Shown: piece after piece, positions 1-64,000 of the stretch
Position numbering within the stretch: position 1 is the first letter of the stretch
How the letters are laid out: each line of letters opens with the position of its first letter
Assembly (NCBI GenBank): GCA_902619045.1
Contig: CACNCX010000001.1
Coordinates: forward strand, 592-64,591
Reading direction: 5' to 3'
Length of the DNA stretch: 64,000 nucleotides
DNA from: an uncultured Alphaproteobacteria bacterium
GTDB lineage: Bacteria > Pseudomonadota > Alphaproteobacteria > HIMB59 > GCA-002718135
Made by a program: the position numbers and the translations under genes
The notes under the pieces: generated by a model
The model's input: only the letters and a program-made list of their open reading frames with translations
Database searches by the model: none
Told to the model about the DNA's origin: nothing

Positions 1-1
1 T

Positions 2-100
2 TTTATTTTTGATGAAAAGGTTAATAATAAATGGAATGATGCATTTAACTTATTAGGAATAGATGCAAGTAAACTTTCAATATTTTCAGGCAGCTGTTAA
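2..100 (+). CDS. 3' end of an unidentified CDS entering from the left edge (...FIFDEKVNNKWNDAFNLLGIDASKLSIFSGSC*)
   Basis: Frame 2 is open from the window edge to TAA at 98-100. The peptide is not low-complexity. No family recognised. Confidence 0.3.
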   Translation, partial: FIFDEKVNNKWNDAFNLLGIDASKLSIFSGSC

Positions 101-292
101 TTATAAAATAATATCAAAAACTCTTTCCTTATCTTTTTCTAAAACTTTTTTTATTTTAAACTTTGCAGTTTTTGTAAGCTTCATACCTTTATTAGTCACA
201 AATGATTTCATTTTAATTACTTCTTTTTCCGGCATTTTTCTTTCATATTTCAAAATATGTTTCTTTCCACTAATCATAAATGCTGTCTTCAT
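101..292 (-). CDS. Hypothetical small basic protein (63 aa, Lys-rich)
   Basis: ORF track. AAAGGAG Shine-Dalgarno about 7 nt upstream of the ATG at 292. The purine-rich coding strand matches the other minus-strand genes. No family recognised. Confidence 0.55.
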   Translation of the reverse strand: MKTAFMISGKKHILKYERKMPEKEVIKMKSFVTNKGMKLTKTAKFKIKKVLEKDKERVFDIIL

Positions 293-310
293 ATTTTATC
301 TCCTTTATGT

Positions 311-343
311 TTAAGAGAGGTAGATTACCTCTCTTAATTTTTT
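311..343 (+). terminator. Perfect 10-bp hairpin followed by T6, terminator-like only in the + orientation
   Basis: Stem ttaagagagg (311-320) / cctctcttaa (328-337), 7-nt loop, TTTTTT at 338-343. On the minus strand the hairpin is followed by AAACAUAAAGGAG, with no U-tract. Confidence 0.45.
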
Positions 344-352
344 ATATAAGTA

Positions 353-1639
353 TTAATCTCTAATTGAATAAGCTACCACTCCAACCTCGGCTTTATCAGT
401 ACCAAGTTTTTCAGCTTCTTCACTTATTCTTAATCCCATAATATTTTTAATTAAATATATTACAATATATGAGAAAACAAAAACAAAGATACACACTGAT
501 GCGACACCCAGTAATTGAATTGAGTATGATGCATCAGGATTAGTTAGAGGGACAACTAATGTTCCCCAAATACCAGCAAACATATGTACGGGTATTGCAC
601 CAACAACATCATCTAGTTTTAATGAATTTAAAAAGTTAGTTCCATAATACATTATTACTCCACCAACTGCCCCAATTCCGATTGCAAGCAATGGACTAGG
701 CATTAATGGCTCAGCTGTTATTGAAACTAAACCTGCAAGTGCTCCATTAAGCATCATGACAATATCAGTTTTTCCACCTATTAATCTTGTTATTGCTGCG
801 CCAGCCATACATCCACCACACGCTGCAAGTTGAGTGTTCATGAAGATTTTTGACATTGCTGTTGCATCTTCATAAGAACCTAATGCAAGTTGCGATCCGC
901 CATTAAAACCGTACCAACCCATCCATAAAATAAATGTTCCTAATGTAACTAAAGGAATTGATGATGGAGCAAATGGAGCCATATTAGCTGGTTCTCCACT
1001 CGCACTGAATCTTCCAAGTCTTGGACCTAAAAGAATTACTCCTGCTAAAGCTGCAGAACCACCGCAAGCGTGGACTAATGTTGAGCCAGCAAAATCTGCA
1101 AAACCTAGGGCGTCTAACCATCCTCCACCCCATTCCCAACCCATTTGAATTGGATAAATTACTCCTCCAAGAACTGCAGCAAAAGTGAAGAAAGGCCAAA
1201 TTTTTATTCGCTCTGCAACAGCACCAGATACAATTGAAACAGTTGCACAAACAAATAAAGCTTGAAAAAACCAATCTGACGCATCTGAATAACCTGTTTC
1301 CATAGATGAATTATCAGTCCATATAGATGGTGTACCAACATAACCTCCTTCAGGAACAGAATATCCAAGATTATAGCCAATTAAATAGAAAACAATTGAA
1401 ACAATTGCGAACTTTCCAATATTTTTAGCAGCAATAGTTGATACACTTCTCGTTGTAACGAGACCTGATTCTAAAAATAGAAATCCTGCAGCCATCCACA
1501 TGACTAAAAATCCACATACTAAAAAAGAAAATGTATTAAATATATATGCTACTTCAGCGTCAACCTCTGCTCTCACAGATGAACTTAGCAATAAAATAAA
1601 AGAGAAAATTGCAAAAAGACTAAAAAATTTTTTATACAT
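353..1639 (-). CDS. amt: Ammonium transporter (Amt/AmtB family), paralog 1, 428 aa
   Basis: The translation has Amt-family blocks (AAGFLFLESG, FAGSTLVH, GFNGGS, VGAIPVH). N-terminal signal-like segment ...SSSVRA/EV. SD uauauGGAGuu upstream of the ATG. Confidence 0.95.
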   Translation of the reverse strand: MYKKFFSLFAIFSFILLLSSSVRAEVDAEVAYIFNTFSFLVCGFLVMWMAAGFLFLESGLVTTRSVSTIAAKNIGKFAIVSIVFYLIGYNLGYSVPEGGYVGTPSIWTDNSSMETGYSDASDWFFQALFVCATVSIVSGAVAERIKIWPFFTFAAVLGGVIYPIQMGWEWGGGWLDALGFADFAGSTLVHACGGSAALAGVILLGPRLGRFSASGEPANMAPFAPSSIPLVTLGTFILWMGWYGFNGGSQLALGSYEDATAMSKIFMNTQLAACGGCMAGAAITRLIGGKTDIVMMLNGALAGLVSITAEPLMPSPLLAIGIGAVGGVIMYYGTNFLNSLKLDDVVGAIPVHMFAGIWGTLVVPLTNPDASYSIQLLGVASVCIFVFVFSYIVIYLIKNIMGLRISEEAEKLGTDKAEVGVVAYSIRD

Positions 1640-1667
1640 TATTTAACTCCATATAAAATTATAAACA

Positions 1668-1688
1668 CATAACTAACCTTTAGTTATG
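1668..1688 (-). promoter_or_regulatory. Leader hairpin between the riboswitch aptamers and the amt1 SD (expression-platform candidate)
   Basis: Minus strand CAUAACUAA-AGG-UUAGUUAUG followed by UGUUUAUAAUUUUAUAUGGAG. The amt2 leader has a hairpin at the same position with a different sequence. Confidence 0.5.
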
Positions 1689-1730
1689 CATTACTTCATG
1701 CGTAGCTATGGAAATTAATTAATAAGATCC

Positions 1731-1781
1731 GCGTTCCTTCGGGTATACCTACTTCCGATTTGCAAACTGCAAATTGAACGA
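1731..1781 (-). promoter_or_regulatory. Glutamine riboswitch (glnA RNA motif)-like aptamer, gene-proximal copy, amt1 leader
   Basis: Minus strand UCGUUCAAUUUGCAGUUUGCAAAUCGGAAGUAGGUAUACCCGAAGGAACGC. It has a CGUUC...GGAACG closing helix, an internal hairpin, CGGAAGUAG, a short hairpin and GAAGGAACGC, as I recall the glnA RNA consensus. Confidence 0.75.
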
Positions 1782-1797
1782 TTTAATAACTTTGCAT

Positions 1798-1848
1798 GCG
1801 TTCCTTCGACTTTCGTCTACTTCCGTCACCCTATAAGATGATGAACGT
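1798..1848 (-). promoter_or_regulatory. Glutamine riboswitch (glnA RNA motif)-like aptamer, distal copy, amt1 leader
   Basis: Minus strand ACGUUCAUCAUCUUAUAGGGUGACGGAAGUAGACGAAAGUCGAAGGAACGC. Same signature, with a GAC-GAAA-GUC tetraloop hairpin. Separated from the proximal aptamer by a 16-nt linker. Confidence 0.75.
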
Positions 1849-1916
1849 GATATGACTTATAACAACTATTTAGAAAGTATCAATAAATAGTATTTAATTT
1901 AATTACTAAAATATAA

Positions 1917-2291
1917 TTAGTTTTCTAAACTCATTTTATTAAAAAAAGTTCCTTCTTTTTTTAACCAACCATTAATCGTATCAAGAAAATTGTTGCTTAA
2001 ATAGTAGTTTTTGATTCGTTTGTCAGATTTACTTTGCTCTTTAACAAAAATATTTTTTTCTAAAGCTTCGTTTAAAATTGATTGAATAGATGATCTGGAG
2101 CCAATTGATTTAGGTATATTTGCACATATTGCTTCAAATGAAATTCCACTTAGCATATTATTTTCATAAATTTCTAGAGAGATCACGTGGTGTAAAATTG
2201 ACTTGAATAAAAATTTTGAGACATAATCTTCTGAAAAGAAGCTTGAATATATATTTCTTTTCTTTTCTTTAATAATTTCTGTTTCTGTCAT
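1917..2291 (-). CDS. Hypothetical 124-aa protein, possible winged-helix DNA-binding protein
   Basis: ORF track. GGAG 8 nt upstream of the ATG. The segment ISFEAICANIPKSIGSRSSIQSILNEALEKNIFVKEQSKSDKRIKNYYLS resembles helix-turn-helix plus a wing (D-K-R-x-K-x-Y-x-L-S, MarR/PadR-like). Judged by eye only. Confidence 0.6.
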   Translation of the reverse strand: MTETEIIKEKKRNIYSSFFSEDYVSKFLFKSILHHVISLEIYENNMLSGISFEAICANIPKSIGSRSSIQSILNEALEKNIFVKEQSKSDKRIKNYYLSNNFLDTINGWLKKEGTFFNKMSLEN

Positions 2292-2321
2292 TTGAGTCTC
2301 CGACTAATATTTAGCAAATTC

Positions 2322-2341
2322 GGGAGAGCAAATGCTCTCCC
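2322..2341 (-). terminator. GC-rich hairpin downstream of amt2 (terminator-like)
   Basis: GGGAGAGC-AUUU-GCUCUCCC on the minus strand, followed by GAAUUUGCUAAAUAUU (weak U-tract). It lies 50 nt after the amt2 stop. Confidence 0.5.
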
Positions 2342-2391
2342 ATTTATTAGTGACCAACTATAAGGAGTTGATTTGCTAATCACTAAATTCA

Positions 2392-3678
2392 TTAGTCTCT
2401 GATGCTGTAAGCCATAACACCTACTTCAGATTTATCAGTACCAAGTTTTTCAGCTTCTTCACTAATTCTAATACCAAAGAGCATTTTCATGATGTACCAA
2501 ATGATAAATGATACAACAAAAACGAAAACATTAATTGCAATTATACCGTAAAGTTGTGCGCCAAAACTTGCTGCACTATTAGAAATTGGAACAACTAATG
2601 TTCCAAAAATTCCAGCAAAACCATGTACAGGAATTGCTCCAACAACATCATCAATTTTAAATGAAATTAAAAGTCTTGTTCCATAGAACACAATTAATCC
2701 ACCAATTGCACCAATGATTACTGCTAGGAATGGCGAAGGTGCTAATGGTTCTGCAGTAATTGCTACTAAACCACCTAGTGCACCATTAAGCATCATTACA
2801 ACATCTGTTTTACCAGTTACTAACCTTGAAATAACTGCACAAGCCATTACACCTGCACCAGCTGCCAAGTTAGTATTTATATATATAGTCGCTACTGCTG
2901 TAACGTCATCGAATGTACCCATTGCTAATTGTGATCCACCGTTAAATCCGAACCATCCGAGCCATAGAATAAATACACCAAGAGTTGCAAGAGGTATTGA
3001 AGAATTTGCAAAAGGCTCCATTGGAGCTGCTTCACCGCTATCAGTGAAACGTCCTAATCTTGGACCTAGTAAAATCGCACCAGCTAGTGCTGCTGCTGCC
3101 CCTGCACTGTGAACTAGAGTTGATCCAGCAAAATCTGAGAAACCTGCTTCTGCTAAGTATCCTCCACCCCACTGCCAACCCATTTCGATTGGATAGATGA
3201 AACCAGTTAATAAAGCACAAAAAATAAAGAATGGCCAAATTTTGATTCTTTCAGCTAGTGTTCCAGATACAATTGAGCAAGTTGTTGCACAAAATACCAT
3301 CTGAAAGAACCAGTCAGAACCATCTGAATAACCTGTATCAAGAGCGCTACCATCACTCCAAGGAAGTGGAGATCCAATAAAACCGCCTGCAGGAATGCCA
3401 TATGCCATGTTATATCCAACTAACCAGAACATTAAACCAGCTATTGAATATAAGCCTATATTTTTTGCAGCAATTGTTGCTACACTTTTGGACGTAACAA
3501 GTCCTGATTCAAGCATTGCAAATCCTGCTGCCATCCACATGACTAAGAACCCAGATACAAGAAATAGGAATGTATTTAAAATGTATTGCACTTCACCGTC
3601 TACTTCGGCTCTTGCATATGAACTGAAGAGCATAAAGACAGCAAGAATGCTAATGAAATATATAGATTTTTTTAACAT
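2392..3678 (-). CDS. amt: Ammonium transporter (Amt/AmtB family), paralog 2, 428 aa
   Basis: About two-thirds identical to paralog 1 by eye, with the same length and C-terminus (RISEEAEKLGTDK.EVGV.AYSIRD). Start moved from 3708 to the ATG at 3678 (MLKKSIYF...). That start has a GGAGG SD at 3683-3687 and aligns with the paralog 1 N-terminus. Confidence 0.95.
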   Translation of the reverse strand: MLKKSIYFISILAVFMLFSSYARAEVDGEVQYILNTFLFLVSGFLVMWMAAGFAMLESGLVTSKSVATIAAKNIGLYSIAGLMFWLVGYNMAYGIPAGGFIGSPLPWSDGSALDTGYSDGSDWFFQMVFCATTCSIVSGTLAERIKIWPFFIFCALLTGFIYPIEMGWQWGGGYLAEAGFSDFAGSTLVHSAGAAAALAGAILLGPRLGRFTDSGEAAPMEPFANSSIPLATLGVFILWLGWFGFNGGSQLAMGTFDDVTAVATIYINTNLAAGAGVMACAVISRLVTGKTDVVMMLNGALGGLVAITAEPLAPSPFLAVIIGAIGGLIVFYGTRLLISFKIDDVVGAIPVHGFAGIFGTLVVPISNSAASFGAQLYGIIAINVFVFVVSFIIWYIMKMLFGIRISEEAEKLGTDKSEVGVMAYSIRD

Positions 3679-3705
3679 TAATCCTCCATTATAAATTTCA
3701 CTGTA

Positions 3706-3726
3706 CATGACTCACATTGAGTCATG
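3706..3726 (-). promoter_or_regulatory. Leader hairpin between the riboswitch aptamers and the amt2 SD (expression-platform candidate)
   Basis: Minus strand CAUGACUCA-AUG-UGAGUCAUG, followed by UACAGUGAAAUUUAUAAUGGAGG. Same position as the amt1-leader hairpin, but the sequence is unrelated. Confidence 0.5.
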
Positions 3727-3770
3727 CGTTACTTTTCATGCTTAGCTATGGAAATTAAATAATAAGATCC

Positions 3771-3822
3771 GCGTTCCTTCGGGTTCAACCTACTTCCGAT
3801 TTGCCATAGGCAAATTGAACGA
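3771..3822 (-). promoter_or_regulatory. Glutamine riboswitch (glnA RNA motif)-like aptamer, proximal copy, amt2 leader
   Basis: Minus strand UCGUUCAAUUUGCCUAUGGCAAAUCGGAAGUAGGUUGAACCCGAAGGAACGC. The internal helix differs from the amt1 copy by a compensatory A-U to C-G change. Confidence 0.75.
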
Positions 3823-3838
3823 TATTATAACTTTGCAT

Positions 3839-3889
3839 GCGTTCCTTCGACTTTCGTCTACTTCCGTCACCCTGTAAGGTGATGAACGT
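3839..3889 (-). promoter_or_regulatory. Glutamine riboswitch (glnA RNA motif)-like aptamer, distal copy, amt2 leader
   Basis: Minus strand ACGUUCAUCACCUUACAGGGUGACGGAAGUAGACGAAAGUCGAAGGAACGC. It differs from the amt1 distal copy at 2 positions: one converts a U.G pair to C-G, the other is in a loop. Confidence 0.75.
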
Positions 3890-3965
3890 GATTACTGATT
3901 TAGTTTAATATTAATTTTTAGTAAGATTATAATCGTTAACATTAATATGCAAAAAATGCATATAG

Positions 3966-3995
3966 TAATATTTCCCTGTTTTATGGGAAATATTA
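3966..3995 (-). terminator. 11-bp hairpin immediately after the upstream oxidoreductase gene
   Basis: taatatttccc (3966-3976) / gggaaatatta (3985-3995), 8-nt loop, starting 1 nt after the stop at 3997. On the minus strand it is followed by CUAUAUGCAUUUUUUGC, a displaced U-run. Confidence 0.5.
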
Positions 3996-3996
3996 G

Positions 3997-5148
3997 CTAT
4001 TTTATTGTTGATAAATCAGTCCAAGCAGAGTTATTGTTACTAGAATTTACACTTGCATTAATAAATTTCATAATATGCAAACCATCATCAATATTTGGGA
4101 GTAACTTTAATAAATATTCCTTATTTTCCTTATTTTGTATAACATCGGCAGCGTCTGAATAAATCTGTGCAAATGCTTCAAGATACCCTTCTGGATGACC
4201 AGCAGGGATTCGCACGTTAGCCTCAGTTCCTTCAACTTTGATAGAACCGCCCCTTGTTATTATTTGGCTAGGTTCTCCTACTTTACTAAATGTTGCATAA
4301 TTTGGATTTTCTTGACTCCATTTTAAAGCTCCCTTTTCTCCATAAATAGCTACAGTAAAATTATTTTCTTCTCCTGTCGCAACTTGAGAGATAGATAATG
4401 AGCCCTTAGCTCCGTTGTTTAATCTTATCATTATTGACGCATCGTCATCTAATTTTCTTCCTTCAACAAATGTTGTAAGATCTGCACTAACTGATTGTAA
4501 TTTTAATTGAGTTATAAATTCCAATAAATGCATAGTGTGACTACCAATATCACCTACACCTCCTGCAGCTCCACTTCTTAAGGGATCTGTTCTCCATTCT
4601 GCTTGTTTATTTGAACCAGAATCCTCTTCTTTTGATCCAAGCCATCCTTGCAAATAAGATCCTTTAACAATTCTTATTTTTCCAAGTGCTCCATTTTCAA
4701 TAAGTGATCTCATACCTCTAACAACTGGATATCCAGAATAATTATGAGTTAAGAAAAAATGAGCATCAGATTTAGAAACTGCATCAACTAATTTATGAGC
4801 ATCTTCCATTGAAGAGGTCATAGGTTTGTCACAAATGACATGAATATTTTTATTTAGAAATTCAATTGCTGGTGCAGCATGCATATGATTTGGTGTAACA
4901 ATAGATACTACATCAATACCATCATCTCTTTTAGCTTCTTCCTCAGCCATCGTTTTAAAATCAGGATAACTTCTTGAAGGATCGAGACCAATTTCTTCAG
5001 CAGATTTTGCTGCTTTTTCTGGAGTTGAAGATAAACAACCAGCAACAAATTCATATTTATCATCCATTCTTGCACATAGACGATGAACAGCTCCAATAAA
5101 AGCTCCTTGACCACCACCTATCATTCCTAATTTTAATCTTTTTGCCAT
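3997..5148 (-). CDS. Gfo/Idh/MocA-family NAD(P)-dependent oxidoreductase
   Basis: N-terminal Rossmann motif LGMIGGGQGAFIG, plus typical family length and C-terminal alpha/beta domain. Confidence 0.85.
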   Translation of the reverse strand: MAKRLKLGMIGGGQGAFIGAVHRLCARMDDKYEFVAGCLSSTPEKAAKSAEEIGLDPSRSYPDFKTMAEEEAKRDDGIDVVSIVTPNHMHAAPAIEFLNKNIHVICDKPMTSSMEDAHKLVDAVSKSDAHFFLTHNYSGYPVVRGMRSLIENGALGKIRIVKGSYLQGWLGSKEEDSGSNKQAEWRTDPLRSGAAGGVGDIGSHTMHLLEFITQLKLQSVSADLTTFVEGRKLDDDASIMIRLNNGAKGSLSISQVATGEENNFTVAIYGEKGALKWSQENPNYATFSKVGEPSQIITRGGSIKVEGTEANVRIPAGHPEGYLEAFAQIYSDAADVIQNKENKEYLLKLLPNIDDGLHIMKFINASVNSSNNNSAWTDLSTIK

Positions 5149-5160
5149 TTAAATTCCTTC

Positions 5161-6213
5161 CTAAATACCTAAAAGTTTTTTATTAGTTTCTTCATCCATT
5201 CCTGAGTCAGCAAAATCATCAAATGCTTTTTCAGTTACATCGATAATATGTTCTTTTATAAATTTGGCACCCTCTTCTGCTCCTTGTTGAGGGCTTTTTA
5301 TACAACATTCCCATTCTAGCACTGCCCATCCATCAAAATTATAACCAGATAGTTTTGAAAAAATAGATTTAAAGTCAACCTGACCATCTCCCAATGATCT
5401 AAATCTGCCTGCTCTATTAATCCAAGATTGAAAACCTCCGTATACACCTTGTTTCCCACTTGGATTTAATTCTGCATCCTTTACGTGAAACATTTTTAAT
5501 TTGTCATGATAGATATCAATATGATCTAAATAATTTAAATGTTGAAGAATAAAATGACTTGGATCATAAAGCATATTACATCGTGGATGATTACCAACCT
5601 TTTCTAAAAACATTTCAAAAGTAATGCCATCATGGAGGTCTTCACCAGGATGAATTTCATAACAAAGATCTACCCCAGCTTCGTCAAATTTATTTAAAAT
5701 TGGTTTCCATCTTTTTGCAAGTTCATTAAAAGCTTCATCTACTAATCCTTCTGGTCTTTGAGGCCATGGATATAAATATGGCCAAGCTAGCGCACCAGAA
5801 AAAGTTGCATGTGCATTTAGTCCAAAGTTCTTTGAAGCCATTGCTGCTTGCATTAATTGATCAATGGCCCATTCTTTTCTTTTAGTTGGATTACCTCTTA
5901 CTTTTTCATCTGCGAATCCATCAAAAGGAATATCGTATGCAGGATGAACAGCAACAAGCTGACCTTGAAGGTGAGTAGATAGCTCTGTCAGTTGTAAATT
6001 ATTATTTTCAAGAATTCCTTTTATATGATCACAATAATCTTTACTTTCAGACGCTTTTTTTAAATCTATTAATCTTGAATCCCAAGAAGGTATCTGTACG
6101 CCTTTATATCCTAAATTAGAAGCCCATTTTGAAATTGACTCTAATGAGTTAAAAGGTTCATCATCACTTACAAACTGGGCAAGAAATATTGCAGGGCCTT
6201 TTATTTTTTTCAT
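5161..6213 (-). CDS. Sugar phosphate isomerase/epimerase (xylose isomerase-like TIM barrel) family protein
   Basis: The 350-aa translation shows family-typical blocks (YEIHPGE, FHVKD, AVLEWE). Paired with a Gfo/Idh/MocA gene, a common arrangement. Confidence 0.75.
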   Translation of the reverse strand: MKKIKGPAIFLAQFVSDDEPFNSLESISKWASNLGYKGVQIPSWDSRLIDLKKASESKDYCDHIKGILENNNLQLTELSTHLQGQLVAVHPAYDIPFDGFADEKVRGNPTKRKEWAIDQLMQAAMASKNFGLNAHATFSGALAWPYLYPWPQRPEGLVDEAFNELAKRWKPILNKFDEAGVDLCYEIHPGEDLHDGITFEMFLEKVGNHPRCNMLYDPSHFILQHLNYLDHIDIYHDKLKMFHVKDAELNPSGKQGVYGGFQSWINRAGRFRSLGDGQVDFKSIFSKLSGYNFDGWAVLEWECCIKSPQQGAEEGAKFIKEHIIDVTEKAFDDFADSGMDEETNKKLLGI

Positions 6214-6247
6214 ATTAAATCTCCATAATTATTTAAACACGAAACAG

Positions 6248-6976
6248 TTAGGTAGTCATTAAATTTTTAAAATTTTCGTAAAGTTTTTTAGTATTTTTGT
6301 TCATTTCTTGAATATTATTTCTAAGCGATTTATCCAGTTCATCAATAGAATTTTTTCCTAAATATTTTTCTAAAGCATTTTTTAATTCAGGAACTTTAGA
6401 CCATTTAATAATTGTGTTTTCATCTACTTCTATATGAAATTGAATGCCATAAGCATGATTTTTATACTTAAATATTTGAAATTTTGTAATATCTGATGAA
6501 CCCAAAATAGTAACTTCAGAATTATTTAGTTCACTTACTTCGTAACTATGCCATTGCAATGCTTTAATCTGATTATCAAAATTTTGAAAAATTTGATCCT
6601 TTTTTTTATTATCTAAAATATTAATATTTAAAATCCCAATTTCTGGAGGATTAGATTTAATTACTTTACCGCCAAGAATTTCACCTAAAAATTGACAGCC
6701 TAAACAGATTCCGAGATATGGTTTTTGATTATTTAGAACAAATTCCTTTATCTTATTTTTTTCATCAATCATCCACGGATATTGTTCTTCCATCCAAGTA
6801 TCCATTGGTCCACCTAAACATATCATTCCATCAAACATATCAAGATTAACAGGAACCTTTTCTCCTTGATCCAATCGAATAATAGTTGGTTCTACTAAGT
6901 CTTCATTCATTAACTTGGTAAAGTACCCAGGTGTTACTAAGGGAGTATGTTGAAGAATAATTATTTTATGAGACAC
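6248..6976 (-). CDS. Class I glutamine amidotransferase (stand-alone GuaA-like GATase domain)
   Basis: Nucleophile elbow GICLGCQ and a downstream FHIE His/Glu motif. Confidence 0.8.
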   Translation of the reverse strand: MSHKIIILQHTPLVTPGYFTKLMNEDLVEPTIIRLDQGEKVPVNLDMFDGMICLGGPMDTWMEEQYPWMIDEKNKIKEFVLNNQKPYLGICLGCQFLGEILGGKVIKSNPPEIGILNINILDNKKKDQIFQNFDNQIKALQWHSYEVSELNNSEVTILGSSDITKFQIFKYKNHAYGIQFHIEVDENTIIKWSKVPELKNALEKYLGKNSIDELDKSLRNNIQEMNKNTKKLYENFKNLMTT

Positions 6977-7406
6977 TTTGTTCTAAGTTGAGTAATCTTT
7001 TTTTTAATTTGATTCCCCCTCTACCAGAAAATCCTCCAAGTTTACCATCACTACGAATTACACGGTGACAGGGGATAATAAGTAAAAGTTTATTTTGTCC
7101 ACAAACATTACCTACATATCTTGGAGACGTACCAACTTTTTTTGCTATTTCTCCATATGTTGAAACTTTACCATATTTAATTTTAGATAATTCTTTCCAA
7201 ATTTTTTTTTGTAAAGGGGAGCCTTCAAGAGAATAGTTAATTTTAAAATTTTTAAGTTTTCCAGAAGCATATAAATTAATCTGATTTTTAATGTTAATTA
7301 AATCAATTGTTTTATTTGTTTTACCAAAGCTAAGTGAATAAACATTACCACTGTTTTTTTTCACTGTAATCCAACCAAGTTTAGTTTCAAAACAAGCTGT
7401 TTCCAT
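6966..7406 (-). CDS. ogt: Methylated-DNA-protein-cysteine methyltransferase
   Basis: Active-site motif IPCHRVI. The size is typical of Ogt/Ada C-terminal domain proteins. Confidence 0.9.
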   Translation of the reverse strand: METACFETKLGWITVKKNSGNVYSLSFGKTNKTIDLINIKNQINLYASGKLKNFKINYSLEGSPLQKKIWKELSKIKYGKVSTYGEIAKKVGTSPRYVGNVCGQNKLLLIIPCHRVIRSDGKLGGFSGRGGIKLKKRLLNLEQSVS

Positions 7407-7459
7407 ATAAAATTAATAACATTATTGAATGAATCTATCAAAATAATTTATAGTAAATC

Positions 7460-7666
7460 ATGGATGAAGATAATTTAAATTTAGAAATTAGAAAATTTCT
7501 TAAACAAGTTGGTATTAGCTCGCAACGTGAAATAGAAAATTACATACGAAAAAAATTTTCTGAAGGAAGTATCAAAATAGGTGAATCTATAAAAGTGTCT
7601 ATGAATTTATCATCTGAAGATGGAGAACTTAATCATTCAATTAATGAATCTTTGAAAATAAAATAA
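7460..7666 (+). CDS. Small conserved hypothetical protein (68 aa)
   Basis: ORF track. The N-terminus (LEIRKFLKQVGISSQREIE) resembles a small alphaproteobacterial protein family I cannot name with certainty. Confidence 0.55.
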   Translation: MDEDNLNLEIRKFLKQVGISSQREIENYIRKKFSEGSIKIGESIKVSMNLSSEDGELNHSINESLKIK

Positions 7667-7690
7667 ATAATTTTTAGTATGGTTTAAAGT

Positions 7691-8944
7691 TTAATTTATA
7701 CGTGATTGGATTTTATCAATATTTTCAAGTTTAGATAATGGTCCAATACTTGATATAGTTATTGGCCCTTTTACAATTTCATTAGCAATCTTTTGAACAG
7801 TTTCTTTAGAGACCTTGTCTATATTTTTAATAGTTTCAGCTGGGTCGATTATTCTATTAAAGACCAGAAGTTGTCTAGCAGCACTTTCACATCTTCTAAA
7901 TGCACTTTCTCTTCCCATCATTAAACTTGCTTTCAACTGAGCTTTACCTCTATTAATTTCCTTGTCTGTAATTGAGTTAGGACTTTCGTTTAATTGATCA
8001 CATAAAACAGGTATGAGTTCTTGAATTTGATTTTCTCCTGTCCCACAATAGATACCAAAAACACCTGTATCAGTGTAAGATGAGCTGAAAGAGGAAATGC
8101 CATAAACAAGGCCACGTTTCTCTCTAATCTCTTGAAACAATCTTGATGACATACCTCCACCTAATAAAGAAGAGTAAACCAATAAAGAGTAGTAGTCATC
8201 ATGGTGGTAATCTATACCTTCAAAACCAAGCAATAGATGAATCTGTTCTAATTTTTTATCTTCTCTGTATTCTCCAGATTTATAATCTGCTTTTTGTCTT
8301 TCAGTATATAATCCAGTTGGAAGATTAGTGCATGATTTTTTGATTGATTCTACAAATTGATCATGGTCAATTTTTCCTGCTGCGCTTATAATCATTTTTT
8401 TTGGATTATAATGATTCATCATAAAATCTTTTACTTCGTCTCTTGAAATATTTTTAATAATATCAGTTTTACCCAATATGGAACGTCCCATTGGCTGATC
8501 TGGGTATGCTTTTTCTTGCCAATAATCAAAAATCATGTCGTCAGGAGTATCAAGGTACATTCCAATTTCTTGAATTATAACTCCTCTTTCTCGGTTAAGT
8601 TCATCTTCAGCAAATGTAGAATTTTGCAAAATATCTGTCAGAATATCTATTCCATAATGTAGATCATCAGCTAAGAGCTTTACATAATAAGCTGTTATTT
8701 CCTTTGAAGTATAAGCATTTATATCTCCACCAACATTTTCAATTGTTTCAGCAATTTGAAGAGCATTTTTAGTTGATGTACCCTTAAAAGCCATATGCTC
8801 TAAAAGATGAGCAACACCATTTATGTCTTTTGTTTCATCTCTACCACCAACAAAATTCCAAATACCCATTGATACTGTTTCCAGCCCTGGCATATTCTGG
8901 GTTACTATTCTTAATCCGTTTTCTAGTGTTGTAATTTTATGCAT
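7691..8944 (-). CDS. M16-family zinc peptidase (processing-protease-like)
   Basis: Inverted zinc motif HLLEHMAFKG (HxxEH). 417 aa. Confidence 0.9.
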   Translation of the reverse strand: MHKITTLENGLRIVTQNMPGLETVSMGIWNFVGGRDETKDINGVAHLLEHMAFKGTSTKNALQIAETIENVGGDINAYTSKEITAYYVKLLADDLHYGIDILTDILQNSTFAEDELNRERGVIIQEIGMYLDTPDDMIFDYWQEKAYPDQPMGRSILGKTDIIKNISRDEVKDFMMNHYNPKKMIISAAGKIDHDQFVESIKKSCTNLPTGLYTERQKADYKSGEYREDKKLEQIHLLLGFEGIDYHHDDYYSLLVYSSLLGGGMSSRLFQEIREKRGLVYGISSFSSSYTDTGVFGIYCGTGENQIQELIPVLCDQLNESPNSITDKEINRGKAQLKASLMMGRESAFRRCESAARQLLVFNRIIDPAETIKNIDKVSKETVQKIANEIVKGPITISSIGPLSKLENIDKIQSRIN

Positions 8945-10313
8945 TGCTTATTTTTTCTAAGATAAAGTTTTTTACATCTATAGTACTATTGGGTAATATA
9001 GTCATCTTTTCCTCTTTATCAAAGAGATTGCTTAATTCTTTCGGTATATCAATTTCTTTATTAATTGCTTTATTCACGGCATAGTCAAATTTTGCAGGAT
9101 GTGCACAAACCAAAGATACCCAAGCTTCATCATCTTTTTTATCTAATAATACTTTTAGTCCTGTTGCAGTATGTGGATCAGCAATATAATTATATTTTTC
9201 ATATACATATTTAATTGTCTCCAGAGTCTGATTATCATCAATTGAAGAAGCCTTATATATTTGCTGAAACTTAGCTAATACTGAGTCATCAAATTGATAA
9301 AAACCTTTTGATGAAAAGTTTTCAAATACTTCATTTACTCTTTTGCTATCTCTATTAAGGCTTTCAAAAATTTGCCTCTCAAAGTTACTTGAAACTTGTA
9401 TATCCATACTAGGGCTATATGTTTGAGAAACAGATTTTTTTTTCATTTCTCCATTGTCTACTATTGACTTTAAAATATCATTAGAATTAGTTGAAATATG
9501 TAAATGACTAATAGGTAATCCCATTTGTTTAGCAACAAAGGCTGAAAAAATATTACCAAAATTTCCTGAAGGAACAATAAAATTAATTTGCTGTTTATCA
9601 GTTTGCAAGTAAGCCCAAAAATAATAAACAACTTGCGCAATTAATCGTGCCCAATTTATAGAGTTTACAGCAGTTAAAGAAGTGGACTTTTGTATTTCAT
9701 CATCAACAAATAATTCTTTGACAATTTTTTGACAATCATCAAAATTACCATCTATAGCAATATTATAAATATTGTTATCGATTACTGTGGTCATTTGTTT
9801 TTGTTGAATAGGTGATACTTTATTATGAGGATGTAGAATAAATACATTTATATCTTTTTTTGATTTAAAAGAATGAATTGCAGCTGAGCCAGTATCACCA
9901 GAAGTTGCACCTAAAATAGTAATTTTTTTTGGAGAAATCTTTAAACTTGTAGAAAATAGGTTGCCAAGAAATTGTAAAGCATAATCTTTAAACGCATAAG
10001 TAGGCCCATAAATTAACTCTAATAAAAATTTATTATTTTCTAATTCTACTAAAGGAGCTATTTTTTCATGATTAAAATTTGCATAAGTTTCATTTAAAAT
10101 TTTTTGTAATTCAAATTTTTCTATATTTTCATTTACATAAGGAAAAATAATTTCACATGCTACTTCTTCGTATGATTTATTTTTTAAACTTAGTAAGTCT
10201 ATTTTGGGCCAGCTTTGGGGTAAATATAGACCACCATCTCTCGATAATCCTTGATAGAGAATGTCGTTGAATGATCTGCTTAGAGAATCATCTCTTGTGC
10301 TTAAATATTTCAT
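8937..10313 (-). CDS. thrC: Threonine synthase
   Basis: PLP-lysine context PTYAFKDYALQ, GATSGDTGSA loop, 458 aa long form. Confidence 0.9.
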   Translation of the reverse strand: MKYLSTRDDSLSRSFNDILYQGLSRDGGLYLPQSWPKIDLLSLKNKSYEEVACEIIFPYVNENIEKFELQKILNETYANFNHEKIAPLVELENNKFLLELIYGPTYAFKDYALQFLGNLFSTSLKISPKKITILGATSGDTGSAAIHSFKSKKDINVFILHPHNKVSPIQQKQMTTVIDNNIYNIAIDGNFDDCQKIVKELFVDDEIQKSTSLTAVNSINWARLIAQVVYYFWAYLQTDKQQINFIVPSGNFGNIFSAFVAKQMGLPISHLHISTNSNDILKSIVDNGEMKKKSVSQTYSPSMDIQVSSNFERQIFESLNRDSKRVNEVFENFSSKGFYQFDDSVLAKFQQIYKASSIDDNQTLETIKYVYEKYNYIADPHTATGLKVLLDKKDDEAWVSLVCAHPAKFDYAVNKAINKEIDIPKELSNLFDKEEKMTILPNSTIDVKNFILEKISNA

Positions 10314-11791
10314 TAAAGATAGCGATTAGTAATATATTCTTTGAAATATTTAGCATTTAAAGGCGACTTTGTAACCTGTTCTAAAACCTCATTAGTTGAA
10401 AAAAAACTAGCTTTTTCATGGATATTTTTTTTAAGCCAATTTACTAAATTTGAAAATTCACCATTTTCTATTTCCTTATCTAATTCCTTTTGATCAGTTC
10501 TCAATTGAGACGCAAATTGAGCAGCAGTAAGTGCTCCTAATGAATATGTTGGAAAGTATCCAAATAATCCAGCAAACCAATGAATATCTTGCAAACATCC
10601 ATCAGTGTCTTTATTTATCGATAAATTAAATAATCTATTAAATTCACCATTCCAAGCATCAGGAATGTCTGCAACATTTATTTCATTGTTAAAAATTTTT
10701 CTTTCTAAATTAAATCTTAAAATAATATGCAGGGGGTAGGTAACTTCATCTGACTCAACTCTTATAAAAGATTTGTTTACTCGAGTACCTAATTTGTAAA
10801 GATTGTCAGGATCTGTAGCTTTGTCTTTAAGATTAAATTGTTTATTTAAAGTATTAGATAAAAATTTTTTAAAAGCTAAAGATCTTGTGATTTGCATTTC
10901 AATTAATAGTGATTGACTTTCATGCATAGCCATTCCTCTAGATTTACCTGCTGGCTGATGCATCCAATCTTTTGGTAGGTTTAGCTCATATAATGCATGA
11001 CCAGTTTCATGCATAACACCATCTAAAGATGAAAATGGATTGTCATTATTATATCTAGTTGTAATTCTAACATCATTTGTAGATCCTCCACAAAAAGGGT
11101 GGACACTTTTATCAAGTCTTCCCCTTGTAAAATCAAAACCTATTTGTTTCATTATATATTCAGAAATATTTTTCTGCTTTTCTTCATCTATACATGTTTC
11201 AAATTGAAGTGTTTCTTCATTTCTTTGCTTATCTATAATTTTGTCAATAAGTGGTGATAGAAATTTTTGTAAATCATCAAATACTTCAGATATTTTATTT
11301 TCTTCTGAAGAAGGTTCAAATTTATTTATTAGAGCTTCATACGGAGAAACTTTAAAAGTTTCTCCTAAAATATTAGCTTCTTCTTTCGTTAAATTTATGA
11401 GTTCTTCTAAATCTTTTTTTACTAAATTAAAATCCGACTTTTCCCTGGCCTCTTGCCAAACACCTTCACAATTAGCTGAAGATTTTGAAATTTTTTCTAC
11501 AAGCTCCGTTGGTATAGCAGAAGCTAATTTATATTCTCTATCCATTTCATTTAAGTTTTTCAGATCACTATTATTTAGGTTAAGTTTCTTTGAGTCTTCA
11601 ATTAAATCACCAACTTCAGAAGATGAAATTTTACTATGACTAAGTTTTGATAAATAGGCTAATTGCTCTGATCTTTGATCTCTTGAGCTGCTCGGCATCA
11701 TTGTTGCCATATCCCAGTGTAAAATACCTGCAATATCTGATGTCAGTGAAGCTTCATTAAAGATTTCTTTAAGTTTAAAATATGTTTTCAT
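10313..11791 (-). CDS. M32 carboxypeptidase (carboxypeptidase Taq family)
   Basis: HETGHALY (HExxH), plus DIHW and HESQS blocks typical of M32. Confidence 0.9.
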   Translation of the reverse strand: MKTYFKLKEIFNEASLTSDIAGILHWDMATMMPSSSRDQRSEQLAYLSKLSHSKISSSEVGDLIEDSKKLNLNNSDLKNLNEMDREYKLASAIPTELVEKISKSSANCEGVWQEAREKSDFNLVKKDLEELINLTKEEANILGETFKVSPYEALINKFEPSSEENKISEVFDDLQKFLSPLIDKIIDKQRNEETLQFETCIDEEKQKNISEYIMKQIGFDFTRGRLDKSVHPFCGGSTNDVRITTRYNNDNPFSSLDGVMHETGHALYELNLPKDWMHQPAGKSRGMAMHESQSLLIEMQITRSLAFKKFLSNTLNKQFNLKDKATDPDNLYKLGTRVNKSFIRVESDEVTYPLHIILRFNLERKIFNNEINVADIPDAWNGEFNRLFNLSINKDTDGCLQDIHWFAGLFGYFPTYSLGALTAAQFASQLRTDQKELDKEIENGEFSNLVNWLKKNIHEKASFFSTNEVLEQVTKSPLNAKYFKEYITNRYL

Positions 11792-12477
11792 TTTTTCATC
11801 CTAAATAAATAAATTATAAAAATAATCAAAAAAGAAAAGCTCATCAAAAACCATGTAATTGCATACTGCAAATGATTATTTGAAAAATTATGATTTTGAG
11901 ATGAAGGTATTAAGAAATTCTCTGCATAATTGCTCATATTTTTAATGAAAAATTTCTGATTAATCTTAACATTTAAGTAAGTTTGAATTTGCTCCAGATC
12001 ATAATAATACCATTCATTTGAAGAGATAGAATTCTCAGGAGTAAACATCTGTTTTTGAGTTGGGTATCTGATATACCCAAGAATCTCACCATTTATTATT
12101 TCATTATTGTTTTTAAAATAATCATATCTACTTTGTTCAAACCAACCTTCATCAATTAAATAATTATTACCATGATTATCTGATAATAAACTTGCTATTC
12201 TAACACCAGAAATACCATTCAATGTTTTTGCAGGGAAAAAAATTTTTTTACTTCTGTCAACAGTTCCAAAAGTGATAACTTTAGTAAACTCATCAATGTT
12301 TGGATACTTCATTTTTCCCATTGAAAGTGAAAGTGGTTTTTGGTCCTTAAGTTCATTAAATTCGGCTATAATTTTTTCTTTCCATTCCAATCTCTGCAAT
12401 TGCCAAATTCCTAAAAATATTGTCAGTGCAACACAAAATAAACTGAATAAAAAAAATTTTAATGGAAAGTTTTTAAT
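11788..12477 (-). CDS. surf1: SURF1 cytochrome oxidase assembly protein, N-terminus extended to a non-canonical AUU start
   Basis: The track ORF starts at a TTG inside the conserved GIWQLQRLEWK motif. The 26 codons upstream (IKNFPLKFFLFSLFCVALTIFLGIWQ) are open, encode the expected N-terminal TM helix and begin directly after the coxC TAA. They contain no ATG, GTG or TTG. Confidence 0.8.
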   Translation of the reverse strand: MKNFPLKFFLFSLFCVALTIFLGIWQLQRLEWKEKIIAEFNELKDQKPLSLSMGKMKYPNIDEFTKVITFGTVDRSKKIFFPAKTLNGISGVRIASLLSDNHGNNYLIDEGWFEQSRYDYFKNNNEIINGEILGYIRYPTQKQMFTPENSISSNEWYYYDLEQIQTYLNVKINQKFFIKNMSNYAENFLIPSSQNHNFSNNHLQYAITWFLMSFSFLIIFIIYLFRMKK

Positions 12478-13326
12478 TTATGCACCCCAAACATAAACGC
12501 AGACAAACAAGAAAAGCCAAACTACGTCAACAAAGTGCCAGTACCATGCAGCTGCCTCTAATCCAAAATGCCTATCTGGAGTAAAATGATTTTTATAAAC
12601 ACGATACAAACAAACAGCTAAGAATGCTGTTCCAACCATTACGTGAAATCCATGAAAACCGGTCGCCATGTAAAATACTGATGGATATATCCCATCTGTA
12701 AAACTGAAATAATGATGAGCTGCCTCGTAATATTCTACACCCTGCATAATTGAGAAGAAAATTCCAAGACCAACAGTACACCATAATGCTTGAATAGCTT
12801 GATCTCTATGGCCTTCTCTAACAGCGTGGTGAGCCCATGTACAAGTAGTACCCGACATTAATAAAATTAATGTATTTAAAAAAGGAACATCAAGAGGATC
12901 AAATGTTTTAATACCCTCTGGAGGCCAAATACCTACAGCACCATTACTGTCAAAGGTTTCTGAGAATTCTTCTATAGGTAGTTTAGGTGTTAAACTTGCA
13001 TCAAAGAAAGCCCAAAAAAAAGCAACAAAGAACATTACTTCTGATGCAATAAAAAGCGCCATTCCATATCTTAATCCGAGTTCCACAACAGGTGTGTGAA
13101 CTTTTTGGAAAGTTGATTCTTTAATTACATCTCTCCACCATAGGAACATAATAGTTAACAAACCAATAGTTCCAAGAATTAAAAGCCAAGAAGTTCCGTA
13201 GTGCATATAAAATACAAGACCAGCTGCCATTGCAAGTCCAGCTATTGATGAAAGGAAAGGAAGAGGACTTGGGTCAACCAAATGATATGGATGTTTTTGC
13301 CCTGTGGTTGTGGATTTATTAGCCAT
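12478..13326 (-). CDS. ctaE: Cytochrome c oxidase subunit III
   Basis: The 282-aa polytopic protein has conserved C-terminal blocks (GFHGFHV, AAWYWHFVDVVW). Confidence 0.95.
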   Translation of the reverse strand: MANKSTTTGQKHPYHLVDPSPLPFLSSIAGLAMAAGLVFYMHYGTSWLLILGTIGLLTIMFLWWRDVIKESTFQKVHTPVVELGLRYGMALFIASEVMFFVAFFWAFFDASLTPKLPIEEFSETFDSNGAVGIWPPEGIKTFDPLDVPFLNTLILLMSGTTCTWAHHAVREGHRDQAIQALWCTVGLGIFFSIMQGVEYYEAAHHYFSFTDGIYPSVFYMATGFHGFHVMVGTAFLAVCLYRVYKNHFTPDRHFGLEAAAWYWHFVDVVWLFLFVCVYVWGA

Positions 13327-13329
13327 TTA

Positions 13330-13845
13330 TTAATCTATATATTTAAAAAAGGTATATGACAATGTTATCTCTTCAACATCTTTCATTGTTGGATCCTCAT
13401 TAATTGAGGGATCAATGTAAAACACAACAGGCATTTCAACTGTTTCTCCAGGTTTCAAAGCCTGCTTTTCAAAACAGAAACACTGAGTCTTAATAAAATA
13501 AGGACCAACCTTTTCTGGTAAAACATTAAATGTCGCAGTACCGATAGTTTCAATATCAGATAGATTAGTAGCTGTATAATTAACAAGTTTATTTTCACCG
13601 ACTTTAAATCTGATATTTTCTGGTGCAGTAAAAGTCCAATTTATACTGTCATTAACGTCAGCGTTAAAGTTAAGGTTAATATCTCTTTCCAAAATTGATG
13701 ATGAAAGAAACTCAGATGTACTTGTCTTACCACCATAACCGGTAACACGACAAAATAAATCATATAAGGGTACCGAAAAAGCTACTAATGTAATCATTGT
13801 TAAAACAATAAATGATAATCCTATAGCTGTTCTGGTATTTGTCAT
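13330..13845 (-). CDS. ctaG: Cytochrome c oxidase assembly protein CtaG/Cox11
   Basis: N-terminal TM followed by the YDLFCRVTGYGG and CFCF copper-binding motifs. Confidence 0.95.
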   Translation of the reverse strand: MTNTRTAIGLSFIVLTMITLVAFSVPLYDLFCRVTGYGGKTSTSEFLSSSILERDINLNFNADVNDSINWTFTAPENIRFKVGENKLVNYTATNLSDIETIGTATFNVLPEKVGPYFIKTQCFCFEKQALKPGETVEMPVVFYIDPSINEDPTMKDVEEITLSYTFFKYID

Positions 13846-13952
13846 TATACTCCAAAAATATTAGCCTTAAATAAAGTCCATAAATAAAAAAATGCGACAA
13901 TACAAAGCAAGATTATTAAAGTTATAATATTTTTTCTTCTTCTGTTTTTCAT
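13845..13952 (-). CDS. 35-aa single-TM ORF between ctaB and ctaG (MKNRRRKNIITLIILLCIVAFFYLWTLFKANIFGV)
   Basis: Hand-translated; too short for the ORF track. Its ATG overlaps the ctaB stop (ATGA at 13949-13952) and its TAA overlaps the ctaG ATG (TAATG at 13843-13847). It has a basic N-terminus followed by a hydrophobic helix. Confidence 0.6.
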   Translation of the reverse strand: MKNRRRKNIITLIILLCIVAFFYLWTLFKANIFGV

Positions 13953-14869
13953 CTTAACACCACATGATCAATCAACAATGCTGAAAATAAACTAAATAAG
14001 TAAAGGATTGAAATAGCAAAGAATTTTAATCCTTCAGAATTTGGTATTGATTTTTTTTCCTTAGATTTTTTTAACTTTAATGAGCTATTAAATAGTAATA
14101 AGTTTAAAATTGTAACTATAGTTAAGTATATTATTCCAACATTGTTATCTAAATATGGAAGATAGCTCGATAAAATTAATATTACAGCATAATAAACAAT
14201 CTGTTTTTTTGTATCATCAATGCTACTTACATTTGGTAACATGGGCACATTAGCATTTTTATAATCATTATATCTATATACTGATAAGGCCCAAAAATGA
14301 GGTGGTGTCCAAAAAAATATAATTACAAATAAACTAATTGGTAAAAAACTTAATTCTGGTATAACTGCTGTCCATCCAATAATTGGAGGTATTGCTCCTG
14401 CTGCTCCTCCAATAACTATATTTAATGAAGTTGTTCGTTTAAGCCAAAATGTATAAATAAATACATAAAAAAGAATTGTAAAAAGAAGCAAACTTGTTGC
14501 TAATGAATTTGAGAACCATTGCATCAAAATTAAAGAAATAGTTCCTGTTAGTATTCCTACTACTAAGGCTTCATTTTTTGAAACTACTCCAAGTGGAATT
14601 GGTCTTAGTTTTGTTCTTTCCATAGTTTTATCAATATCTTCATCAAACCACATATTGATTGCAGCTGAAGAACCAGCTCCTAATGCAATAGCAACTATTA
14701 CCATAAAACTATTTAGGAATGTGATTTGCCCTGGTGCCAAAAACATTCCAACAAACGCTGTAAAGATAACCAAGGACATAACTCTTGGTTTCATTAGTTC
14801 GAAATAACCTTTAAATTTTCTTAAAAGAAAATTATTACTATAACCAGCTTCTAAGGATTTAGCATCCAC
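13949..14869 (-). CDS. ctaB: Protoheme IX farnesyltransferase (heme O synthase)
   Basis: UbiA-superfamily polytopic protein with MKPRV and DxDIDxxMxRT motifs, in cta cluster context. Confidence 0.95.
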   Translation of the reverse strand: MDAKSLEAGYSNNFLLRKFKGYFELMKPRVMSLVIFTAFVGMFLAPGQITFLNSFMVIVAIALGAGSSAAINMWFDEDIDKTMERTKLRPIPLGVVSKNEALVVGILTGTISLILMQWFSNSLATSLLLFTILFYVFIYTFWLKRTTSLNIVIGGAAGAIPPIIGWTAVIPELSFLPISLFVIIFFWTPPHFWALSVYRYNDYKNANVPMLPNVSSIDDTKKQIVYYAVILILSSYLPYLDNNVGIIYLTIVTILNLLLFNSSLKLKKSKEKKSIPNSEGLKFFAISILYLFSLFSALLIDHVVLR

Positions 14870-14874
14870 GTAAA

Positions 14875-17284
<2,410 letters not shown>

Positions 17285-17382
17285 TTTATTTAGATATTGT
17301 ATACACTAATAAATAAATTATTCAGTAAATTAACCAGTGATTTAGAGGCAAAATTCTAGGACAGGTTGTCGCTCATTATGAT

Positions 17383-18114
17383 TTATTCAATGACCGATTG
17401 AATAGAAAAAATTGCAGCTGTTGTTGCAGTGTCTGAGCGTAAAATTCTTTTTCCTAAAGATACAGATATACATGAAGATATAGAAGAGATGGTTTTTCGT
17501 TCCTTTTCAGAAAAACCACCTTCAGGTCCAATAATGACAGCCCATTTTTTGTATTTTTTTGTTTCATTAATTATTGAATTGTAAATAGTTGGTAAATTTT
17601 CATTTCCTTCATCACAAAAAACTAACCCTCTATCAGATGGAAAAATGTTAACTAAATCATCTAGTTTAATTGTTTTATCTAAAGTTGGAATAGACAATCT
17701 CTCAGATTGTTCTGATGCTTCAATCATATTTAATTCAAAATTTTTAAAATTTATTTTTGATTGATTTGTATATTCTGTCAAAATTGGAATAAATCTAGAG
17801 ATGCCAAGCTCTGTAGCTTTTTGAATAGTAATATTCATTCTATAAGATTTAATTGGAGCAAATATTAACCATAAATCAGTTTCCTGAGGAATATCTCTCA
17901 ATTTATTTTGTATTTGTAAAACAATGTTGTCTCTATTGATTGAGATTACTTTAGATAACCATTCACCAGTAAAACCATCAAACAAATTAATGCTATCTTC
18001 TTTTTTGATTCTAAGAACATTTTTTAAAAAGTGATGCTGCTTATTTTTTATATAAATTAAAATATTGGCTGATAATTTTTTTGAGACAAATAATCGTGTT
18101 TTAGACATTTTCAT
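17383..18114 (-). CDS. rsmE: 16S rRNA (uracil1498-N3)-methyltransferase
   Basis: C-terminal IGPEGGFSEKE ... LGKRILRSDTA motif of the RsmE family. Confidence 0.85.
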   Translation of the reverse strand: MKMSKTRLFVSKKLSANILIYIKNKQHHFLKNVLRIKKEDSINLFDGFTGEWLSKVISINRDNIVLQIQNKLRDIPQETDLWLIFAPIKSYRMNITIQKATELGISRFIPILTEYTNQSKINFKNFELNMIEASEQSERLSIPTLDKTIKLDDLVNIFPSDRGLVFCDEGNENLPTIYNSIINETKKYKKWAVIIGPEGGFSEKERKTISSISSCISVSLGKRILRSDTATTAAIFSIQSVIE

Positions 18115-18149
18115 TTTAATAATTTAGAATTATAACATTATATTCATAT

Positions 18150-19013
18150 ATGTGGGATAACTTAGTTGTAAAAAAAGTATTAGATTACTTCGAGTTAATC
18201 AGACTTAATAAACCTATTGGCTTCCTTCTATTAATGTGGCCTTGCTGGTTTAGTTTAGCGTTACTAAAGACAGAAACTTCCAAACTATTATTTTGGTATT
18301 TACTTTTTTTAATTGGTTCTTTTTTAATGAGAAGTGCGGGTTGTATAATTAATGACATCATTGATATTGATTTTGATCAAAAAGTTACACGTACTAAATT
18401 TAGACCTTTAGCATCAAAAAAGATTTCTATCACTGAAGCAATATTATTATTAATAATATTATTGGTAATTAGTTTTTTCATTCTTATCGAGTTTAATTTT
18501 AAATCAATCGTATTGGGTTTGTTGAGTGTGCCATTTGTTATTTTATATCCATTTATGAAAAGAATAACTTTCTTCCCACAGCTGTTACTTGGAATTATTT
18601 TTAATTGGGGTGTGCTAATAGTATCGATGCAATTTAATACAAGAATTACATTTGATTTTCTTTTATTGTATTTTGTATGTATATTTTGGACATTAGCATA
18701 TGATACTATTTATGCCTACCAAGATAAGGCAGATGATATTTTAAATAATATCAAATCTACAGCAGTTTATTTTGATAAAAATGGTAAAAGATTTGTTCAA
18801 GCATGCTATCTTATTATCTTAATTATATTGTCTTATTTTGTATGGAATTCCTCAAATTTTTTACTAAGTTCAATTATTATAGCAACTATCGCAATTTGTA
18901 CGTATATAGCAATTCAGAAATGGGATATAACATCACCGTTAAGTTCAAATTATTATTTCAGACAAAATAATATTTTTGCAATTATGTTGTTTTTACTTTT
19001 ACAAACTTTTTAA
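18150..19013 (+). CDS. ubiA: 4-hydroxybenzoate polyprenyltransferase
   Basis: NDIIDIDFD (NDxxDxxxD) and YAYQDKADD motifs in a polytopic protein. Confidence 0.9.
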   Translation: MWDNLVVKKVLDYFELIRLNKPIGFLLLMWPCWFSLALLKTETSKLLFWYLLFLIGSFLMRSAGCIINDIIDIDFDQKVTRTKFRPLASKKISITEAILLLIILLVISFFILIEFNFKSIVLGLLSVPFVILYPFMKRITFFPQLLLGIIFNWGVLIVSMQFNTRITFDFLLLYFVCIFWTLAYDTIYAYQDKADDILNNIKSTAVYFDKNGKRFVQACYLIILIILSYFVWNSSNFLLSSIIIATIAICTYIAIQKWDITSPLSSNYYFRQNNIFAIMLFLLLQTF

Positions 19014-20761
19014 TGTCTTCAGATAAAAAACAGTCAGTTACTTCAAGAATAGTTTTTGATTATTTAATGAGTCATAAACTCAAAATAATATTAGCTTTAT
19101 TTATGATGGTTATCTCAGCAGGAGCAACAGGTCTACATGCTTGGTTAGTAAGACCTGCACTTGATGAAGTCTTAATCAAAGGTAATAAAGAAATGTTATT
19201 TTTAATTCCAATTGCAATTATTATAGTGACACTCTGTAAAGGTTTGGCAACATATACTCACTCTTATCAAATGAGTAAAGTTGCACATTCTATTATTGCA
19301 AAACTTCAAACTCAGATGTTTGAAAAACTCATGTATCTGAATATGAAATTTTATAATGATTCTAAGTCAGGTAATTTAATTTCAAGACTCATCAATGATA
19401 CTTACTACTTAAGACTTGCAATAGTTAAATCTGTAACAGGAATTATAAAAGATGTTTTAGTAATTATTTTTTTACTAGGTAATATGTTTTACCAAAGTTG
19501 GACCCTAACTCTTTTTGCTTTTTTTGCATTCCCACTAGCAATTTGGCCTATAAGAAAAATTGGAAAGAGTATAAGAAAAATTACTTATACTATCCAAAAC
19601 GAAATAGCGATTTTTTCAAATGTATTAGCTGAGAGTATCAAAGGTATTAGACAAGTAAAAGCATACTCTAGAGAAAACTATGAAAAACAAAGAGCTTTTG
19701 AAACAATTAGTTTCATTCAAAAATATTTCACAAAATCTGCTTTTATTAGCAATCGCTTAAGTCCTTTAATGGAATTTATTGGAAGTTTAGCTGTAGCACT
19801 CTCAATTTATGCTGGGGGTGTTTTTGTTTTAAATGAAAGTATGACAACAGGTCAATTTATGAGTTTTTTAGTAAGTCTTCTTCTGGCTTATCAACCGGTA
19901 AAGGCACTTGGTAATCTAAACATTAGTGTCCAAGAAGGACTAGCTGGAGCTGAGAGAATTTTTAAACTTTTAGATACTAGCGAAAAAAATATGGAAAGTA
20001 TTTCTGCAAAAAAAACCATAGATCTTGATGGAGACATTGTTTTTAAAGATGTATCATTTGCATATAACGATAATACAGTGCTCGATAAAATAAGTTTAAG
20101 AATACCAAAAGGAAAAAAAATTGCATTAGTTGGCTTATCTGGATCTGGTAAATCAACAATAGCAAATATAATTTTGCGATTATATGATAATTATTCAGGC
20201 TCTATATTAATAAATTCTAAAGATATAAAAGAACTAAATCTGACAGATGTAAGAAATAGTGTTTCAATAGTAACACAAGAAACAATTTTATTTAACGAGA
20301 GTATATTTAATAATATTAAATATGGAAACCTTGAAGCAAGTGATGAAGAGATTAGCTTAGTTGCTCAAAATGCTGGAGTAAAAAGTTTTTCAGAAGAATT
20401 AGATCAAAAACTACATACCGTTATCGGAGAAAACGGTATAAAATTATCAGGTGGACAACGACAAAGAATTGCTATTGCCCGAGCTCTAATAAAAGATGCG
20501 CCACTTTTAATAATGGATGAAGCTACATCTTCTCTTGATAATATAACTGAAAATAAAATTCATGAAACAATAAATAATCTTATGAAAAATAAGACCAAAT
20601 TAATAATTGCACATAGATTAAGCACAATAGAAGACGCAGACATAATCTACGTTTTGGATAAAGGCAAAATTGAAAGTCAAGGATCACATGAAGAGTTAAT
20701 TTCAAAATCAACTATTTATAAAAAATTACAACTAAGAGAACAGTTGGAAAATGAGTTTTAA
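19013..20761 (+). CDS. msbA: Lipid A/LPS flippase-type ABC exporter (MsbA-like, TMD-NBD fusion)
   Basis: Six-TM domain plus Walker A GLSGSGKST and signature LSGGQRQR. Sits next to lipid A genes. TAATG overlap with the ubiA stop. Confidence 0.85.
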   Translation: MSSDKKQSVTSRIVFDYLMSHKLKIILALFMMVISAGATGLHAWLVRPALDEVLIKGNKEMLFLIPIAIIIVTLCKGLATYTHSYQMSKVAHSIIAKLQTQMFEKLMYLNMKFYNDSKSGNLISRLINDTYYLRLAIVKSVTGIIKDVLVIIFLLGNMFYQSWTLTLFAFFAFPLAIWPIRKIGKSIRKITYTIQNEIAIFSNVLAESIKGIRQVKAYSRENYEKQRAFETISFIQKYFTKSAFISNRLSPLMEFIGSLAVALSIYAGGVFVLNESMTTGQFMSFLVSLLLAYQPVKALGNLNISVQEGLAGAERIFKLLDTSEKNMESISAKKTIDLDGDIVFKDVSFAYNDNTVLDKISLRIPKGKKIALVGLSGSGKSTIANIILRLYDNYSGSILINSKDIKELNLTDVRNSVSIVTQETILFNESIFNNIKYGNLEASDEEISLVAQNAGVKSFSEELDQKLHTVIGENGIKLSGGQRQRIAIARALIKDAPLLIMDEATSSLDNITENKIHETINNLMKNKTKLIIAHRLSTIEDADIIYVLDKGKIESQGSHEELISKSTIYKKLQLREQLENEF

Positions 20762-21422
20762 AAAAAAAATTTTTAAACTTTCTATATCTCAAAAAATTTT
20801 AGCTTTTATAGGTTATCTATATATCTTATTCGTATGTTACACTTCTAAAATACAGATTATAAACTCTGAATTACCAGAAAAATTGTGGAGAGAAAATAAA
20901 CCATTTATTTTAGCATTTTGGCATGGTCAATTAATGATGATAGGACATGTATGGAAAAGTAAAGCTGTGTTAAATATGTTAGCATCTAGTCATAGTGATG
21001 GTCGTTTTGGTGCATATATTGCCGGTCATTTCAATTTAAAAAATGTTTCTATAATGTCAAAAAATAAATCACCTTCATTAAGAAAAGTTTTTAAAATTTT
21101 AAAAGATAACAATTATATCGGTATTACTCCTGATGGACCAAGAGGTCCAAATAAGAAAGTCTCAGAAGGAATTATAAAAATTGCAGTACATTCTCAAGTA
21201 CCAATTATACCACTTGGTTTTGCTTCAAATAAGAATGTTAAACTTAAATCTTGGGACTCATTTTTAATAACATATCCATTTTCAAAATGTAGATTTGTCT
21301 GGGGTGAGTCAATTATTATTCCTTCTTCTGTAAAAGACGATGATTTAGACAAATATAAGAATTACTTGGAACAAAAAATTAATGATTGCATGGAAACAGC
21401 AGAAAAAAATCTAAATGCTTAG
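20751..21422 (+). CDS. DUF374-family (lysophospholipid acyltransferase-like) protein
   Basis: WHGQLMM and TPDGPRGP blocks. The position between msbA and waaA is typical of alphaproteobacteria. Confidence 0.75.
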   Translation: MSFKKKIFKLSISQKILAFIGYLYILFVCYTSKIQIINSELPEKLWRENKPFILAFWHGQLMMIGHVWKSKAVLNMLASSHSDGRFGAYIAGHFNLKNVSIMSKNKSPSLRKVFKILKDNNYIGITPDGPRGPNKKVSEGIIKIAVHSQVPIIPLGFASNKNVKLKSWDSFLITYPFSKCRFVWGESIIIPSSVKDDDLDKYKNYLEQKINDCMETAEKNLNA

Positions 21423-22635
21423 AATATATCAAATACTCAGTACTCTTCTCATACCTGTAATTATTTTTAATATATTAATTCGCATCTATAGAAAAAAAGA
21501 GGATAGAGTAAGATTTATTGAAAGGTTTGGGAAGCCAACGGTAAAAAAAAGTAGTGAGAAAAAAATTTTATGGATACATGCAGCAAGTATTGGCGAATTT
21601 AAATCTTCAGATTTAATTATAGAACGATATCATAAAATATTTGATATTTTAGTGACTACAACAACAAAATCTTCAGCAGAATATATTGAGGAATTCTATA
21701 AAAATAAAATTACCCATCAGTATATTCCATTTGACGTGTCTCTATGGTGTTCAAGATTTTTAAATTTTTGGAAGCCAAATCTTATTCTGTGGATCGAGTC
21801 AGATATTTGGCCAAATATGCTTAATAAAATTAGTGTTAAAAATATTAATTGTTTATATTTAAATGCAAGGATTTCTCCAACTTCTTTTAAAAAATGGAAA
21901 AGTACAAAAAATTTCTACAGAAATTCATTAAAGAGTTTTAATAAAATCTTTGCACAAAGCACAGATGATAAAAATAGAATTCAAGAATTAACAAACTTAC
22001 AAATTGACTATGTTGGAAATTTAAAATTGGCTAAGAATAATAACAATTATTCAATAAATAAAGATCAATCAAATACAATCATGATTGCAAGTACTCATTC
22101 AAATGAAGAAAAAGAGATAATCAAATGTATTAAAGAAACAATTCGTGAATTTAATTTAAAAATTTATCTTGCACCAAGGCACCCAGAAAGAATTAGTACA
22201 ATTAAGAAAGAGTTAAATAATGAAGGGTTTAATATTTCTTTAGAATCTAAAAAAGAATATGAAGAAAATAATATCGTATTAATTGATAGTTTTGGAAAAT
22301 TAGATCAATATTTTAAAATTAGTGATTTAGTTATTTTAGGTGGTTCTTTTTTCAAAGATATTGGTGGACATAATCCTATAGAACCTGCAAGTTATGGATG
22401 TGCTATTATTAGCGGTAATTATGTTGATAATTGGACTAATATTTATGAAGATATGGTAAAAGCAAATTCATGTATAATTGTAAATAGGTTTGAAGATATT
22501 GATATAAAGATGAAAGAATTACTAAATAATAATTTGGAAATTAAAAAAATCCAAGCAAATGCACTTGAGTTTTCAAATAGATCTTTCTTTGAGAAAGAAA
22601 AACTTTACCAAAACATTGAAAAGTACATCAATTAA
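21415..22635 (+). CDS. waaA: 3-deoxy-D-manno-octulosonic acid (Kdo) transferase
   Basis: N-terminal WIHAASIGE motif, 406 aa, lipid A cluster context. Confidence 0.9.
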   Translation: MLRIYQILSTLLIPVIIFNILIRIYRKKEDRVRFIERFGKPTVKKSSEKKILWIHAASIGEFKSSDLIIERYHKIFDILVTTTTKSSAEYIEEFYKNKITHQYIPFDVSLWCSRFLNFWKPNLILWIESDIWPNMLNKISVKNINCLYLNARISPTSFKKWKSTKNFYRNSLKSFNKIFAQSTDDKNRIQELTNLQIDYVGNLKLAKNNNNYSINKDQSNTIMIASTHSNEEKEIIKCIKETIREFNLKIYLAPRHPERISTIKKELNNEGFNISLESKKEYEENNIVLIDSFGKLDQYFKISDLVILGGSFFKDIGGHNPIEPASYGCAIISGNYVDNWTNIYEDMVKANSCIIVNRFEDIDIKMKELLNNNLEIKKIQANALEFSNRSFFEKEKLYQNIEKYIN

Positions 22636-22636
22636 A

Positions 22637-23635
22637 ATGCTTAAAGCTCCTAAATTTTGGTATAAAAAAAATGACACATACTTATCAAACTCTTTATATC
22701 CACTTTCATTATTGTTTAGATTTGGAACGAAAATAAGAAATTTTGTAAGTAGAAAATCTTCATCTGGCATTCCAGTAATTTGCATTGGAAATATAGTGGT
22801 GGGAGGAGCTGGTAAAACTCCAGTTGCTTTAAAAATTGGAAATTTATTAAAATTTAATGGATATAATCCTCACTTTGTTTCAAGAGGATATGGTGGCGTA
22901 GAAAAATCTAATGTTCTTGTTAAAGAATGGCACTCAGCAAAAAGTGTTGGTGATGAATCTTTATTACTAGCTGAAGTTGCGCCAACTTGGATTGGTCAAA
23001 ATAGAAGTAAATCCTTTATTTTAGCTAAAGAAAAAGGTGCCGATTGTATAATTATGGATGATGGTTTTCAAAATCCAGCTCTACAAAAAGATTTTTCAAT
23101 TATTGTAATTAATGGAGAACAGGGATTTGGAAATAAAAGGGTAATCCCGTCTGGCCCTCTTAGAGAAAGTATATCAAGAGGTATTTCCAGAGCAAATCTT
23201 GTAATCGTAATTGGAGAAATATCTCAAGATGTAAAGGATAAAATTCCAAGCACTGTCCCGATTATTCATGCTAAATTTCAAATAAGTACAGATAATAAAA
23301 TATATAAGAATCAAAAAGTAACAGCTTTTGCAGGTATTGCTTATCCTGAAAAATTTTATAATTCACTTACTGAACAAGGTGCTATTCTAGAAAGAAAAAT
23401 CAGCTATCCTGATCACCATATTTTTGATGAAAATGATATGTTAAATTTAGCAGAAAATGCAAATCTTACAAAATCAGTATTAGTTACTACGAAAAAAGAT
23501 TTTGTTAGAATTCCTAAATCCTATCGATCTTTAGTGAGCACTTTGAATGGAGAAATTAAATTTGAAGATGAAAATCTACTTAAAGAAATATTAGGTAATA
23601 TTTTAGAGAATAAAATAAATGATTTAGCGATATGA
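22637..23635 (+). CDS. lpxK: Tetraacyldisaccharide 4'-kinase
   Basis: P-loop GNIVVGGAGKTP. Start moved to the ATG at 22637 (MLKAPKFWYKK), 1 nt after the waaA stop. The track's 22559 start lies inside waaA. Confidence 0.9.
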   Translation: MLKAPKFWYKKNDTYLSNSLYPLSLLFRFGTKIRNFVSRKSSSGIPVICIGNIVVGGAGKTPVALKIGNLLKFNGYNPHFVSRGYGGVEKSNVLVKEWHSAKSVGDESLLLAEVAPTWIGQNRSKSFILAKEKGADCIIMDDGFQNPALQKDFSIIVINGEQGFGNKRVIPSGPLRESISRGISRANLVIVIGEISQDVKDKIPSTVPIIHAKFQISTDNKIYKNQKVTAFAGIAYPEKFYNSLTEQGAILERKISYPDHHIFDENDMLNLAENANLTKSVLVTTKKDFVRIPKSYRSLVSTLNGEIKFEDENLLKEILGNILENKINDLAI

Positions 23636-24495
23636 AAAATATAATTTATTTTTTTGAATATATTATAGTTTTTTTAATATTTTTTTTATTTAAAATTTTG
23701 CCATTAAATTTATCTGCTAAATTTACTTCTTTTATATTTACCACTTTTGGCGCATTATCTGGTGCGAACAAGACTGCAATTAAAAATTGCAAATTTGTTT
23801 TCCCCAATATGAAAGAGGAAGAAGTTAAAAGTATAGTTAAAAAAAGTTGGGATAACCTAGGTAGGACAATTTCAGAACTTCCTAGGTTAAACTACTTATT
23901 TGATAAAAAAAAAATAAAATACAATAAAATTGAAAATATTGAAAATTTAATTAAAAATAAATCCCAAGGAATATTTATATGTATTCATCAGTCTAATTGG
24001 GAAGTCGTAGTACCTAGTCTAGATAGAATTGGTATAAATCTAGGTGCAGTATATAGGCATATTAATAATCATTTTTTAGATAAACTATTATTAAAAATTA
24101 GAACAAATTCGCTTGTATCTTCTAGGAGTTTTTATACTCCAAAAGGTAAAAAAAGTGCTAAAGATATAACTGCAGCTTTAAGAAATTCTTTATCAATGGT
24201 GGTTGTAATTGATCAAAAAGATTCTTCTGGAGAAGAAGTGTTATTTTTTAAACGTAAAGTTAAAACACAAACAGGTTTTTTAAAACTAGCTAGAAAATAT
24301 AAATTACCAATAATCCCAATTAAAAATAAAAGAATTAATAATGGAAAAATTGAGCTTACCTTTCTTGAACCTTTTTATCACAATGATGTAAATATCAGTG
24401 ATAATAAAATGATGGAAAAAATTCATTATAAGATTGAAGAGTGGATTAAAGCAGAACCAACTCAATGGTTCTGGCAACATAAAAGATTTAGTTAA
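23632..24495 (+). CDS. lpxL: Lipid A biosynthesis (Kdo)2-lipid IVA acyltransferase (LpxL/HtrB family)
   Basis: N-terminal TM, HQSNWE (Hx4E/D) acyltransferase motif, follows lpxK. Confidence 0.8.
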   Translation: MKNIIYFFEYIIVFLIFFLFKILPLNLSAKFTSFIFTTFGALSGANKTAIKNCKFVFPNMKEEEVKSIVKKSWDNLGRTISELPRLNYLFDKKKIKYNKIENIENLIKNKSQGIFICIHQSNWEVVVPSLDRIGINLGAVYRHINNHFLDKLLLKIRTNSLVSSRSFYTPKGKKSAKDITAALRNSLSMVVVIDQKDSSGEEVLFFKRKVKTQTGFLKLARKYKLPIIPIKNKRINNGKIELTFLEPFYHNDVNISDNKMMEKIHYKIEEWIKAEPTQWFWQHKRFS

Positions 24496-25819
24496 TTTTT
24501 TTTACCTTTATATCAATTGTACCATCAATAAGCTTAACAGATAACTGATCATTAGTTTCAATTTTTTTTGTAGTCTTAACAATTTTCTTTTTATTCATCA
24601 AAATAGAGTATCCCTTTTTAAGATTTGAAGAGATAGAATTTGAATTAAGTAGTCTAATATTTGCTTTATATTTTTCAAGATTATCTTTGTAGTTATTAGC
24701 AATATTTAAATTAAGATTTTTTGAAAGATTATTTATCTTTGTTTGTGTGAAGCTTACTAAAGAATCTGGCGAAATTACAGATTTACGTAAATTTATGAGT
24801 TTTAATTTCGATATGCTAAATTTGTTTTCAATTGATAATGTTAAATTTTTAAAATCATCTAAAAGTTTCTCCTTGTAATTATTAATTATTGAACTTGGTG
24901 ACTTAAGAAACTTATTTAAGTATTCATAATTTTCCTTTTTGGACTGAATTTGTGAATTAATTTTTGTGTTTAATCTAAGTTGTAAATTTTTAATCTTTTC
25001 TATTAATTCAAATTTCACTGGGGTAGCTTTTTCAGCTGCCGCCGTTGGTGTAGAAGCTCTTAAATCTGATACCAAATCAATAATGGTGGTATCTGTTTCA
25101 TGACCTATTGCTGAAATAATTGGTATTTTTGATTCAAAAACACTTGTTGCAAGATTTTCATCATTAAATGACATTAAATCTTCTGTACTACCGCCGCCTC
25201 TAGCAACAATAAGAATATCGGGTTTTCCAGATTTAAGTTTGTTGAAACCTTCGATAGCATTTATAATGCTATCTGCTGCGTCAACACCCTGTACAGAAAC
25301 AGGCCATATGTCTAAAGGCATTGGAAAACGATCATTAACTCTATTAATTATGTCGTGTACTACAGAGCCAGTGGGAGAGGTAATAATACCTAACCTCTCA
25401 GGTAAAAAGGGTAATGGGATTTTTTTATCTTCATCAAAATAACCTTTTTTTTGAAGTCTTTTTTTCCTTTCTTCAATAAGTTTTAAAAGTGCACCCTCTC
25501 CTGCAATTTCAATTTTATCAATATCTATTTGGTAAGTAGTTTTATAACGAGACCAAGTGGTTATTCTTCCAGTTGCAATTATTTCTAGTCCTATTTCTGG
25601 ATTTATATCTAAATATTTTTTTTTCTGATCCCAAATAACTCCGCTCAAAATAGAATCCTCATCTTTAAGTGTTAGATAGATTTGACCTCTTGTTGCAGTT
25701 TTAACTTCTGAAATCTCCCCTTTAATTCTTACATAATTAAAATTAGACTCAATTACTTCTTTAAAAGCTTGATTAAATTCTGAAACTTCAAATTCTGGTA
25801 TATTAATTTTATCTATCAC
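24488..25819 (-). CDS. xseA: Exodeoxyribonuclease VII large subunit
   Basis: N-terminal OB fold (VRIKGEISEV), the catalytic block RGGGSTEDL and a long coiled-coil C-terminus. Confidence 0.9.
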   Translation of the reverse strand: MIDKINIPEFEVSEFNQAFKEVIESNFNYVRIKGEISEVKTATRGQIYLTLKDEDSILSGVIWDQKKKYLDINPEIGLEIIATGRITTWSRYKTTYQIDIDKIEIAGEGALLKLIEERKKRLQKKGYFDEDKKIPLPFLPERLGIITSPTGSVVHDIINRVNDRFPMPLDIWPVSVQGVDAADSIINAIEGFNKLKSGKPDILIVARGGGSTEDLMSFNDENLATSVFESKIPIISAIGHETDTTIIDLVSDLRASTPTAAAEKATPVKFELIEKIKNLQLRLNTKINSQIQSKKENYEYLNKFLKSPSSIINNYKEKLLDDFKNLTLSIENKFSISKLKLINLRKSVISPDSLVSFTQTKINNLSKNLNLNIANNYKDNLEKYKANIRLLNSNSISSNLKKGYSILMNKKKIVKTTKKIETNDQLSVKLIDGTIDIKVKKIN

Positions 25820-26276
25820 TTTTATTTTTAAAAAATTTTTTTAATAAACTACTACATTCTTTTTCCATAATGCCACCATAAATAATTGGCATAAATATAT
25901 TTTGTCTTTGAAAAGCAACTCGAAGTTTTTCAATTCCTCCATTTTTTTCATCATATGCACCGAAATATATATCTTTAATATGTACTTCACTTATTGCACT
26001 AGCGCACATAGTGCATGGTTCTAATGTTACAAATAATGTCATATTCTCTAAATATTTTAGCTTTAGTCTTTCACAAGTTTCTTGAATTAGATTTAACTCA
26101 CAATGTTTGATAGCATTTTTATCTTTATTTACTGTATTGTAGCTTCTTGCTACAATTTTGTTCGTTGTATTATCAACAAGTATTCCTCCAACTGGAACCT
26201 CATTTAAATTATAAGCCTTGTCTGCTTCAATAATTGCTTCTTTCATAAAAAAATTAACGTTCATTCTGGAACACAC
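25809..26276 (-). CDS. tadA: tRNA-specific adenosine deaminase
   Basis: HCE and PCTMCASAI zinc motifs. The true start may be an internal Met (MKEAIIEADKA, about 26246). Confidence 0.85.
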   Translation of the reverse strand: MCSRMNVNFFMKEAIIEADKAYNLNEVPVGGILVDNTTNKIVARSYNTVNKDKNAIKHCELNLIQETCERLKLKYLENMTLFVTLEPCTMCASAISEVHIKDIYFGAYDEKNGGIEKLRVAFQRQNIFMPIIYGGIMEKECSSLLKKFFKNKSDR

Positions 26277-26304
26277 TTATGTTGTACATTATAATTGAAT
26301 TATA

Positions 26305-27003
26305 ATGAAAAAACCAATTATTGGAATAACTCTTGATAGTGAAAAAAAGAAAACATACTCAAAATTTCCATGGTATGCATTGAGAGAAAATTACTTAACT
26401 TCCTTAACAAAATTTAATGCCATTCCTTTTCCCCTGTTACATGAAAAAAAATATATTAGCGATTTTTGTGATTTAATTGATGGTTTAATTATTACTGGAG
26501 GTGATTTTGATATTAATCCTAAATTATATAAAACAAGTAATACTCAATCTAAAAATATAAAAAATAAGAGGACAAATTTTGAATTAAATATTTTCAATAA
26601 TTTTTTCAAATATAACAAACCTATATTGGGAATTTGTGGTGGTGCGCAACTTATCAACGTTGCATGTGGTGGAACATTAATACAAGATTTAAACAGAGAT
26701 CCAATAAACCATGAACAAGTAAATCCAAGAAATCAAACCAGTCACAGTGTTAATATTTTAAAAAATACTCAATTATATAAAATATGTGGGGCTCAAAAAA
26801 TTAAAGTTAACAGTGCACATCATCAGTCAGTAAAAAAAATTGGTAAAGACCTTAATGTTTCATGTTCAGCTAATGATGGTGTTATTGAAGGAATAGAACA
26901 CAAAAAACACAAATGGTGTATTGGCTTACAATGGCACCCCGAATTTTTAATTACAAAATCTGATATAAAAATAATAAAAAATTTTATTAATGAAGCAAAG
27001 TGA
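26305..27003 (+). CDS. Peptidase C26 / gamma-glutamyl-GABA hydrolase-like class I glutamine amidotransferase
   Basis: GICGGAQL nucleophile, HHQ, LQWHPE motifs. Confidence 0.8.
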   Translation: MKKPIIGITLDSEKKKTYSKFPWYALRENYLTSLTKFNAIPFPLLHEKKYISDFCDLIDGLIITGGDFDINPKLYKTSNTQSKNIKNKRTNFELNIFNNFFKYNKPILGICGGAQLINVACGGTLIQDLNRDPINHEQVNPRNQTSHSVNILKNTQLYKICGAQKIKVNSAHHQSVKKIGKDLNVSCSANDGVIEGIEHKKHKWCIGLQWHPEFLITKSDIKIIKNFINEAK

Positions 27004-27692
27004 ATATTAGAATTTCAAAATATCTATCAGGTGCTGGAATTTGTTCACGAAGAGATGCAGAAAAATTAATTGTTGAAAAGAAAATTAAAATTAATAATCA
27101 AATATGTGCTCACCCAAGTCATAAAGTAAGTGATTTAGATATTATTAAAGTTAATAATAAAATTGTTAAAAAAATAAATAAAGTTGAAGTATGGAAGTTA
27201 TATAAACCAATTAAATATATTTGTAGTACAAAAGATAATTTAGGTAGGAAAAAAATTTTTGATTTATTACCAAAAAATATCGGTCAATTGATAAGTGTAG
27301 GAAGATTAGATTATATGAGTGAAGGGTTGATCTTGCTAACAAATAATGGCGATTATTCAAGATATTTAGAACACCCATCTTCAAACATTGAGCGGATCTA
27401 TAGAGTATGTATAAGTAGTAATGTACAAAATACTGATTTAGAAAAAATAAATAAAGGCATTACAATTAAAGAAATTAGTTATAAAAAAATTAAAGTTGCC
27501 TTTGAAAAAAAATTAAAAAAACAGAGTTGGTTAATTTTTAAACTAAAAGAAGGAAAAAATAGAGAGATTAGAAATATTTGTAATTATTTTTCATGGAATA
27601 TAGTTAAGTTAATAAGAATAGGATATGGCCCTTACAAGCTTGGTAAACTTAAAGAGGGGCAATTTCAAAAATTAAATACGATTATAAAATGA
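27000..27692 (+). CDS. rRNA pseudouridine synthase (RsuA/RluB family)
   Basis: S4 domain (ISKYLSGAGICSRRDAEKLI) and catalytic VGRLDYMSEGL. GTG start overlaps the upstream stop (GTGA). Confidence 0.85.
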   Translation: MNIRISKYLSGAGICSRRDAEKLIVEKKIKINNQICAHPSHKVSDLDIIKVNNKIVKKINKVEVWKLYKPIKYICSTKDNLGRKKIFDLLPKNIGQLISVGRLDYMSEGLILLTNNGDYSRYLEHPSSNIERIYRVCISSNVQNTDLEKINKGITIKEISYKKIKVAFEKKLKKQSWLIFKLKEGKNREIRNICNYFSWNIVKLIRIGYGPYKLGKLKEGQFQKLNTIIK

Positions 27693-28249
27693 TACGGATA
27701 ACTGGAGGGAAGTTTAAACAAAAAAAATTAGCTAGTATTAATGATTTTGTGAGACCAACTTCTTCTCTAAAAAGAGAAGCTTTTTTTTCAGTTATTGAAA
27801 GTTATGCAATCAAAAATTCAATTGAATTATATAAAAATAAAATTTTTTTAGATCTTTTCGCAGGTATTGGTACAATGGGTTTAGAAGCAATTTCTAGAGG
27901 TATGAGTGGAGTAATTTTTTTTGAAAATAATATTGAAGTTATTAATATTTTAAAAACCAATTGTTTAGATATTTGTAAAAACAATCAATTTAAAATTTAT
28001 GAAAAAGACCTTATTAATTCTAAATTAGAAATAGAATTTCAAAATATTTCAGTTGTTTATATTGATCCACCATATGCAAAGTATAATTTAACAAAGTTTT
28101 TAGAAAATTTATCAAATAAAATTAAAGATACTACTTTGATTGGTTTGGAGACAAGTATGAAAGATAATATTGTAATACCAGAAAATTTAAATCTACTTCA
28201 AAAAAAGACTTACGGTAAAACAATAATTTATTTTTTAAAATTATCTTAA
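27689..28249 (+). CDS. rsmD: 16S rRNA (guanine966-N2)-methyltransferase
   Basis: SAM motif DLFAGIGTMGLEA and DPPY motif. Confidence 0.85.
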   Translation: MIRITGGKFKQKKLASINDFVRPTSSLKREAFFSVIESYAIKNSIELYKNKIFLDLFAGIGTMGLEAISRGMSGVIFFENNIEVINILKTNCLDICKNNQFKIYEKDLINSKLEIEFQNISVVYIDPPYAKYNLTKFLENLSNKIKDTTLIGLETSMKDNIVIPENLNLLQKKTYGKTIIYFLKLS

Positions 28250-29440
28250 ATAAGTTTTCGTTAGTTTTTTACCTTGTTCAACAGCGGGCTGATCAAAAGG
28301 ATCTACATCTAAATACATACAGGAAGAAATAGTTTCTATTATACTAAATGATAATAATTTACCTAAGTTTTGTTCATCTATTTTAGGAATATAAATTTCT
28401 CTAAAACTAAAATCATTTAATTTAAAAGTTTCAATGGTTGCACGCTGTTCAGCTTCCATTAAATCTCCCATTGTTTTATCTTTAAAATAGTCAATATCAG
28501 TACCCTCAAACATATCATTATTAATTTTTATGCCCTTATTTGAATGATCTGTAGTGATAAAGGTAAAATATTTATCTTTAGGTCCATCTAAATACAATTG
28601 TAATTGACTATGCTGATCAGTGGTCCCTACTGAATGAATTGCTGTAATACCTTTATTATTTTTTCCAATACTTTCTGACCAAAGTTGAAGATACCATTTT
28701 CCAAAAAAATAAAGTGAATCAGAATATGTCATTAAAACATTATTAGTAAATTTTACATTTTCTTTTTGAGTTAAATATCTTCCAAGATCATAAGGTCTAT
28801 AATTATCAATATTATTAATTACTTCAGATGCTCCACTAAAAAGTGCATCTATATTTAATCCAGAAATGATTGCAGGAACTATACCAACATTGGTAAATAT
28901 AGAATATCTGCCTCCAACATCTTTATGATGCTCTAATAGTAAACAATTATTATCTTTTGCAATTTTAAAAAGTGGTGATTCTTTAAATTCAGTTATGATT
29001 AGAGTATTTGAAAAAAAATCTTCAACTTTGTTAGATTCTATTGCCTTTTGATAGAGACATGAAAATTGAGATAATGTCTCTGGTGTAGTACCCGATTTTG
29101 AAATAACCAAGAAGCCAGTTAGCTCAAAATTAATATTTTGAAAATTTTTTTCAAAATTAATAGGATCAACATTATCATAAAATTCTAAGATAATTTTATT
29201 ATTGGAAATAATATTATTTAATGCTCTAGCTCCTAAATTTGAACCTCCTGTACCAAATACAATTATTTTTTCTTTTTTCTCTTTAAATTGTTTTGAAATT
29301 TTTATGGTTTCTTCTAATAAATTTTTATCTGAAACAATATTCAAAGAAGGAAGTTTTTCAATTACATTAGTTATACTTTGATCAGTATCTTTATTTTGAG
29401 TGATTTTGTCAAAATTTGAATTAAAGTATTTTATTTCCAT
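28241..29440 (-). CDS. pgi: Glucose-6-phosphate isomerase (short form)
   Basis: PGI signature DVGGRYSIFTNVG and a SIS-domain GTGGSNLG block. Confidence 0.85.
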   Translation of the reverse strand: MEIKYFNSNFDKITQNKDTDQSITNVIEKLPSLNIVSDKNLLEETIKISKQFKEKKEKIIVFGTGGSNLGARALNNIISNNKIILEFYDNVDPINFEKNFQNINFELTGFLVISKSGTTPETLSQFSCLYQKAIESNKVEDFFSNTLIITEFKESPLFKIAKDNNCLLLEHHKDVGGRYSIFTNVGIVPAIISGLNIDALFSGASEVINNIDNYRPYDLGRYLTQKENVKFTNNVLMTYSDSLYFFGKWYLQLWSESIGKNNKGITAIHSVGTTDQHSQLQLYLDGPKDKYFTFITTDHSNKGIKINNDMFEGTDIDYFKDKTMGDLMEAEQRATIETFKLNDFSFREIYIPKIDEQNLGKLLSFSIIETISSCMYLDVDPFDQPAVEQGKKLTKTYLR

Positions 29441-29448
29441 TTATAAAA

Positions 29449-29949
29449 TTAAAAGAAGAAAAATCTTTTTTTCTTTTTAGGTTCACCTTCTTCGTCATCT
29501 TCATTTTCTTCTTTACTGTTGAAAAAGAAAAATCTTTTCTTCTTTTTTGTTTTTTCTATTTTTTCATTGTTAGCATCTGTATTATCTTCAGATACTTCAT
29601 CTCCTAAGTTTCCATCAAGATCTTCCCTGATACTATTATCTACTTGATCTGCTTCAGTTTCTTTTAAAATATTGTCGATAACAGAATTTTCAGAAGGTAT
29701 TTCATCATTTTCTTCATCCAGACCAAAGAGAATTTCCTTTGCAAGCTCAGTATCGGTATCATCAATATCTTTTGATTCAATTTGATCTGGTGGTAGTAAA
29801 TTAAAATTTGGTGGAATTACTAATGGAGGATTTTCAACTACATTATATTCATCTATTACTTTTCTTTCTGCACCGGCACTACTTCTTATAGTATTACAAG
29901 AAGATAGCAAAATTGATGAGATGATTGTTACAAAGATAATTTTTTTCAT
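29449..29949 (-). CDS. Acidic lipoprotein, DUF3035/BamF-like
   Basis: Lipobox LLSSC. Conserved DEYNVVENPPLVIPPNFNLLPP segment. Sits beside lspA. The C-terminus carries two KKKKRFFFF repeats. Confidence 0.6.
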   Translation of the reverse strand: MKKIIFVTIISSILLSSCNTIRSSAGAERKVIDEYNVVENPPLVIPPNFNLLPPDQIESKDIDDTDTELAKEILFGLDEENDEIPSENSVIDNILKETEADQVDNSIREDLDGNLGDEVSEDNTDANNEKIEKTKKKKRFFFFNSKEENEDDEEGEPKKKKRFFFF

Positions 29950-30398
29950 TTTACAGTTTTTGATTTTATAAAAAAGCTCATTATTAACATGATAATTCCA
30001 ATTGTAATATAGATATCTGCTAGATTAAATGCTGGCCAATAAAAATCTTTATAATGTAGTAAAATAAAATCAACAACATAACTATTTATCAATCTATCAA
30101 TGATATTTGATAAAGCCCCAATTATAACAAAGAAATAAGCCAGTTTTTCTAGTTGTTTATCTGATTTAATAAATAAATAAAAAATTAATATAACAACTAT
30201 TACGGCTATTAGTATTAATATCCAATGAGAAATATAACCAGACAATAAACCAAAAGAAACACCAAAGTTCTGAACATAAACTAAATCAAAATATTCATTA
30301 ATTTTTATTGATTGATTTAAAAACAAATTATCTTGAATTAAATACTTAGTCAGAAGATCAAAAAAAATTAATGATACTAGTATAGCTATCTTAATCAC
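29946..30398 (-). CDS. lspA: Lipoprotein signal peptidase II
   Basis: 150 aa with four TM helices and the NxGxxFG-type (QNFGVSFG) and FNLAD motifs. Confidence 0.9.
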   Translation of the reverse strand: MIKIAILVSLIFFDLLTKYLIQDNLFLNQSIKINEYFDLVYVQNFGVSFGLLSGYISHWILILIAVIVVILIFYLFIKSDKQLEKLAYFFVIIGALSNIIDRLINSYVVDFILLHYKDFYWPAFNLADIYITIGIIMLIMSFFIKSKTVK

Positions 30399-33173
30399 TT
30401 AACTTATTGCATCATTACAACGATTGCAAATTTCATTTTTCACTAATTCTTTTTCATACTTCCAGCATCTTTGACATTTTTGACCACTAACTTTTGATGC
30501 TTGTATCTTTACATTTTCAATTTCATCTATTGAAAAGCCCTGGCTATTTTCATCAAGTATATGTAGTTTAAATGATGAAGTAATAGCAATTTCATCAAAC
30601 ATTACTTCATTAACTCTATCAAAATTTTCTTTTGAAATAAATATATCCAAATGAGCTTCTAAACTTGAACGTATAATTTTTTCTTCTCTTATTTTTTCAA
30701 TAGCACCCGTAGAAACTTTTCTTATATTCTTAATCAAATTCCATTTTTCATTTAATTGATCATTTTGGTATTCTTTTTTACAATTTAAAAAATCTTGAAG
30801 ATGTATACTTTCAGTATTTCCCATAGCTTTCCAAGCTTCTTCAGAAGTAAAAGAAATAGAAGGAGCAAACCACCTTACTAAATGGTTAAAGATAATATTT
30901 AAAAGAGTTCTTGTAGATCGCCTTTTGATTGAATTTATACTATCACAGTAGATGGTATCTTTTCTAATATCAAAATAAAAAGCTGAAAGATCATTAGAAC
31001 AAAAATTTAAAAGTGTGGTAAACATTAAATGAAAATTAAAAGTTTTTACACATTTTTGAATAGTTTGATCAACTTCCCATAATCTATGAAGAAGATATTG
31101 TTCTAATTCTGGAAACTCTTTCTCATCTATCGACTCTTCATTTTTAAAATTATTTAAATTGCCAATTAAAAAACGAAAGGTGTTTCTTATTCTTCTATAA
31201 GACTCTGCTTGGGATTGGAGAATGGCATTATCAAGTTTAAGATCATCATAATAATCAGAAGCAACGACCCACAATCTTAAAATATCTACTCCATATTTTT
31301 TTAATATATCATCTGGAGAAATAACGTTACCTAAAGATTTAGACATTTTTCGTCCTCTTCCATCAACAACAAATCCGTGTGTTAGAACACTTTCGTATGG
31401 TGCTTTACCTCTAGTGCCTGAAGATTCTAAAAGAGATGAATGAAACCATCCTCTATGTTGATCACTTCCTTCTAAATACATTGATGCAGGCCATTTCAAA
31501 TCTTCTCTTTGTTCTAGACAAAAAGCATGTGTAGAACCACTATCAAACCATACTTCAACTACATCTTTTACCTGTTCATAATCATTAATTGAATATTCAC
31601 CCCCTAAAAATCTTTGTGGATCTTCAGTAAACCAAGTGTTGCTTCCTTCTTTTTCATATATATCAGCTATTCTATTGATAATGTTTTCATCTCTTAAAGG
31701 TTGACCTGTTTTTTTACTTACAAATAATGGTAAAGGTACACCCCAAACTCTTTGTCTAGATACACACCAATCTGGTCTAGTTTCAATCATTGATCTAAGT
31801 CTTGTTTGACCTTGAGGAGGATAAAAAATAGTTTCATCAATTGATTTAAGAGCAATGTCTCTTAAATTATTTTTTTCCATAGAAATGAACCATTGTGGAG
31901 TATTTCTATAAATAAGAGGAGCTTTAGACCTCCATGAATGTGGGTAGCTATGACGAAGAGTGCCCTTAAATAATAATTTTGAAAATTCTTCTAATTTATC
32001 TGCAATTTTATGATCTACTTTATAAATATGCTCACCCTCAAAACCAACGGCATGTTGATTATATTTTCCATCATCTTGAACAGTCTGGATAATATCAACG
32101 TTATTTTTTATACCTAAAACATAGTCGTCATCTCCGTGTCCAGGAGCTATATGCACAACTCCTGTTCCCTGTTCTAAGTTTACAAAATCCCCATGAAATG
32201 GTTTTACAATAAAATCGTATCCCAATTTTTTAAATGGATGCTCACATTCACAAGAAGATAAATTATCTCCTTTAAATTTTTTATTTATACTAAATTTTTT
32301 AATTCCAATTTCTTTAGTTACATTTTCTAAAAGTTCTGAAGCAAATATTAATTTATCATTTTTTTTGACTAAACTATCTGCTTCTAATTCTTCAACAACA
32401 ATAAGTGAATAATCTAATTCTTTTCCATAAGCCAAAGCTCTATTACCTGGAATAGTCCAAGGAGTTGTTGTCCAAATAACAATATTAGAATCAATTAAAT
32501 CTTTATCGGTAGAATTTTTAATTAAAAATTTAACATATATAGTGTTAGACGTATGATCTTCATATTCAACTTCTGCATCAGCTAGAGCTGTCTTTTCTAC
32601 GACAGACCAGAGAACTGGTTTTGCTCCTTTATACAAACTTTCATCAAGAAGAAATTTTCCAAGTTCTCGAACAATTTGTGCTTCTGCTTGATTTGACATT
32701 GTAAGGTAAGGATTTTCCCAATCTCCTTCAACACCAAGTCGCCTAAACTCTTTTTTTTGTATATCGATCCATTTTTCTGCAAACTCTCTACACTCATTTC
32801 TAAATTGAACAGTTGGAACATCATCCTTGTTCTTTCCTTTTTTTCTATATTCTTCTTCAATTTTCCATTCAATTGGTAAGCCGTGACAATCCCATCCAGG
32901 TACATAAATAGAATCTTTACCTGCCATTTGTTGTGTTCGCACAATGACGTCTTTTAAAATTTTATTAAGAGCTGTTCCCATATGAATATGTCCATTTGCG
33001 TATGGCGGACCATCATGAAGAACAAATTTTTCTCTTCCTTTAGATTTATGTCTTAGCTTTTTAAAAATATTTTCTTTATCCCACCCCTCTAGTATTGAAG
33101 GTTCTTTTGCTGGAAGGTTAGCTCTCATTTCAAAAGATGTTTTGGGAAGAAAAATTGTATCTTTATATTCCAT
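30399..33173 (-). CDS. ileS: Isoleucyl-tRNA synthetase
   Basis: HIGH-type (NGHIHMG) and KMSKS motifs, C-terminal Zn finger CQRCW...CNRC, 924 aa. Confidence 0.98.
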   Translation of the reverse strand: MEYKDTIFLPKTSFEMRANLPAKEPSILEGWDKENIFKKLRHKSKGREKFVLHDGPPYANGHIHMGTALNKILKDVIVRTQQMAGKDSIYVPGWDCHGLPIEWKIEEEYRKKGKNKDDVPTVQFRNECREFAEKWIDIQKKEFRRLGVEGDWENPYLTMSNQAEAQIVRELGKFLLDESLYKGAKPVLWSVVEKTALADAEVEYEDHTSNTIYVKFLIKNSTDKDLIDSNIVIWTTTPWTIPGNRALAYGKELDYSLIVVEELEADSLVKKNDKLIFASELLENVTKEIGIKKFSINKKFKGDNLSSCECEHPFKKLGYDFIVKPFHGDFVNLEQGTGVVHIAPGHGDDDYVLGIKNNVDIIQTVQDDGKYNQHAVGFEGEHIYKVDHKIADKLEEFSKLLFKGTLRHSYPHSWRSKAPLIYRNTPQWFISMEKNNLRDIALKSIDETIFYPPQGQTRLRSMIETRPDWCVSRQRVWGVPLPLFVSKKTGQPLRDENIINRIADIYEKEGSNTWFTEDPQRFLGGEYSINDYEQVKDVVEVWFDSGSTHAFCLEQREDLKWPASMYLEGSDQHRGWFHSSLLESSGTRGKAPYESVLTHGFVVDGRGRKMSKSLGNVISPDDILKKYGVDILRLWVVASDYYDDLKLDNAILQSQAESYRRIRNTFRFLIGNLNNFKNEESIDEKEFPELEQYLLHRLWEVDQTIQKCVKTFNFHLMFTTLLNFCSNDLSAFYFDIRKDTIYCDSINSIKRRSTRTLLNIIFNHLVRWFAPSISFTSEEAWKAMGNTESIHLQDFLNCKKEYQNDQLNEKWNLIKNIRKVSTGAIEKIREEKIIRSSLEAHLDIFISKENFDRVNEVMFDEIAITSSFKLHILDENSQGFSIDEIENVKIQASKVSGQKCQRCWKYEKELVKNEICNRCNDAIS

Positions 33174-34102
33174 TATAGTTGATGATATTCTTTAGCTGTA
33201 TTTATATCTTTTTTGATTTGCTTGGTTAATTCTTCAAAATTATTAAATTTTTGTTCAGACCTAATAAATGTAAGGAATTCAACAGTCAATTCTTTACCAT
33301 ATATTTCTTCACTAAAATTAAACATATGAGTCTCTAGAAGGAGTTTGCTTCCATCAACTGTTGGTCTTAAACCAAAATTTGAAACACCTTTGTATTTTTT
33401 GCCTTCTAATAGCACTTCCACACAGTAAACACCTCTTTTTGGTAATATGTGTTGATCTGGTATCATATTAGCAGTCGGAAAATTGATTTCTCTAGCTCTT
33501 TTATCACCTTCAATTATTGTTCCATGCATATGCCAGGGCCTACCTAAAGACTCAGTAACATCTTCCATATAACCATCTTTTATTTGTGATCGAATTATTG
33601 AAGATGAATATTTATCAGATTTATCATCAAGCATAATAGGATCGATTAAATGAATATTAAAATTATTTTTTTCAGCATACTTTTCTAATGTTTTAAAATT
33701 ACCTTTTCTATCTTTTCCAAATTTAAAATCAGTACCTATAACTAAGTATTTAATATTTAATTTATCAATAAGAATTTTAGTTACAAAATCATCAGCTGAC
33801 AATATTGATAGATTATTATCAAAAGAAAAATCTATAAATATATCTAAACCCAATCTTTCAAGAATATTTATTTTATCACTTTGAGTATAAATATTAAAAG
33901 GCTCATTAATTTGATTAAAGTAAACACGAGGATGAGGATTAAAACTTATTATAGAAGATAATAAATTATTGTTTGATGCAATCTCCTTAATTTTATTTAT
34001 TATTTCTTGATGCCCTTTATGTATTCCATCAAAATTACCTATTGCGAGACAAAGTTTTAATTTTTCAAAATCTGATGCTGTATCTAATTTATAAATTTTC
34101 AT
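33173..34102 (-). CDS. ribF: Bifunctional riboflavin kinase / FMN adenylyltransferase
   Basis: GNFDGIHKGH motif plus a C-terminal riboflavin kinase domain (PTANM...). Start/stop overlap with ileS. Confidence 0.9.
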   Translation of the reverse strand: MKIYKLDTASDFEKLKLCLAIGNFDGIHKGHQEIINKIKEIASNNNLLSSIISFNPHPRVYFNQINEPFNIYTQSDKINILERLGLDIFIDFSFDNNLSILSADDFVTKILIDKLNIKYLVIGTDFKFGKDRKGNFKTLEKYAEKNNFNIHLIDPIMLDDKSDKYSSSIIRSQIKDGYMEDVTESLGRPWHMHGTIIEGDKRAREINFPTANMIPDQHILPKRGVYCVEVLLEGKKYKGVSNFGLRPTVDGSKLLLETHMFNFSEEIYGKELTVEFLTFIRSEQKFNNFEELTKQIKKDINTAKEYHQL

Positions 34103-34144
34103 AATATTTATAAATCAATTAGTATAGAAACTTATGGCTAGTAA

Positions 34145-35458
34145 CTACAAATATTTATTTAAGATATTTTCCAGATATTCTTGTCTTCCTGAACGAGGTT
34201 CTGGTTCAATATTATCGTCGATTACTTTTTTATTTATATCATCTAATCCAGTATCTTTATTATGAATAAACTGCCCCAAACTTTTATTCCAGTCTTCATA
34301 TCTATCTTCAATAAACTTAGGAATAACATTATCATTCATCATTTTTTCAACAGCAATAAGTGTTTTTGCACAAACATCCATGCCTCCAATATGAGCATGG
34401 AATAAATCTTCAGCATCGATAGATTGTCTTCTTATTTTTGCATCAAAGTTCATGCCTCCTTGGCCTAAGCCGCCATTCTTAAAAATAAAATAAAATGACA
34501 TAATTAAGTCGGCAGGATTATTTGGGAATTGATCCGTATCCCAACCTATCAAAGTATCACCTCTATTAATATCAATACTTCCTAAGGCGCTGTTTGAAGT
34601 AGCGTAAGCAATTTCATGTTCGAAATTATGACCAGATAAAGTTGCATGATTAACTTCAACATTTAGTTTAATCTCATTTTCTAAACCTGCCTTTCGTAAA
34701 AACGCTAAGCAAGTTGCAGAGTCAAAGTCATATTGATGTTTAGTTGGTTCATGAGGTTTTGGTTCTAATAAAATTTGACCTTTAAATCCTATCTTGTGTT
34801 TATAATTAACGACTAATTCTAAAAATCTTTGAAGATTAGCTGTTTCCTTAGTCATGTCAGTATTAAGAATAGTTTCGTATCCTTCTCTTCCACCCCAAAG
34901 AACATAGTTTTGACCACCCAATCTCATCGTTGCATCCATACAATCTTTTACTTGTGCAGCTTTATATGCAAAAACTTCTGGGTCTGGATTGGTAGATGCG
35001 CCACTCATATATCTTTTATGAGAAAAAGCATTTGCTGTTCCCCACAATAATTTCATTCCAGAGTCATTAATTTTTTGTTCCATTAAATCTATAATATGAA
35101 AGAAATTTTTTTGTGTCTCAGCATAATTTGAACCTTCGGGAGAAATATCTCTATCGTGAAAGCAGAAAAAAGGTGTTTTTATTTTAGTGAAAAAATCAAA
35201 TGCAGCATCAAGTTTCATTTCAGCCATTTTCATTTCATCACCTGCTTGCATCCACGGTCTATCAAATGTTTGACCACCAAATGGATCCAAGCCAGGCCAA
35301 GTAAATGTATGCCAATAACAAGTAGCAAACCTTAAATGCTCTTTCATAGACTTGCCTAAAACTTTTTTAGATTCATCATAAAACTTAAAAGCGAATGGGT
35401 TTGTACTTTCTTCGCCTTCAAATTTAATCTCTGGTATTTTACTAAAGTATTCTGTCAT
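34145..35458 (-). CDS. xylA: Xylose isomerase (class II)
   Basis: N-terminal FEGEESTNPFAFKFY...HLRFATCYWHTF, plus the WGGREG and LEPKPHEPTKHQYDFD blocks. Confidence 0.95.
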   Translation of the reverse strand: MTEYFSKIPEIKFEGEESTNPFAFKFYDESKKVLGKSMKEHLRFATCYWHTFTWPGLDPFGGQTFDRPWMQAGDEMKMAEMKLDAAFDFFTKIKTPFFCFHDRDISPEGSNYAETQKNFFHIIDLMEQKINDSGMKLLWGTANAFSHKRYMSGASTNPDPEVFAYKAAQVKDCMDATMRLGGQNYVLWGGREGYETILNTDMTKETANLQRFLELVVNYKHKIGFKGQILLEPKPHEPTKHQYDFDSATCLAFLRKAGLENEIKLNVEVNHATLSGHNFEHEIAYATSNSALGSIDINRGDTLIGWDTDQFPNNPADLIMSFYFIFKNGGLGQGGMNFDAKIRRQSIDAEDLFHAHIGGMDVCAKTLIAVEKMMNDNVIPKFIEDRYEDWNKSLGQFIHNKDTGLDDINKKVIDDNIEPEPRSGRQEYLENILNKYL

Positions 35459-35481
35459 ATGATTTCCTATATTATATTACT

Positions 35482-36195
35482 CTATCTTGATGCCCAAAGT
35501 AAACCACGTTTATAAATTTTATTCATTTGTGGATGGTTTAATTCATGAGCAAAATGACCAAGAGAAATATAAAAAATTTTTCCTTCCCCAATTCGTCTTT
35601 TCCAGGCAACTGGCATTTCTACACCCTTTAACCATTCTGTGGTATATGCGTCACCACTTGATGAACCGGGTTCTTGTTCAAGCTTCCAAACTTCGTTACC
35701 TTTAAATGTCGTCGTTGCTAAAACTTCATTTAATGGATCCACATGCATGTAATATTGCTCTGAATGATAATCAAAATCTTCAATACCTTCCATGATTGGA
35801 TCATCTTTTTTTGTTATATTGACTTTATAATCATGAATACCATTTGGGTGACTTACCCATTGACCACCAGTTAAGAACTGCCAATCAATTGATTGTCTAA
35901 ACGCATCACACATTCCACCGTGATGACCAGCAAGACCACATCCATTATGAACAGCTTTAATAACATTATTAACAGCAGTTTTTTTTATTTCTCCTCTTGG
36001 ATCAAAATGAAAGGCCATCGTCACTATAGGTATAAGCAGATCCATTTCATGAACATAGTCTTCTGCAAATGCAGAAGTTTGATATTCTGCTCTTACTTCA
36101 TATCCTTCAGGCTCAAGCATGCCTTTAATTATTTCAGTACATTTTTCTGGCTCATGTCCTGGCCAACCTCCATAAACAATTAAAGCTTTTTTCAT
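35482..36195 (-). CDS. ThuA-like (trehalose-utilisation / GATase1-like) domain protein
   Basis: 237 aa with N-terminal KALIVYGGWPGHEP and the family-typical layout. Adjacent to a Gfo/Idh/MocA (ThuB-like) gene. Confidence 0.7.
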   Translation of the reverse strand: MKKALIVYGGWPGHEPEKCTEIIKGMLEPEGYEVRAEYQTSAFAEDYVHEMDLLIPIVTMAFHFDPRGEIKKTAVNNVIKAVHNGCGLAGHHGGMCDAFRQSIDWQFLTGGQWVSHPNGIHDYKVNITKKDDPIMEGIEDFDYHSEQYYMHVDPLNEVLATTTFKGNEVWKLEQEPGSSSGDAYTTEWLKGVEMPVAWKRRIGEGKIFYISLGHFAHELNHPQMNKIYKRGLLWASR

Positions 36196-36205
36196 TTTAT
36201 TCCTT

Positions 36206-37351
36206 TCACTTTAATAAATTACTAATCTCATCCTCAGAGAAGTAATTTAAATTTTTAATAGAACTTCTAAGTTCTATTTTTTTATTTTCTTTTGATGATT
36301 TAATAATACTATCTAGTATATCTAAAACGTGAAGACTTAATTCTCCACTACATCTATTTAAACGATTGTTTTTTATTGCATCAACTGTTTCGCTTACACC
36401 TATACCTCTATAGTTAGCAATACCTGCTGATTCATTTGCTTTTTCAGATTTATTTTTAATATTTATTTTACCTAAATTGTTATTCTTGGTATCTATATTT
36501 TCCCAAGCTCCATTTTTTGATTTACAAACTAAAATATCACCGCCAAACATATTTGGATCAGGGATATTTATTGAACCTTTATCACCGTATAACTCGATGT
36601 GATTCTTACTGTGTTTCCAAACATCAAAAGAAAAAAATGAATCAATTAATGCCCCACTCTCAAATTCTATTTGTGAAACTAATGTTGTTGGGATTTCAAC
36701 TTCTATTTCTTGCCCTTGTCTATCGCCACTACCAATAATTCTTTTTTGATAAACTGTTCTTGATTGCGTAAAAACATTTTTCGCAGGACCGAGTAAATTT
36801 ACTAGTGCTGTAAAATAGTATGGACCCATATCAAGAATCGGACCGCCTCCATATTTGTAATAAAAATCTGGATTTGGATGCCAAATTTCATGTCCAGCTA
36901 CACCCATTGAAATACTACCAAGATTTATTTTACCTATTTCATTTTGATCAATAATTTTTTTTGCTTCCTGTATACCAGCACCAAGAAATGTATCTGGGGC
37001 ACAGCCCACATGTAAACCTTTTGAATTGCTTAAATTTACTAACTCTTCACCATGTTCAAACTTTATTGAGAGTGGTTTTTCTGAATAAGAATGTTTTCCA
37101 GCATCAAGAATTGATTTTGAAACTTCAAAATGAACATCTGGTATTGTTAAGTTTATTATTAACTCAATTTCTTTATTAGATAATATCTGGTCTACTGATA
37201 ATTGTTCTACTCCATATTTTTCTGCATAGTTTTTTGCAGCTTCATTTTTAATATCAGCACATGCAACTATTTGAAAATTATTAAAGTACTTCTGGGAATT
37301 TCTGAAATAAATATCAGCAATATTTCCACAACCAATAATTCCTACTTTCAT
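36206..37351 (-). CDS. Gfo/Idh/MocA-family oxidoreductase (ThuB-like), paralog of 57831-58982
   Basis: MKVGIIGCGNIAD Rossmann start. Start moved to the ATG at 37351, 4 nt after the permease stop and preceded by AAGGA. About half identical to the 57831 ORF by eye. Confidence 0.85.
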   Translation of the reverse strand: MKVGIIGCGNIADIYFRNSQKYFNNFQIVACADIKNEAAKNYAEKYGVEQLSVDQILSNKEIELIINLTIPDVHFEVSKSILDAGKHSYSEKPLSIKFEHGEELVNLSNSKGLHVGCAPDTFLGAGIQEAKKIIDQNEIGKINLGSISMGVAGHEIWHPNPDFYYKYGGGPILDMGPYYFTALVNLLGPAKNVFTQSRTVYQKRIIGSGDRQGQEIEVEIPTTLVSQIEFESGALIDSFFSFDVWKHSKNHIELYGDKGSINIPDPNMFGGDILVCKSKNGAWENIDTKNNNLGKINIKNKSEKANESAGIANYRGIGVSETVDAIKNNRLNRCSGELSLHVLDILDSIIKSSKENKKIELRSSIKNLNYFSEDEISNLLK

Positions 37352-37355
37352 AAAA

Positions 37356-38186
37356 CTATTCCTTAACTGCTCCACCTGTTAAACCTGCAACAATATATTT
37401 TTGTAAAGCAAAAAAGAAAACTACTGCTGGAACTAAGGTTAATGAAACATAAGCTAATATTTTACCCCAATCAGTAAAGTACTCACCTCTAAAAACCATT
37501 ATACCCATCGGCCATGAATAAAGAGATTCATCATTAATCATTATAAGAGGCAAAAGGTAATTATTCCAGCTGCCTGTAAGTGTAATAACGCTAACTGTTG
37601 CTAAGATTGGAGTTGATAAAGGAAGAGTAAACCTAAAATAAAATTGGGTATAGCTACAGCCATCACAAACAGCAGCTTCAAATATCTCTTTTGGCATTTG
37701 TCTAAAAAATCCTCGAAAGAGAATTATAGAAAAACCAAGCCCAAATGCAATTTGTGGAATTATAACAGCCCAACTTGTACCCAATAAACCAAAATCACGC
37801 ACTCTTAAAAACAAAGGTAAAATAGCAGTTGCAAATGGAAACATTAGTCCTAGTAAAAAATAATTATAAAGAAATTTATTTGCTGCAAATTTTACATGAG
37901 CAAAAACAAAAGCTGTCATAGAGGCAAATAAGACTACAAAAAAAGTAGTTCCTACTGCGTATACTGTTGAGTTCCATAAAAAAAGCCAGAAATCAGAATT
38001 AATTAAAAGAGATGTATAATTTTCAAACTTCCAGTCTATTGGTAAGCCTAAAGAGTTTGTTCTAAGTTCACCAGTGTGTTTAAAGCCCCCCATTACAGAA
38101 ACGTATAATGGAATAATAATTACTCCTGCTAGAAAAAATAGAAGAAGATACAAATAATAAGTTCTAAAATTTGTTTTCATTATCAT
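37356..38186 (-). CDS. CUT1-type (MalG-like) sugar ABC transporter permease
   Basis: Six TM helices and an EAA loop (FEAAVCDGCSYTQFYFRFTLP). Confidence 0.9.
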   Translation of the reverse strand: MIMKTNFRTYYLYLLLFFLAGVIIIPLYVSVMGGFKHTGELRTNSLGLPIDWKFENYTSLLINSDFWLFLWNSTVYAVGTTFFVVLFASMTAFVFAHVKFAANKFLYNYFLLGLMFPFATAILPLFLRVRDFGLLGTSWAVIIPQIAFGLGFSIILFRGFFRQMPKEIFEAAVCDGCSYTQFYFRFTLPLSTPILATVSVITLTGSWNNYLLPLIMINDESLYSWPMGIMVFRGEYFTDWGKILAYVSLTLVPAVVFFFALQKYIVAGLTGGAVKE

Positions 38187-39063
38187 CCCTCATTAATGTT
38201 CTTTGATAACCAATTGCAATAAATAAACAGATTAAGAATATTACAACTCCAACCGCACTTCCAAAACCAACTTTCATACGCATTACACCAAAATAATATA
38301 AATAAGAAACCATCGAATGCGTTACATTTGAAGGCCCTCCTCCTGTTAGTGGCATAATAATATCAAATAGCTGTAAACTACCTAATAGTGATAAAAATAC
38401 TGAAAGCTTAATTGTCGGAATAAGCATTGGTATTTTAATTCTAAAGGCAGTTGTTATTGGGCCTGCCCCATCTACTTTAGCTGCTTCTAATACTTCTTTT
38501 GAAATAGCTTGCAATCCTGCAATATAAATCATCATGTGAATTCCAAAAAATTTCCAAAATATAACAATTAAAATTGCTACCAATGCCCAATCCTTATCAC
38601 CAAGTACAAATGGTGCCTCTGCACCAAAGAAACCCCAAATTGCAGCAACTAAACCATAATTACCATCATAAATGTATGCCCAGATTAACGCTGTTACTAT
38701 TTCTGCTAAAATAAATGGAAGAAAAAAAACAGTTCTAAAAAAAGCAGCTCCTCTGAGTTTATCTGAAATCATTAAAGCAATTAAAAGAGCAAATGGTAAT
38801 TGAACAAATAATGATATAGCAATTATGTAAAAATTATTTTTGAGTGACATAATAAACACTCTATTTTTGAATAAAAACTCATAATTTTTAAGTCCAACAA
38901 ATTTCTCAGGTGCGCCATAGCCATTCCATCTAAAAAAACTGTAATAGGCTGCTTCACCTATTGGAAGAACTACAAACAAAGTAAATATTGTTAAGGCAGG
39001 TATTAAAAATATTATTATTGTATAATACCTACTAAGTAGTGCATCAAATTTTGCTGATCTCAT
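38164..39063 (-). CDS. CUT1-type (MalF-like) sugar ABC transporter permease
   Basis: EAA loop LEAAKVDGAGPITTAFRIKIP in a polytopic protein. Confidence 0.9.
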   Translation of the reverse strand: MRSAKFDALLSRYYTIIIFLIPALTIFTLFVVLPIGEAAYYSFFRWNGYGAPEKFVGLKNYEFLFKNRVFIMSLKNNFYIIAISLFVQLPFALLIALMISDKLRGAAFFRTVFFLPFILAEIVTALIWAYIYDGNYGLVAAIWGFFGAEAPFVLGDKDWALVAILIVIFWKFFGIHMMIYIAGLQAISKEVLEAAKVDGAGPITTAFRIKIPMLIPTIKLSVFLSLLGSLQLFDIIMPLTGGGPSNVTHSMVSYLYYFGVMRMKVGFGSAVGVVIFLICLFIAIGYQRTLMRDDNENKF

Positions 39064-39072
39064 AGCTATGAA

Positions 39073-39100
39073 CAGGGCTCTTAATTAAAAAAGAGCCCTG
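39073..39100 (-). promoter_or_regulatory. Intra-operon hairpin between the binding-protein and permease genes
   Basis: 10-bp perfect stem cagggctctt/aagagccctg with an 8-nt loop. Only UU follows it on the minus strand, so it is not a full terminator. Confidence 0.6.
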
Positions 39101-39109
39101 ATATTTATA

Positions 39110-40360
39110 TTATTGATTAAATTCCCAAGCTTCTTGAACAGCTTGAGTAGCTTCTTCAGGAGTAATAATTCCTGCCGCTAAATCAGTAGATACGTCATTA
39201 ACAACCCTACCAATATCTGCACCCAAGAACTGATCATAAAATATTTGATGATATTCTGAGTTAGAGATATTTTGTGCAACTTGTTGCAAGAAAGGATTTG
39301 TAAGAGATACATCAGCACCTTTCACGATAGGTATATAAGCACCTTTTCCTGCATCATCTTTTTGAATATCAAGAGATACATAATGCATAATAAATTCAAC
39401 TGCTGAGTCAGGAGCACTGCTTGAGAATAGCCATCCATTTATACCACCAAGTGTATCACCAGCGTCACCGAGACCACCACTCGTCATTGGCATGTTAAAC
39501 ATTCCCATATTATCGTCTCCTAAACCTTCACCACTTGAACTGTTAGCTTTTTGAGAACCATACATCCAGTTACCCATAAGTGCCATTGCACATTTACCGT
39601 CTCCAAAAAAACCTGCCTGATCTGGCCAAGTGTGTGATAAAAATCCTTTTTGAAAAGGTTCTAAAGCAACTAGCTCGAGCATTTGCTCACCTGATTTTAA
39701 GTATTCTGGTCTATCCCAACCACCATTATTAAGTGATTCAAGGAATAATCCTTTTCCACCATTTCTTATGTGGAGGTGTGTCCAAAGAAAGTGAACAGGC
39801 CATTTATCTTTACCACCCATACAAATAGGAGTAATTCCTGCTGCTTTGATTTGTTTTACAGCACTAATTAAATCATCCCATTCTTTGATGGCTGAAACGT
39901 CAACTCCGGCTTGATTGATAAGATCTTTGTTATACCACCAAGCAACTTGTGATACTTGTAAAGGTAAACCTACTCTTTGACCTTCAAATGTAAAAGCATC
40001 TGCTGCTGCTGCACTAACAGTATCCAAATAACTATCTGGTACAACATTGGAGATATCTCTTAAAAAACCAGCTCTGGCTTGATCATACATAACTCCGCCA
40101 CTCCAGCTATAAAATATATCTGGTCTATCATTTGATTGAAGCATTGTAGGTAACTTTGCTTTGAATGATTCATTTTCTAAATACTGCATAACAACAGTGT
40201 GTCCTGTTTTAGCTTCAAATTCTTCAACAGCCCTAACCATGTTAGCATATGAACTTGAGTCTTCACCAAATAAGTGAAGCCACTTTATAGTATCTGCTTT
40301 AACAGAACTAAATGACATCAAAATAGTTAGTGAGAAAAATATTTTTAGTAATAATTTCAT
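39110..40360 (-). CDS. Extracellular solute-binding protein, family 1 (CUT1 sugar ABC)
   Basis: Sec signal MKLLLKIFFSLTILMSFSSVKA, 416 aa, strong SD (GGGAGGA). First gene of the operon. Confidence 0.9.
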   Translation of the reverse strand: MKLLLKIFFSLTILMSFSSVKADTIKWLHLFGEDSSSYANMVRAVEEFEAKTGHTVVMQYLENESFKAKLPTMLQSNDRPDIFYSWSGGVMYDQARAGFLRDISNVVPDSYLDTVSAAAADAFTFEGQRVGLPLQVSQVAWWYNKDLINQAGVDVSAIKEWDDLISAVKQIKAAGITPICMGGKDKWPVHFLWTHLHIRNGGKGLFLESLNNGGWDRPEYLKSGEQMLELVALEPFQKGFLSHTWPDQAGFFGDGKCAMALMGNWMYGSQKANSSSGEGLGDDNMGMFNMPMTSGGLGDAGDTLGGINGWLFSSSAPDSAVEFIMHYVSLDIQKDDAGKGAYIPIVKGADVSLTNPFLQQVAQNISNSEYHQIFYDQFLGADIGRVVNDVSTDLAAGIITPEEATQAVQEAWEFNQ

Positions 40361-40486
40361 TTAATCCTCCCTAAGATTATCGTAGTAAGAAATTTATAAC
40401 ACTAAAGGGATTTTTTTAAACTAAAAAAGGCAATTTTTAGGCTTAAAACCATCTATTTATGCTGTAAGATTAAGCAAAAATTTTTA

Positions 40487-41992
40487 ATGAAAAATAAACC
40501 AAACATCATTATATTTAATCCAGATCAATGGAGAGGAGATATGCTTGGATATCTTGGTTATCCAGGTGCACAAACCCCTAATTTAGATAATATAATTAAA
40601 GAAGACGCAGTTGCATTTAAGAATGCTTTTTGCCAAGCGACAGTTTGTACACCAAGTCGTTGCTCATTTATGACTGGCTGGTATCCACATGTGCATGGTC
40701 ATAGAACAATGCATTATATGCTACATACTGATCAAGGAGACTCTAGTATTTTATCCGAACTAAAAAATAAAGATTACTTTATTTGGTGGGGTGGAAAAAA
40801 TGATTTGATAGCAGGACAAGAGGGTTATCGTAATCATTGTGATATTTATTTTGAACCAACTGATAGAGATTTTCAAAAATGGGGCTATACTCAACAACCA
40901 GGCACACATGGGGGAGATTTATCATGGCGAGGGCCTGAAGATGGAGATAATTATTATAGTTTCTTCAAAGGAAAATTAGATAAAAAAGATAAAGATATTT
41001 ATTTCGATGACGATTGGTCCATGGTTTATGGAGCATTAGATTTTGTAAAAGATTATAAAGAAGATAAACCATTCTGTTTATTTCTACCACTTGGTTATCC
41101 ACATCCTCCTTACTGTGTAGAGGATCCATGGTTCTCTTCAATTGATCGAAGCGTAATACCTAATAGATATCAATACAAAACTTGGGAAGACAAGCCAAGT
41201 CTTCTAAAAGGAATTATGGATGGGCAAAGAATGCAAGATTGGACCGATGAACGTTGGAATGAATTACGAGCAGTATATCTTGGTATGTGTGCAAGAGTAG
41301 ATTATCAATTTGGACTTTTGGTCAATCAACTTAAAGAAAATAATTTGTATGATGATACTTTAATAATTTTTTTATCTGATCATGGTGACTTTACAGGTGA
41401 TTATAATTTAGTTGAAAAAACACAAAATACTTTTCAAGACTGTCTTACTAATGTTCCTCTTATTATTAAACCGCCAAAAAGTGAAAATACATTAAATGGA
41501 GTAAGCGATACAATGATTGAATTAATTGATATTGCTGGAACCATATATGATTACAGTAATATCGAGCCCTCATATTGGCATTTTGGCAAAAGTATTAAAA
41601 ATTTTATTGAACAGAAAACTGATAATCATAGAGAAGAAGTATTTACGGAGGGTGGTAGACTTAGATTAGAAAGACAAGCAAGTGAAAATCAAAGTCTTCA
41701 ATTACCCCATGGTCTTTATTATCCTAGAGTTAGTTTACAAGGTCAAGAGGATGAAATTTTAATGCATACTAAAGCAACAATGTGCAGAAATAAAAAATTT
41801 AAATATATTAAAAGAGCTTACGAGAAAGATGAGTTTTATAATTTAATCGAAGATCCTGGAGAAATTAATAATGTTATTGATGATCCTAAATATGGGTCAG
41901 AACTTAAAAAACTAAAAGATAAAATGCTTTCATGGTATCAAGAAACTTGTGATGTTGTTCCATTAAAAGGTGATGAAAGAGATTTCAATTAA
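40487..41992 (+). CDS. Cys-type sulfatase (S1 / arylsulfatase superfamily), no signal peptide
   Basis: IIIFNPDQWRGD first strand begins at residue 8. Active-site C-T-P-S-R (VCTPSRCSFMTG). LSDHGD block. Confidence 0.9.
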   Translation: MKNKPNIIIFNPDQWRGDMLGYLGYPGAQTPNLDNIIKEDAVAFKNAFCQATVCTPSRCSFMTGWYPHVHGHRTMHYMLHTDQGDSSILSELKNKDYFIWWGGKNDLIAGQEGYRNHCDIYFEPTDRDFQKWGYTQQPGTHGGDLSWRGPEDGDNYYSFFKGKLDKKDKDIYFDDDWSMVYGALDFVKDYKEDKPFCLFLPLGYPHPPYCVEDPWFSSIDRSVIPNRYQYKTWEDKPSLLKGIMDGQRMQDWTDERWNELRAVYLGMCARVDYQFGLLVNQLKENNLYDDTLIIFLSDHGDFTGDYNLVEKTQNTFQDCLTNVPLIIKPPKSENTLNGVSDTMIELIDIAGTIYDYSNIEPSYWHFGKSIKNFIEQKTDNHREEVFTEGGRLRLERQASENQSLQLPHGLYYPRVSLQGQEDEILMHTKATMCRNKKFKYIKRAYEKDEFYNLIEDPGEINNVIDDPKYGSELKKLKDKMLSWYQETCDVVPLKGDERDFN

Positions 41993-42909
41993 TATAATTC
42001 GTTTTCAATTCTTGTAAGCCAATAGTCGACATCCATTTTCTTGTGACCAGTTAATAACCTCCAAAACTTGACAACATTTATTTTATCAAGTCTATTAGTA
42101 TCTGCTTCTTGCCAAGGATAGGACCTCATTAAAATATCATTGATAGTTTGATCCTTAGTTTCATCAGTCCAATACAAAGCTCGGTTTGGTAAAGGTTGAT
42201 ATTTTTTTTCAGGATCCCATAATAGTTCCTGTTTCTCAGTAGGCTGTAATCTTACTTTAAACATATATCTGATATCATCTGAAAAATTAACTCCAGCACC
42301 ATGCCACAATCCATTATGAAAAATTCCTATTGTACCTGCTTTACATATGATATTTTTTTGTCCTTTTATATTTTGATATTTTGCGATTCCCATTTCATTT
42401 ACAATTCTTAAATGTGTACCAGGAATATATCTTGTACCACCCATTTCTTTAGTAACAGCAGTTGGAAAGTAAAATAATTGGATATCGAAAGTAGTTCTTG
42501 GATCAATTGTGCTATCTTGATGATTAACTTGTGACATTTGTCTTTGATTTGCTTTTGCATAATATTTAGAAGGAAATGTTAAGTGAAGAAATTGATGGTC
42601 AACTACAGTTTTTGAACCAACTAAACTATTGATTGCTCCTGAGACAATTTCATTTTTAAATATTTTTTCCAAAGGAGAGTTTAAAGGGTAGGCATCTTTC
42701 AATGCAGTCCCAGCAGGTATTCTAGGTATACTACTAGAGGATTTTATATTTTGAAAGTAGTGCTGAATATTATCAACATCATCAATATCAGTATGCCCAA
42801 TATCATTTAAAAATTCTTTATTGATATCTTCATCAATTAAACCTTCAAAAAAAAGACAGCCACTATTGGCAAATTCTGCCATTTGCTCAGTTGACAATAA
42901 TTTTGTCAT
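41989..42909 (-). CDS. Phytanoyl-CoA dioxygenase (PhyH)-family Fe(II)/2-oxoglutarate oxygenase
   Basis: H-x-D (VNHQDS), a distal His (GLWHGAG) and Arg (RYMFKVR). 306 aa. Confidence 0.8.
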   Translation of the reverse strand: MTKLLSTEQMAEFANSGCLFFEGLIDEDINKEFLNDIGHTDIDDVDNIQHYFQNIKSSSSIPRIPAGTALKDAYPLNSPLEKIFKNEIVSGAINSLVGSKTVVDHQFLHLTFPSKYYAKANQRQMSQVNHQDSTIDPRTTFDIQLFYFPTAVTKEMGGTRYIPGTHLRIVNEMGIAKYQNIKGQKNIICKAGTIGIFHNGLWHGAGVNFSDDIRYMFKVRLQPTEKQELLWDPEKKYQPLPNRALYWTDETKDQTINDILMRSYPWQEADTNRLDKINVVKFWRLLTGHKKMDVDYWLTRIENELY

Positions 42910-42910
42910 T

Positions 42911-43189
42911 TTAAAAATCTCCTTCTTCTATTTTTTCAAAAAAAAACTCATGCTTTAAATATGAAGTTCTAAATTCTTGACCAGGATGCTCTGGAATAGA
43001 TTGACTCGATTGAAACAATCTCCATCCATCCAATAAAGCGTCAAGACCAGTGGGATAAGGTGGTTCATCACTATCCCCTGTCATATGAAGTTTTTTTCCT
43101 GTCCCATCAAATGTTGCCCAAGAAATAACTTCTGCTTCTAGACTTGGAAACTTTAAATAAAGAACTAAAACTTTTTGTCTTTTAGTCAT
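42911..43189 (-). CDS. Hypothetical 92-aa cytosolic protein
   Basis: ORF track. Its ATG directly abuts the upstream sulfatase stop (TAAATG), and its own stop lies 1 nt before the PhyH ATG. No family recognised. Confidence 0.65.
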   Translation of the reverse strand: MTKRQKVLVLYLKFPSLEAEVISWATFDGTGKKLHMTGDSDEPPYPTGLDALLDGWRLFQSSQSIPEHPGQEFRTSYLKHEFFFEKIEEGDF

Positions 43190-44701
43190 TTAGTTTTCTT
43201 TAAAATAATTTTTTAATAATTCCTTTGGAGGATCATATGTTTTAATTTCATTCAGCATAAGATTTTTATATTTGTTTATCAAATCTTCATCATTAATAGG
43301 GTTTAATTGGCCAGGATCTTCCTTCAAATTATAAAGAGCACATTTAGTATCTTCTAATGATTTATGTGGATCCGATTTTCTAAGAATTCTATTAACTTTC
43401 ATTACTGGAATATTTTTAGTAAAGTTAAATGGCTCATGCATTGTAGCAGTTTGCAACTCTTCGTGTGAAAAAAATTGCCTCATATTGGTTGGCATCAATG
43501 TATATTGAAATCTACTTCTATCGTATTGATCAAAATTTTCTGGAAAATGAAAATATGTATAATTTCCATCGGATATATTTATTCCCCCGCCCCAATATCC
43601 ATACAAAGCAAAATGCTCATTTTCACTGTCTTTATCTAGAAAGTTTAATATAGATTTACCTTTAACCTCTTTAGGAAGATTGTGACCATGCATTGTCATG
43701 AATGTTGGCATCAAATCAATATTTTGAGTTACAACATTTCTTTGCTCGCCAGAATATTGTTTGTATTCCGGGTGATAAAAATAAAAAGGTATATTTGCAA
43801 TTTCATTATACAAAGGCATTCTGTTTTTAGCCCACCAATCATGTTCTCCGAGCATGAAACCATGATCTGTAGTTAAAATCAATGCAGTATCATTCCATAA
43901 ATTATTTTCATCAAAATAATCTAAAACCGTACCAAGTAAATAATCACATAGACCAACTAAAGCAATGTAATTGGCTTTTAACTCTGCAACCTCATCATCT
44001 GTTTCTTTCACTCTATCATACTGAGGCCAATCTAATCTTGGGCCAGTATAATTTGTTTTTAGTTTTTCTCTAAATCGCTCTGGCGCAAAAAAAGGTTCGT
44101 GAGGATCAAAAGTTTCTAGTTGAAGAAACCAATTATCAGCATCTTTATTAATATTTATAAAGTCTAAACCAGATTCAAAACATTTAACTGAAGGAAAATC
44201 TTTTTCTTCTTTAATAAATTCACTATTGATTGCGTAATGATAATAACCTGTTTCCCTATCAGTTAAATTTAATTGTGATTGATGATATTTTTCTCTTAAT
44301 TTTTCAAGTGGTGGTTGAACCATGGCTTTCCACGGGTCACTCTCTTGTCCTCTAATAAAATCCCATGAGTTAAATCTATTATGATAGGTTGCGCCACCAT
44401 CTTCAAAGTAATGATAATGATCAGTCACAAGATGAGTATACGTATTATTTAGTCTTAAGATTTCTGGAAATGAATTATCAAATGGTTCTAATGGACCCCA
44501 TGCACGGTGAAGAAAACTTAATCGACCTGAATGCATATCACGTCTTGCCGGCATACATGGCATACTACCAATATAATGATTATTAAATTGAACTGATTTT
44601 TTTGCTAATCTGTTAAAATTTGGTGTTTCAATATATTTACCACCATAAGAATTTAACATTCTTTTATTTAATGAATCAAATAAAAGAAAAACTGTTTTCA
44701 T
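43190..44701 (-). CDS. Cys-type sulfatase-family protein, variant N-terminal metal motif, no signal peptide
   Basis: C-M-P-A-R (GSMPCMPARRDMHSG). TTDHGFMLGEH block. The first strand reads LLFDSLNKR rather than the usual DD/DQ. Confidence 0.85.
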   Translation of the reverse strand: MKTVFLLFDSLNKRMLNSYGGKYIETPNFNRLAKKSVQFNNHYIGSMPCMPARRDMHSGRLSFLHRAWGPLEPFDNSFPEILRLNNTYTHLVTDHYHYFEDGGATYHNRFNSWDFIRGQESDPWKAMVQPPLEKLREKYHQSQLNLTDRETGYYHYAINSEFIKEEKDFPSVKCFESGLDFININKDADNWFLQLETFDPHEPFFAPERFREKLKTNYTGPRLDWPQYDRVKETDDEVAELKANYIALVGLCDYLLGTVLDYFDENNLWNDTALILTTDHGFMLGEHDWWAKNRMPLYNEIANIPFYFYHPEYKQYSGEQRNVVTQNIDLMPTFMTMHGHNLPKEVKGKSILNFLDKDSENEHFALYGYWGGGINISDGNYTYFHFPENFDQYDRSRFQYTLMPTNMRQFFSHEELQTATMHEPFNFTKNIPVMKVNRILRKSDPHKSLEDTKCALYNLKEDPGQLNPINDEDLINKYKNLMLNEIKTYDPPKELLKNYFKEN

Positions 44702-44732
44702 AAATACCAGACTAATACGAAAAAAATAATTA

Positions 44733-46100
44733 TTAAAGTTTTTTCTTTAATCTATGAAAAGAATCAGGATTTAATCCCATTTGACCAGGATTATTTACAT
44801 TTTTAGCTTTTGTAATTTTAGTTGTTATATTTTCAACTTTTTTAATTTTACTTTTAATCTTTTTTCTTAAGGAGGTTACTATTTCATCATAAGTACTAAT
44901 ACCAATTAAGTTATTTAATTCATACGGATCAGCATCAAGATCGTATAAATTTGTCTCTGTGTATTGATTAGATGAAGGTTTATCACTCCCATTAGAGTCT
45001 TGATCAGCAATACAATATTTCCATTTTTCAGTTCTTAAACTTCTAGCTAATTGACTCTCACTTATTTGAACAAAAATTTCATTTTCCCATTTTTTTGATA
45101 TTTTATTTACCAAGGGCAATACTGATCTACCATCACAATGAGAGGTATTTTTGACTTTTGCCAAATCTAAGATTGTTGCATGAATATCTAATATATTGGT
45201 TAGTTCTTTTATACGTCCACCTTGTTGGAAAACATTTCCAATTAAAGAAGTAGGAACCCGTATTGAACTTTCATGACATGAACGTTTATATTCTCTATTT
45301 CGTGTTTTAAAATTATTTCCATGATCTGATGTAAAAATAATTGCACTATCATCAAATAATTTTAAGCTTTTAATTACATCAATCATTCTTCCATAAGCTT
45401 CATCTATTCTCTTCACCATTCCATAATAACCTCCTAAATGTCGAGGAGAAGATCCAACCAGAGATGAAAGATCTGGAGGAGACCACTTACCTGTATATTT
45501 TTCTCTGTATCCAATAGGTGGTGGATAATCATCTGTATTGTTTTGGTGATGTGGCTCAATAAGAGAAACGAAAAGAAAAAATGGTTTTTTTTGATTTAGT
45601 TTTATAAAATTTATAGCTGCATCAGTTATTGCATCAACTCTATATCCTGGAAGAAATACTTTTTTATTTTGTCCATCATAAACATATGTTTCATAAGCAT
45701 CGGAAGTAAATTCTAAAAGATTTGATCCCAACCAATAATCATAACCACCTCTATCCTCTTTTTTAACCGGTTCAGATGAGCCGAGGTGCCACTTTCCAAT
45801 ATATCCAGTAGCATATCCTTCTTTTGATAAATGTTTTGCAAGAGTTTTAATATTTTTTTTTAAAGGTATTCTATTTTTAAAACATCCAGTCTTTGTTGCA
45901 TACATTCCTGATTGTAATGAAGCTCTTGCAGGCCCACAAACTGGTTGGCATGTAAATGAGTTATAAAGATGTGTACCTTCAACTGCATAATGATCGAAGT
46001 TCTCCATCAAGGATAATGGATTGCCATGTAAACCAGAAGTATCCCAGCGTTGTTGATCAGTAAAAAATACAATAATATTTGGTTTAGATTTAATATTCAT
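44733..46100 (-). CDS. Cys-type sulfatase, no signal peptide
   Basis: IIVFFTDQQRWD, C-G-P-A-R (VCGPARASLQSG), TSDHG. Confidence 0.9.
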   Translation of the reverse strand: MNIKSKPNIIVFFTDQQRWDTSGLHGNPLSLMENFDHYAVEGTHLYNSFTCQPVCGPARASLQSGMYATKTGCFKNRIPLKKNIKTLAKHLSKEGYATGYIGKWHLGSSEPVKKEDRGGYDYWLGSNLLEFTSDAYETYVYDGQNKKVFLPGYRVDAITDAAINFIKLNQKKPFFLFVSLIEPHHQNNTDDYPPPIGYREKYTGKWSPPDLSSLVGSSPRHLGGYYGMVKRIDEAYGRMIDVIKSLKLFDDSAIIFTSDHGNNFKTRNREYKRSCHESSIRVPTSLIGNVFQQGGRIKELTNILDIHATILDLAKVKNTSHCDGRSVLPLVNKISKKWENEIFVQISESQLARSLRTEKWKYCIADQDSNGSDKPSSNQYTETNLYDLDADPYELNNLIGISTYDEIVTSLRKKIKSKIKKVENITTKITKAKNVNNPGQMGLNPDSFHRLKKKL

Positions 46101-46112
46101 TATTATTTAGAT

Positions 46113-47612
46113 TTATTTACTAAAAGGTTTTCCTTTATATTTCCTAAGATTGTCAGCGTGTTTTTTTCTATCTGTTTTTTCAAGACGCTCAACATATGTA
46201 TTCCAGACTTTTGAATAAATATTTGCATGATGAGGACCACCTTCTCTAATTACACCTTGAAGTGGATCTCCTCTATCAGCCTCATACATATTTTCTTCAA
46301 TCCACTCATCGATTAAAAACATACCATGAGCTACGAGATCTTTATGCTGATTTGCTAGGTTATTCAACTCATGCGGATCTTTTTCAATATCAAACAGCAT
46401 ATATTTTGGAAAATCTTTTAAACCAGTATCGTACGTTCTTATTAGTAACCAATTATCCCATCTTACAGATCTTTGACAACTCCAAGCACCATGACTAATA
46501 ACTAAATAATCTCTTCCATTTGATGATTTACTATTTGTTAAATTTTCAGTGAAATTAATACCATCCCATCTGTCAGGTTGAGAAGATGAAGTAATTTGAG
46601 AAATAGTTGAAGTTAAATCTAAATTATAAAATTTATTTTCTATAGTACTTCCTTTATTTGTATCTGTTATCCCCGGCCATCTGATTATTAATGGAACTCT
46701 ATTAGTTATATGATCAGCTGTTTGGTGATCTCCCCATACATTTAACTCACCTTGATTTTCTCCGTGGTCTGCTGAAATAATTATTGCAGTATCATCCCAA
46801 AGATTCATTTTTTTTAAATCTTCAAAAACTTTATTTAAATAAAAATCTGCGTATTTAATTCCAGTGTCATACGCATCAATTTGTTCTTTAGCATCAGAAG
46901 TATTTTTAATTTCGCCCACTCCCATTGTATACTTTCCTCCAAGATCTTCATCAAATCCTGGAACTTCTCTAGCGCTATGCGGTCCAAAACTATTCCTTTG
47001 TTTTTTAATTAATTCTTCTGTCACCCATTCTTCAATAGGATCATCTTTAAAAGGATTTCCAAAGTCTTCAGGTGTATCATACGGAGTATGAGGATCCCAC
47101 ATATTTACATGTAAGAACCAATTTTCTTTTTCTCCATTATTTTCTAACCACTTTTTTATGACAGGGTAGACTTCATCAGCATTTTCTAAACCACCTTTTC
47201 CAGTGTCATACGTTTCGGTAAAACCAAACCAAACTTGATAAGCTGTATGTCTTTCAGGGAAAGGACTGATACTTGCTGTATAATATCCTGCATCTCGAAG
47301 AACTTTTCCAAGAGATGTAAAAGCATATTCTCCTCTTAAGCCGCCTTTAAATTCTCTATTCCAAATATTTTTTCTAGGAGCAATATCAGAGAATTCACCG
47401 CCATGATTAACAACTCCAGTTTTGAAACCAAAATTACCTCCAAACAAAGCAGTTCTACTAGGTAGGCACGGTGTGTCAGTTGAATAAAAATTTGTAAACT
47501 TGACTCCTTCTTTTGCTATTGAATCAATCGTAGGAGACGTATTTCTATGATAACCATAACATCCTAAGTGATCAGGTCTTAAAGAGTCTATGTCTACGTA
47601 TAAAATTCTCAT
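46113..47612 (-). CDS. Cys-type sulfatase-family protein, variant N-terminal metal motif, no signal peptide
   Basis: MRILYVDIDSLRPDH, C-L-P-S-R (TPCLPSRTALFGG), SADHGEN. Confidence 0.85.
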   Translation of the reverse strand: MRILYVDIDSLRPDHLGCYGYHRNTSPTIDSIAKEGVKFTNFYSTDTPCLPSRTALFGGNFGFKTGVVNHGGEFSDIAPRKNIWNREFKGGLRGEYAFTSLGKVLRDAGYYTASISPFPERHTAYQVWFGFTETYDTGKGGLENADEVYPVIKKWLENNGEKENWFLHVNMWDPHTPYDTPEDFGNPFKDDPIEEWVTEELIKKQRNSFGPHSAREVPGFDEDLGGKYTMGVGEIKNTSDAKEQIDAYDTGIKYADFYLNKVFEDLKKMNLWDDTAIIISADHGENQGELNVWGDHQTADHITNRVPLIIRWPGITDTNKGSTIENKFYNLDLTSTISQITSSSQPDRWDGINFTENLTNSKSSNGRDYLVISHGAWSCQRSVRWDNWLLIRTYDTGLKDFPKYMLFDIEKDPHELNNLANQHKDLVAHGMFLIDEWIEENMYEADRGDPLQGVIREGGPHHANIYSKVWNTYVERLEKTDRKKHADNLRKYKGKPFSK

Positions 47613-47628
47613 CTTTATCCTTTCTTAA

Positions 47629-49170
47629 TTAAGCACCTGAAACTCTTTTCATTTTAGATGTTTCATCTTTTAATGTGGCTTGCGCAAACTTAAATAATAA
47701 ATCTTTTTTTAATGTTTGTGCATTCGTATTGTCCCATAAATTATTATATTCGTTTGGATCATTTTCTAAATCAAAAAGTTCACCGTAATTAGCTTCTCGG
47801 TAAATAGAAATTTTATAATTATCATTTATGTAAGTTTTTAAATGAGGCATTCTTGGATTATGTCTATTTTCAACAAATATATGTGATCGGATACTTTCCT
47901 TATTACCATAAAATACTTCTGTTTGATCCACTCCTTGCATTTGAGTTGGTATATCAATGCCCGCGACTTTTAAAAATGTTGGGGCAAGATCAACTAAACT
48001 TAATAAAGATGAAGATGATGAATTTTGAGGAACTTTATCTGGCCATCTAACAATAAATGGTAAACGGAGCATGTCTTCATAGTGAAAAGGTCCTTTAGCA
48101 ATTAGACCATGCTGTCCTATAAAGTGACCATGATCAGTAGTAAAAATAATTATGGTATTATCAAGTTCACCCATTTGATCTAACTTATTAATTATTTTTC
48201 CAATATTCTTATCCATAAAACTAACCATGCCATAATAAATTGCCATGTCTTTTTTTAATTCTTCCAAAGGATACAGATGACTCATACATCCATGAGCGTT
48301 AAATGGTGAATGCCAATTTTCGAAATCAGGATTTTTCGTTTGTGTTTTTCCAAAATGAGGTGGATTTAATTCGTGCTCACCTTCTTTTAAAGTTCCAGGT
48401 GACATATCTTCTGGATTATACATTGATGCCCATGGTTCACTTAATACGTATGGTGGGTGTGGATCTTGAAAACTTGTCCAAAGAAAAAATGGCTTGTCAT
48501 CTTTTTGTTGATCTAAAAATTCAATTGATCTTTCAGCGGTCCAGTTTGTGTAGTGATGTTTTTCGTCTAACTTCCAAACCCTATCCGGTCTCGCCCAGTA
48601 GTCATATTCGCGAGCAATAGGAGGAGCGTATTTAGAAGTTTCACCAGGCACTGGTTGAAAATATTCTTTCCAATCACTAAGACCGTTTTGTTCCATCCAA
48701 ATTGCATAATGTTGACCTACATGACTTTCATCAGCATGATTACGTGCTAACTCAATATGTTCAAAGCCATACCAAGGTCCTTTAAAATTTTTCCAAAATT
48801 CCAAATCTCTTAAAGTTGGTTGTCCTTCTATAGATTCCTGACCTGGAACTGAAGTTAATGGCTGGAAATGTGCTTTACCTATTAACCCAGTTGAATATCC
48901 ATTTTTGTATAAAAGTTCTCCAATAGTTTCTACTTCTTCATCTAATTTAACTCCAATTGTCCAAGCTCCATGAGAAGACGGATATTGTCCAGTAATAATA
49001 CTTGCTCTTGATGGCGTGCAAACTGGTGATGGACAATAAGCTCTTGTAAAATTCATTCCCTCGTCACAAAGCTTATCTAAATACGGTGTTTGTATTTTTG
49101 AATTAAATTTTCCAATAGTATCATGATGTTGTTGATCGGAAGTTATTAATAAAATATTTGGCCTTTTCAT
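47629..49170 (-). CDS. Cys-type sulfatase, no signal peptide
   Basis: ILLITSDQQHHD, C-T-P-S-R (VCTPSRASIITGQYP), TTDHGH. Confidence 0.9.
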   Translation of the reverse strand: MKRPNILLITSDQQHHDTIGKFNSKIQTPYLDKLCDEGMNFTRAYCPSPVCTPSRASIITGQYPSSHGAWTIGVKLDEEVETIGELLYKNGYSTGLIGKAHFQPLTSVPGQESIEGQPTLRDLEFWKNFKGPWYGFEHIELARNHADESHVGQHYAIWMEQNGLSDWKEYFQPVPGETSKYAPPIAREYDYWARPDRVWKLDEKHHYTNWTAERSIEFLDQQKDDKPFFLWTSFQDPHPPYVLSEPWASMYNPEDMSPGTLKEGEHELNPPHFGKTQTKNPDFENWHSPFNAHGCMSHLYPLEELKKDMAIYYGMVSFMDKNIGKIINKLDQMGELDNTIIIFTTDHGHFIGQHGLIAKGPFHYEDMLRLPFIVRWPDKVPQNSSSSSLLSLVDLAPTFLKVAGIDIPTQMQGVDQTEVFYGNKESIRSHIFVENRHNPRMPHLKTYINDNYKISIYREANYGELFDLENDPNEYNNLWDNTNAQTLKKDLLFKFAQATLKDETSKMKRVSGA

Positions 49171-49172
49171 AT

Positions 49173-50024
49173 TTACCCTTTTACAGCTCCTTGAACACCT
49201 TCAACAAAATATTTTTGCATAAACAAAAACAAAATAATTATAGGCAGAATAGTTATAACAGACGCAGCTGCCATACCAGACCAATCAACAAAGTATTCAC
49301 CTTTAAAAGCGTACACACCTACAGATAGTGTTCGTATATCAGGATTACCTAATGTGATGACGACTGGTAATAAGAAGTCATTCCATGCATGCAAAACTTG
49401 TAGAATAGAAACTGTGGCTACTACTGGTTTGGTTAAAGGTAACATAATTGAAATAAATGTTCGAACAAAACCCGCTCCATCCATTTTAGCTGCTTCTTCA
49501 AGCTCTACAGGTACTCTCGAAAAATATCCTGCAAACAATAAAATATAAATTACAGGGGTGTGTCCTGCTGTTGCGAGTGTTAATCCGATTAAGTTTTTAG
49601 ATATATTCAAATTATTTAATAAATCAAAAACAGGAATAATTGTGTAACCTTGAGGAATAAAAATTGTACCAATTAAAATTCCAATAAGTATTTTTTTTCC
49701 TGGAAAAGAATATCTTCCAATTACGTAACCAAACATACCAGTTGTTACGACAACTATAATTACGGAGACAACTGTAATAATAAGGGTATTAAAAAAATAT
49801 CTGCCCATATTAGCGCCAAACCATGCTCTTTCAAAATTTTCCCAAACAAGTCGGTCAGGGATTAAGCCTAAGCCTCCCCAAATTTCAAAATCAGTTTTGA
49901 ATGAGGCTGAAAGCACCCAAAGTAATGGATAGATCCAAAAGAAAGAGAAAATAATAAAAGCTATTGTTATAATTAAATATTTAACTTGGTTTTTTTCAGC
50001 AATGAAATTTAGGTATTTACTCAT
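49173..50024 (-). CDS. CUT1-type (MalG-like) ABC transporter permease
   Basis: EAA loop LEEAAKMDGAGFVRTFISIMLP. Start moved to the ATG at 50024 (MSKYLNF...), which overlaps the upstream stop as ATGA. The Cys-rich extension in the track lies inside the upstream gene. Confidence 0.9.
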   Translation of the reverse strand: MSKYLNFIAEKNQVKYLIITIAFIIFSFFWIYPLLWVLSASFKTDFEIWGGLGLIPDRLVWENFERAWFGANMGRYFFNTLIITVVSVIIVVVTTGMFGYVIGRYSFPGKKILIGILIGTIFIPQGYTIIPVFDLLNNLNISKNLIGLTLATAGHTPVIYILLFAGYFSRVPVELEEAAKMDGAGFVRTFISIMLPLTKPVVATVSILQVLHAWNDFLLPVVITLGNPDIRTLSVGVYAFKGEYFVDWSGMAAASVITILPIIILFLFMQKYFVEGVQGAVKG

Positions 50025-50935
50025 ATTCTTCGAGTTCTCCTCATCCATAATCCCTGAAGCACTGTAATAAATAAAACGGCAACACCCCAAAATACACCTG
50101 CAGCACAAGCGTATCCAAGCCTAGGCATTGTGCCAGAGTCGGTTACAAAAGCTGTTCTAAAAATATATATTTCCATAACTTCACTACTAAAGAATGGCCC
50201 TCCAGCAGTCATAGTTTCAATTAAAGGAAAAACATTTAGCGCTCCAACTGCCTCCACAAGAATAATGACAATAGCAAAAGGTAGTACAATTGGTAAAATA
50301 ATATGGATCCATAATCTATATCCTTCAGCACCATCAATTTTTGCGGCATCGTAAACATCTTGAGGGACTGTTTGTAAAGCAGCAAGCCAATACATCATGG
50401 TTATCCCTAGCCATTTCCATACATACACTCCCATTACAGTTGGAAGCACCGTATCTGGGTTTCCAAGAAAATCAATTGGAGCAGAAGTTAAATTAGTAGA
50501 CATTAAAAATTTATTAGCAGGTCCATTAAAAGGGCTAAATACAAAAGTCATTACAATACCAATGATAGCAATTGCAGTAACTACAGGCATAAAGATTACA
50601 GTACGAAAGAAAGGGGCAAGTTTTAAAACCTGATTATTTAAAAATACTGCAATAATGAAACCTAAAACTATTTTTACTGGAACTGTTCCAAACATAAAAA
50701 TAAAAGAACGAATGAATGCATCCCAAAAGAATTCATCATTGACAGCTTCATAATAATTTTGAAGGCCAATAAATTTTGCTTCTTTTGTAAAACCACTCCA
50801 ATCTAATAAAGAAAAATACCAAGACATTCCAATAGGATAAATGACAAACATTCCTGTAAGAATTGAGCATGGTAAAACAAATAAGTAACACCATCTTGCA
50901 TCATATATTTGTTTAGATAGAGGTTTTTTGTGCAT
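50021..50935 (-). CDS. CUT1-type (MalF-like) ABC transporter permease
   Basis: EAA loop VYDAAKIDGAEGYRLWIHIILP in a polytopic protein. Confidence 0.9.
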   Translation of the reverse strand: MHKKPLSKQIYDARWCYLFVLPCSILTGMFVIYPIGMSWYFSLLDWSGFTKEAKFIGLQNYYEAVNDEFFWDAFIRSFIFMFGTVPVKIVLGFIIAVFLNNQVLKLAPFFRTVIFMPVVTAIAIIGIVMTFVFSPFNGPANKFLMSTNLTSAPIDFLGNPDTVLPTVMGVYVWKWLGITMMYWLAALQTVPQDVYDAAKIDGAEGYRLWIHIILPIVLPFAIVIILVEAVGALNVFPLIETMTAGGPFFSSEVMEIYIFRTAFVTDSGTMPRLGYACAAGVFWGVAVLFITVLQGLWMRRTRRI

Positions 50936-50942
50936 AGTAAAA

Positions 50943-50969
50943 AAAGGCGAATTTAAAAAATTCGCCTTT
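50943..50969 (-). promoter_or_regulatory. Intra-operon hairpin between the binding-protein and permease genes (attenuator-like)
   Basis: aaaggcgaattt / aaattcgccttt palindrome. On the minus strand it is followed by UUUU, then the permease ATG 7 nt later. Confidence 0.6.
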
Positions 50970-50980
50970 AGATATTTTGT

Positions 50981-52513
50981 TTAAAGTTCTTGATACTTTT
51001 CAGCACCATAATTTGAGTATACATCCCAATTAGGGAAGACCCAATCATCACGAGTTACATTAGCACCGTCTGCTCTTGCCTCTTCAACAGCTTTATCAAG
51101 AGCATCTTCATACCTTTGATTACAATCTTTAAGCTGTGCTTCCACACCTTTAAGTTGTCCAGTATACAACCCTTGAATAACTAGAGCCAAAGAAGGATCT
51201 GGTACTCTAGACTTTGCAGCTACAACACCAACATCTTTATTTCTTACAATTGGATTAGGTCCAACAAGTATGTTTTCAGCAAACATAGATAAAGCTTGTG
51301 CTGATGGTCCGGTTAAACCAGCTTTAGCAACTGCATCTGGATTAACAGCTGGATCTGCGGCACCAACAGTTTGAGCCCAGTAAATTTGACCTTGCTCAGT
51401 TCCCATAAATCTTATCAGATCACCAGCAAATGGTCCCATTGTACTATTAGCACTTAACCAAAAAGTATTTGATCCACCTTCTGCAATGTAAAGTGGTTGT
51501 GCTTCTTTTCCATCTGGAACTGGTTCACTTGCAATACCATATTTCCAATCTGGAGCATCTCTTCCCCAAACTCCAATACACCAAGGACCTTGGAATATCA
51601 TTCCTGCTGCACCTTGAGGCATCAAAGCTCTAGCTTGAGGAGCATTCATACTCATAACTCCTGGGAAGGCACTACCATCTGACTTTAATTGAAGAAGTAA
51701 TTCAACTGCTTCCATATATTGATCAGATGCAATTTGGAATTTACCGTTTTGGAAATTAATGTGTCTGTTTGTAAAGCCACCTCTTCCACTATGTGCTCCA
51801 CCTACTTGTCCAAATGTATGGACAACATCTTCCCATCGATTAACTTGGTTACCACCAATAATCCAACCATAATACTGACCATTACCATTTTTAGTAATTT
51901 TTTTAGCAGCATCTCTGATTTCAGAATATGTCATTCGACCAGCTTGAGGATCATAGCCAGCCTCACTCATATATTTTTCACTATATAGAAGACAGGTTCC
52001 CGTTCTCTTATTTGCTGTTAAACATGTTCCATAAGTCTTTCCATTGAATTGGTTGACACCAGGCAGATAAACACCACTAGGAAATGCAGCTAACCATTCG
52101 TCGATGTTTTCAATGTAGTCATCCCATGGTTGAACCCAACCTTCAGCTACTGCAACACCTGGATCCATTCCTAACGGTAATTGAAATACATCATGAACAG
52201 TTCCATTTCTTATAGCGATTGGAACAATTTTATTTATTTCTTTCCATGGCAATCCATCATATTCAATAGTGATACCTCTTGAAGCTGCATATTCTGGAAA
52301 TAATTTTTTCCAAAAGACACCTTTCATATCACCACTATCAATCCATCGCATATTACCACCAGTTGTTGGTAATGGTTTTAGTGGATCAGGAATATTATAT
52401 TCTCCAGCAAATAGTTTTGAAGGTATAGATCCTGCTGACATCATTGCACCTGCAGCAAGAGCTCCTTTCATAACTGTACGTCTAGAGATTTTTAATTCTT
52501 TTTTCTTTTTCAT
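50981..52513 (-). CDS. Large (510 aa) solute-binding protein with twin-arginine (Tat) signal peptide
   Basis: The N-terminus KISRRTVMKGALAAGAMMSAGS fits the S/T-R-R-x-F/L-K-type Tat consensus. Strong SD (GGGAGGA). First gene of the sulfatase operon. Confidence 0.85.
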   Translation of the reverse strand: MKKKKELKISRRTVMKGALAAGAMMSAGSIPSKLFAGEYNIPDPLKPLPTTGGNMRWIDSGDMKGVFWKKLFPEYAASRGITIEYDGLPWKEINKIVPIAIRNGTVHDVFQLPLGMDPGVAVAEGWVQPWDDYIENIDEWLAAFPSGVYLPGVNQFNGKTYGTCLTANKRTGTCLLYSEKYMSEAGYDPQAGRMTYSEIRDAAKKITKNGNGQYYGWIIGGNQVNRWEDVVHTFGQVGGAHSGRGGFTNRHINFQNGKFQIASDQYMEAVELLLQLKSDGSAFPGVMSMNAPQARALMPQGAAGMIFQGPWCIGVWGRDAPDWKYGIASEPVPDGKEAQPLYIAEGGSNTFWLSANSTMGPFAGDLIRFMGTEQGQIYWAQTVGAADPAVNPDAVAKAGLTGPSAQALSMFAENILVGPNPIVRNKDVGVVAAKSRVPDPSLALVIQGLYTGQLKGVEAQLKDCNQRYEDALDKAVEEARADGANVTRDDWVFPNWDVYSNYGAEKYQEL

Positions 52514-52606
52514 TAATTCCTCCCTATTTGCTTTTTATCTTACGTGAAATAAGCAAAATAACAATTGAAAATAAATTTAAAAATGTGTTAATATTTATTA
52601 GTTTAT

Positions 52607-53032
52607 ATGAAATATTTACACACAATGGTGAGGGTTGAGAACATTGATGCTTCTCTAGATTTTTACTGTAACAAACTTGGATTAAAAGAGGTGCGACGAG
52701 TTGACAATGAAAAAGGTCGTTTCACCTTAATATTTTTAGCAGCTGAAAATAGTGATGAAAGAACGGGTCTTCTTGAATTAACTTACAATTGGGATCCAGA
52801 AAAATATACCGGGGGAAGAAACTTTGGTCATCTAGCTTACAGTGTTAACAATATTTATGAAGTGTGTGAAAAATTAATGAACAACGGCGTCACAATTAAT
52901 AGACCACCTCGTGATGGACATATGGCTTTTGTTCGCTCTCCCGATGGAATTTCCATTGAGATCTTACAAGAAGGGGAATCTTTACCTGAACAAGAACCAT
53001 GGAAGTCTATGGAAAATTCAGGTTCTTGGTAG
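52607..53032 (+). CDS. gloA: Lactoylglutathione lyase (glyoxalase I)
   Basis: Collinear with the E. coli GloA pattern (HTMVRV...LELTYNW...GHLAYSV...PDGISIEILQ). Confidence 0.9.
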   Translation: MKYLHTMVRVENIDASLDFYCNKLGLKEVRRVDNEKGRFTLIFLAAENSDERTGLLELTYNWDPEKYTGGRNFGHLAYSVNNIYEVCEKLMNNGVTINRPPRDGHMAFVRSPDGISIEILQEGESLPEQEPWKSMENSGSW

Positions 53033-53033
53033 T

Positions 53034-54017
53034 TTAATTATTTAATTTAACTTTATAATATTTATTTTGATCAGTAGCCAAAGCTATAACAGCTGGCAAA
53101 ACTTTTTTATAAAAATCAAAAAGACTTGTAAACGGTTGTGGCAACTCTTTATCAATTTCTTTTCGTAATTTTTTTAAATTATATGAAGGCACCATAGGGA
53201 ACATATGATGCTCTAAATGATATTCCATATGCCAATAAAGAAAACTTAATACTGGATTAATTCTAACAGAGTAAGTACTTAAGCGGTGATCTTTTGTGTC
53301 AACTTTAGCAGCTAGATGTTGAGTCACATTAACAGCAAACCAAATTGGCTTCCCAATATAAGTTGGTAAAATAATATAAATTATTGGTAAGAAAGAACCT
53401 AAGTAAAAAGAATATGCAATAACTGTTAACCAAATAAAAACATATAATCTTGAGTTCCAAAGAATTTTTTTCTTTTCTTCTTTAGGTGCTGTTATATCAA
53501 TAACTGGAGTGAATTTTCCAAAAGCATGTTTTAGAACTTCAAACTTAATTAATTTATGTGGGTATAATAAATCTGTTAGAGGAATAAAATTTAAAAAAAA
53601 TGCAAATAATTCTATTGGTCTTGAGACTTGTATTTCGTGATCATAGTCATCTTCTGTTTGCATGGTTTTTGAATGATGAAAAGTATGACTCCAGCGCCAT
53701 CTAAAACCTTCAAAGTCACACATGAAAGAACTGATGTGGTAAAAAAATTCATTTATCCAACGAGTCTTGAATGCAGTTCGATGAACAGTTTCATGCCAGT
53801 TTGCTACACTGAACGCGTAAATTGTACCATAAATAAAAAAGAATAGATATGTCCACCACGTACCTAAAGTAATGTATGCTAAATATCCTGAAATAAATAA
53901 AGATAAAAAATAAAAGAAGAAATGGATTAGTCCAGGTAGATCTTTTCTTTTACTTAAGGTTTTTAATTTTTTTCTGTCGACTTCTGGTCTGTACCAATCA
54001 TCGAGATTAATTTCCAT
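53034..54017 (-). CDS. Membrane fatty-acid-desaturase-family di-iron protein
   Basis: Three His boxes (HETVH, HTFHH, HLEHH) and multiple TM segments. Confidence 0.8.
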   Translation of the reverse strand: MEINLDDWYRPEVDRKKLKTLSKRKDLPGLIHFFFYFLSLFISGYLAYITLGTWWTYLFFFIYGTIYAFSVANWHETVHRTAFKTRWINEFFYHISSFMCDFEGFRWRWSHTFHHSKTMQTEDDYDHEIQVSRPIELFAFFLNFIPLTDLLYPHKLIKFEVLKHAFGKFTPVIDITAPKEEKKKILWNSRLYVFIWLTVIAYSFYLGSFLPIIYIILPTYIGKPIWFAVNVTQHLAAKVDTKDHRLSTYSVRINPVLSFLYWHMEYHLEHHMFPMVPSYNLKKLRKEIDKELPQPFTSLFDFYKKVLPAVIALATDQNKYYKVKLNN

Positions 54018-54031
54018 GCTTGATAATTTAA

Positions 54032-54967
54032 TTAATTATCCCAACGCTCTAACCATGACCCATCAACTGTGGAGTCAAATTGGTCTTTTTTTGAAGTCCC
54101 TCTAAATTTAGTGTGTTCTTCTTCATAACCTTTAAACCAAGAATCCCAATCAGCTGTATAGCTTGGGTCTTCTGATTTTCTCATTATGATTGGATCAACC
54201 AAACCAGTATGAAAACCAGCTTCATCTTTTGGATTTTGAAATCTTAGGTCAACACTCCATCTTACATCCTCAGATAAATTTTCAAGTGATCGATGAGGAA
54301 CTAATTGATGTAAAAATAAAACTGAACCAGCCTTCATTTCACAAGTAACAACTTTCTCCTCTGGAATATCTTTGTCTTCAATAAATAAATACCAAGAATC
54401 TTTTACTGAACCATCTTTCTTTTCTAATTTATGATTCAAAACTCTTTCAGGTCTATGTCCACCAGGAACAACTTGCATGCATCCATTATGTTTATTTACA
54501 TCTATAAATGGAATCCACGCAGCAGGCTGAGTGGTTTTTTCTGCTCCATCTTTTAAATAAGCAGAATCTTGGTGCCATGGAACTGTCATCCTAGCTGTCT
54601 GAGGTGTTTTAGATCTAATATTCCAAACTGGATGACCAGAAATATCTTTACCAACCCAATTTTCAACCATATCTAAAAGTTTTTTTGATCCCCATAAGTT
54701 AGCAAGTGCTGGTTTTAATTCACCTCTATGATGAATTAAAACCGAAGAACCTTTAAAATCTCTTTCGAGAGCAGCTAGTCTTTTAAAAACATCTTTATCA
54801 TCATGTTTGTTTGTAATTTTTCCAGCTTGAAAAGCTTTTTCTGCAAAATCATCAACAATTTCTTCAAATTCATTTAATATTGGATTTAACTCATCCATAC
54901 TAAAAACATTTTCAACGATCGTATAGCCTTCTTCGTTATATTGTTTTATTTGCGCATCACTAATCAT
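54032..54967 (-). CDS. PhyH-family Fe(II)/2-oxoglutarate dioxygenase
   Basis: PWHQDSAY (HxD), distal His (LVPHRS), RWSVDLRF. Start moved to the ATG at 54967, preceded by GGGAGGA. The track's TTG start lies inside that SD. Confidence 0.8.
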   Translation of the reverse strand: MISDAQIKQYNEEGYTIVENVFSMDELNPILNEFEEIVDDFAEKAFQAGKITNKHDDKDVFKRLAALERDFKGSSVLIHHRGELKPALANLWGSKKLLDMVENWVGKDISGHPVWNIRSKTPQTARMTVPWHQDSAYLKDGAEKTTQPAAWIPFIDVNKHNGCMQVVPGGHRPERVLNHKLEKKDGSVKDSWYLFIEDKDIPEEKVVTCEMKAGSVLFLHQLVPHRSLENLSEDVRWSVDLRFQNPKDEAGFHTGLVDPIIMRKSEDPSYTADWDSWFKGYEEEHTKFRGTSKKDQFDSTVDGSWLERWDN

Positions 54968-54981
54968 AATTCCTCCCAAAA

Positions 54982-55719
54982 TTATCCATTTACTAATAAA
55001 TCAGTGAGATGATCTATTGTTGTATCCTTTTTATCCAAATCAGCAATTTTTTCACCTCTTGCCATTACACATAAATGATCAGCAATTGGATACACGTGAC
55101 TCAAGTTGTGAGTAATAAATATTGATGTCACGCCTTGGCTTTTTAATCCTTCTACAAACCTTAGTACTTTATTTGTTTCTTTTACTGATAGGTGGTTTGT
55201 TGGTTCGTCTAATATTAAAACTTTTGATTTAAAATACATTGCTCTTGCAATGACAACACCTTGTCTTTCACCTCCAGATAATTGGTTAACTGGTGTATCT
55301 GGAGATCGAAGATGCAGTTCAACATCTGTTAATGCTTTCATCGCATCGTCCTGCATGGTTTTAGTTTTCATCAAACCAAAATTGCCAACATTATATTGAG
55401 TTTGTTCACGTCCAATAAAAATATTTCTTGCAATAGACATTTCAGGAATCAAAGCTGAATACTGATAAATTGTTTCAATACCTAAATTCATGGCTTCTTT
55501 TGTAGATTTAAATTTAACCTTATTACCTTCAAAATATATATGACCTGAATCAGGTTGATGTGCACCAGATAAAATTTTAATTAATGTTGATTTACCAGCA
55601 CCATTGTCTCCAATAAGACCAACAACAGAGTCTTTTTTTATCTTTAAGCTTAAATCTTTTAAAGCATGAACTCCTGAATAGTATTTGTTTAGGCCCTCAC
55701 AAACAATTATATCTTCCAT
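54982..55719 (-). CDS. ABC transporter ATP-binding protein (single NBD, CUT2-associated)
   Basis: Walker A GDNGAGKST, signature LSGGERQ, Walker B ILILDEP. 245 aa. Confidence 0.9.
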   Translation of the reverse strand: MEDIIVCEGLNKYYSGVHALKDLSLKIKKDSVVGLIGDNGAGKSTLIKILSGAHQPDSGHIYFEGNKVKFKSTKEAMNLGIETIYQYSALIPEMSIARNIFIGREQTQYNVGNFGLMKTKTMQDDAMKALTDVELHLRSPDTPVNQLSGGERQGVVIARAMYFKSKVLILDEPTNHLSVKETNKVLRFVEGLKSQGVTSIFITHNLSHVYPIADHLCVMARGEKIADLDKKDTTIDHLTDLLVNG

Positions 55720-55721
55720 CT

Positions 55722-56702
55722 TTAATCCTTTGCCTTGTTTTGACCAATTCGTGTCGCTCTTCTACTTATATAAGTATTAAACACTACGGCTATGATAATT
55801 AAAGAGCCTAAACCTGCTCTAAACCATTCAGCATCTATTCTGGCCATAATGATTCCACTTTCTAAAAACCTAATTAGTATTGCGCCAATAACGGCACCAA
55901 AAACTGTTCCGATACCTCCAAATAAACTGACACCACCAATAACTGCTGCAGCAATTGACTCTAGTTCTAATAAGTATCCTTGAGATGGTAATGGTGCTTC
56001 CAATCTAAATGTTTGAATCATTCCTGCAAAGCCGGCTAAAAAACCACATAAGATGAAACAAAACATTTTAACGTTTCCAGTCTTTATTCCCATTGAAGAT
56101 GCTGCGTTTTGATCTCCGCCAGTTGCATAGATCCAGTTACCAACATTACTTCTGTGAAGCATAACACCTAAAACTACGGCAACTAAAAGAGCCCAGTACA
56201 AGGAAGCTCTAAATAACTCAAATTGATAAACGAATAACTCATTTGGTAAAATATGAGGAAATGGTGGTGGAAATCCTGCAGTAGCTACAGTTGTAAGACT
56301 TCTAGCAATATAGAGCATTCCAAGAGTTGCGATGAAAGAAGGAATACCAAATCTTAAGGTAATAAATCCATTAACAAAACCAACAATAATACCAATCATT
56401 AATCCTAGAAAAATAGCGAACCAAGGCGGTATCCCTTGATGCACCATTTGTACAATAGTCATCGGGACTAATGCAAAAACAGAGCCTACAGATAAATCAA
56501 ATTCACCTGAGATCATTAATATTGCGATGCCAATAGCAACAATAATATATTCGGGTGTAATACCCATAACTATTCTTATATTTCTTGCATCTAAAAATCT
56601 TTCATTAGCAATATAAAATCCAATCATTATTGCTAGAAACATTAAGAAGGTTGCTACTTCTGGTCTTACTAATAAACTTCTAAGACTAAAATTTTTACTC
56701 AT
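55722..56702 (-). CDS. CUT2-type (RbsC-like) sugar ABC transporter permease
   Basis: Polytopic protein of about 10 TM helices with branched-chain/ribose-type permease blocks (GEFDLSVGS, GGDQNAA...GI). Confidence 0.9.
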   Translation of the reverse strand: MSKNFSLRSLLVRPEVATFLMFLAIMIGFYIANERFLDARNIRIVMGITPEYIIVAIGIAILMISGEFDLSVGSVFALVPMTIVQMVHQGIPPWFAIFLGLMIGIIVGFVNGFITLRFGIPSFIATLGMLYIARSLTTVATAGFPPPFPHILPNELFVYQFELFRASLYWALLVAVVLGVMLHRSNVGNWIYATGGDQNAASSMGIKTGNVKMFCFILCGFLAGFAGMIQTFRLEAPLPSQGYLLELESIAAAVIGGVSLFGGIGTVFGAVIGAILIRFLESGIIMARIDAEWFRAGLGSLIIIAVVFNTYISRRATRIGQNKAKD

Positions 56703-56718
56703 ATTTTTTTTTTTAAAA

Positions 56719-56746
56719 AACCAGGCTCTATTTAAAGAGCCTGGTT
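56719..56746 (-). promoter_or_regulatory. Intra-operon hairpin between the binding-protein and permease genes
   Basis: aaccaggctct / agagcctggtt 11-bp stem with a 6-nt loop. On the minus strand it is followed by UUUU, then A11. Confidence 0.6.
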
Positions 56747-56753
56747 AACATAT

Positions 56754-57719
56754 TTATCTAACTGACATTCCTTTGAATGATCTGATTGTTTCAACATCAT
56801 CAGGACCAATCATAGCTTTACCAGTGTTGATATCAAGTGCACTTAAACCATACTTGTTCATTAAGTATAATTGGTGAACTGACATGTAACCTTGGTAGTA
56901 TGGTTGTTGATCAACTGTTAGTTGAACATAACCTTTGTCCATTTCTTCGAAAACTACGTCAACTAAGTCAAAACCAGCAAGAAGTATTTCACCAGGTCCG
57001 TAACCTAAGTTTCTTACTGCTGCAGCTGCACCAGCTTCCCAGAAACCTACATCAAGATATGCAGTTGTATTTGGGTTAGCTTGAACATAAGCTGCCACTC
57101 TGTTTCCAACAGTTGAAAGATCTAGACCTGACTCGATTTTCTCATAAGTTACTTTTCTATCAGGGTTAGCTGCTTTGTAATCATCCATGAAACGTGCAAT
57201 ACCGTTTCCTCTAGTGTATGCCCATGATTGGTTCATGTCTGCAACACCGATTAGAACGTGAATATCTCCATCAGGAAACATTTCAGAAAGATTAGCTGTT
57301 AATTCATAACCAGCTGCTTCTAAGTCTTGTCCAACATATGCTAGTCTGTTACTACCAGCAGCACCTTCTGGATCATCAGTATTAGCTGTAATTACTGGAA
57401 TACCAGCAGCTAATGCTTCATCAACTGCAGCATCAAAGATAGTTGGGTTAGTAATTGTAGTTACGATACCATCAACACCTTGAGCTATTGAAGACTCTAA
57501 GTTTTGTAATTGCTCTTGTTGGTCTCCATCACCTGAAAGAGTTAACATTTGGCAATCAGCATTAATTTGTGCACAAGCATCTTTAAAACCTTTGTGAACA
57601 GCTGCCCAGAAAGCATTGTTCGTATCACTGTGCATTACGAAGTTAAATTTGTATTCTGCCTTCGCTGAAGTAGCAAAAAGTGCTACAGAGGCAAGAATAA
57701 TTGAAGCAATTTTTTTCAT
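56754..57719 (-). CDS. Periplasmic sugar-binding protein (RbsB/CUT2 type)
   Basis: Sec signal ...ALFATSAKA, 321 aa type I PBP fold sequence, SD AGGAGGAA. Confidence 0.9.
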   Translation of the reverse strand: MKKIASIILASVALFATSAKAEYKFNFVMHSDTNNAFWAAVHKGFKDACAQINADCQMLTLSGDGDQQEQLQNLESSIAQGVDGIVTTITNPTIFDAAVDEALAAGIPVITANTDDPEGAAGSNRLAYVGQDLEAAGYELTANLSEMFPDGDIHVLIGVADMNQSWAYTRGNGIARFMDDYKAANPDRKVTYEKIESGLDLSTVGNRVAAYVQANPNTTAYLDVGFWEAGAAAAVRNLGYGPGEILLAGFDLVDVVFEEMDKGYVQLTVDQQPYYQGYMSVHQLYLMNKYGLSALDINTGKAMIGPDDVETIRSFKGMSVR

Positions 57720-57830
57720 GCATTCCTCCTATAAATAATATTTCCCTAGCAAGAATGGGTTTGTAAAACAAGGAGAAATATTGGGAATTAGACTGTAAAA
57801 TTATCGCACTAATCAATAGCTAAGCAAGAT

Positions 57831-58982
57831 TTATATTTTTTTTAGGATTTGCCTTATGAAATCGTCATGCATGGGTTCAGGCTTCACACACGAAGAACGG
57901 AGTTCTACTTCCACTTTATAAATTGAAGAAATCATAGCACACTCGATTACATCTAAAACGTGAAGAGCAAGTTCTCCATTACACCTATGCATTCTATTAT
58001 TTTCGATAGCGTCAATCATTTCAGCTAACCCAATACCCCTGTAGTTTGCTTGTTCAGGCGCCTCATTACTTCTTCCACTATGGTTAACAATATTTGTTTT
58101 TCCAAGAGGTTTATCTTCCACACTTATATCTTTCCATTCAGATCCAAACTCTCCTGATATAGATACCGGACCACCAAACATATTTGGATCAGGCACAACT
58201 AGTGATCCCTTGGTTCCATAAAGTTCCATATGATTTCGTTTATGATTTAAAACATCAAATGAAATGAAACCTTGAATGATAGCTTTATTTTGAAACTCAA
58301 TATTAAACATATAAGAAGTTGGGATATCAACATTAAAAGTTTCTCCTTTTTTTGGACCAGCTTTGTATTCTCTTTTATCAGAAAATTTTGCTCCCCTTCC
58401 TCTTATATTTTTTACGGGGCCTAAAAGATTAACAAGGGTTGTAAAAAAATATGGACCCATGTCTATTACTGGTCCTCCTCCTTCTTGAAACCAAGACTCA
58501 GGACTTGGATGAAAATCTTGAACGCCAGGAAAAGCAAATATAAAATTACCAGTTAGAACTTGTCCAATATCATTATTGTCAATTAAATTTCGAGTAAGTT
58601 GCCCTCCTCCTCCTAGAAAAGTATCGGGTGCATTCCCAATATAGAGACTATTTTTTTTTGCTAAATTTAATAATTCTTTTGCTTGATCAAACTTAACACT
58701 CATTGGTTTTTCACAATAAACATGTTTATTTGCCTCAAGAGCTCTTTTAGATATTTCATAGTGCGCTTGGGGAATTGTGAGATTAAGAATGATGTCTACG
58801 TTCTTGTCATTAAGTATTTCATCAACTGATAAAGGAATAATATTATATTGATCAGCTGTTTGTTTAGCAGCATCTAAATTAATATCAGCACAAGCAACAA
58901 AATTTATATTATTAAAATATTCCTGAGCCCGGAAGTAGGTCTCTGCAATATTACCACAACCAATCAGTCCAATATTTTTCAT
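57831..58982 (-). CDS. Gfo/Idh/MocA-family oxidoreductase (inositol-dehydrogenase-like), paralog of 36206-37351
   Basis: MKNIGLIGCGNIAE Rossmann start. Collinear with the 36206 ORF. Confidence 0.85.
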   Translation of the reverse strand: MKNIGLIGCGNIAETYFRAQEYFNNINFVACADINLDAAKQTADQYNIIPLSVDEILNDKNVDIILNLTIPQAHYEISKRALEANKHVYCEKPMSVKFDQAKELLNLAKKNSLYIGNAPDTFLGGGGQLTRNLIDNNDIGQVLTGNFIFAFPGVQDFHPSPESWFQEGGGPVIDMGPYFFTTLVNLLGPVKNIRGRGAKFSDKREYKAGPKKGETFNVDIPTSYMFNIEFQNKAIIQGFISFDVLNHKRNHMELYGTKGSLVVPDPNMFGGPVSISGEFGSEWKDISVEDKPLGKTNIVNHSGRSNEAPEQANYRGIGLAEMIDAIENNRMHRCNGELALHVLDVIECAMISSIYKVEVELRSSCVKPEPMHDDFIRQILKKI

Positions 58983-59040
58983 AAGTTGTTTCTATAAATC
59001 AATTGTAAAAAATGGAATAGTAAAAAAAAAGGCCGTAAAA

Positions 59041-59059
59041 ATTACGGCCCTTTAAAATA
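59041..59059 (-). terminator. Rho-independent terminator after the binding-protein gene
   Basis: Minus strand GGCCGUAA-UUU-UUACGGCC followed by U9. It lies 16 nt after the stop at 59075. Confidence 0.85.
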
Positions 59060-59074
59060 ATTTTTAGCTTTGAC

Positions 59075-59992
59075 TTACATAAAGTCTGCAGCGTTTTCTT
59101 TAGTAACTAATACAGTTCCAGTATCAATGTTATCTGGAATGCTTTCACCATTAGCTAATTTAAGTGCATTTTCTACACCCATGTATCCCATGTTGTATGA
59201 GAATTGAGCAATAGTAGCTGACATTTCACCAGCCATTACACTTGCAGCAGCATCAGGGTTAGCATCAAATCCAACAACGACAACGTCATCTAGCATATCA
59301 GCATTTTTTAATGCCTGAATAGCACCTAGACCCATATTGTCATTAGAAGCAAAGATTGCTTTTAGATTTGGGTTACCAGTGATGATATCTTCTGTTACTG
59401 ACATACCTTGTGCAGTATCCCAGTTAGCTGGAAGTTCAGCAACAATGTTCATGCCACATGCTTCAAGACCTTTGTGTGATCCTTCAGCTCTGTGTTGACC
59501 AGTAGTTTGCGTGATCATTCCTTGAAGGATTGCAACATCAGAACCACTTGGAACATTATCACAAATGTATTGAGCAGCTAAGGCAGCACCATTGATATTG
59601 TTTGTACCAATGAAAGTTACACCTTCATTAATTCCATTAGTATCAATGTATACAACTGGAACACCTGAAGCCATTGCATCATCAAGAATTGGTGCAACTG
59701 CGTTAGGGTCAGTTGGTGCAATCGCAATACCGTCTACACCTTTAGCAATTTGGTCTTCAATTTGCGCTACCTGAGCCATAACATCACTCTCTTGCGGTGG
59801 TGAAAGGATAATTAGGTTTACACCTAATTCTTCAGCAGCATCTTTTGCACCAGCTTCAACTGAAGCCCAAAATGGATTTCCAGCACCTGGTCCTTTTGTA
59901 CTTAGCATTATTGTTTTAGCATGCGATCCTGCAAGAAGACTGCCTGAAAAAAACAATAAAGAAGTAGTAATTATAGAAATAAAAAATTTCAT
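59075..59992 (-). CDS. Periplasmic sugar-binding protein (RbsB/CUT2 type)
   Basis: Signal peptide ...SGSLLAGSHA, 305 aa, SD AGGAGGAAAA. Last gene of its operon. Confidence 0.9.
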   Translation of the reverse strand: MKFFISIITTSLLFFSGSLLAGSHAKTIMLSTKGPGAGNPFWASVEAGAKDAAEELGVNLIILSPPQESDVMAQVAQIEDQIAKGVDGIAIAPTDPNAVAPILDDAMASGVPVVYIDTNGINEGVTFIGTNNINGAALAAQYICDNVPSGSDVAILQGMITQTTGQHRAEGSHKGLEACGMNIVAELPANWDTAQGMSVTEDIITGNPNLKAIFASNDNMGLGAIQALKNADMLDDVVVVGFDANPDAAASVMAGEMSATIAQFSYNMGYMGVENALKLANGESIPDNIDTGTVLVTKENAADFM

Positions 59993-60081
59993 TTTTCCTC
60001 CTAAAATTTTTTTTTAACCATTAATGAAAAATGAAATTCTAATCAAGTGACTGTTTGTCAGAAAATGATTATTTTTTGATA

Positions 60082-61089
60082 TTATGTTCTGGTTGCAAGT
60101 TGTCTTCTTAGAACATCAATATAAACAGCCAAAATAATAATTGACCCAATAAGAACTTGTTGCCAGAAAACACTGACATTCATTAAATTTAGACCATTTC
60201 GGAGTATACCCATAATCATGACTCCAGCGAATACACCTAAAACGGTTCCTCTTCCCCCAAAGAAGCTTGCTCCACCTATAATTACTGCTGCAATCGCATC
60301 TAGCTCAGATTGTAAACCAGCATTTGGATAAGCGGAATTCGTTCTTCCAGCTAAAATTAAACCTCCGATGCCCGCCAAGAAACCACAAAGTGTGTAAACG
60401 ACGATCAAAATTCGATCAACGTTAATACCTGCTGCCCTTGCTGCTCCTGGGTTACCTCCAATTGCATAAATCCATTTACCTATTCGTGTATGATTTAAAA
60501 ATATCCAAAAGATAAAAAATATTACAATCATTAAAATTAAACTTGTGGGTATGTACTCTCTTGCGCCTTCTCCAAAAATTACATCCAGTTTAATTTTACC
60601 ATTTCCTATAACTCTAATCTGTTCAGCAAAACCTGTTATTGGAACACCGCCGGATATAAGATTTCCAATACCTCTAAATATATAAAGCGTCCCTAGTGTC
60701 ATTATGAATGGATGAGGCATTCGAAGTAAGGTAATTCCAATACCATTAAACATGCCACACAAAAATCCAATTGTTGGCGCAACTAACATGACGACGTACC
60801 ACGGCATTCCTGCCTTCGAAGCAATAGCGAGTCCCATTAATGATAACATAATAATTGAACCAACTGATAGATCTATACCTGCGGTTACAATGACCATAAA
60901 AACACCAAGTGCTAACATAGACTGCCAAGAAACTTGTTTAAAAATGTTTGTTACATTTCTCCATGATAAAAACACATCAGGTTGCAACAAATGCAGGACA
61001 GCAATCATTATTAGGATAAGTAATAAGATCCCATATCTTTCAAAAAAAGGAATAAGTCTGACAAATAAAGATTCTTGATTCTTATCCAT
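60082..61089 (-). CDS. CUT2-type sugar ABC transporter permease
   Basis: RbsC-like polytopic protein. Start moved to the ATG at 61089 (MDKNQESLF), which overlaps the ATPase stop as TAATG. Confidence 0.9.
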   Translation of the reverse strand: MDKNQESLFVRLIPFFERYGILLLILIMIAVLHLLQPDVFLSWRNVTNIFKQVSWQSMLALGVFMVIVTAGIDLSVGSIIMLSLMGLAIASKAGMPWYVVMLVAPTIGFLCGMFNGIGITLLRMPHPFIMTLGTLYIFRGIGNLISGGVPITGFAEQIRVIGNGKIKLDVIFGEGAREYIPTSLILMIVIFFIFWIFLNHTRIGKWIYAIGGNPGAARAAGINVDRILIVVYTLCGFLAGIGGLILAGRTNSAYPNAGLQSELDAIAAVIIGGASFFGGRGTVLGVFAGVMIMGILRNGLNLMNVSVFWQQVLIGSIIILAVYIDVLRRQLATRT

Positions 61090-61835
61090 TAATCTTTTTT
61101 CCCCATGATCCATCCAATCACTTCGTCTCTTGAAGTATTTTTTAATTCTGACTCAGCAAAGTTTGTTCCTTGAAAAAGTGCCATGACTCGATCACAAACA
61201 GTAAAAATATCATCCATTCGATGGCTAATTACTATTACACTAACACCTAACTTTTTAAGATTTAAAATTAAATCTAAAACTTTCCCCACTTCCTTAACAG
61301 CAAGTGCAGCTGTTGGTTCATCCATCAATACAATTTTTGCATTAAAAGCTGTAGCTCTAGCAATCGCAACAGCTTGTCTTTGTCCACCTGATAATTCTTC
61401 AACCTTTTGATCAGCACTCTTTACGTTAATTTTTAGTTTTGCAAGATGCTCTTCAGTTAACTGTTTTCTTTTTTTATGATCTAAAAAATTGAAAGGGCCA
61501 ACTTTTCTTGTTGGCTCTCTTCCTAAAAAAATATTATCACCAATGGGGAGATTCCCAGCTAGTGCTAAATCTTGATAGACCATTTCTAAGCCCAAATTTT
61601 GAGAGTCTCTGGGACTATTTAAAGTTACTTTTTCTTTATCAAAAAAAAGAGATCCTTCACTTGGCTTATATAATCCTGATAAAACTTTCATTAATGTAGA
61701 CTTTCCAGCACCGTTATCGCCGACGACACCAAGAACCTCACCTTTATTTAAATGAAGATCTACATTTTGAAGTGCTGTAATAGTACCAAAAAATTTTGAA
61801 ACTGATTTAGCTTCCAGTACTAAGTTATCTGACAT
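61089..61835 (-). CDS. ABC transporter ATP-binding protein (single NBD)
   Basis: Walker A GDNGAGKST, LSGGQRQ, Walker B VLMDEP. 248 aa. Confidence 0.9.
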   Translation of the reverse strand: MSDNLVLEAKSVSKFFGTITALQNVDLHLNKGEVLGVVGDNGAGKSTLMKVLSGLYKPSEGSLFFDKEKVTLNSPRDSQNLGLEMVYQDLALAGNLPIGDNIFLGREPTRKVGPFNFLDHKKRKQLTEEHLAKLKINVKSADQKVEELSGGQRQAVAIARATAFNAKIVLMDEPTAALAVKEVGKVLDLILNLKKLGVSVIVISHRMDDIFTVCDRVMALFQGTNFAESELKNTSRDEVIGWIMGKKD

Positions 61836-61856
61836 AAGTGTGTTTTTAAATAAATT

Positions 61857-62885
61857 TTAATTAATATCAACTGGTTTTGAGCGTAAATATTTAACAGTTT
61901 CTCTTTCAGCTTTTTTGCATAATTTAGGAGGCAGGCCTTTTGAAATAAGTTTTAAATCTTGAATTACTAATTCACCCATCTCTTTAAATGCGCTGTCTAA
62001 TGCGCCGGCTCTGTGTGGAGAAAAAATTACATTTTTGAGTTTTCTTAATTTATGATTTTTAGGAAATGGTTCTTGTGGAAAAACATCAATGGCAGCAAAC
62101 ACATTTCTATTTTTTAAAAAATTAAAAAAATCATCAAAATTTATTATGGCCGCTCTACTCATTAAGACAAACACTGATCCATCTTTTATTAATTTAAGTT
62201 TAGAAGTATTAATCATAGCTTCATTAGAGGAAGTAATGGAAGCTAATATATAAATGATGTCAGCATTTTTGAGTAACGAATTTAAACTAGTAGGCTTAAC
62301 ATCAAATTTTTCGATTTCTTTATTGGGAATCCAAGGATCATAGGCAATAATTTTATTAGAGAATGCTTTGATTATAGGAGTAAGTGATTTAGCTAAATCA
62401 CCAAATCCAATTAAACCAAATGTTTTATTTTTTATTAAAAAATTATTCTGACTTATTGCGCCACCATATTTTTCTTTTTTTGAAATAAAGTCTGAGTGAG
62501 CAATATGAATACTTCTAGCTATAGATAAAGTAAGACCCATTGCCATTTCAGCAACAGGTTGAGCAAACACAGGCGATGTTGCTAAAACATGTATTCCTTT
62601 TCTAAAACAATAATCGTAATCCATATTGTCCATAAAATTGCTTTCTACATTAAAAATTGCTTTAAGTTTTGTGGATTTAGAAATTAAGGATGAAGGTAAA
62701 TTGGGCTGCCCAAAGATATAATCTGCCTTTGGTAAATTTTTTTCATAAAAATTATTTTTATTTTTATTTGGGGCAGTAATAAGTTTAAAATTTTTTTTTA
62801 AGTATTTTAAATTTTCTTTAGAAAAAAGTAGGTCCATTGTTCTTGGATATGGATCTAATAAAATTATAGGCTTGTTTTGACTCAT
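61857..62885 (-). CDS. D-isomer-specific 2-hydroxyacid dehydrogenase family protein
   Basis: NAD-binding block FGLIGFGDLA. The C-terminal catalytic region contains SRAAII, DVFPQEP and SPHRAG. Confidence 0.75.
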   Translation of the reverse strand: MSQNKPIILLDPYPRTMDLLFSKENLKYLKKNFKLITAPNKNKNNFYEKNLPKADYIFGQPNLPSSLISKSTKLKAIFNVESNFMDNMDYDYCFRKGIHVLATSPVFAQPVAEMAMGLTLSIARSIHIAHSDFISKKEKYGGAISQNNFLIKNKTFGLIGFGDLAKSLTPIIKAFSNKIIAYDPWIPNKEIEKFDVKPTSLNSLLKNADIIYILASITSSNEAMINTSKLKLIKDGSVFVLMSRAAIINFDDFFNFLKNRNVFAAIDVFPQEPFPKNHKLRKLKNVIFSPHRAGALDSAFKEMGELVIQDLKLISKGLPPKLCKKAERETVKYLRSKPVDIN

Positions 62886-62919
62886 ACAATTTTTAAATTT
62901 TAGAAAAAGAAATTTATTT

Positions 62920-64000
62920 TTATACGCCCTTACGTTGTTTATTTTTTCCTTCTAAAAATTCATTAAGAGCTGATTTCTTACCTTCAGTGTTATCTACTTC
63001 AAGTGTTGGGCTTTCCCAGAAAGCTGTCCCCTCTAACCATTCATACCCATCTGTTTTCATAGAAATAACATATGTTTTGTCTGATTCTTTTGCTCTTTTG
63101 AAAGCGGCCTCTAATTCTGAAATAGATTTAACAGTCTCACCATTTGCACCCATACTTTTTGCGTGAGCTTCAAAATCTACAAACTGTACATTTGTCGCTC
63201 TTGCAGCATTGAGATTGCAAAGATATTCATTCCCACCTTTTGCCAATTGCAATCTATTAATAACCATATGACCACCATTATCACAAACAACTATAATTAA
63301 TTTTTTATCATATAAAACTGAACTGTAGATATCGCTATTTTGTAAGAGGTATGAACCATCACCTACAAATACAATTACATCTTGTTCAGGTTTTGCCATT
63401 TTGATTCCAAGTGCACCTGATATTTCATAACTCATGCAACTAAAACCCCATTCAGTTTCAAAAGTATTCAGTTCTTTAGGTTTCCATATTTGAACCACTT
63501 CTCCAACTAACCCTCCAGCTGCAGTGACCACAATATCTGATGGGTCTGAGTTTCTATAAACTGCTCCTACAGCATGAGCATAGGATGGTAATTCTTGATT
63601 TGTTGGTCCGCTTTCTTTGGCAACATATTCATCCCATTTATTTCTTTCCTCAATTGAACGCTGGTACCAATTATCTGGTGCTTTCCAATCTCCTAATGCT
63701 TTTGATAATTCTTGAAGTCCAATTTTTGCATCGCTTACAACAGGAGTAGCACGATGTTTTGTAGTGTCAAATCGTGAAGTATTTATTGATACAAGTTGAA
63801 AATTTTCATTTTCAAAATTAGTCCAAGAGCCAGTTGTAAAGTCTCCTAACTTTGTTCCCACAGCTAGTGCTAAATCTGTATCAGTAGCAAGGTTATTAGA
63901 TGAGCCTTCTCCTAAGCAACCAATTGCACTTATATAATAGGGATCATCTTTATTCATACAACCAATACCCATCACAGTTGCTGTTACAGGAATATTATGT
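62920..64000 (-). CDS. iolD: Thiamine-diphosphate enzyme, IolD-like (3D-(3,5/4)-trihydroxycyclohexane-1,2-dione acylhydrolase), C-terminal part; the gene continues past the right edge
   Basis: ThDP motif GDGSYLLQNSDIYSSVLYDKKLIIVVCDNGG. The frame stays open upstream of the track's GVG start to position 64000 (...HNIPVTATVMGIGCM). The IolD assignment is from remembered similarity and is not verified. Confidence 0.7.
   Translation of the reverse strand, partial: HNIPVTATVMGIGCMNKDDPYYISAIGCLGEGSSNNLATDTDLALAVGTKLGDFTTGSWTNFENENFQLVSINTSRFDTTKHRATPVVSDAKIGLQELSKALGDWKAPDNWYQRSIEERNKWDEYVAKESGPTNQELPSYAHAVGAVYRNSDPSDIVVTAAGGLVGEVVQIWKPKELNTFETEWGFSCMSYEISGALGIKMAKPEQDVIVFVGDGSYLLQNSDIYSSVLYDKKLIIVVCDNGGHMVINRLQLAKGGNEYLCNLNAARATNVQFVDFEAHAKSMGANGETVKSISELEAAFKRAKESDKTYVISMKTDGYEWLEGTAFWESPTLEVDNTEGKKSALNEFLEGKNKQRKGV

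Follow-up and report, generated by a model that had tools for sequence, protein, structure and literature searches.

Two ammonium transporter genes lie in tandem behind tandem-aptamer leaders

Within the window, by which we mean the whole 64-kb stretch of DNA that was analyzed, we identified two ammonium transporter genes, amtUp (2392–3678) and amtDn (353–1639), which, like all other features of the locus, lie on the minus strand. Each encodes a protein of 428 amino acids. The two proteins align without gaps at 65% identity and 81% positives (BLASTP), in agreement with a first-pass annotation of this DNA that described tandem Amt paralogs of equal length and roughly two-thirds identity. Both belong to the Amt/MEP/Rh ammonium transporters: each matches PF00909 over its full length (profile positions 3–399; E of about 1e-96, with 2.2e-97 for AmtUp and 2.5e-96 for AmtDn), and the solved structures closest to them are Amt proteins. 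The pore motifs can be recognized by eye in both, as SDFAGSTLVH or ADFAGSTLVH (D-FAG-H), GFNGGS, and IPVH, and both ORFs are intact with their conserved motifs kept. For amtUp, we prefer the 428-residue reading because its ATG (3678) has a GGAGG sequence (3687–3683) 5 nt upstream. A 438-residue reading from the ATG at 3708 was rejected, as this start falls within the leader hairpin.

Terminator-like hairpins are located 3′ of both genes, a GC-rich one after amtUp (2322–2341) and a second one after amtDn (311–337). At the site after amtUp, ten other lineages also have a strong hairpin, which differs in sequence and precedes a U-rich tract. Each unit also begins with a putative promoter. The site in the amtUp unit (3926–3953; TTTGCA-16-TATAAT) gave 10 of 12 matches in a consensus scan, in which such matches are no commoner than in shuffled sequence, and a 7-bp inverted repeat read from the sequence (ATATGCA-N5-TGCATAT, 3963–3945) overlaps its −35 hexamer. 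The site in the amtDn unit (1856–1883; TTGATA-16-TATAAG), also read from the sequence, was missed by the scanner because the last base of its −10 hexamer is G; it ends about 7 nt ahead of aptamer 1, and an inverted repeat, ACTATTTA-N11-TAAATAGT (1891–1865), encloses its −35 hexamer.

A search of the whole window against Rfam at the gathering threshold, which is a score of 35 for RF01739, returned exactly four matches. All are to RF01739, Glutamine (glnA RNA), and all are full length (model positions 1–53 of 53), with scores of 55.4–61.8 bits and E-values of 3e-11 to 1.8e-9. The amtUp leader contains aptamer 1 at 3836–3890 (61.8 bits, E = 3e-11) and aptamer 2 at 3768–3823 (56.9 bits, E = 6.8e-10), while the amtDn leader contains aptamer 1 at 1795–1849 (60.2 bits, E = 8.4e-11) and aptamer 2 at 1728–1782 (55.4 bits, E = 1.8e-9). 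Aptamer 2 ends 89 nt before the start codon of amtUp and 88 nt before that of amtDn, on the same strand. Each amt gene thus has a tandem-aptamer leader of its own, as the first reading of the sequence had claimed.

The exact AmtDn protein, together with the whole locus, is present in the SAGs GCA_902612825.1 and GCA_902584805.1, and a copy of AmtDn with 99% identity is found in AG-891-K21 (L015). All three genomes are listed under o__HIMB59; g__AG-337-I02, corresponding to AEGEAN-169 clade II, “Ca. Indicimonas” (supplements of PMC11366302). By sequence identity to these assigned genomes, the window is placed in “Ca. Indicimonas” of AEGEAN-169 clade II. Its five sulfatase genes and two amt genes match the description of the genus (PMC11366302).

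The leaders share a conserved architecture

The elements of the leaders follow a fixed order: aptamer 1, a GCAUGC…AGUUAU linker, aptamer 2, a UUUC(C)AUA…GCAUG element, a variable hairpin, and the Shine-Dalgarno sequence. In the amtUp leader, the inter-aptamer linker (3824–3839) comprises CAUGC (3839–3835) and AGUUAU (3832–3827) and is the proposed 5′ strand of a bridge helix. The conserved platform element UUUCCAUAGCUAAGCAUG (3737–3754) includes UUUCCAUA (3754–3747), which is complementary to the Shine-Dalgarno region, as well as AUAGCU..GCAUG (3749–3737), which can base-pair with the linker and does so in MFE folds. The variable hairpin (3705–3727) is situated between this element and the Shine-Dalgarno sequence. 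The expression platform of amtDn (1640–1727) is built from the same parts, with UUUCCAUA at 1714–1707, GCAUG at 1701–1697, the hairpin at approximately 1693–1666, and GGAG at 1650–1647. Overall, the two leaders are 85% identical, rising to about 90% from aptamer 1 to the Shine-Dalgarno sequence; their aptamers are nearly identical, and their variable hairpins differ by compensatory changes. Such similarity lends no support to the earlier suggestion that the two amt copies have different regulatory set-points, and any functional difference between them more likely resides in the proteins than in the leaders.

Related leaders were collected by a pattern scan of marine metagenome contigs, which yielded 120 loci. 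All 71 unique leaders contain both the linker and UUUC(C)AUA..GCAUG, and the position of the variable hairpin is occupied in other lineages by a hairpin of unrelated sequence. When 36 diverse homologous leaders were compared, every P2 and P3 pair in both aptamers showed 5–15 double-sided compensatory changes, and P1 was invariant. In the same set, 90.1% of the aptamer helix cells are paired, compared with 26–40% when the partners are slid, and the covariation score of the aptamers was equalled by none of 500 shuffles. The gathering scores, the compensatory helices, and the position in the 5′ UTRs of genes for nitrogen metabolism together place these elements in the Glutamine-I riboswitch class. 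Since each amt gene has its own promoter-like site and tandem-aptamer leader, glutamine-responsive RNA control of both genes would be the natural reading.

The platform was examined in the same way. The bridge helix is seen in MFE folds of the window leaders and of the L012 and L099 leaders, and all of the 36 leaders have the same GCAUG as its 3′ strand, although the search pattern placed no constraint on GCAUG. Bridge helix b alternates between G-U and A-U and has no double compensatory changes; it is 57% paired in the MAFFT alignment, a value that is low partly because the amt and glnA classes are misaligned by one column. The duplex between the anti-Shine-Dalgarno element and its cognate Shine-Dalgarno sequence has a mean of −6.5 kcal/mol, versus −3.8 for shuffled regions. 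Single-C variants of the anti-Shine-Dalgarno element occur with GUGAGG and double-C variants with AUGGAG, an association that 79 of 2,000 permutations matched or exceeded. Leaders of the L099-3368 type have no convincing anti-Shine-Dalgarno/Shine-Dalgarno complementarity.

The genes that follow these leaders are mainly of two kinds, with 41 of the 85 complete tandem units located before amt and 37 before glnA; in L207, too, the cassette is followed by glnA. Double riboswitch-amt units occur on at least six further contigs, and the order riboswitch–amt–glnK on one (L185). In 52 of the 120 loci, a PII gene lies directly upstream of the riboswitch and glnA. We propose that the locus in the window belongs, as one of its branches, to a small regulon of glutamine riboswitches, with the same cassette placed between glnB and glnA elsewhere in the genome.

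Proposed regulatory mechanism

The explanation that we favor as a whole, with a probability of roughly 70%, is a small glutamine-riboswitch regulon that acts by translational competition, in which glutamine represses and PII is kept elsewhere in the genome. Each amt gene would be transcribed from its own promoter into an mRNA with a 5′ UTR of about 210–240 nt, carrying two glutamine-I aptamers and one shared platform. In one state, the linker (CAUGC..AGUUAU) would pair with AUAGCU..GCAUG, with aptamer 2 nested in a bridge helix stacked on aptamer 1; in the alternative state, the overlapping conserved UUUC(C)AUA would pair with the Shine-Dalgarno sequence. Control is likely translational, via sequestration of the Shine-Dalgarno sequence, and glutamine bound to both aptamers would shift the competition and thereby set the translation of amt and glnA. 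We further hypothesize that glutamine represses expression (an OFF switch), in which case the leaders would achieve in cis what GlnD/PII/NtrBC do for glnK-amtB and glnA in other Alphaproteobacteria. For the amt and glnA leaders, this sign is the one expected from physiology. The amt, amt-glnK, and glnA contexts comprise genes that nitrogen limitation induces in studied bacteria. Negative regulation was called “reasonable”, and noted as untested, by Klahn et al. 2018 (PMC6212724).

The same anatomy could also operate with the opposite sign, glutamine turning amt and glnA on as in the cyanobacterial gifB riboswitch, an alternative that we consider somewhat unlikely. Here, a ligand-stabilized P1 would lock the bridge helix, keep UUUCCAUA off the Shine-Dalgarno sequence, and permit translation. 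A nearest-neighbor model with bonuses or penalties on P1 behaves accordingly, in that a stabilized P1 favors the bridge helix and lowers anti-Shine-Dalgarno/Shine-Dalgarno pairing, which falls from 0.29 to 0.07 in the amt class. In the amtDn leader, the modeled probability that the Shine-Dalgarno sequence is unpaired rises from 0.08 to 0.68 when P1 is stabilized, and its pairing with the anti-Shine-Dalgarno element appears when P1 is destabilized. However, aptamer tertiary structure (E-loop and pseudoknot) is left out of the model, in which the amtUp leader does not switch at all; for glnA-class leaders, the model predicts little bridge formation. In RNAalifold, moreover, the anti-Shine-Dalgarno element can also be paired, as GGAA:UU(U/C)C, to the 3′ strand of the P1 helix of aptamer 2; this alternative would free the element only when P1 forms and would thus produce OFF behavior. 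Published observations that favor activation are that every glutamine riboswitch tested by experiment activates expression (PMC6212724), that nitrogen depletion lowers the expression of genes associated with glnA RNA (Weinberg 2010, PMC2864571), and that one SAR11 Amt was proposed to serve ammonia efflux and to be produced only when nitrogen is replete (Smith 2013, PMC3870248). Against them stands known physiology, which would be contradicted if glutamine synthetase and ammonium importers, including those in the amt-glnK arrangement of L185, were made only at high glutamine.

A further possibility concerns the level of control. Because a U-rich tract often follows the variable hairpin, transcription attenuation is an alternative mode, in which this hairpin would be an intrinsic terminator formed according to aptamer occupancy. 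Such tracts occur in many leaders and especially in the glnA class, for instance as GGGUA..UACCC-UUUUGUUG in L207, and an attenuator between glnB and glnA would uncouple both cistrons. We nevertheless regard transcriptional action as unlikely. The hairpin sequence varies freely while the segments upstream of it are conserved, so that no conserved antiterminator pairing is evident; the stems are AU-rich; and the amtUp hairpin (3727–3705) is followed by UACAGUGAAAU, a poor U-tract.

PII is missing at the amt locus and present elsewhere in the species

No PII gene was detected in the 64-kb window, either with E. coli GlnB/GlnK probes (approximate sequences) at E ≤ 10 or, at E ≤ 1e-3, with probes of divergent marine PII, and the annotation of the adjacent 10 kb on conspecific contigs lists none. 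Neither amt copy therefore has the adjacent PII gene in its operon that defines a glnK-amtB unit, and the first-pass annotation was right to note this gap. The expectation behind its remark, that amtB is commonly paired with glnK, also holds, with glnK immediately upstream in 37 of about 50 orthologous loci from non-Pelagibacter Alphaproteobacteria.

Its conclusion that RNA-based glutamine sensing replaces PII, in contrast, fails at the genome level. The 633-kb contig monsoon_2__contig_10419 matches the amt locus of the window at 97.8% DNA identity across 6,292 nt and has, about 320 kb from this match, the gene order aminotransferase – PII – two RF01739 aptamers (64.3 and 65.7 bits) – glnA. 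The PII protein upstream of this third tandem riboswitch matches PF00543 (E = 2e-33) and is of the glnB type; its gene comes from this conspecific contig and not from the window's own assembly. As it shares a contig with the amt locus, PII has been lost from the amt locus only, and as the same species keeps PII elsewhere, the RNA would supplement PII without replacing it. The first-pass annotation had named, as evidence that would overturn its view, a PII gene elsewhere that regulates these transporters. A search for glnB/glnK beyond the window has supplied half of that evidence, a PII gene on the conspecific contig and away from the amt locus that may or may not act on these transporters.

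The T-loop of the conspecific PII is divergent and lacks the ELYRGAEY segment, which makes classical plugging of Amt by this protein appear doubtful. In our proposal, the amt locus has lost glnK, and the species keeps a PII gene of the glnB type whose T-loop is divergent. The riboswitch can stand in only for the expression arm of PII/NtrBC control, not for the fast post-translational block exerted by GlnK.

That the organism lacks PII altogether, as SAR11 subclade Ia does, and that riboswitches fully took over the nitrogen control of ammonium uptake, is quite improbable. The empty window and adjacent 10 kb would fit such a scenario, as would the Pelagibacter-labelled orthologous loci, which likewise have no glnK, and SAR11 subclade Ia itself, which lacks glnB, glnD, glnK, and ntrBC and for which riboswitch control of Amt paralogs has been speculated (PMC3870248). 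However, the organism belongs to the AEGEAN-169/HIMB59 order and not to SAR11, and glnB, glnD, and glnK have been reported in HIMB59 (Smith et al., PMC3870248). The PF00543 protein encoded beside glnA on the conspecific contig contradicts the scenario directly, and the adjacency of PII and riboswitch in the 52 related loci also speaks against it. Furthermore, where the same amt pair occurs in SAR11 Ia-type loci, both the aptamers and glnK are missing, indicating that the loss of glnK and the gain of the riboswitch are separable events.

The duplication is ancient

Single-cell genomes have the same architecture, as do independent long-read contigs, so that the locus is no assembly artefact. That the units represent a recent duplication, an artefact, or decaying functionless relics is extremely improbable: at the DNA level, the coding sequences (about 74% identity) have indeed diverged further than the leaders (85%), but the proteins have diverged to 65% identity, the Up/Dn pair is common to Pelagibacteraceae genomes with each copy nearest its positional counterpart, the architecture also recurs in diverged lineages with compensatory changes in the aptamers, and neither ORF is disrupted or has lost its conserved motifs. 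Identity between the two leaders drops to 72–74% in other lineages, so that selection or local gene conversion better accounts for their similarity here. We conclude that amt was duplicated anciently.

A putative MarR/SarA-like protein is encoded between the two units

An additional gene, ORF124 (1917–2291; 124 amino acids), lies between the two units and was not mentioned in the first-pass annotation. We describe its product provisionally as a MarR/SarA-like winged-helix protein, with weak scores (best E of 0.003 by sequence and 0.026 by fold). ORF124 alone has no significant match in Pfam. A profile of its family (45 homologues) matched only SarA/MarR chains in the PDB, with the best E-value of 0.003, and 10 of the 45 members matched PF22381 (best E = 0.0017). 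The AF2 model (pLDDT 70) has the topology H-H-H-H-E-E-H, and its top 50 Foldseek matches all belong to the MarR family, each of them weak (E ≥ 0.026, TM of about 0.3). The likeness would comprise predicted helices, then a β-hairpin wing and a C-terminal helix, and a length of about 120 residues as in SarA; the conserved motif is GSRSTI..ILN...F..K....DKR.K.Y. An identity as PII was considered and rejected on the basis of the helical winged-helix model and the PDB profile matches, which are to SarA/MarR only.

The family has about 120 representatives at 50% clustering and is found directly 3′ of AmtUp-type genes in 11 of 34 units. Unlike MarR/SarA regulators, it is small and linked to riboswitch-controlled amt, a conserved linkage of which we found no description in the literature. 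The gene fills the slot after amtUp, behind the terminator-like hairpin, where it might be reached by read-through if termination is partial, and its product may act as a regulator.

Relation to known systems

The aptamers have the same P1 (CGUUC/GAACG) and the same CGGAAGUAG and GAAGGAACG cores as the Glutamine-I riboswitch (RF01739; Weinberg 2010, Ames & Breaker 2011, Klahn 2018), and the same association with nitrogen genes. The aptamer class is therefore known and already linked to ammonium transporters and glnA, and the locus is a further glutamine-I case; the tandem arrangement of glnA RNA has also been reported for marine metagenome sequences (PMC2864571). The characterized examples, however, are single aptamers from cyanobacteria that turn gifB ON, whereas the present ones come from a heterotrophic alphaproteobacterium of AEGEAN-169 clade II, in pairs joined by a conserved linker and followed by one conserved platform, with a putative bridge helix. 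Because the targets here are amt and glnA themselves, the expected sign would be OFF. For the metagenomic glnA-linked copies, Klahn 2018 (PMC6212724) stated both taxon and effect to be unknown.

Compared with the glnK-amtB unit of Proteobacteria, the transporters are orthologous (55–63% identity to alphaproteobacterial AmtB), but leader RNA stands in place of the NtrC-dependent promoter region, a winged-helix gene rather than PII accompanies amtUp, and the only PII found so far is of the glnB type. “Ca. Pelagibacter ubique” HTCC1062 (PMC3870248) resembles the present organism as a streamlined low-GC marine alphaproteobacterium with several Amt paralogs, a tandem amt pair (SAR11_0049/0050), no glnK beside amt, and proposed riboswitch control. 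It differs in being entirely without PII, which the species of the window has, as seen on the contig with the near-identical amt locus. In HTCC1062, the regulated Amt genes carry other, uncharacterized leader motifs and the tandem pair is expressed constitutively (PMC3870248); the SAR11-type tandem amt loci that we examined have no glutamine aptamers. Other tandem-aptamer riboswitches (glycine; SAM-II/SAM-V of Pelagibacter) likewise combine two ligand-binding domains with one platform in one leader, and there, as here, a conserved linker suggests inter-domain structure. In contrast to these, both aptamers here are of the glutamine-I class and aptamer 2 is predicted to nest in a helix formed by the linker and the 3′ flank.

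It is possible, and we suggest it tentatively, that these leaders are the first repressing glutamine riboswitches, and that the nested two-aptamer device, the T-loop-divergent GlnB, and the amt-linked MarR-like regulator belong together. If this is true, a riboswitch would have displaced glnK and an NtrC-type promoter at amt and inserted itself into the glnB-glnA operon, and the abundant AEGEAN-169 clade would possess a previously undescribed nitrogen-control circuit.

Organization of the locus

The duplicated riboswitch-amt locus lies entirely on the minus strand of the window, which has a G+C content of ~31%. A GFO/IDH/MocA oxidoreductase gene (5148–3997) and a terminator-like hairpin (3995–3966) are followed by the first unit, which comprises a promoter-like site (3953–3926), two RF01739 aptamers (3890–3836 and 3823–3768) and the upstream ammonium transporter gene amtUp (3678–2392, 428 aa). 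Next come a GC-rich hairpin (2341–2322) and a 124-aa open reading frame, ORF124 (2291–1917). The second unit consists of a promoter-like site read by eye (1883–1856), two further aptamers (1849–1795 and 1782–1728), the downstream transporter gene amtDn (1639–353, 428 aa) and a hairpin (337–311). These four glutamine-I riboswitch aptamers (glnA RNA) are the only Rfam matches across the 64 kb, scoring 55–62 bits against a gathering score of 35, and the two transporters align without gaps at 65% identity. The first-pass annotation had described the aptamers, the paralogs and the local absence of PII accurately; the ORF between the units went unmentioned there.

Directly after amtDn lies ORF63 (292–101, minus strand), which encodes a small, very basic 63-aa protein with no Pfam match. 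Its position is constant in conspecific contigs, and its sequence is strongly conserved, with 356 members in its 90% cluster and the exact sequence on 221 contigs. Inverted repeats cover the -35 hexamer of both amt promoter-like regions (3945–3963 and 1865–1891, minus strand). The two repeats, ATATGCA-N5-TGCATAT for amtUp and ACTATTTA-N11-TAAATAGT for amtDn, are unlike each other in sequence. They may serve as operators, with the ORF124 protein as one candidate to bind them, or may have arisen by chance in such AT-rich sequence.

The host belongs to AEGEAN-169 clade II

The exact AmtDn protein is encoded on at least 23 contigs, including two single-cell genomes and several long-read contigs, in which gene order is identical and four aptamers are present each time. 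It occurs in GCA_902612825.1 and GCA_902584805.1, with a 99% identical copy in AG-891-K21. All three genomes are listed as o__HIMB59; f__GCA-002718135; g__AG-337-I02 (PMC11366302 supplements), a genus equivalent to AEGEAN-169 clade II, or ‘Ca. Indicimonas’, whose genomes measure ~1.6 Mb at 29% GC and encode at most two ammonium transporters and roughly five sulfatases each (PMC11366302). This clade accounts for up to ~5% of cells in South Pacific Gyre surface water (PMC11366302). The window holds exactly five sulfatase genes (PF00884), clustered at 40487–49170, one on the plus strand (40487–41992) and four on the minus strand (43190–44701, 44733–46100, 46113–47612 and 47629–49170). Given the listing of the genomes with exact or near-exact AmtDn and the sulfatase count reported for Ca. 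Indicimonas, the organism falls outside SAR11 sensu stricto. SAR11 had been a candidate on the basis of low GC, an NCBI ‘Pelagibacteraceae’ label and the best genome matches for Amt, which are Pelagibacteraceae-labelled single-cell genomes at only 63–77% identity; it is ruled out by the five sulfatases, the GTDB assignment and the PII gene described below.

Solute-binding-protein genes (39110–40360 and 50981–52513) border the sulfatase cluster, and several GFO/IDH/MocA and xylose-isomerase-like TIM-barrel genes are found elsewhere in the window. The AG-891-K21 contig (4231 nt) carries, ~2 kb past amtDn and ORF63, sequence matching window positions 7772–8289 (an M16 peptidase gene), so that either the genes are arranged differently there or the contig is chimeric.

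Riboswitch regulon and coexistence with PII

A pattern scan of metagenome contigs, with the 3' core of aptamer 1 and the linker as query, returned at least 120 loci. The loci listed hold 97 tandem arrays; of 85 complete tandem units, 41 are located before amt, 37 before glnA (type I glutamine synthetase) and a few before other genes. Double riboswitch-amt units were present in at least six contigs of diverged lineages. Known targets of glnA RNAs include ammonium transporters, glnA and PII genes, with tandem copies in marine metagenomes (Weinberg et al. 2010, PMC2864571). Across 36 leaders filtered to <93% similarity, compensatory changes are plentiful in stems P2 and P3 of either aptamer, P1 is invariant, and the named structure is 90% paired, versus at most 40% with partners slid. 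Judged by their sequences, the aptamers are functional and under selection.

Tandem aptamers also stand ahead of two further gene types (L190, 2191–2305 and downstream; L090, L142 and L144). One encodes a 468-aa ATP-grasp protein of the circularly permuted type (PF14403/PF04174), the other a conserved secreted protein of 120–127 aa without a Pfam match, where the spacer between the aptamers is longer.

The first-pass annotation proposed that RNA-based glutamine sensing replaces PII at amt. A PII gene was indeed undetectable in the window and within 10 kb past its start on conspecific contigs. A search for GlnA relatives led to a conspecific contig, ERZ28548088 monsoon_2__contig_10419 (633,637 nt), whose 85–97 kb region carries the duplicated riboswitch-amt locus and matches the window at 97.8% identity across 6,292 nt. 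At 405–426 kb, one strand of the same contig contains lon–clpX–clpP–tig, and the opposite strand an aminotransferase gene, a PII gene, two RF01739 aptamers (64.3 and 65.7 bits) and glnA, in that order. The encoded PII (L207, 9411–9752) is a 113-aa protein matching PF00543 with an E-value of 2e-33. From both loci on this contig it follows that the window’s species has PII, and that its riboswitch regulon comprises at least amtUp, amtDn and glnA. The proposal thus survives as far as the missing glnK beside amt, and fails in that PII is present in the genome.

The B-loop and C-terminal motifs of this PII are intact, while its T-loop is divergent (GFGRQRGSTGGIDPNDGYDDEF) and has no canonical ELYRGAEY segment. 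The corresponding E. coli T-loop is GFGRQKGHTELYRGAEY, and the residues Arg47 and Tyr51 of E. coli GlnK/GlnB lie within ELYRGAEY. This divergent T-loop type of the species’ PII is found in most glnB–riboswitch–glnA loci, and two (L149 and L118) have the canonical type.

With PII sequences as probes, a full-length PII gene was found in 52 of the at least 120 metagenome loci listed. In every glnA-type locus showing PII, the gene is co-directional with aptamer 1 and stops ~45 nt ahead of it, so that the order is glnB–tandem riboswitch–glnA. At one amt-type locus (L185, 150–1955, minus strand; 35% GC), an aptamer precedes amt (433 aa) and, 18 nt downstream, a PII/glnK gene (112 aa), an arrangement in which the riboswitch is predicted to control the amt-glnK pair. 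HIMB59, of AEGEAN-169 clade I, has both glnB-glnA and glnK-amtB (Smith et al. 2013, PMC3870248). Judging from gene order, clade II evidently lost glnK from amt and kept glnB-glnA, where the riboswitch was acquired or retained.

A conserved leader platform

All 71 unique amt and glnA leaders follow one common plan. From 5' to 3', it consists of aptamer 1, the linker GCAUGCAAA(A)GUUAU.AAAU, aptamer 2, a short variable stretch that forms a GGAU…UUCC hairpin in amt leaders, the element UUUC(C)AUA(G/A)CUA..GCAUGA, a spacer, a hairpin of free sequence whose loop often contains GGU, the Shine-Dalgarno sequence and AUG. In both MFE folds and RNAalifold, the linker pairs with AUAGCU..GCAUG to form a bridge helix, of which the GCAUG strand is invariant, though unconstrained by the search pattern. 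Bridge helix b shows one-sided changes and no double compensatory ones, in an alignment where MAFFT sets the amt-class and glnA-class leaders one column out of register, and the helix is therefore plausible but not proven.

UUUC(C)AUA is also complementary to the Shine-Dalgarno region, with cognate duplexes averaging -6.5 kcal/mol versus -3.8 kcal/mol for shuffled ones. Its variants track the Shine-Dalgarno sequence, the single-C form occurring with GUGAGG and the double-C form with AUGGAG, an association matched by only 79 of 2,000 permutations. RNAalifold proposes a third, competing pairing, between GGAA of the aptamer-2 P1 3' strand and UU(U/C)C.

Mode and sign of switching

The bridge and anti-Shine-Dalgarno pairings overlap and are mutually exclusive, and would thus constitute a two-state translational switch. 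The physiology of all three gene contexts leads us to favor a translational OFF switch, with a probability of roughly 60%. That glutamine instead turns its target genes ON is unlikely on the same physiological grounds, even though stabilizing P1 in a soft-constraint nearest-neighbour model frees the Shine-Dalgarno sequence; this ON-like effect is a weak trend in amt leaders, where amtDn shows it clearly and amtUp not at all, and it is negligible in glnA leaders. Folding with P1 forced or free left Shine-Dalgarno accessibility unchanged, and neither calculation is decisive on the sign. Attenuation or another mode is more doubtful still. The class has been validated in cyanobacteria, where it switches gifB ON; outside that phylum, its riboswitches were known only from metagenomes, with taxon and regulatory sign unknown (Klahn et al. 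2018, PMC6212724).

A winged-helix-like gene linked to amtUp

ORF124 itself has no Pfam match. Its relatives, whose diversity was drawn from a representative-library search, form ~120 clusters at 50% identity and share the motif GSRSTI..ILN...F.K....DKR.K.Y. A PDB profile search with the family returned SarA/MarR chains only (best E 0.003), and 10 of 45 family members match the SarA/Rot Pfam family. The AF2 model (pLDDT 70) has the winged-helix order of four helices, two strands and a helix, and its top Foldseek matches, all weak, are MarR-family proteins. These results are consistent, if weakly, with a MarR/SarA-like winged-helix protein. A divergent PII, suggested by its PII-like size and position adjoining amt, was ruled out by the Pfam, PII-probe, model and profile results.

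Of 34 units with enough downstream sequence, 11 have an ORF124-type gene 60–110 nt 3' of an AmtUp-type gene, across lineages whose homologues are only 50–80% identical; among the units examined, none follows an AmtDn-type gene. Since a strong hairpin of lineage-specific sequence and then a U-rich tract separate it from amtUp, ORF124 would probably be reached by terminator read-through. At one locus (L153, 1436–1973, minus strand), only a 9-codon remnant stands between the tandem-aptamer leader, Shine-Dalgarno sequence included, and an ORF124-type gene; amtUp has apparently been deleted.

Age of the duplication

The same Up/Dn pair is found, 160–290 bp apart, in five SAR11-type loci from Pelagibacteraceae genomes (L001, L002, L014, L016 and L017), which contain no glutamine aptamers, no ORF124-type gene and no glnK. 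Among the Pelagibacteraceae-labelled amt loci scanned with Rfam, aptamers were absent from all except L012. The SAR11-type loci thus argue that the duplication is old and the riboswitch lineage-specific. These pairs are probably equivalents of SAR11_0049/0050, whose expression is constitutive; PII-less SAR11 has been described, and riboswitch control of Amt speculated on (Smith et al. 2013, PMC3870248).

The window’s two leaders (3895–3676 versus 1854–1637, minus strand) are 85% identical, whereas leader pairs in double units of other lineages (L099, L127, L182 and L198) reach only 72–74%, with a shortened downstream linker (CAUGCAAGUUAAU). This difference suggests leader homogenization by gene conversion in the window’s lineage.

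Implications

We found no open-access paper connecting glutamine riboswitches with AEGEAN-169, and no amt expression data for Ca. Indicimonas in PMC11366302. Compared with the work of Weinberg et al. (2010), Klahn et al. (2018) and Smith et al. (2013), this known class gains, in well-anchored form, a host, a regulon of three leaders, the finding that it coexists with PII, a conserved platform and a winged-helix gene linked to amt. A large marine-metagenome class of tandem glnA RNAs is now assigned to AEGEAN-169 clade II, and a regulon (amt, amt, glnA) is defined within a single species. Glutamine riboswitches and PII coexist, even inside the glnB-glnA operon, so the appealing notion of RNA taking the place of PII needs correction. 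The linker, the anti-Shine-Dalgarno element UUUCCAUA and P1 offer concrete sequences and mutations for testing OFF action and the joint operation of the tandem aptamers. With regard to the marine nitrogen cycle, these findings suggest that an abundant oligotroph tunes both the uptake and the assimilation of ammonium directly to its glutamine pool.

Follow-up and report, generated by a model that had tools for sequence, protein, structure and literature searches.

Every glutamine riboswitch that has been characterized experimentally is an ON switch (PMC6212724, PMC6698751), as the earlier note on the DNA analysed here had supposed. According to a secondary account of the crystal structure (PMC11477058, section 2.3), glutamine inserts a junction G to pair with a C at the base of helix P1. 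In gifB, the C located 3' of P1 and its neighbours pair with the ribosome-binding site (RBS), and melting of this helix gives the ON output (PMC6212724, section 20). Klahn et al. (2018) considered that for the marine glnA-associated versions, whose effect and taxa were then unknown, ‘negative regulation is reasonable’ (PMC6212724, section 22). glnA RNAs have already been reported as tandem copies and in front of ammonium transporters (Weinberg 2010, PMC2864571; Sherlock 2022, PMC9481103), and 157 doublets have been classed as pseudo-cooperative (PMC9481103). In Pelagibacter HTCC1062, riboswitch-like structures were described in the 5' UTRs of amt and amtB (Smith 2013, PMC3870248); a release of translation at falling glutamine or ammonia was speculated, and these genomes lack PII and NtrBC (PMC3870248).

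The window analysed here is a 64,000-nucleotide stretch with a G+C content of 31% from a SAR11-related marine bacterium. It is matched best by single-cell genomes that carry the label of uncultured Alphaproteobacteria or of Pelagibacteraceae (AG-422-N03, AG-909-O11, and others), with 100% identical Amt. The HTCC1062 structures share with this locus the ecological group and the regulated function; they were described as novel, with an unknown ligand (PMC3870248), whereas the window lineage has bona fide glutamine aptamers. Two amt genes lie on the minus strand, each preceded by aptamer A, a linker, aptamer B, a conserved block, a hairpin, and the RBS, in this order (Table 1). The coding sequences share 68.6% nucleotide identity, falling to 51% at third codon positions, and the 100 nt upstream of the aptamers are 59% identical; judging from the saturated third codon positions, the paralogs are old.

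Several other features surround the two genes. The open reading frame (ORF) between them matched no Pfam family at a threshold as loose as E ≤ 10; in metagenome locus L285, where amt has seemingly been lost, a homolog of 123 aa comes directly after a type I tandem leader (defined below). Inverted repeats with G+C at 2322-2341 and 3966-3995 look like intrinsic terminators of upstream minus-strand genes, one following amt2 and the other a 383-aa ORF (3997-5148). The 64 kb contain one copy of a perfect palindrome, ATGCA-N5-TGCAT, at 3947-3961, where it overlaps the -35 element of a sigma-70-like promoter (hexamers 3953-3926, minus strand) just upstream of the amt2 leader. TGCA-N6-8-TGCA palindromes also stand upstream of amt in aptamer-less Pelagibacter genomes (L062, L072, L080, L066, L075), and the palindrome of the window may be an operator for a nitrogen-responsive transcription factor, added on top of the riboswitch.

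Four matches to the Rfam family RF01739 (Glutamine) were found, scoring 55.4-61.8 bits where the gathering score is 35; all cover the model at full length (1-53), and no other Rfam family matched either leader at E ≤ 1. Model alignments recover the signature of the class: P1 (CGUUC/GAACG), the junctions CGGAAGUA and GAAGGAAC, and, directly 3' of P1, a C here called the linchpin C, with all of these columns invariant in 77-119 leaders. The linchpin C of aptamer A lies at 1798 in amt1 and 3839 in amt2, and aptamer B is followed by C-GGA at 1731-1728 and 3771-3768, respectively. The location also fits the class, which is found in 5' leaders of nitrogen-metabolism genes (two amt genes here, glutamine synthetase (GS) type I in relatives). 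We assign the four elements to the glutamine riboswitch aptamers of the RF01739 class and predict from their sequences that they bind glutamine.

Table 1. Genes and leader elements of the two amt loci, in window coordinates
Feature	Sequence	Position	Strand	Basis or remark
amt1 CDS		353-1639	minus	ORF; 428-aa ammonium transporter; Pfam Ammonium_transp, E = 2.5e-96
amt1 RBS		1653-1637	minus	UAUGGAG (1653-1647) through start AUG (1639-1637)
amt1 hairpin	CAUAACUAA-AGG-UUAGUUAUG	1688-1668	minus	minimum free energy (MFE) fold; covariation
amt1 block	GGAUCUUAUUAAUUAAUUUCCAUAGCUACGCAUGAA	1730-1695	minus	34/36 identical to amt2 copy
amt1 aptamer B (proximal)		1782-1728	minus	RF01739, 55.4 bits; inside P0
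amt1 linker, 5' strand of P0	CAUGCAAAGUUAUUAAAU	1798-1781	minus	pairs with block in MFE fold, RNAalifold, and duplex test
amt1 aptamer A (distal)		1849-1795	minus	RF01739, 60.2 bits
ORF between amt genes		1917-2291	minus	124 aa
amt2 CDS		2392-3678	minus	ORF; ammonium transporter, protein 66.6% identical to Amt1
amt2 RBS	AAUGGAGGAUUAAUG	3690-3676	minus	opening cost rises when tails are released
amt2 hairpin	CAUGACUCA-AUG-UGAGUCAUG	3726-3706	minus	MFE fold; two compensatory changes relative to amt1 hairpin
amt2 block	GGAUCUUAUUAUUUAAUUUCCAUAGCUAAGCAUGAA	3770-3735	minus	34/36 identical to amt1 copy
amt2 aptamer B		3823-3768	minus	RF01739, 56.9 bits
amt2 linker, 5' strand of P0	CAUGCAAAGUUAUAAUAU	3839-3822	minus	MFE fold and duplex test
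amt2 aptamer A		3890-3836	minus	RF01739, 61.8 bits

The conserved non-aptamer block that the earlier note described in both leaders is real. It spans 36 nt with the consensus GGAUCUUAUUA(A/U)UUAAUUUCCAUAGCUA(C/A)GCAUGAA, and the identity of its two copies far exceeds that of the coding sequences and the upstream flank. In amt1, it comprises the GGA tail of aptamer B (1730-1728), the segment UUUCCAUA (1714-1707; 3754-3747 in amt2), AUAGCU (1709-1704), and GCAUG (1701-1697). Across 77 related amt leaders, drawn from single-cell genomes and from metagenomes, UCCAUA and GCAUGA never change, and the two positions before UCC are nearly always U. Since this identity has persisted despite the divergence of old paralogs and their flanks, the block is under constraint as tight as that on the aptamer cores. 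Such constraint, a position outside the aptamer model, and a potential to pair with the Shine-Dalgarno (SD) sequence also back the suggestion that it belongs to an expression platform, of which it is very probably a part.

Relatives of these leaders were collected in two ways. A scan based on Amt, with one genome per species, yielded 80 loci, about 40 of which (Amt at least 83% identical) have tandem aptamers and the block; no aptamer was found in the more distant Pelagibacter amt loci of this set (L040-L080). The pattern used for the metagenome scan specified only two aptamers 14-30 nt apart, so the resulting set of at least 120 loci is unbiased toward the block. Combined, the sets hold about 120 unique leaders of a single family; since these are phylogenetically related, leader counts given here are counts of non-independent events. 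Type I leaders precede amt and carry a block of the form ..AAUUUCCAUA(G/A)CUANGCAUGA, while type II leaders precede GS type I with a block of the form ..(G)AUUUCAUAACUAG(A/C)GCAUGA. A gene for a circularly permuted ATP-grasp protein also follows leaders with a type I-form block (CCAUAGCUAAGCAUGA). The genes under this platform, amt, GS type I, and ATP-grasp, fit repression under replete nitrogen.

Other arrangements of glutamine aptamers were met in the same collections. A third design, with different tails and without the block, precedes GS-II-like genes; it comprises aptamer doublets or triplets (L203, L224, L237, L238, L295, L307, L313, L318), in which each aptamer is followed by a similar hairpin tail containing CCGUUAA, with a GS-II-like gene or a 205-aa porin-like ORF downstream. 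It looks like a set of genuinely independent, repeated aptamer-plus-hairpin units. Phage doublets (IMG/VR contigs L081-L200) have a linker of 3-14 nt, and their aptamer B is followed at once by a short SD hairpin. Such short-linker tandem aptamers are present in more than 120 viral contigs, where they precede small ORFs that start with MTKYQ... or MTMWTRYCR..., and their SD hairpin covaries (GCAUCU/GCACCU/GCAAUCU with GGAGAUG/GGAGGGUG/GGAGAUUG); a long linker occurs in only 1 of the 121 viral contigs with tandem aptamers that were listed. Apparent singlet versions of the platform in the collected loci were all contig-end or regex artefacts. In a metagenome contig with both leaders (L286), the amt2-type leader runs into an amt coding sequence without SD or N-terminus; this may be a natural deletion variant or else an artefact of assembly.

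The hairpin that follows the block changes freely in sequence. The earlier note had rightly placed it at the same position in both leaders, but the two sequences, which it called unrelated, are homologous: the 9-bp stems differ by exactly two compensatory pairs (A-U to G-C and A-U to C-G), and across 77 leaders 8 of the 10 hairpin pairs are changed on both sides. In amt-type leaders, its loop (e.g., 1677-1679) nearly always contains GG (AAGG, AUGG, ACGG, GAGG...); this patch of SD-like purines is not kept in glnA-type leaders.

The 18-nt linker between the aptamers holds neither a terminator nor an SD, as seen in a terminator scan and duplex tests; instead, it is complementary to the block beyond aptamer B. 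The resulting helix, P0, pairs CAUGC-AA-AGUUAU of the linker with AUAGCU-AN-GCAUG of the block, with AUAGCU at 1709-1704 contributing to its 3' strand in amt1, and encloses aptamer B. P0 appears in single-sequence MFE folds of both window leaders. The RNAalifold consensus of 77 amt leaders contains P0, a GGA..UCC tail hairpin in which the GGA tail of aptamer B pairs with UCC of the block, and the covarying hairpin, and leaves the SD unpaired. Duplex energies of linker and block are -11.0 kcal/mol in amt1 and -11.6 kcal/mol in amt2, values matched by 2.4% and 0.8% of shuffled linkers, respectively, and range from -9 to -11.5 kcal/mol in 60/60 linker/block haplotypes. In the unconstrained ensemble, the CAUGC:GCAUG pairing has a probability of 0.75 in amt1 and 0.99 in amt2; its mean over 120 leaders is only 0.46, with P0 in only 52% of MFE folds. 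The two strands also occur together, a downstream GCAUG being present in 115/115 unique leaders with a CAUGC linker versus 4/75 with other linkers.

In the 77-leader alignment, 98.3% of P0 cells are paired. Six of its 11 pairs are invariant, two show compatible one-sided variation (A-U to G.U and U.G to U-A), and there are no compensatory double changes. Because the pairs are nearly invariant, covariation neither proves nor disproves P0, and the same holds for GGA:UCC; what supports the modelled helix is conservation, energetics, and co-occurrence, from which we infer that it may also form in vivo. The third design lends P0 no independent support, since duplexes of its GCGCCGUUA... linkers with the trailer are no better than those of shuffles. 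The P0 internal loop (AA/AN or AAA/AGA) was inspected as a possible kink-turn and does not fit the consensus. Two frozen strands beside freely covarying helices are what is expected of strands with two alternative partners.

The second candidate partner of the block is the SD. As the earlier note proposed, UUUCCAUA can pair with UAUGGAG in amt1 over 7 bp, one of them G.U, and with AUGGAG(G) in amt2 over 6-7 bp. This complementarity stands, but its significance does not: the duplex reaches -8.0 kcal/mol in amt1, a value equalled by 1 of 28 control SD regions of the window, and -6.4 kcal/mol in amt2, equalled by 21% of control SD regions, while for a longer segment set against the entire initiation region, 20-23% of control regions and 8-38% of shuffles reach the same level. 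Taken alone, the window leaders have an anti-SD complementarity that is not beyond chance in an AU-rich context. By MFE folds, RNAalifold, and duplex tests, the linker, not the SD, is predicted to be the thermodynamically dominant and conserved partner of the block. Comparisons between leaders suggest that block and RBS are co-adapted. Cognate block/TIR duplexes are ~2 kcal/mol better than cross-type swaps (I-I, -8.5; II-II, -7.9; swapped, -6.3); CC blocks are accompanied by UGGRG SDs in 35 of 37 unique amt initiation regions, and by UGAGG in none; and in glnA leaders the block AUUUCAUA matches UAUGAAAU at the start codon. In a small divergent group of amt leaders, the block has hardly any C or none (AAUUUAAUAACU in L216, AAUUCAAUAACU in L258, AAUUCAGUAACU in L211) and SD complementarity is weak, and this group, including L216 and L258, retains P0.

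Folding of the leaders with and without aptamer constraints, which the earlier note had called for, was run as a two-state model. The apo state enforces both P1 helices and nothing else; the holo state additionally keeps k nt 3' of each P1 unpaired (k = 5), an assumption based on how secondary sources describe the crystal structure. Under this assumption, the cost of opening the SD core in amt leaders rises from 2.74 (apo) to 5.06 kcal/mol (holo), with an increase in 60 of 81 and a decrease in five, and that of opening the RBS (-14..+5) rises from 3.80 to 6.57 kcal/mol, with an increase in 65 of 81. In related glnA leaders, the RBS cost goes from 6.31 to 9.01 kcal/mol (35 of 38 rise); here the SD core itself is unchanged and only the start-codon region shifts. 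The two window leaders follow the trend, with opening costs going from 2.26 to 5.60 in amt1 and from 1.72 to 3.41 in amt2. Applied to 77 unique phage tandem leaders of the short ON design, the same procedure gives a fall from 6.26 to 1.73, seen in 77/77. The suggestion that the switching logic may differ from that of characterized switches is thus supported by these models, which give the OFF direction here and the ON direction for phage leaders; this is also the direction expected of an ammonium transporter, which would logically need repression by glutamine.

In the holo model, UUUCCAUA and its upstream flank pair with the RBS. Release of the aptamer A tail has the larger effect, and in the window leaders the release of A and B together is more than additive. 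With two tails predicted to pair with one block, and a single block after aptamer B, the aptamers do not appear to have a platform each. The modelled occlusion of the RBS on tail release agrees with the proposed SD sequestration coupled to the aptamers. Because its dominant partner is the linker, the block is better seen as the middle of a relay running from the aptamer tails through the block to the RBS than as a simple anti-SD.

These observations suggest a mechanism in which the block would be the central switching strand of one platform shared by both aptamers, most likely a translational OFF switch, a proposal whose chances on the modelling we judge to be about even. At low glutamine, the block would be clamped from either side. 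P0 would form between its 3' half (AUAGCU, GCAUG) and the tail of aptamer A together with the linker (C-AUGC, AGUUAU), and the C-GGA tail of aptamer B would pair with UCC of the block, leaving the RBS open for Amt to be made. At high glutamine, each aptamer would capture the C directly 3' of its P1 as a ligand-dependent linchpin pair. Capture would melt the attached helix, on the same principle that releases the RBS in gifB; here, it would release the block. The freed UUUCCAUA and its AU-rich 5' flank would then bind the region from UAUGGAG to the start codon, lowering translation. Both ligand-sensitive tails would hold the same block, as the linchpin C of aptamer A makes the first pair of P0 and C-GGA leads into the UCC helix. 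We infer from the models, therefore, both that glutamine would melt P0 and that the freed block would occlude the RBS. A further claim, made more tentatively and with somewhat less than even confidence, is that this may be the first OFF-type glutamine riboswitch, a two-input gate in which two aptamers jointly clamp one anti-RBS strand and both need high glutamine.

The same data may be read differently, with P0 as a purely architectural helix serving cooperative or pre-organized binding in the manner of glycine riboswitches, control residing elsewhere (mRNA decay, Rho, or another element), and the UUUCCAUA:SD match being incidental. We consider this unlikely, yet it has real arguments: P0 is the best-supported pairing, the block:SD complementarity of the window leaders is insignificant, and L216 and L258 keep P0 without a C-rich anti-SD. 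However, a structural helix should covary like the hairpin and the P2 stems of the aptamers, and both P0 strands are frozen instead. Moreover, ligand binding and P0 compete directly, since the first pair of P0 takes up the linchpin C of aptamer A (PMC11477058), and in constrained folding P0 release increases RBS occlusion in two gene classes, with the phage control moving in the opposite direction.

An ordinary ON switch, in which glutamine raises amt translation, for instance for Amt paralogs used in export or another nitrogen-replete role, seems improbable. It has precedent in all tested glutamine riboswitches (PMC6212724, PMC6698751) and in the Pelagibacter HTCC1062 Amt paralog SAR11_1310, which was found in nitrogen-replete cells only (PMC3870248). 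Yet in the ON design the tails 3' of P1 are paired to the SD itself, with covariation, whereas in the leaders described here they pair with the block, and the apo SD is already open, at a cost of 2-3 kcal/mol versus 6.3 in ON leaders. The same platform also precedes GS type I, whose activation by glutamine would be counterproductive.

It is decidedly improbable that the block is conserved through a bound protein, a trans-acting RNA, or recent gene conversion between the leaders rather than through RNA switching. Extreme sequence invariance without covariation would be in keeping with such causes, as would the ORF without a Pfam match between the amt genes. Gene conversion, however, cannot explain invariance over 77 leaders from many genomes, with Amt identity down to ~80%, or a related block before glnA genes, and for each of its segments the block has complementary RNA in the same leader. 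The block has no Rfam match, and a search of viral contigs for its 15-mer TAATTTCCATAGCKA returned at least 120 matches, none of those listed adjoining an aptamer, which were rejected as related platforms and attributed to chance.

Transcription attenuation, with the hairpin after the block as an intrinsic terminator whose formation depends on P0, is scarcely credible: the hairpin covaries strongly and is followed by a U-rich stretch in amt1-type leaders, but it was not called in a terminator scan of the minus strand, its stems are AU-rich, amt2-type and glnA-type leaders have no U tract, it forms in apo and holo models alike, and with a freely changing sequence next to an invariant block, no conserved alternative pairing between the two is possible.

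We return, then, to the translational OFF switch with the block as its switching strand, and to the systems it most resembles. The Synechocystis gifB type 1 glutamine riboswitch has the same aptamer class and the same capture of a linchpin C that melts an attached helix (PMC6212724; PMC11477058). In gifB, a single aptamer melts a helix with the RBS, giving ON, and regulates a GS-inactivating factor; in the window, two aptamers would melt helices with the ends of an anti-RBS block, and leaders of this type precede amt and glnA. The predicted output is OFF because the melted helices free a block that is complementary to the RBS. In cyanophages and marine metagenomes, tandem glnA RNAs likewise have two complete aptamers in series at nitrogen genes (PMC2864571, PMC9481103). 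Whereas phage doublets combine their short linker with an SD hairpin, the SAR11-type leaders have a conserved 18-nt linker pairing with the block, followed by the covarying hairpin.

The tandem glycine riboswitch has a linker that pairs with the 5' leader, also termed P0, and forms a kink-turn. Likewise, the leaders described here have two aptamers for one ligand, a platform that both are predicted to share, and a linker paired to a flanking strand; in the glycine riboswitch this strand is the 5' leader, whereas in the window it is the 3' trailer, and the helix encloses aptamer B. No description of a linker:block helix or of an OFF-type glutamine platform was found in the literature searched, the coverage of which left Ames & Breaker 2011 outside. 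What is new is a variant platform, with predicted switching, on a known riboswitch class, the aptamers, their tandem arrangement, and the association with amt having been known before.

The locus places marine glutamine-riboswitch leaders in SAR11-related single-cell genomes and reveals a conserved platform in which linker, block, hairpin, and RBS take part. Tandem glutamine aptamers, it suggests, need not be independent ‘pseudo-cooperative’ units in every case but can share one platform, and the proposed relay offers a concrete mechanism for inverting the output of a helix-melting aptamer. If the proposal is true, glutamine bound to both aptamers would shut off ammonium transporters and, in related leaders, glutamine synthetase, which would answer what the glnA-associated marine glutamine riboswitches do. 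The PII/NtrBC-poor SAR11 group, whose genome-streamlined members count among the ocean's most abundant bacteria, would then have a protein-free nitrogen feedback on the uptake and assimilation of ammonium.

Follow-up and report, generated by a model that had tools for sequence, protein, structure and literature searches.

The RNAs reported in 2010 as glnA RNAs lie upstream of genes for ammonium transporters, glutamine synthetase, glutamate synthase and PII, and they sometimes occur in tandem (PMC2864571). A survey of tandem riboswitches in 2022 counted 157 glutamine doublets and 4 triplets (PMC9481103). Marine metagenome examples have been found upstream of glnA, and both their hosts and the sign of their regulation were called unknown in PMC6212724. 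According to PMC11477058 and PMC6212724, glutamine binds at the base of P1, the junction nucleotide G23 is inserted and pairs with C60 after P1, and binding melts a short helix attached to P1. The riboswitch of Synechocystis gifB (Klahn et al. 2018), which is validated as an ON switch, acts on translation, as is proposed here for the leaders described below.

Tandem arrangements of amino-acid aptamers are also known from the glycine riboswitch, in which two homologous aptamers with a short linker serve a single platform and a linker helix between the domains has been proposed. The glycine aptamers touch each other and can bind cooperatively, whereas tandem glutamine aptamers are reported to bind without cooperativity in vitro (PMC5066625, citing Ames and Breaker). 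The amt and amtB leaders of Pelagibacter (Meyer 2009; Smith 2013) resemble the present ones in that they are structured 5' UTRs of SAR11 ammonium transporter genes with post-transcriptional control. They differ in that they were described as distinct motifs of unknown ligand, and the HTCC1062 leaders are set apart from ours by that description only. Pelagibacter has been reported to lack PII and NtrBC (PMC3870248). Our literature search found no paper that ties a glutamine riboswitch to SAR11 amt genes.

Aptamers and gene context of the amt2 and amt1 leaders

The window, which is the whole 64-kb stretch of DNA that was analysed, has a GC content of 31%, and its host is placed as a low-GC, SAR11-like marine alphaproteobacterium. 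The whole window was scanned with Rfam cmscan at gathering thresholds (35 bits for RF01739). Exactly four matches were obtained, all of them minus-strand hits to RF01739 that span the complete model (positions 1-53 of 53). As shown in Table 1, the matches form two tandem pairs, and the amt1 pair lies on the same strand 2 kb downstream of the amt2 pair. A permissive rescan with E values up to 1 revealed no further Rfam family over positions 1550-4050. The RF01739 core motifs CGUUCA, CGGAAGUAG and CGAAGGAACGC are identical in both window leaders and invariant over the 53 leaders aligned below. The core motif CGAAGGAACG and the C after P1, which hold the partners of the G23-C60 linchpin with the roles given in PMC11477058, are likewise invariant in the 53 leaders.

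At the aptamer level no difference from RF01739 type 1 (Weinberg 2010; Ames and Breaker 2011) was found. The consensus, the three-stem junction and the E-loop-type core agree, and so do the location in 5' UTRs of nitrogen genes (ammonium transporters, glutamine synthetase), the frequent tandems and the marine metagenome origin. The host differs, as it is a SAR11-like alphaproteobacterium and not a cyanobacterium. Positions 3771-3889 almost certainly form the glutamine-sensing portion of a tandem glutamine-I riboswitch located in the amt2 5' UTR, with L-glutamine as the ligand assigned by family. The aptamer pair as such is not new: the class, its tandem form and its link to amt have been known since 2010-2011.

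Table 1. Positions of features of the amt2 and amt1 leaders in the window
Feature	Position	Strand	Remarks
amt1 platform, like that of amt2	Pa 1710-1730; Pb 1667-1689; SD 1646-1652; start codon 1637-1639	-	Pa proposed
amt1 leader, paralogous tandem pair	1728..1849	-	distal 1795-1849 (60.2 bits); proximal 1728-1782 (55.4 bits)
amt2 CDS	2392..3678	-	428 aa, ammonium transporter; Pfam PF00909 (Ammonium_transp), E 2.2e-97
SD region AUGGAGG (3683-3689) and amt2 start codon AUG (3676-3678)	3676..3689	-	conserved in orthologous leaders
Hairpin Pb (GCAUGACUCAAUGUGAGUCAUGU)	3705..3727	-	between block and SD; 8 of 9 pairs with compensatory changes among 53 leaders
Block UUUCCAUAGCUAAGCAUG	3737..3754	-	near-invariant in 53 leaders; contains anti-SD UUUCCAU (3748-3754)
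Proposed P0 3' strands	UAGCU 3744-3748; GCAUG 3737-3741	-	within block
Proposed hairpin Pa, GGAUCUUA-loop-UAAUUUCC	3750..3770	-	RNAalifold; invariant flanks, variable loop of 5-8 nt
amt2 proximal (3') glutamine aptamer	3768..3823	-	RF01739, 56.9 bits; covariation
Helices of amt2 proximal aptamer	P1 3817-3821 with 3772-3776; P2 3799-3815; P3 3781-3790; linchpin C 3771	-	
Linker CAUGCAAAGUUAUAAUAU, 18 nt	3822..3839	-	near-invariant; RNAalifold pairs it with 3737-3748
Proposed P0 5' strands	CAUGC 3835-3839; AGUUA 3828-3832	-	within linker
amt2 distal (5') glutamine aptamer	3836..3890	-	RF01739, 61.8 bits, E 3e-11; helices covary
Helices of amt2 distal aptamer	P1 3884-3888 with 3840-3844; P2 3867-3882; P3 3849-3858; linchpin C 3839	-	
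Promoter-like site: -35 TTTGCA, 16 nt spacer, -10 TATAAT	3926..3961	-	consensus scan; such sites no commoner than chance

The initial annotation had described the amt2 leader as a repeat of the two-aptamer architecture of amt1, and the four RF01739 matches bear this out, with the span 3771-3889 corresponding to the amt2 pair. The open reading frames downstream of both leaders encode ammonium transporters (PF00909, E about 1e-96), so that the label "amt2 leader" was correct. The distal aptamers, which had been said to differ at 2 of 51 positions, indeed show two differences between the paralogues: column 13 in P2 is C in amt2, forming C-G, and U in amt1, forming U.G, while column 30, in the P2 loop, is C in the former and U in the latter. 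At the top of the proximal P2 the paired change that had been pointed out is present (AUUUGCC...GGCAAAU versus AUUUGCA...UGCAAAU, that is, C-G versus A-U). The proximal loops also differ as claimed, both in P2 and around the P3 loop, where there is also a 1-nt indel, and all signature nucleotides are identical between the two leaders. The downstream hairpin Pb adds two compensatory pairs between amt2 and amt1 (G-C to A-U and C-G to A-U) that had not been mentioned. Taken alone, two paralogues with one double change and one change of U.G to C-G are anecdotal evidence for selection on the fold.

The start codon of amt2 is the ATG at 3678, located 5 bases past GGAGGA. The mechanical open reading frame opens at 3708; the 428-aa product corresponds to metagenome gene calls, and the SD and AUG are kept in orthologous leaders. 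The in-frame AUG at 3708 was considered as the true start or as a conserved upstream ORF and was rejected, because frame and start vary among leaders and the gene calls give 428 aa. Terminator-like, GC-containing palindromic hairpins were found at 3966-3995 and 2322-2341, one following the upstream GFO/IDH/MocA gene and the other between amt2 and a 124-aa ORF, which suggests that amt2 and its leader form their own transcription unit.

A palindrome of 15 bp, ATGCA-N5-TGCAT, occurs once in the 64-kb window, at 3947-3961, where it overlaps the predicted -35 element, some 55 nt 5' of the distal aptamer of amt2. It is absent from the amt1 leader. Of 72 metagenome tandem leaders among the matches listed, 34 have the palindrome at this same distance. 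It is also present upstream of amt in many Pelagibacteraceae genomes without the riboswitch, and lies about 170 nt upstream of amt in loci L001, L002, L005, L006, L008, L013, L018-L021, L023 and L024. It is probably the operator of some nitrogen regulator.

The 124-aa ORF (1917-2291, minus strand) is situated between amt2 and the amt1 leader and has no Pfam match of its own. Its family is small (122 representative clusters), with weak profile matches to the SarA/Rot and MarR winged-helix regulators, and its best match in the PDB is 1p4x (E 0.0017). The position of this ORF is kept in metagenome contigs and in assembly GCA_902590695.1 (syntenic contig CACIXR010000001.1). On one metagenome contig (L102:1797-2024) a remnant of 9 codons comes after the tandem leader, and a homologue of the 124-aa ORF adjoins it. 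In this contig amt2 appears to have been deleted, which would have placed the putative regulator under the riboswitch.

Covariation in related and metagenomic leaders

Relatives were sought in contigs representing one genome per species, and aptamers were looked for at 36 loci surrounding the closest Amt relatives. The closest relatives are encoded in Pelagibacteraceae single-cell genomes, with 63-77% identity. One locus of the same species (L015, SAG AG-891-K21) carries an amt1 that is 98.8% identical, and its leader is cut by the contig end. Glutamine aptamers were absent from 35 of the 36 related loci scanned, and L012 was the sole carrier. When metagenomes were scanned for the core of the proximal aptamer together with GGATC, at least 120 stretches matched, and 80 loci were taken. 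The 95 pattern matches considered here come from these 80 metagenome loci, the window, L012 and six contigs encoding an identical Amt2.

Among the matches listed, 88 of the 95 are complete tandems with an inter-aptamer linker of 16-19 nt, five are cut by contig ends, and two are singlets that belong to another kind of leader. The genes following the metagenome leaders in this set are mostly Amt paralogues, and glutamine synthetase and a circularly permuted ATP-grasp protein were also found. The riboswitch 5' UTRs accordingly precede genes of nitrogen metabolism, namely Amt (PF00909), GlnA (PF00120/PF03951) and CP_ATPgrasp_2.

For the analysis of covariation, 53 distinct, non-redundant tandem leaders, both orthologous and paralogous, were aligned (alignment A1). 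Standard pairs made up 96.8% of the cells, and changes on both sides were seen in 25 of the 53 pairs. None of 500 shuffles did as well, and pairing fell to 26-41% when the partners were shifted by 1-3 columns. Compensatory changes were present in all six P2 pairs of the distal aptamer and in five of six of the proximal one, and the P3 stems of both aptamers covary. P1 is invariant in the alignment and hence uninformative on covariation. These data support a three-stem junction (P1, P2, P3) that is kept by compensatory substitutions. The initial annotation had ascribed the differences between the two paralogues to selection on the RNA fold; with compensatory changes in both aptamers across 53 leaders this interpretation is supported, and the contrary outcome that it had named, helix positions varying without compensation in a wider alignment, was not seen in these leaders.

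Conserved region between the aptamers and the start codon

The region 3' of the aptamers is covered by no Rfam family, and its conservation in the 53 leaders equals that of the aptamer cores. Its consensus reads GCGGAUCUUA, 5-8 variable nt, UAAUUUCCAUAGCUA[A/C]GCAUGA, a hairpin, UUAUGGAGG and AUG. RNAalifold, when applied to the alignment unprompted, predicted three helices in this region: P0, Pa and Pb. P0 is a long-range pairing that encloses the proximal aptamer and consists of CAUGC:GCAUG (P0a) and AGUUA:UAGCU (P0b). Pa consists of GGA:UCC and UUA:UAA; it begins one base after the proximal P1, and its 3' strand carries the UUUCC of the anti-SD.

Standard pairs amounted to 100% in P0a, 97% in P0b and 99.7% in Pa. 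The columns of P0 and Pa are nearly invariant, and the two helices show no real covariation in the alignment. The few changes consistent with pairing were U.G to U-A in seven sequences, A-U to G.U in eight and a single A-U to U-A, and the outer pair of P0b was broken in 7 of the 53 leaders. GCAUGC is a palindrome, and we estimate the probability that two 5-bp helices between conserved segments arose by chance at about 5%. We infer P0 and Pa from their conservation, complementarity, position and energy.

The sequence UUUCCAU in the block is complementary to AUGGAGG of the SD region. Over 11 positions, AAUUUCCAUAG with UUAUGGAGGUU, the complementarity is retained in 66-100% of the amt and glnA leaders, and it includes bases flanking GGAG that are not needed for ribosome binding. 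Pairing of the anti-SD with the SD (antiSD:SD) excludes Pa because bases are shared, and it excludes P0 because the two helices would cross one another. The leader can thus adopt either of two states, each of which rules out the other.

The platform is energetically plausible. With the aptamers enforced, P0 plus Pa was better than antiSD:SD by about 8 kcal/mol in 53 of 53 leaders, in nearest-neighbour folding that leaves aptamer tertiary structure out of account, and in unconstrained folding the two states lay within about 1 kcal/mol. The effect of glutamine was modelled by making the 2-3 nt after each P1 unavailable. In this model the mean probability of antiSD:SD rose from 0.24 to about 0.75, and the accessibility of the SD fell from 0.36 to 0.11. 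For the two window leaders the modelled SD accessibility fell from 0.68 to 0.05 in amt1 and from 0.61 to 0.2-0.3 in amt2. In the glnA leaders antiSD:SD was already the predicted minimum before any blocking, and the L012 family has kept P0 and Pa together with weak anti-SD complementarity (3 bp).

Three further readings of this region were considered and rejected. Pb is not an intrinsic terminator, as the sense strand has no U-tract after it and the one terminator-like call there, at 3706-3726, falls on the antisense strand. An extension of P1 through flanking AU/AU bases showed no consistent pairing or covariation in the distal aptamers, in which the 5' flank changes between CA and AU while the tail stays the same. 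The Pb loop, frequently AUGG or AAGG, could pair with the anti-SD over at most 3-6 bp, and this pairing is not conserved.

Several leaders depart from the common arrangement. Those upstream of CP_ATPgrasp_2 (L087, L109, L121, L153) contain the same tandem aptamers and block, with no AUGGAGG after them. They carry an upstream ORF of 20-25 codons that begins on the 3' side of Pb. The Pb loop offers an SD-like GAAAGG, and the upstream ORF ends in a stop codon that shares bases with the main start codon (TGATG or TAATG). This layout suggests that the ATP-grasp leaders may be controlled via translational coupling. On another contig (L103:393-620) an amt2-type leader passes directly from the 3' side of Pb into internal amt coding sequence, with no SD and no N-terminus, through either a natural deletion or a chimeric assembly. 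Within the window, the platform segment AAGCAUGAAAAGUAAC (3724-3741) directly repeats the distal tail plus linker ACGCAUGCAAAGUUAU (3824-3841) on the minus strand, with identity at 12 of 16 positions. The repeat hints that the platform may have arisen from a duplicated aptamer tail, and P0a could be a by-product of such a duplication or of a repeated protein-binding motif.

Proposed glutamine response and alternative readings

Among the matches listed, 88 leaders have a single conserved platform 3' of the second aptamer, with a single SD and a single anti-SD block, and two homologous aptamers thus feed one expression platform. We propose that this platform works as follows. When glutamine is absent, CAUGC and AGUUA of the linker would pair with UAGCU and GCAUG past the proximal aptamer to form P0, and the bases immediately after the proximal P1 would form Pa. 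Together P0 and Pa would keep UUUCCAU off the ribosome-binding site, and amt2 would be translated. The helices attached to P1 would here be P0 for the distal aptamer and Pa for the proximal one; P0a opens with the pair made by C 3839, after the distal P1, and Pa sets in one base past C 3771. Glutamine would open P0 and Pa, UUUCCAU(AG) would pair with (UU)AUGGAGG, and translation would stop. As antiSD:SD can form only when neither P0 nor Pa is present, repression would require glutamine in both aptamers. Such AND-type control would give a steeper response without cooperative binding and fits the reported absence of binding cooperativity. The steepness would come from a platform that needs both helices melted, in contrast to the cooperative binding possible in the glycine riboswitch.

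The predicted sign is OFF because the helix attached to P1 holds the anti-SD and not the SD, which inverts the logic of gifB and its viral counterparts. In gifB a short helix at or next to the linchpin C after P1 is likewise proposed to melt upon glutamine binding. The gifB helix contains the ribosome-binding site, so that melting turns expression ON, whereas P0 and Pa contain the anti-SD; in addition, two aptamers share one platform here. A gifB-type pairing to the ribosome-binding site was not found in the window leaders, in which the bases from the linchpin C onwards pair with GCAUG (P0a) or UCC (Pa). The regulated genes are amt, glnA and the ATP-grasp gene, and for amt and glnA one would expect glutamine to repress.

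Viral contigs provide a contrast. In IMG/VR contigs (L207-L286), 78 tandem glutamine riboswitches with linkers of 6-10 nt were found, and a hairpin CACCU...AGGAGGGUG is attached straight to the proximal P1, as in an ON switch of the gifB type. Through this hairpin the nucleotides that follow the proximal P1 are paired with the SD of a small ORF whose product starts with MTKYQ or MTMWTR. Use of the glutamine riboswitch by phages is far commoner than the two cyanophage examples of 2017 (PMC5473149). The SAR11-type proximal aptamer had no match in the viral contigs and is therefore regarded as cellular.

Taken as a whole, a tandem riboswitch with a shared translational OFF platform is the statement to which we give slightly better than even odds of being right. 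For the OFF mechanism itself, with formation of P0 and Pa, their melting by glutamine and the OFF sign, we put the chances at about even. The more specific proposal, namely that in SAR11-like alphaproteobacteria the two aptamers form a two-input AND gate in which each would melt its own helix and only the opening of both would mask amt, glnA and the ATP-grasp gene, is put forward tentatively and may well prove wrong.

The same aptamers and platform could instead form an ON switch. Glutamine-stabilised P1 helices would then stack on P0 and Pa, the anti-SD would be sequestered and translation would be on, while without glutamine P1, P0 and Pa would fall apart and the anti-SD would block the SD. 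The geometry allows this: P0a continues the distal P1 strand without a gap, Pa follows one base after the proximal P1, and the nested helices could stack coaxially. P0 and Pa are also compatible with both P1 helices, and the unconstrained states are only about 1 kcal/mol apart. Moreover, the one glutamine-I riboswitch that has been validated switches expression ON (PMC6212724), and the Amt paralogue SAR11_1310 of Pelagibacter HTCC1062 is made only under N-replete conditions with unchanged mRNA (PMC3870248). However, the same leader precedes glnA, a gene that glutamine would hardly be expected to activate. The first pair of P0a moreover involves the linchpin C 3839 itself, and a helix attached to P1 melts on binding according to published structural work. 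In the model, aptamers that are merely folded already leave the SD open, so that there is little left for glutamine to add. We consider an ON switch unlikely.

A different reading accepts the aptamers and dispenses with P0 and Pa. The linker and the block would be copies of a repeated motif, GCAUGMAAAGUWAY, bound by a protein or an RNA, or else control would be exerted through Rho, RNase or attenuation. The 12 of 16 identities between linker and platform segment favour a repeated motif, as do the lack of covariation in P0 and Pa and a conservation that exceeds what pairing alone requires. Against it, RNAalifold gave P0 and Pa unprompted, and both helices are part of the minimum-energy fold predicted for the amt1 leader. 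The L012 family has a block of altered sequence and length, and P0b and Pa can still form in it. The block is furthermore complementary to the flanks of the SD at 66-100% over 11 positions, and Pb, with no U-tract after it, offers no intrinsic terminator for attenuation. This reading also seems improbable to us.

Finally, two complete and independent riboswitches in series, the pseudo-cooperative class in which the 2022 survey placed the 157 glutamine doublets (PMC9481103), are very improbable here, as the conserved spacer of 16-19 nt between the aptamers of the tandem leaders listed contains neither a terminator nor an anti-RBS hairpin, and the aptamers are too close for a platform each (PMC5066625).

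The translational OFF platform shared by two aptamers is a concrete, testable model of a conserved expression platform for tandem glutamine riboswitches, and this is what is new here. The leaders, coming from SAR11-like alphaproteobacteria, speak to the gaps in host and sign stated for the marine examples (PMC6212724). If the model is true, the AND gate would supply the missing expression platform and a rationale for the tandem arrangement of glutamine riboswitches. Some of the most abundant marine heterotrophs would then sense glutamine directly by RNA and set ammonium uptake and assimilation by it, and they would have a direct glutamine sensor for nitrogen control where their relative Pelagibacter lacks PII and NtrBC (PMC3870248).

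Follow-up and report, generated by a model that had tools for sequence, protein, structure and literature searches.

How are the motif cysteines of sulfatases converted to formylglycine (FGly) when no gene for a recognisable maturase lies nearby? The question is raised by five sulfatase genes in a 64,000-nucleotide stretch of DNA (hereafter, the window) from an uncultured alphaproteobacterium; the host is a SAR11-type (Pelagibacteraceae) genome. Contigs bearing proteins of the window reach 0.88–1.26 Mb, and the genome is streamlined. A preliminary description of this DNA held the absence of a nearby maturase to be notable and saw candidates for the missing activity in two products of the same operon, a PhyH-type oxygenase and a 92-residue protein (P92).

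Five Predicted Cytoplasmic Sulfatases

Sulfatase S1 is encoded on the + strand (40487..41992); it matches the Sulfatase domain (PF00884) with E 1.6e-33 and has Cys54 in the motif CTPSR (nt 40646–40660). The other four lie on the – strand: S2 (43190..44701; E 5e-28; Cys49 in CMPAR, nt 44543–44557), S3 (44733..46100; E 5e-47; Cys55 in CGPAR, nt 45924–45938), S4 (46113..47612; E 4.5e-40; Cys49 in CLPSR, nt 47454–47468), and S5 (47629..49170; E 2e-55; Cys51 in CTPSR, nt 49006–49020). The earlier call of five Cys-type enzymes was thus borne out, with PF00884 found by Pfam in all five ORFs (E 5e-28 to 2e-55) and a single C-x-P-x-R site in each, within residues 49–55. In the order of S1 to S5, the extended motifs are CTPSRCSFMTG, CMPARRDMHSG, CGPARASLQSG, CLPSRTALFGG and CTPSRASIITG; an example of a sulfatase peptide is PVCTPSRASIITG. 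All five conform to the signature of sulfatase family S1 (C/S-x-P-x-R, then xxxx-[TSG]-G near the N-terminus), and at the sequence level C-x-P-x-R is here a family signature rather than a chance motif. With a Cys-type signature in 5/5 cases, the preliminary description was also correct that these proteins need conversion of Cys to FGly, both FGly and sulfate-ester hydrolysis being predicted properties of S1–S5.

Because the Sulfatase domain starts at residue 3–7 in S1–S5 (Pfam), the proteins, S5 included, lack a signal peptide and are, on this criterion, cytoplasmic. Their mutual identity is just 21–25%, so they represent five subfamilies and not recent duplicates.

The best PDB sequence matches of S1–S5 include 4UPI, 4UPH and 2VQR (arylsulfatase/phosphonate monoester hydrolase, PMH) and the choline sulfatase BetC (6FNY, 7PTH), which resemble the window enzymes in being of the S1 fold, Cys-type and without signal peptide. 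The nearest relatives of S1 are 4UPI and 4UPH, cytoplasmic alphaproteobacterial arylsulfatase/PMH proteins, those of S5 are S1_30A (E 1e-47) and a GlcNAc-6-sulfatase (E 5e-46), and S4 has only remote relatives. Since the similarity to the arylsulfatase/PMH and BetC proteins is remote (E 1e-23 to 1e-48, in partial alignments), no substrate can be transferred from them; assigning substrates to S1–S5 through PDB relatives was tried and dropped for this reason. A search of the literature on SAR11 sulfatases and maturases returned nothing beyond one brief reference to two sulfatases close to a TRAP operon.

A Nine-Gene Operon Next to a Sugar Module

S2–S5 belong to an operon of nine genes on the – strand that begins with a solute-binding protein and ends with PhyH. 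The binding protein (SBP_bac_1, 50981..52513; PF01547, E 6e-17) carries a TAT signal (PF10518) and is followed by two ABC permeases matching PF00528, the first of CUT1 type (50021..50935) and the second at 49173..50108. The second permease probably starts further downstream than the listed TTG, because gene calls on related contigs are 283–291 aa long. Downstream of S2 come P92 (42911..43189), an ORF without match in Pfam or NCBIfam, and PhyH (41989..42909), a predicted Fe(II)/2-oxoglutarate dioxygenase (PF05721, E 1.6e-11). The S2 stop abuts the P92 start (0 nt), and a single nucleotide separates P92 from PhyH. S1 is convergent with PhyH, their 3' ends overlapping by 4 nt.

A second sugar module, also on the – strand (34145..40360; Pfam), comprises a solute-binding protein, two permeases, a GFO/IDH/MocA oxidoreductase, ThuA and a xylose isomerase (TIGR02630, 653 bits vs a cut-off of 533). 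In related genomes this module directly follows P92–PhyH, as seen upon comparison of the islands. The island sulfatases are flexible among strains, with 0 to 5 per strain.

No Maturase within about 84 kb

The statement that the window lacks FGE and anSME withstood three kinds of search. A Pfam scan of its 62 main non-nested ORFs (≥90 aa) detected no FGE-sulfatase (PF03781), Radical_SAM or SPASM domain, and the CxxxCxxC motif was absent from every window ORF of ≥150 aa. When the window and 36 SAR11-like loci (together 713 kb, partly redundant) were searched by six-frame tblastn with human FGE (verified as identical to PDB 1Y1E) and E. coli AslB, nothing matched at E ≤ 10; both positive controls were recovered, the FGE of a Streptomyces locus (L050) being found at 1e-95. 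About 10 kb past each window end was likewise devoid of FGE/anSME domains, bringing the DNA covered to about 84 kb. In the loci examined from 29 related SAR11-like assemblies, neither FGE nor a radical-SAM anSME was present, and the flexible sulfatase cassette is never accompanied by a maturase gene there.

We also searched metagenomes for a SAR11 FGE, by AT-biased back-translation of the PTEAEWE motif, followed by tblastn with a GC filter and then by a homologue search. No SAR11 FGE was identified among the matches listed, which is not evidence of absence; the best low-GC FGE candidate listed was Polaribacter-like (Flavobacteriia). One of the contigs, L164, was considered as a relative of the lineage and looked unrelated, its sulfatases being 24–28% identical to those of the window.

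How much weight does such an absence deserve? In B. thetaiotaomicron all 28 sulfatases are activated by a single anSME (10.1101/2020.11.20.392076). In E. coli, Cys, though not Ser, becomes FGly in the absence of any FGE, and a third FGly-forming system is suspected (PMC8379841; 10.1101/2020.11.20.392076). Given that a single unlinked maturase can be enough for many sulfatases and that E. coli needs no FGE for the Cys conversion, the lack of a linked maturase is weak evidence. Finding none within about 84 kb is ordinary for sulfatases, and the premise that made the absence notable is accordingly a weak one. The either/or conclusion drawn from it, that the maturase is encoded elsewhere or an unrecognised activity does the job, is logically safe.

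The comparison with B. thetaiotaomicron goes further, as there, too, multiple sulfatases of different subfamilies occur in substrate-utilisation loci without a maturase gene of their own. However, that organism is an anaerobe whose enzymes, encoded in PULs, are mostly exported and Ser- or Cys-type, and its unlinked anSME is known. Here we deal with an aerobic oligotroph having five predicted cytoplasmic Cys-type sulfatases behind an ABC importer, and no maturase in about 84 kb.

In its cytoplasmic Cys-type sulfatases, with no FGE in view, the window resembles the E. coli case. This likeness bears on a real, if tentative, possibility: that the genome has no canonical maturase at all, and that a generic cytoplasmic Cys-to-FGly activity of the E. 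coli kind, encoded outside the region and unrelated to PhyH–P92, modifies S1–S5. The FGE-independent FGly formation and the suspected third system of E. coli (PMC8379841; 10.1101/2020.11.20.392076) speak for such an activity, as do the 0/29 SAR11-like assemblies in which a maturase accompanies the cassette and the kinship of S1 with cytoplasmic alphaproteobacterial arylsulfatase/PMH proteins. On the other side, our data give no sign that the genome is without a canonical maturase gene. FGE or anSME is encoded by most bacteria that possess S1 sulfatases, a further point against this explanation. For E. coli it is established that FGE is lacking and that AslB/YdeM are dispensable, whereas the absence of FGE and anSME here is known from the region examined alone.

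PhyH and P92 Form a Widespread Pair

The preliminary description correctly recognised the operon-embedded oxygenase as PhyH-type (PF05721, 45.4 bits vs a cut-off of 22). The 2-His-1-carboxylate iron triad and the 2-oxoglutarate-binding Arg are present, and the residues concerned (H130-x-D132, H203 and R214) are invariant among 22 orthologues from five phyla; the subfamily also has a conserved C-terminal extension. The best PDB sequence match of PhyH is very remote (E 0.002). In a low-confidence model of a P92–PhyH fusion (P0328), the PhyH core has small-molecule hydroxylases as its structural neighbours, namely proline hydroxylase, FtmOx1, PHYHD1, SptF and GriE.

P92 matched nothing in Pfam or NCBIfam, nor in a profile search of PDB sequences. 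It is about 65% identical across phyla, from SAR11 to Streptomyces, with 26 invariant positions that include neither Cys nor His, and the family occurs at least 480 times in a one-genome-per-species collection. The AlphaFold model (pLDDT 79) predicts a β-rich fold, for which the best Foldseek match in the PDB had only E 0.29 and TM 0.37. A GDSD stretch raised the idea of a carrier protein, which we rejected, as the Ser varies within the family and the model is rich in β-structure.

P92 adjoins PhyH in 95/96 loci (58/59 outside SAR11). In the full-length fusion P0328, confirmed by Pfam, P92, a linker and PhyH make up one polypeptide, and by reading of the sequence P0311 and P0320 have the same layout. 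The P0328 model (mean pLDDT 65, pTM 0.56) is too poor to define a P92–PhyH interface. From its conservation and distribution, we consider P92 an undescribed conserved family and the obligate partner of one PhyH subfamily. Like PHYHD1, proline hydroxylase H11, GriE, SptF and FtmOx1, its nearest structural matches, this PhyH belongs to PF05721 and has the HxD...H triad plus Arg. Unlike those known enzymes, which lack such a partner, it has an obligate one of about 90 aa, sometimes fused, together with the C-terminal extension.

Fe/2OG alkylsulfatases of the AtsK/Rv3406 type are 2-oxoglutarate oxygenases linked to sulfate-ester metabolism; members of the TauD family, they act on alkyl sulfates by oxidative cleavage and are not known to have a small partner. 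PhyH, by contrast, is not of the TauD family, and alkylsulfatase activity is not indicated for it.

Does the Pair Mature Sulfatases?

If PhyH–P92 were itself the suspected third route, an O2- and 2-oxoglutarate-dependent FGly-generating system, then island-bearing SAR11-type genomes would lack both FGE and anSME. PhyH would hydroxylate the Cβ of the motif Cys, giving a thiohemiacetal that would break down to the aldehyde and release sulfide, and P92 would serve as a docking or substrate-presenting subunit. In principle such a reaction is chemically plausible, PhyH retains its full catalytic triad, and the region is without FGE or anSME. S2, P92 and PhyH are tightly packed (0 and 1 nt) within a sulfatase operon, and all 26 SAR11-like assemblies with island sulfatases also have the pair. 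The conservation of P92 across phyla (about 65%) suggests a conserved macromolecular partner.

Comparative genomics nevertheless did not support the two proteins as maturase candidates. Outside SAR11, a sulfatase occurs within 10 kb of the pair in only 3/59 loci, so that in the local context (≤10 kb) its occurrence is not tied to sulfatases. In one of them, Streptomyces L050, sulfatase and PhyH–P92 are found together with a PF03781 FGE (E 2e-81); in this single case the pair accompanies rather than replaces a canonical maturase. Three SAR11-like variants (L033–L035) keep P92–PhyH with no sulfatase within 10 kb, the pair there belonging to an ABC/GFO/ThuA/XylA operon that also encodes a GHL6-type glycosidase. 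The only recurrent neighbour outside SAR11 is a divergent AraC regulator seen in 36 loci from Actinobacteria; such a regulator is typical of inducible small-molecule catabolism, and the structural neighbours of PhyH are small-molecule oxygenases. Finally, E. coli, in which Cys is converted without FGE, showed no DNA-level match to P92–PhyH in a search of limited sensitivity. The local scarcity of sulfatases does not refute a maturase role, since a maturase gene may lie far from the sulfatases it serves, but on the whole we regard such a role as highly improbable.

Outside SAR11, neighbour clustering, Pfam analysis of the immediate neighbours and a census with the window proteins revealed no pathway shared among the loci that carry the pair. 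Carbohydrate genes are scattered nearby (CUT1 permeases in 7/59 loci; also GH20, GH85, LacI and an APH kinase), and the neighbourhoods are heterogeneous and often housekeeping in character (TatC, Zn peptidase, MoCF). This last feature would fit P92 being a dedicated protein substrate or regulatory target of the PhyH hydroxylase, its place in a sulfatase operon being incidental; so would a degree of conservation unusual for a 90-aa protein, with invariant residues that include no Cys or His. Yet the natural fusions, with their long flexible linker, are more easily reconciled with a subunit or domain than with a substrate that is turned over, and PhyH-clan enzymes are known as small-molecule oxygenases, making this explanation, too, very unlikely in our view. 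The contexts described above point to PhyH–P92 as an autonomous, widespread paired module, mostly without sulfatases nearby.

A Proposed Uptake-and-Desulfation Island

We put at about 0.5 the probability of the following joint reading: the locus is a strain-variable uptake-and-desulfation island, its maturase is encoded elsewhere, and PhyH–P92 is a separate two-part oxygenase. The TAT-exported binding protein and the two permeases would import small sulfated organics, probably sulfated sugars or oligosaccharides, a substrate class suggested by transporter type and neighbouring genes only. The five divergent cytoplasmic sulfatases would then strip different sulfate esters, and the desulfated products would feed the adjacent GFO/ThuA/xylose-isomerase module. 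Conversion of the motif Cys to FGly would occur in the cytoplasm through a factor encoded beyond the approximately 84 kb examined, most likely a canonical maturase elsewhere on the chromosome; O2-dependent FGE is more plausible than anSME, because this is an aerobic surface-ocean cell. PhyH and P92 would not be that factor but would together constitute an autonomous, two-part Fe(II)/2-oxoglutarate oxygenase, probably acting on a small molecule. Whereas gene content, motifs, cytoplasmic location, packing, pairing and the lack of FGE and anSME in the region are observed, the substrate class, a maturase elsewhere and the role of PhyH–P92 are what we infer from them.

The following points count against this reading. 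In the regions covered, neither FGE nor anSME turned up for this lineage. With sulfatases that are flexible (0–5 per strain) in a streamlined genome, a core-genome maturase elsewhere is not an obvious expectation. Several of the low-GC marine metagenome contigs listed (L118, L164 and L208) have FGE directly beside sulfatases. Furthermore, S1–S5 have no more than a remote relationship to characterised enzymes.

For now, the locus amounts to an ordinary sulfatase operon with no maturase close by. If complete genomes turned out to lack FGE and anSME, they would offer an unusually small and directly testable search space for an unidentified Cys-to-FGly activity. What is new is an undescribed 92-aa family, tied obligately to one PhyH subfamily by adjacency or fusion, in a probable two-part oxygenase. 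In ecological terms, the island points to uptake and desulfation of small sulfated organics by some SAR11-type cells, and to strong differences between strains.

The Sulfatase Operon

The five ORFs previously described as Cys-type sulfatases (S1, 40487-41992, plus strand; S2, 43190-44701, S3, 44733-46100, S4, 46113-47612, and S5, 47629-49170, all minus strand) were confirmed as such: all matched Pfam Sulfatase, and each contained a single C-x-P-x-R site, at residues 49-55, within the full sulfatase signature. In all five the domain starts at residue 3-7; they therefore lack a signal peptide and are cytoplasmic. Their mutual identity is only 21-25% and solved sulfatases in the PDB are only remote relatives (best E values 1e-23 to 1e-48); hence, S1-S5 represent five different subfamilies, presumably with five separate specificities.

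The minus-strand genes are spaced by 0-45 nt, in the order TAT-signal binding protein, two permeases, S5, S4, S3, S2, P92 (a 92-aa protein, 42911-43189) and PhyH (an Fe(II)/2-oxoglutarate dioxygenase, 41989-42909), with spacers of 0 nt (S2/P92) and 1 nt (P92/PhyH). S1 is convergent with PhyH and overlaps its 3' end; beyond it lie another ABC system of CUT1 type and the genes for a GFO/IDH/MocA oxidoreductase, ThuA and a genuine xylose isomerase (GFO-ThuA-XylA). Both CUT1-type systems (37356-40360 and 49173-52513) are missing an ATPase gene, and the two ABC_tran genes of the window (54982-55719 and 61089-61835) are both part of CUT2 systems; a shared ATPase must be encoded elsewhere.

Clusters of cytoplasmic Cys-type sulfatases behind an ABC importer are a known type of locus, to which this operon belongs; we found almost no sulfatase literature for the SAR11-type lineage of the window. 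The ABC system would import small organic compounds that carry sulfate, probably sulfated sugars or oligosaccharides judging from the transporter class and the neighbors, the five sulfatases would desulfate them, and the products would enter the adjacent sugar module.

The window has a G+C content of ~31% and genes typical of an alphaproteobacterium (cox operon, DUF3035, lpxK, IleRS). Identical copies of its proteins occur in GCA_9026xxxxx single-cell assemblies from marine surface bacteria and in MAGs listed by NCBI as Pelagibacteraceae bacterium, so the genome is of SAR11 type. Two tandem ammonium-transporter genes (353-3708, minus strand) flank a 124-aa ORF (1917-2291) devoid of Pfam matches, an arrangement also found on a related contig. 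A second PhyH oxygenase (54032-54979, in the region 53034-57719, minus strand; Pfam E 1e-30) scores above the PhyH next to P92; its neighbors are a protein of the fatty acid desaturase family and a sugar ABC system of CUT2 type, and this trio recurs in related genomes, some with two desaturases.

Search for a Sulfatase Maturase

A Pfam scan of the 62 main non-nested window ORFs of at least 90 aa returned no FGE-sulfatase, Radical_SAM or SPASM domain, and maturase domains were likewise absent from the 10 kb past either window end. Six-frame tblastn with human FGE (identical to PDB 1Y1E) and E. coli AslB (from NC_000913) gave no match at E ≤ 10 in the window and 36 SAR11-like loci (713 kb, partly redundant), while the positive controls were recovered at 1e-95 and 0. 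No CxxxCxxC motif occurred among window ORFs of at least 150 aa. The reported lack of the two known maturases in this region, FGE and anSME, therefore stands.

Taken alone, this absence does not mean much, because the window is ~5% of a genome of such size, B. thetaiotaomicron relies on one anSME to activate the whole set of its 28 S1 sulfatases (10.1101/2020.11.20.392076), and E. coli, without FGE, turns Cys but not Ser into formylglycine (PMC8379841). We suppose that the factor generating formylglycine has its gene elsewhere, and give a canonical FGE or anSME elsewhere in the genome a probability of about 0.5.

A non-canonical activity like that of E. coli, where a third, unidentified maturation system is suspected (PMC8379841), is a less probable but serious alternative. 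Non-canonical routes gain from the behavior of the sulfatases as flexible cargo, with which no maturase travels in the 29 SAR11-like assemblies, and from the position of FGE directly beside sulfatases on several low-GC marine contigs among the metagenome matches listed. When SAR11 FGE was sought in metagenomes with an AT-biased motif, no SAR11 sequence was among those matches, the best low-GC candidate being Polaribacter-like.

Genomic Context of the P92-PhyH Pair

The preliminary description had also put forward PhyH and P92 as candidate maturases. Sulfatases (one to five) do lie beside the pair in 26 of 29 distinct SAR11-like assemblies. The surrounding island (window ~34145-54017; loci L014-L036 and L055) is hypervariable, with 0 to 5 sulfatases and no fewer than three distinct CUT1 transporters exchanged among variants; P92-PhyH and GFO-ThuA-XylA are constant, while sulfatases and transporters vary. 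One variant (L030) carries a GMC oxidoreductase and an HpcH/HpaI aldolase between S4 and S3. Three variants (L033-L035) keep the pair with no sulfatase within 10 kb: here it sits inside another CUT1 transporter operon, followed by GFO-ThuA-XylA, with a GHL6/GlmA-like glycosidase adjoining.

Outside SAR11, the PhyH partner was present in 58 of 59 loci, and a sulfatase within 10 kb in only 3; CUT1 permeases occurred in 7 and GFO, ThuA or XylA in none. Within this 10-kb context, the pair is tied to sulfatases only in the SAR11-like lineage. One of these three sulfatase-linked loci, from Streptomyces sp. NPDC019224 (L050, 163-12753), encodes a binding protein, GH20, AraC, PhyH-P92, a sulfatase, LacI, GH85, a canonical FGE and a PIG-L deacetylase; here the pair occurs alongside FGE and not in its place. 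In gene content, L050 resembles a utilization system for sulfated N-glycans or GlcNAc sulfate. In another Streptomyces locus (L011), a 436-aa protein without Pfam match (3686-4996, plus strand) lies between two sulfatases, beside AraC and PhyH-P92.

Other neighborhoods were heterogeneous (P450/ECH/SCP2/metallo-beta-lactamase; GH20/SIS/APH; methyltransferase/GST/CoA-transferase), with APH kinase, TatC and MR_MLE dehydratase as further neighbors. An APH/EcKL-family kinase adjoins the pair in L053 (11186-12217), L085 (11180-12220) and L099 (10434-11417), which may point to a connection with amino sugars in some lineages. In two Caulobacterales loci the kinase gene has the same direction as the pair and overlaps the PhyH end; in L099 it is on the opposite strand, with GH20 and a SIS-domain gene close by.

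Maturases need no linkage to their targets. Nevertheless, the rarity of nearby sulfatases outside SAR11, the variants with no sulfatase within 10 kb, the FGE in L050 and the heterogeneous neighborhoods together argue against a dedicated maturase role; the PhyH core, in a low-confidence model, resembles small-molecule hydroxylases, and E. coli genomes contain no DNA-level match to the pair. We consider such a role improbable, and the earlier interpretation gains only partial support. Other roles for the pair, e.g., P92 as the protein substrate of PhyH, have a very slim chance.

P92 and Its PhyH Partner

P92 had no match in Pfam, NCBIfam or PDB sequences, and its predicted fold, a small sheet and one helix (pLDDT 79), had no significant structural neighbors. 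Related ~90-aa proteins from Streptomyces, Kribbella, Caulobacter, Phenylobacterium, Myxococcota and gammaproteobacterial MAGs share 60-70% identity with it. Across phyla identity is about 65%, and 26 positions are invariant, with no Cys or His among them. At least 480 places encode it in a one-genome-per-species collection, and 344 clusters were present in a library of 1.84 billion representatives.

A PhyH orthologue directly adjoins P92 in 95 of 96 fetched loci, the exception being a contig end. P92 precedes PhyH in Proteobacteria; Actinobacteria have the reverse order, the stop codon of one gene overlapping the start codon of the next, and 36 of their loci also carry a divergent AraC regulator. 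One protein, P0328, joins P92 and PhyH at full length through a linker, and Pfam confirmed its PhyH domain; by reading, two more (P0311 and P0320) have this layout, one frameshifted and one truncated. The PhyH partners share a conserved C-terminal extension and invariant H130-x-D132, H203 and R214, so they appear to be active Fe(II)/2-oxoglutarate oxygenases. The near-constant adjacency, the fusion and the conserved PhyH residues therefore suggest that P92 and the members of this PhyH subfamily together make up a single enzyme of two parts.

We found no description of this pairing in the literature; on a Streptomyces megaplasmid, RefSeq lists the P92 homologue as a 'hypothetical protein' beside a 'phytanoyl-CoA dioxygenase family protein'. 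P92 is the founder of an undescribed, highly conserved family defining a two-part PhyH oxygenase, and this module is a less ordinary result than the sulfatase operon.
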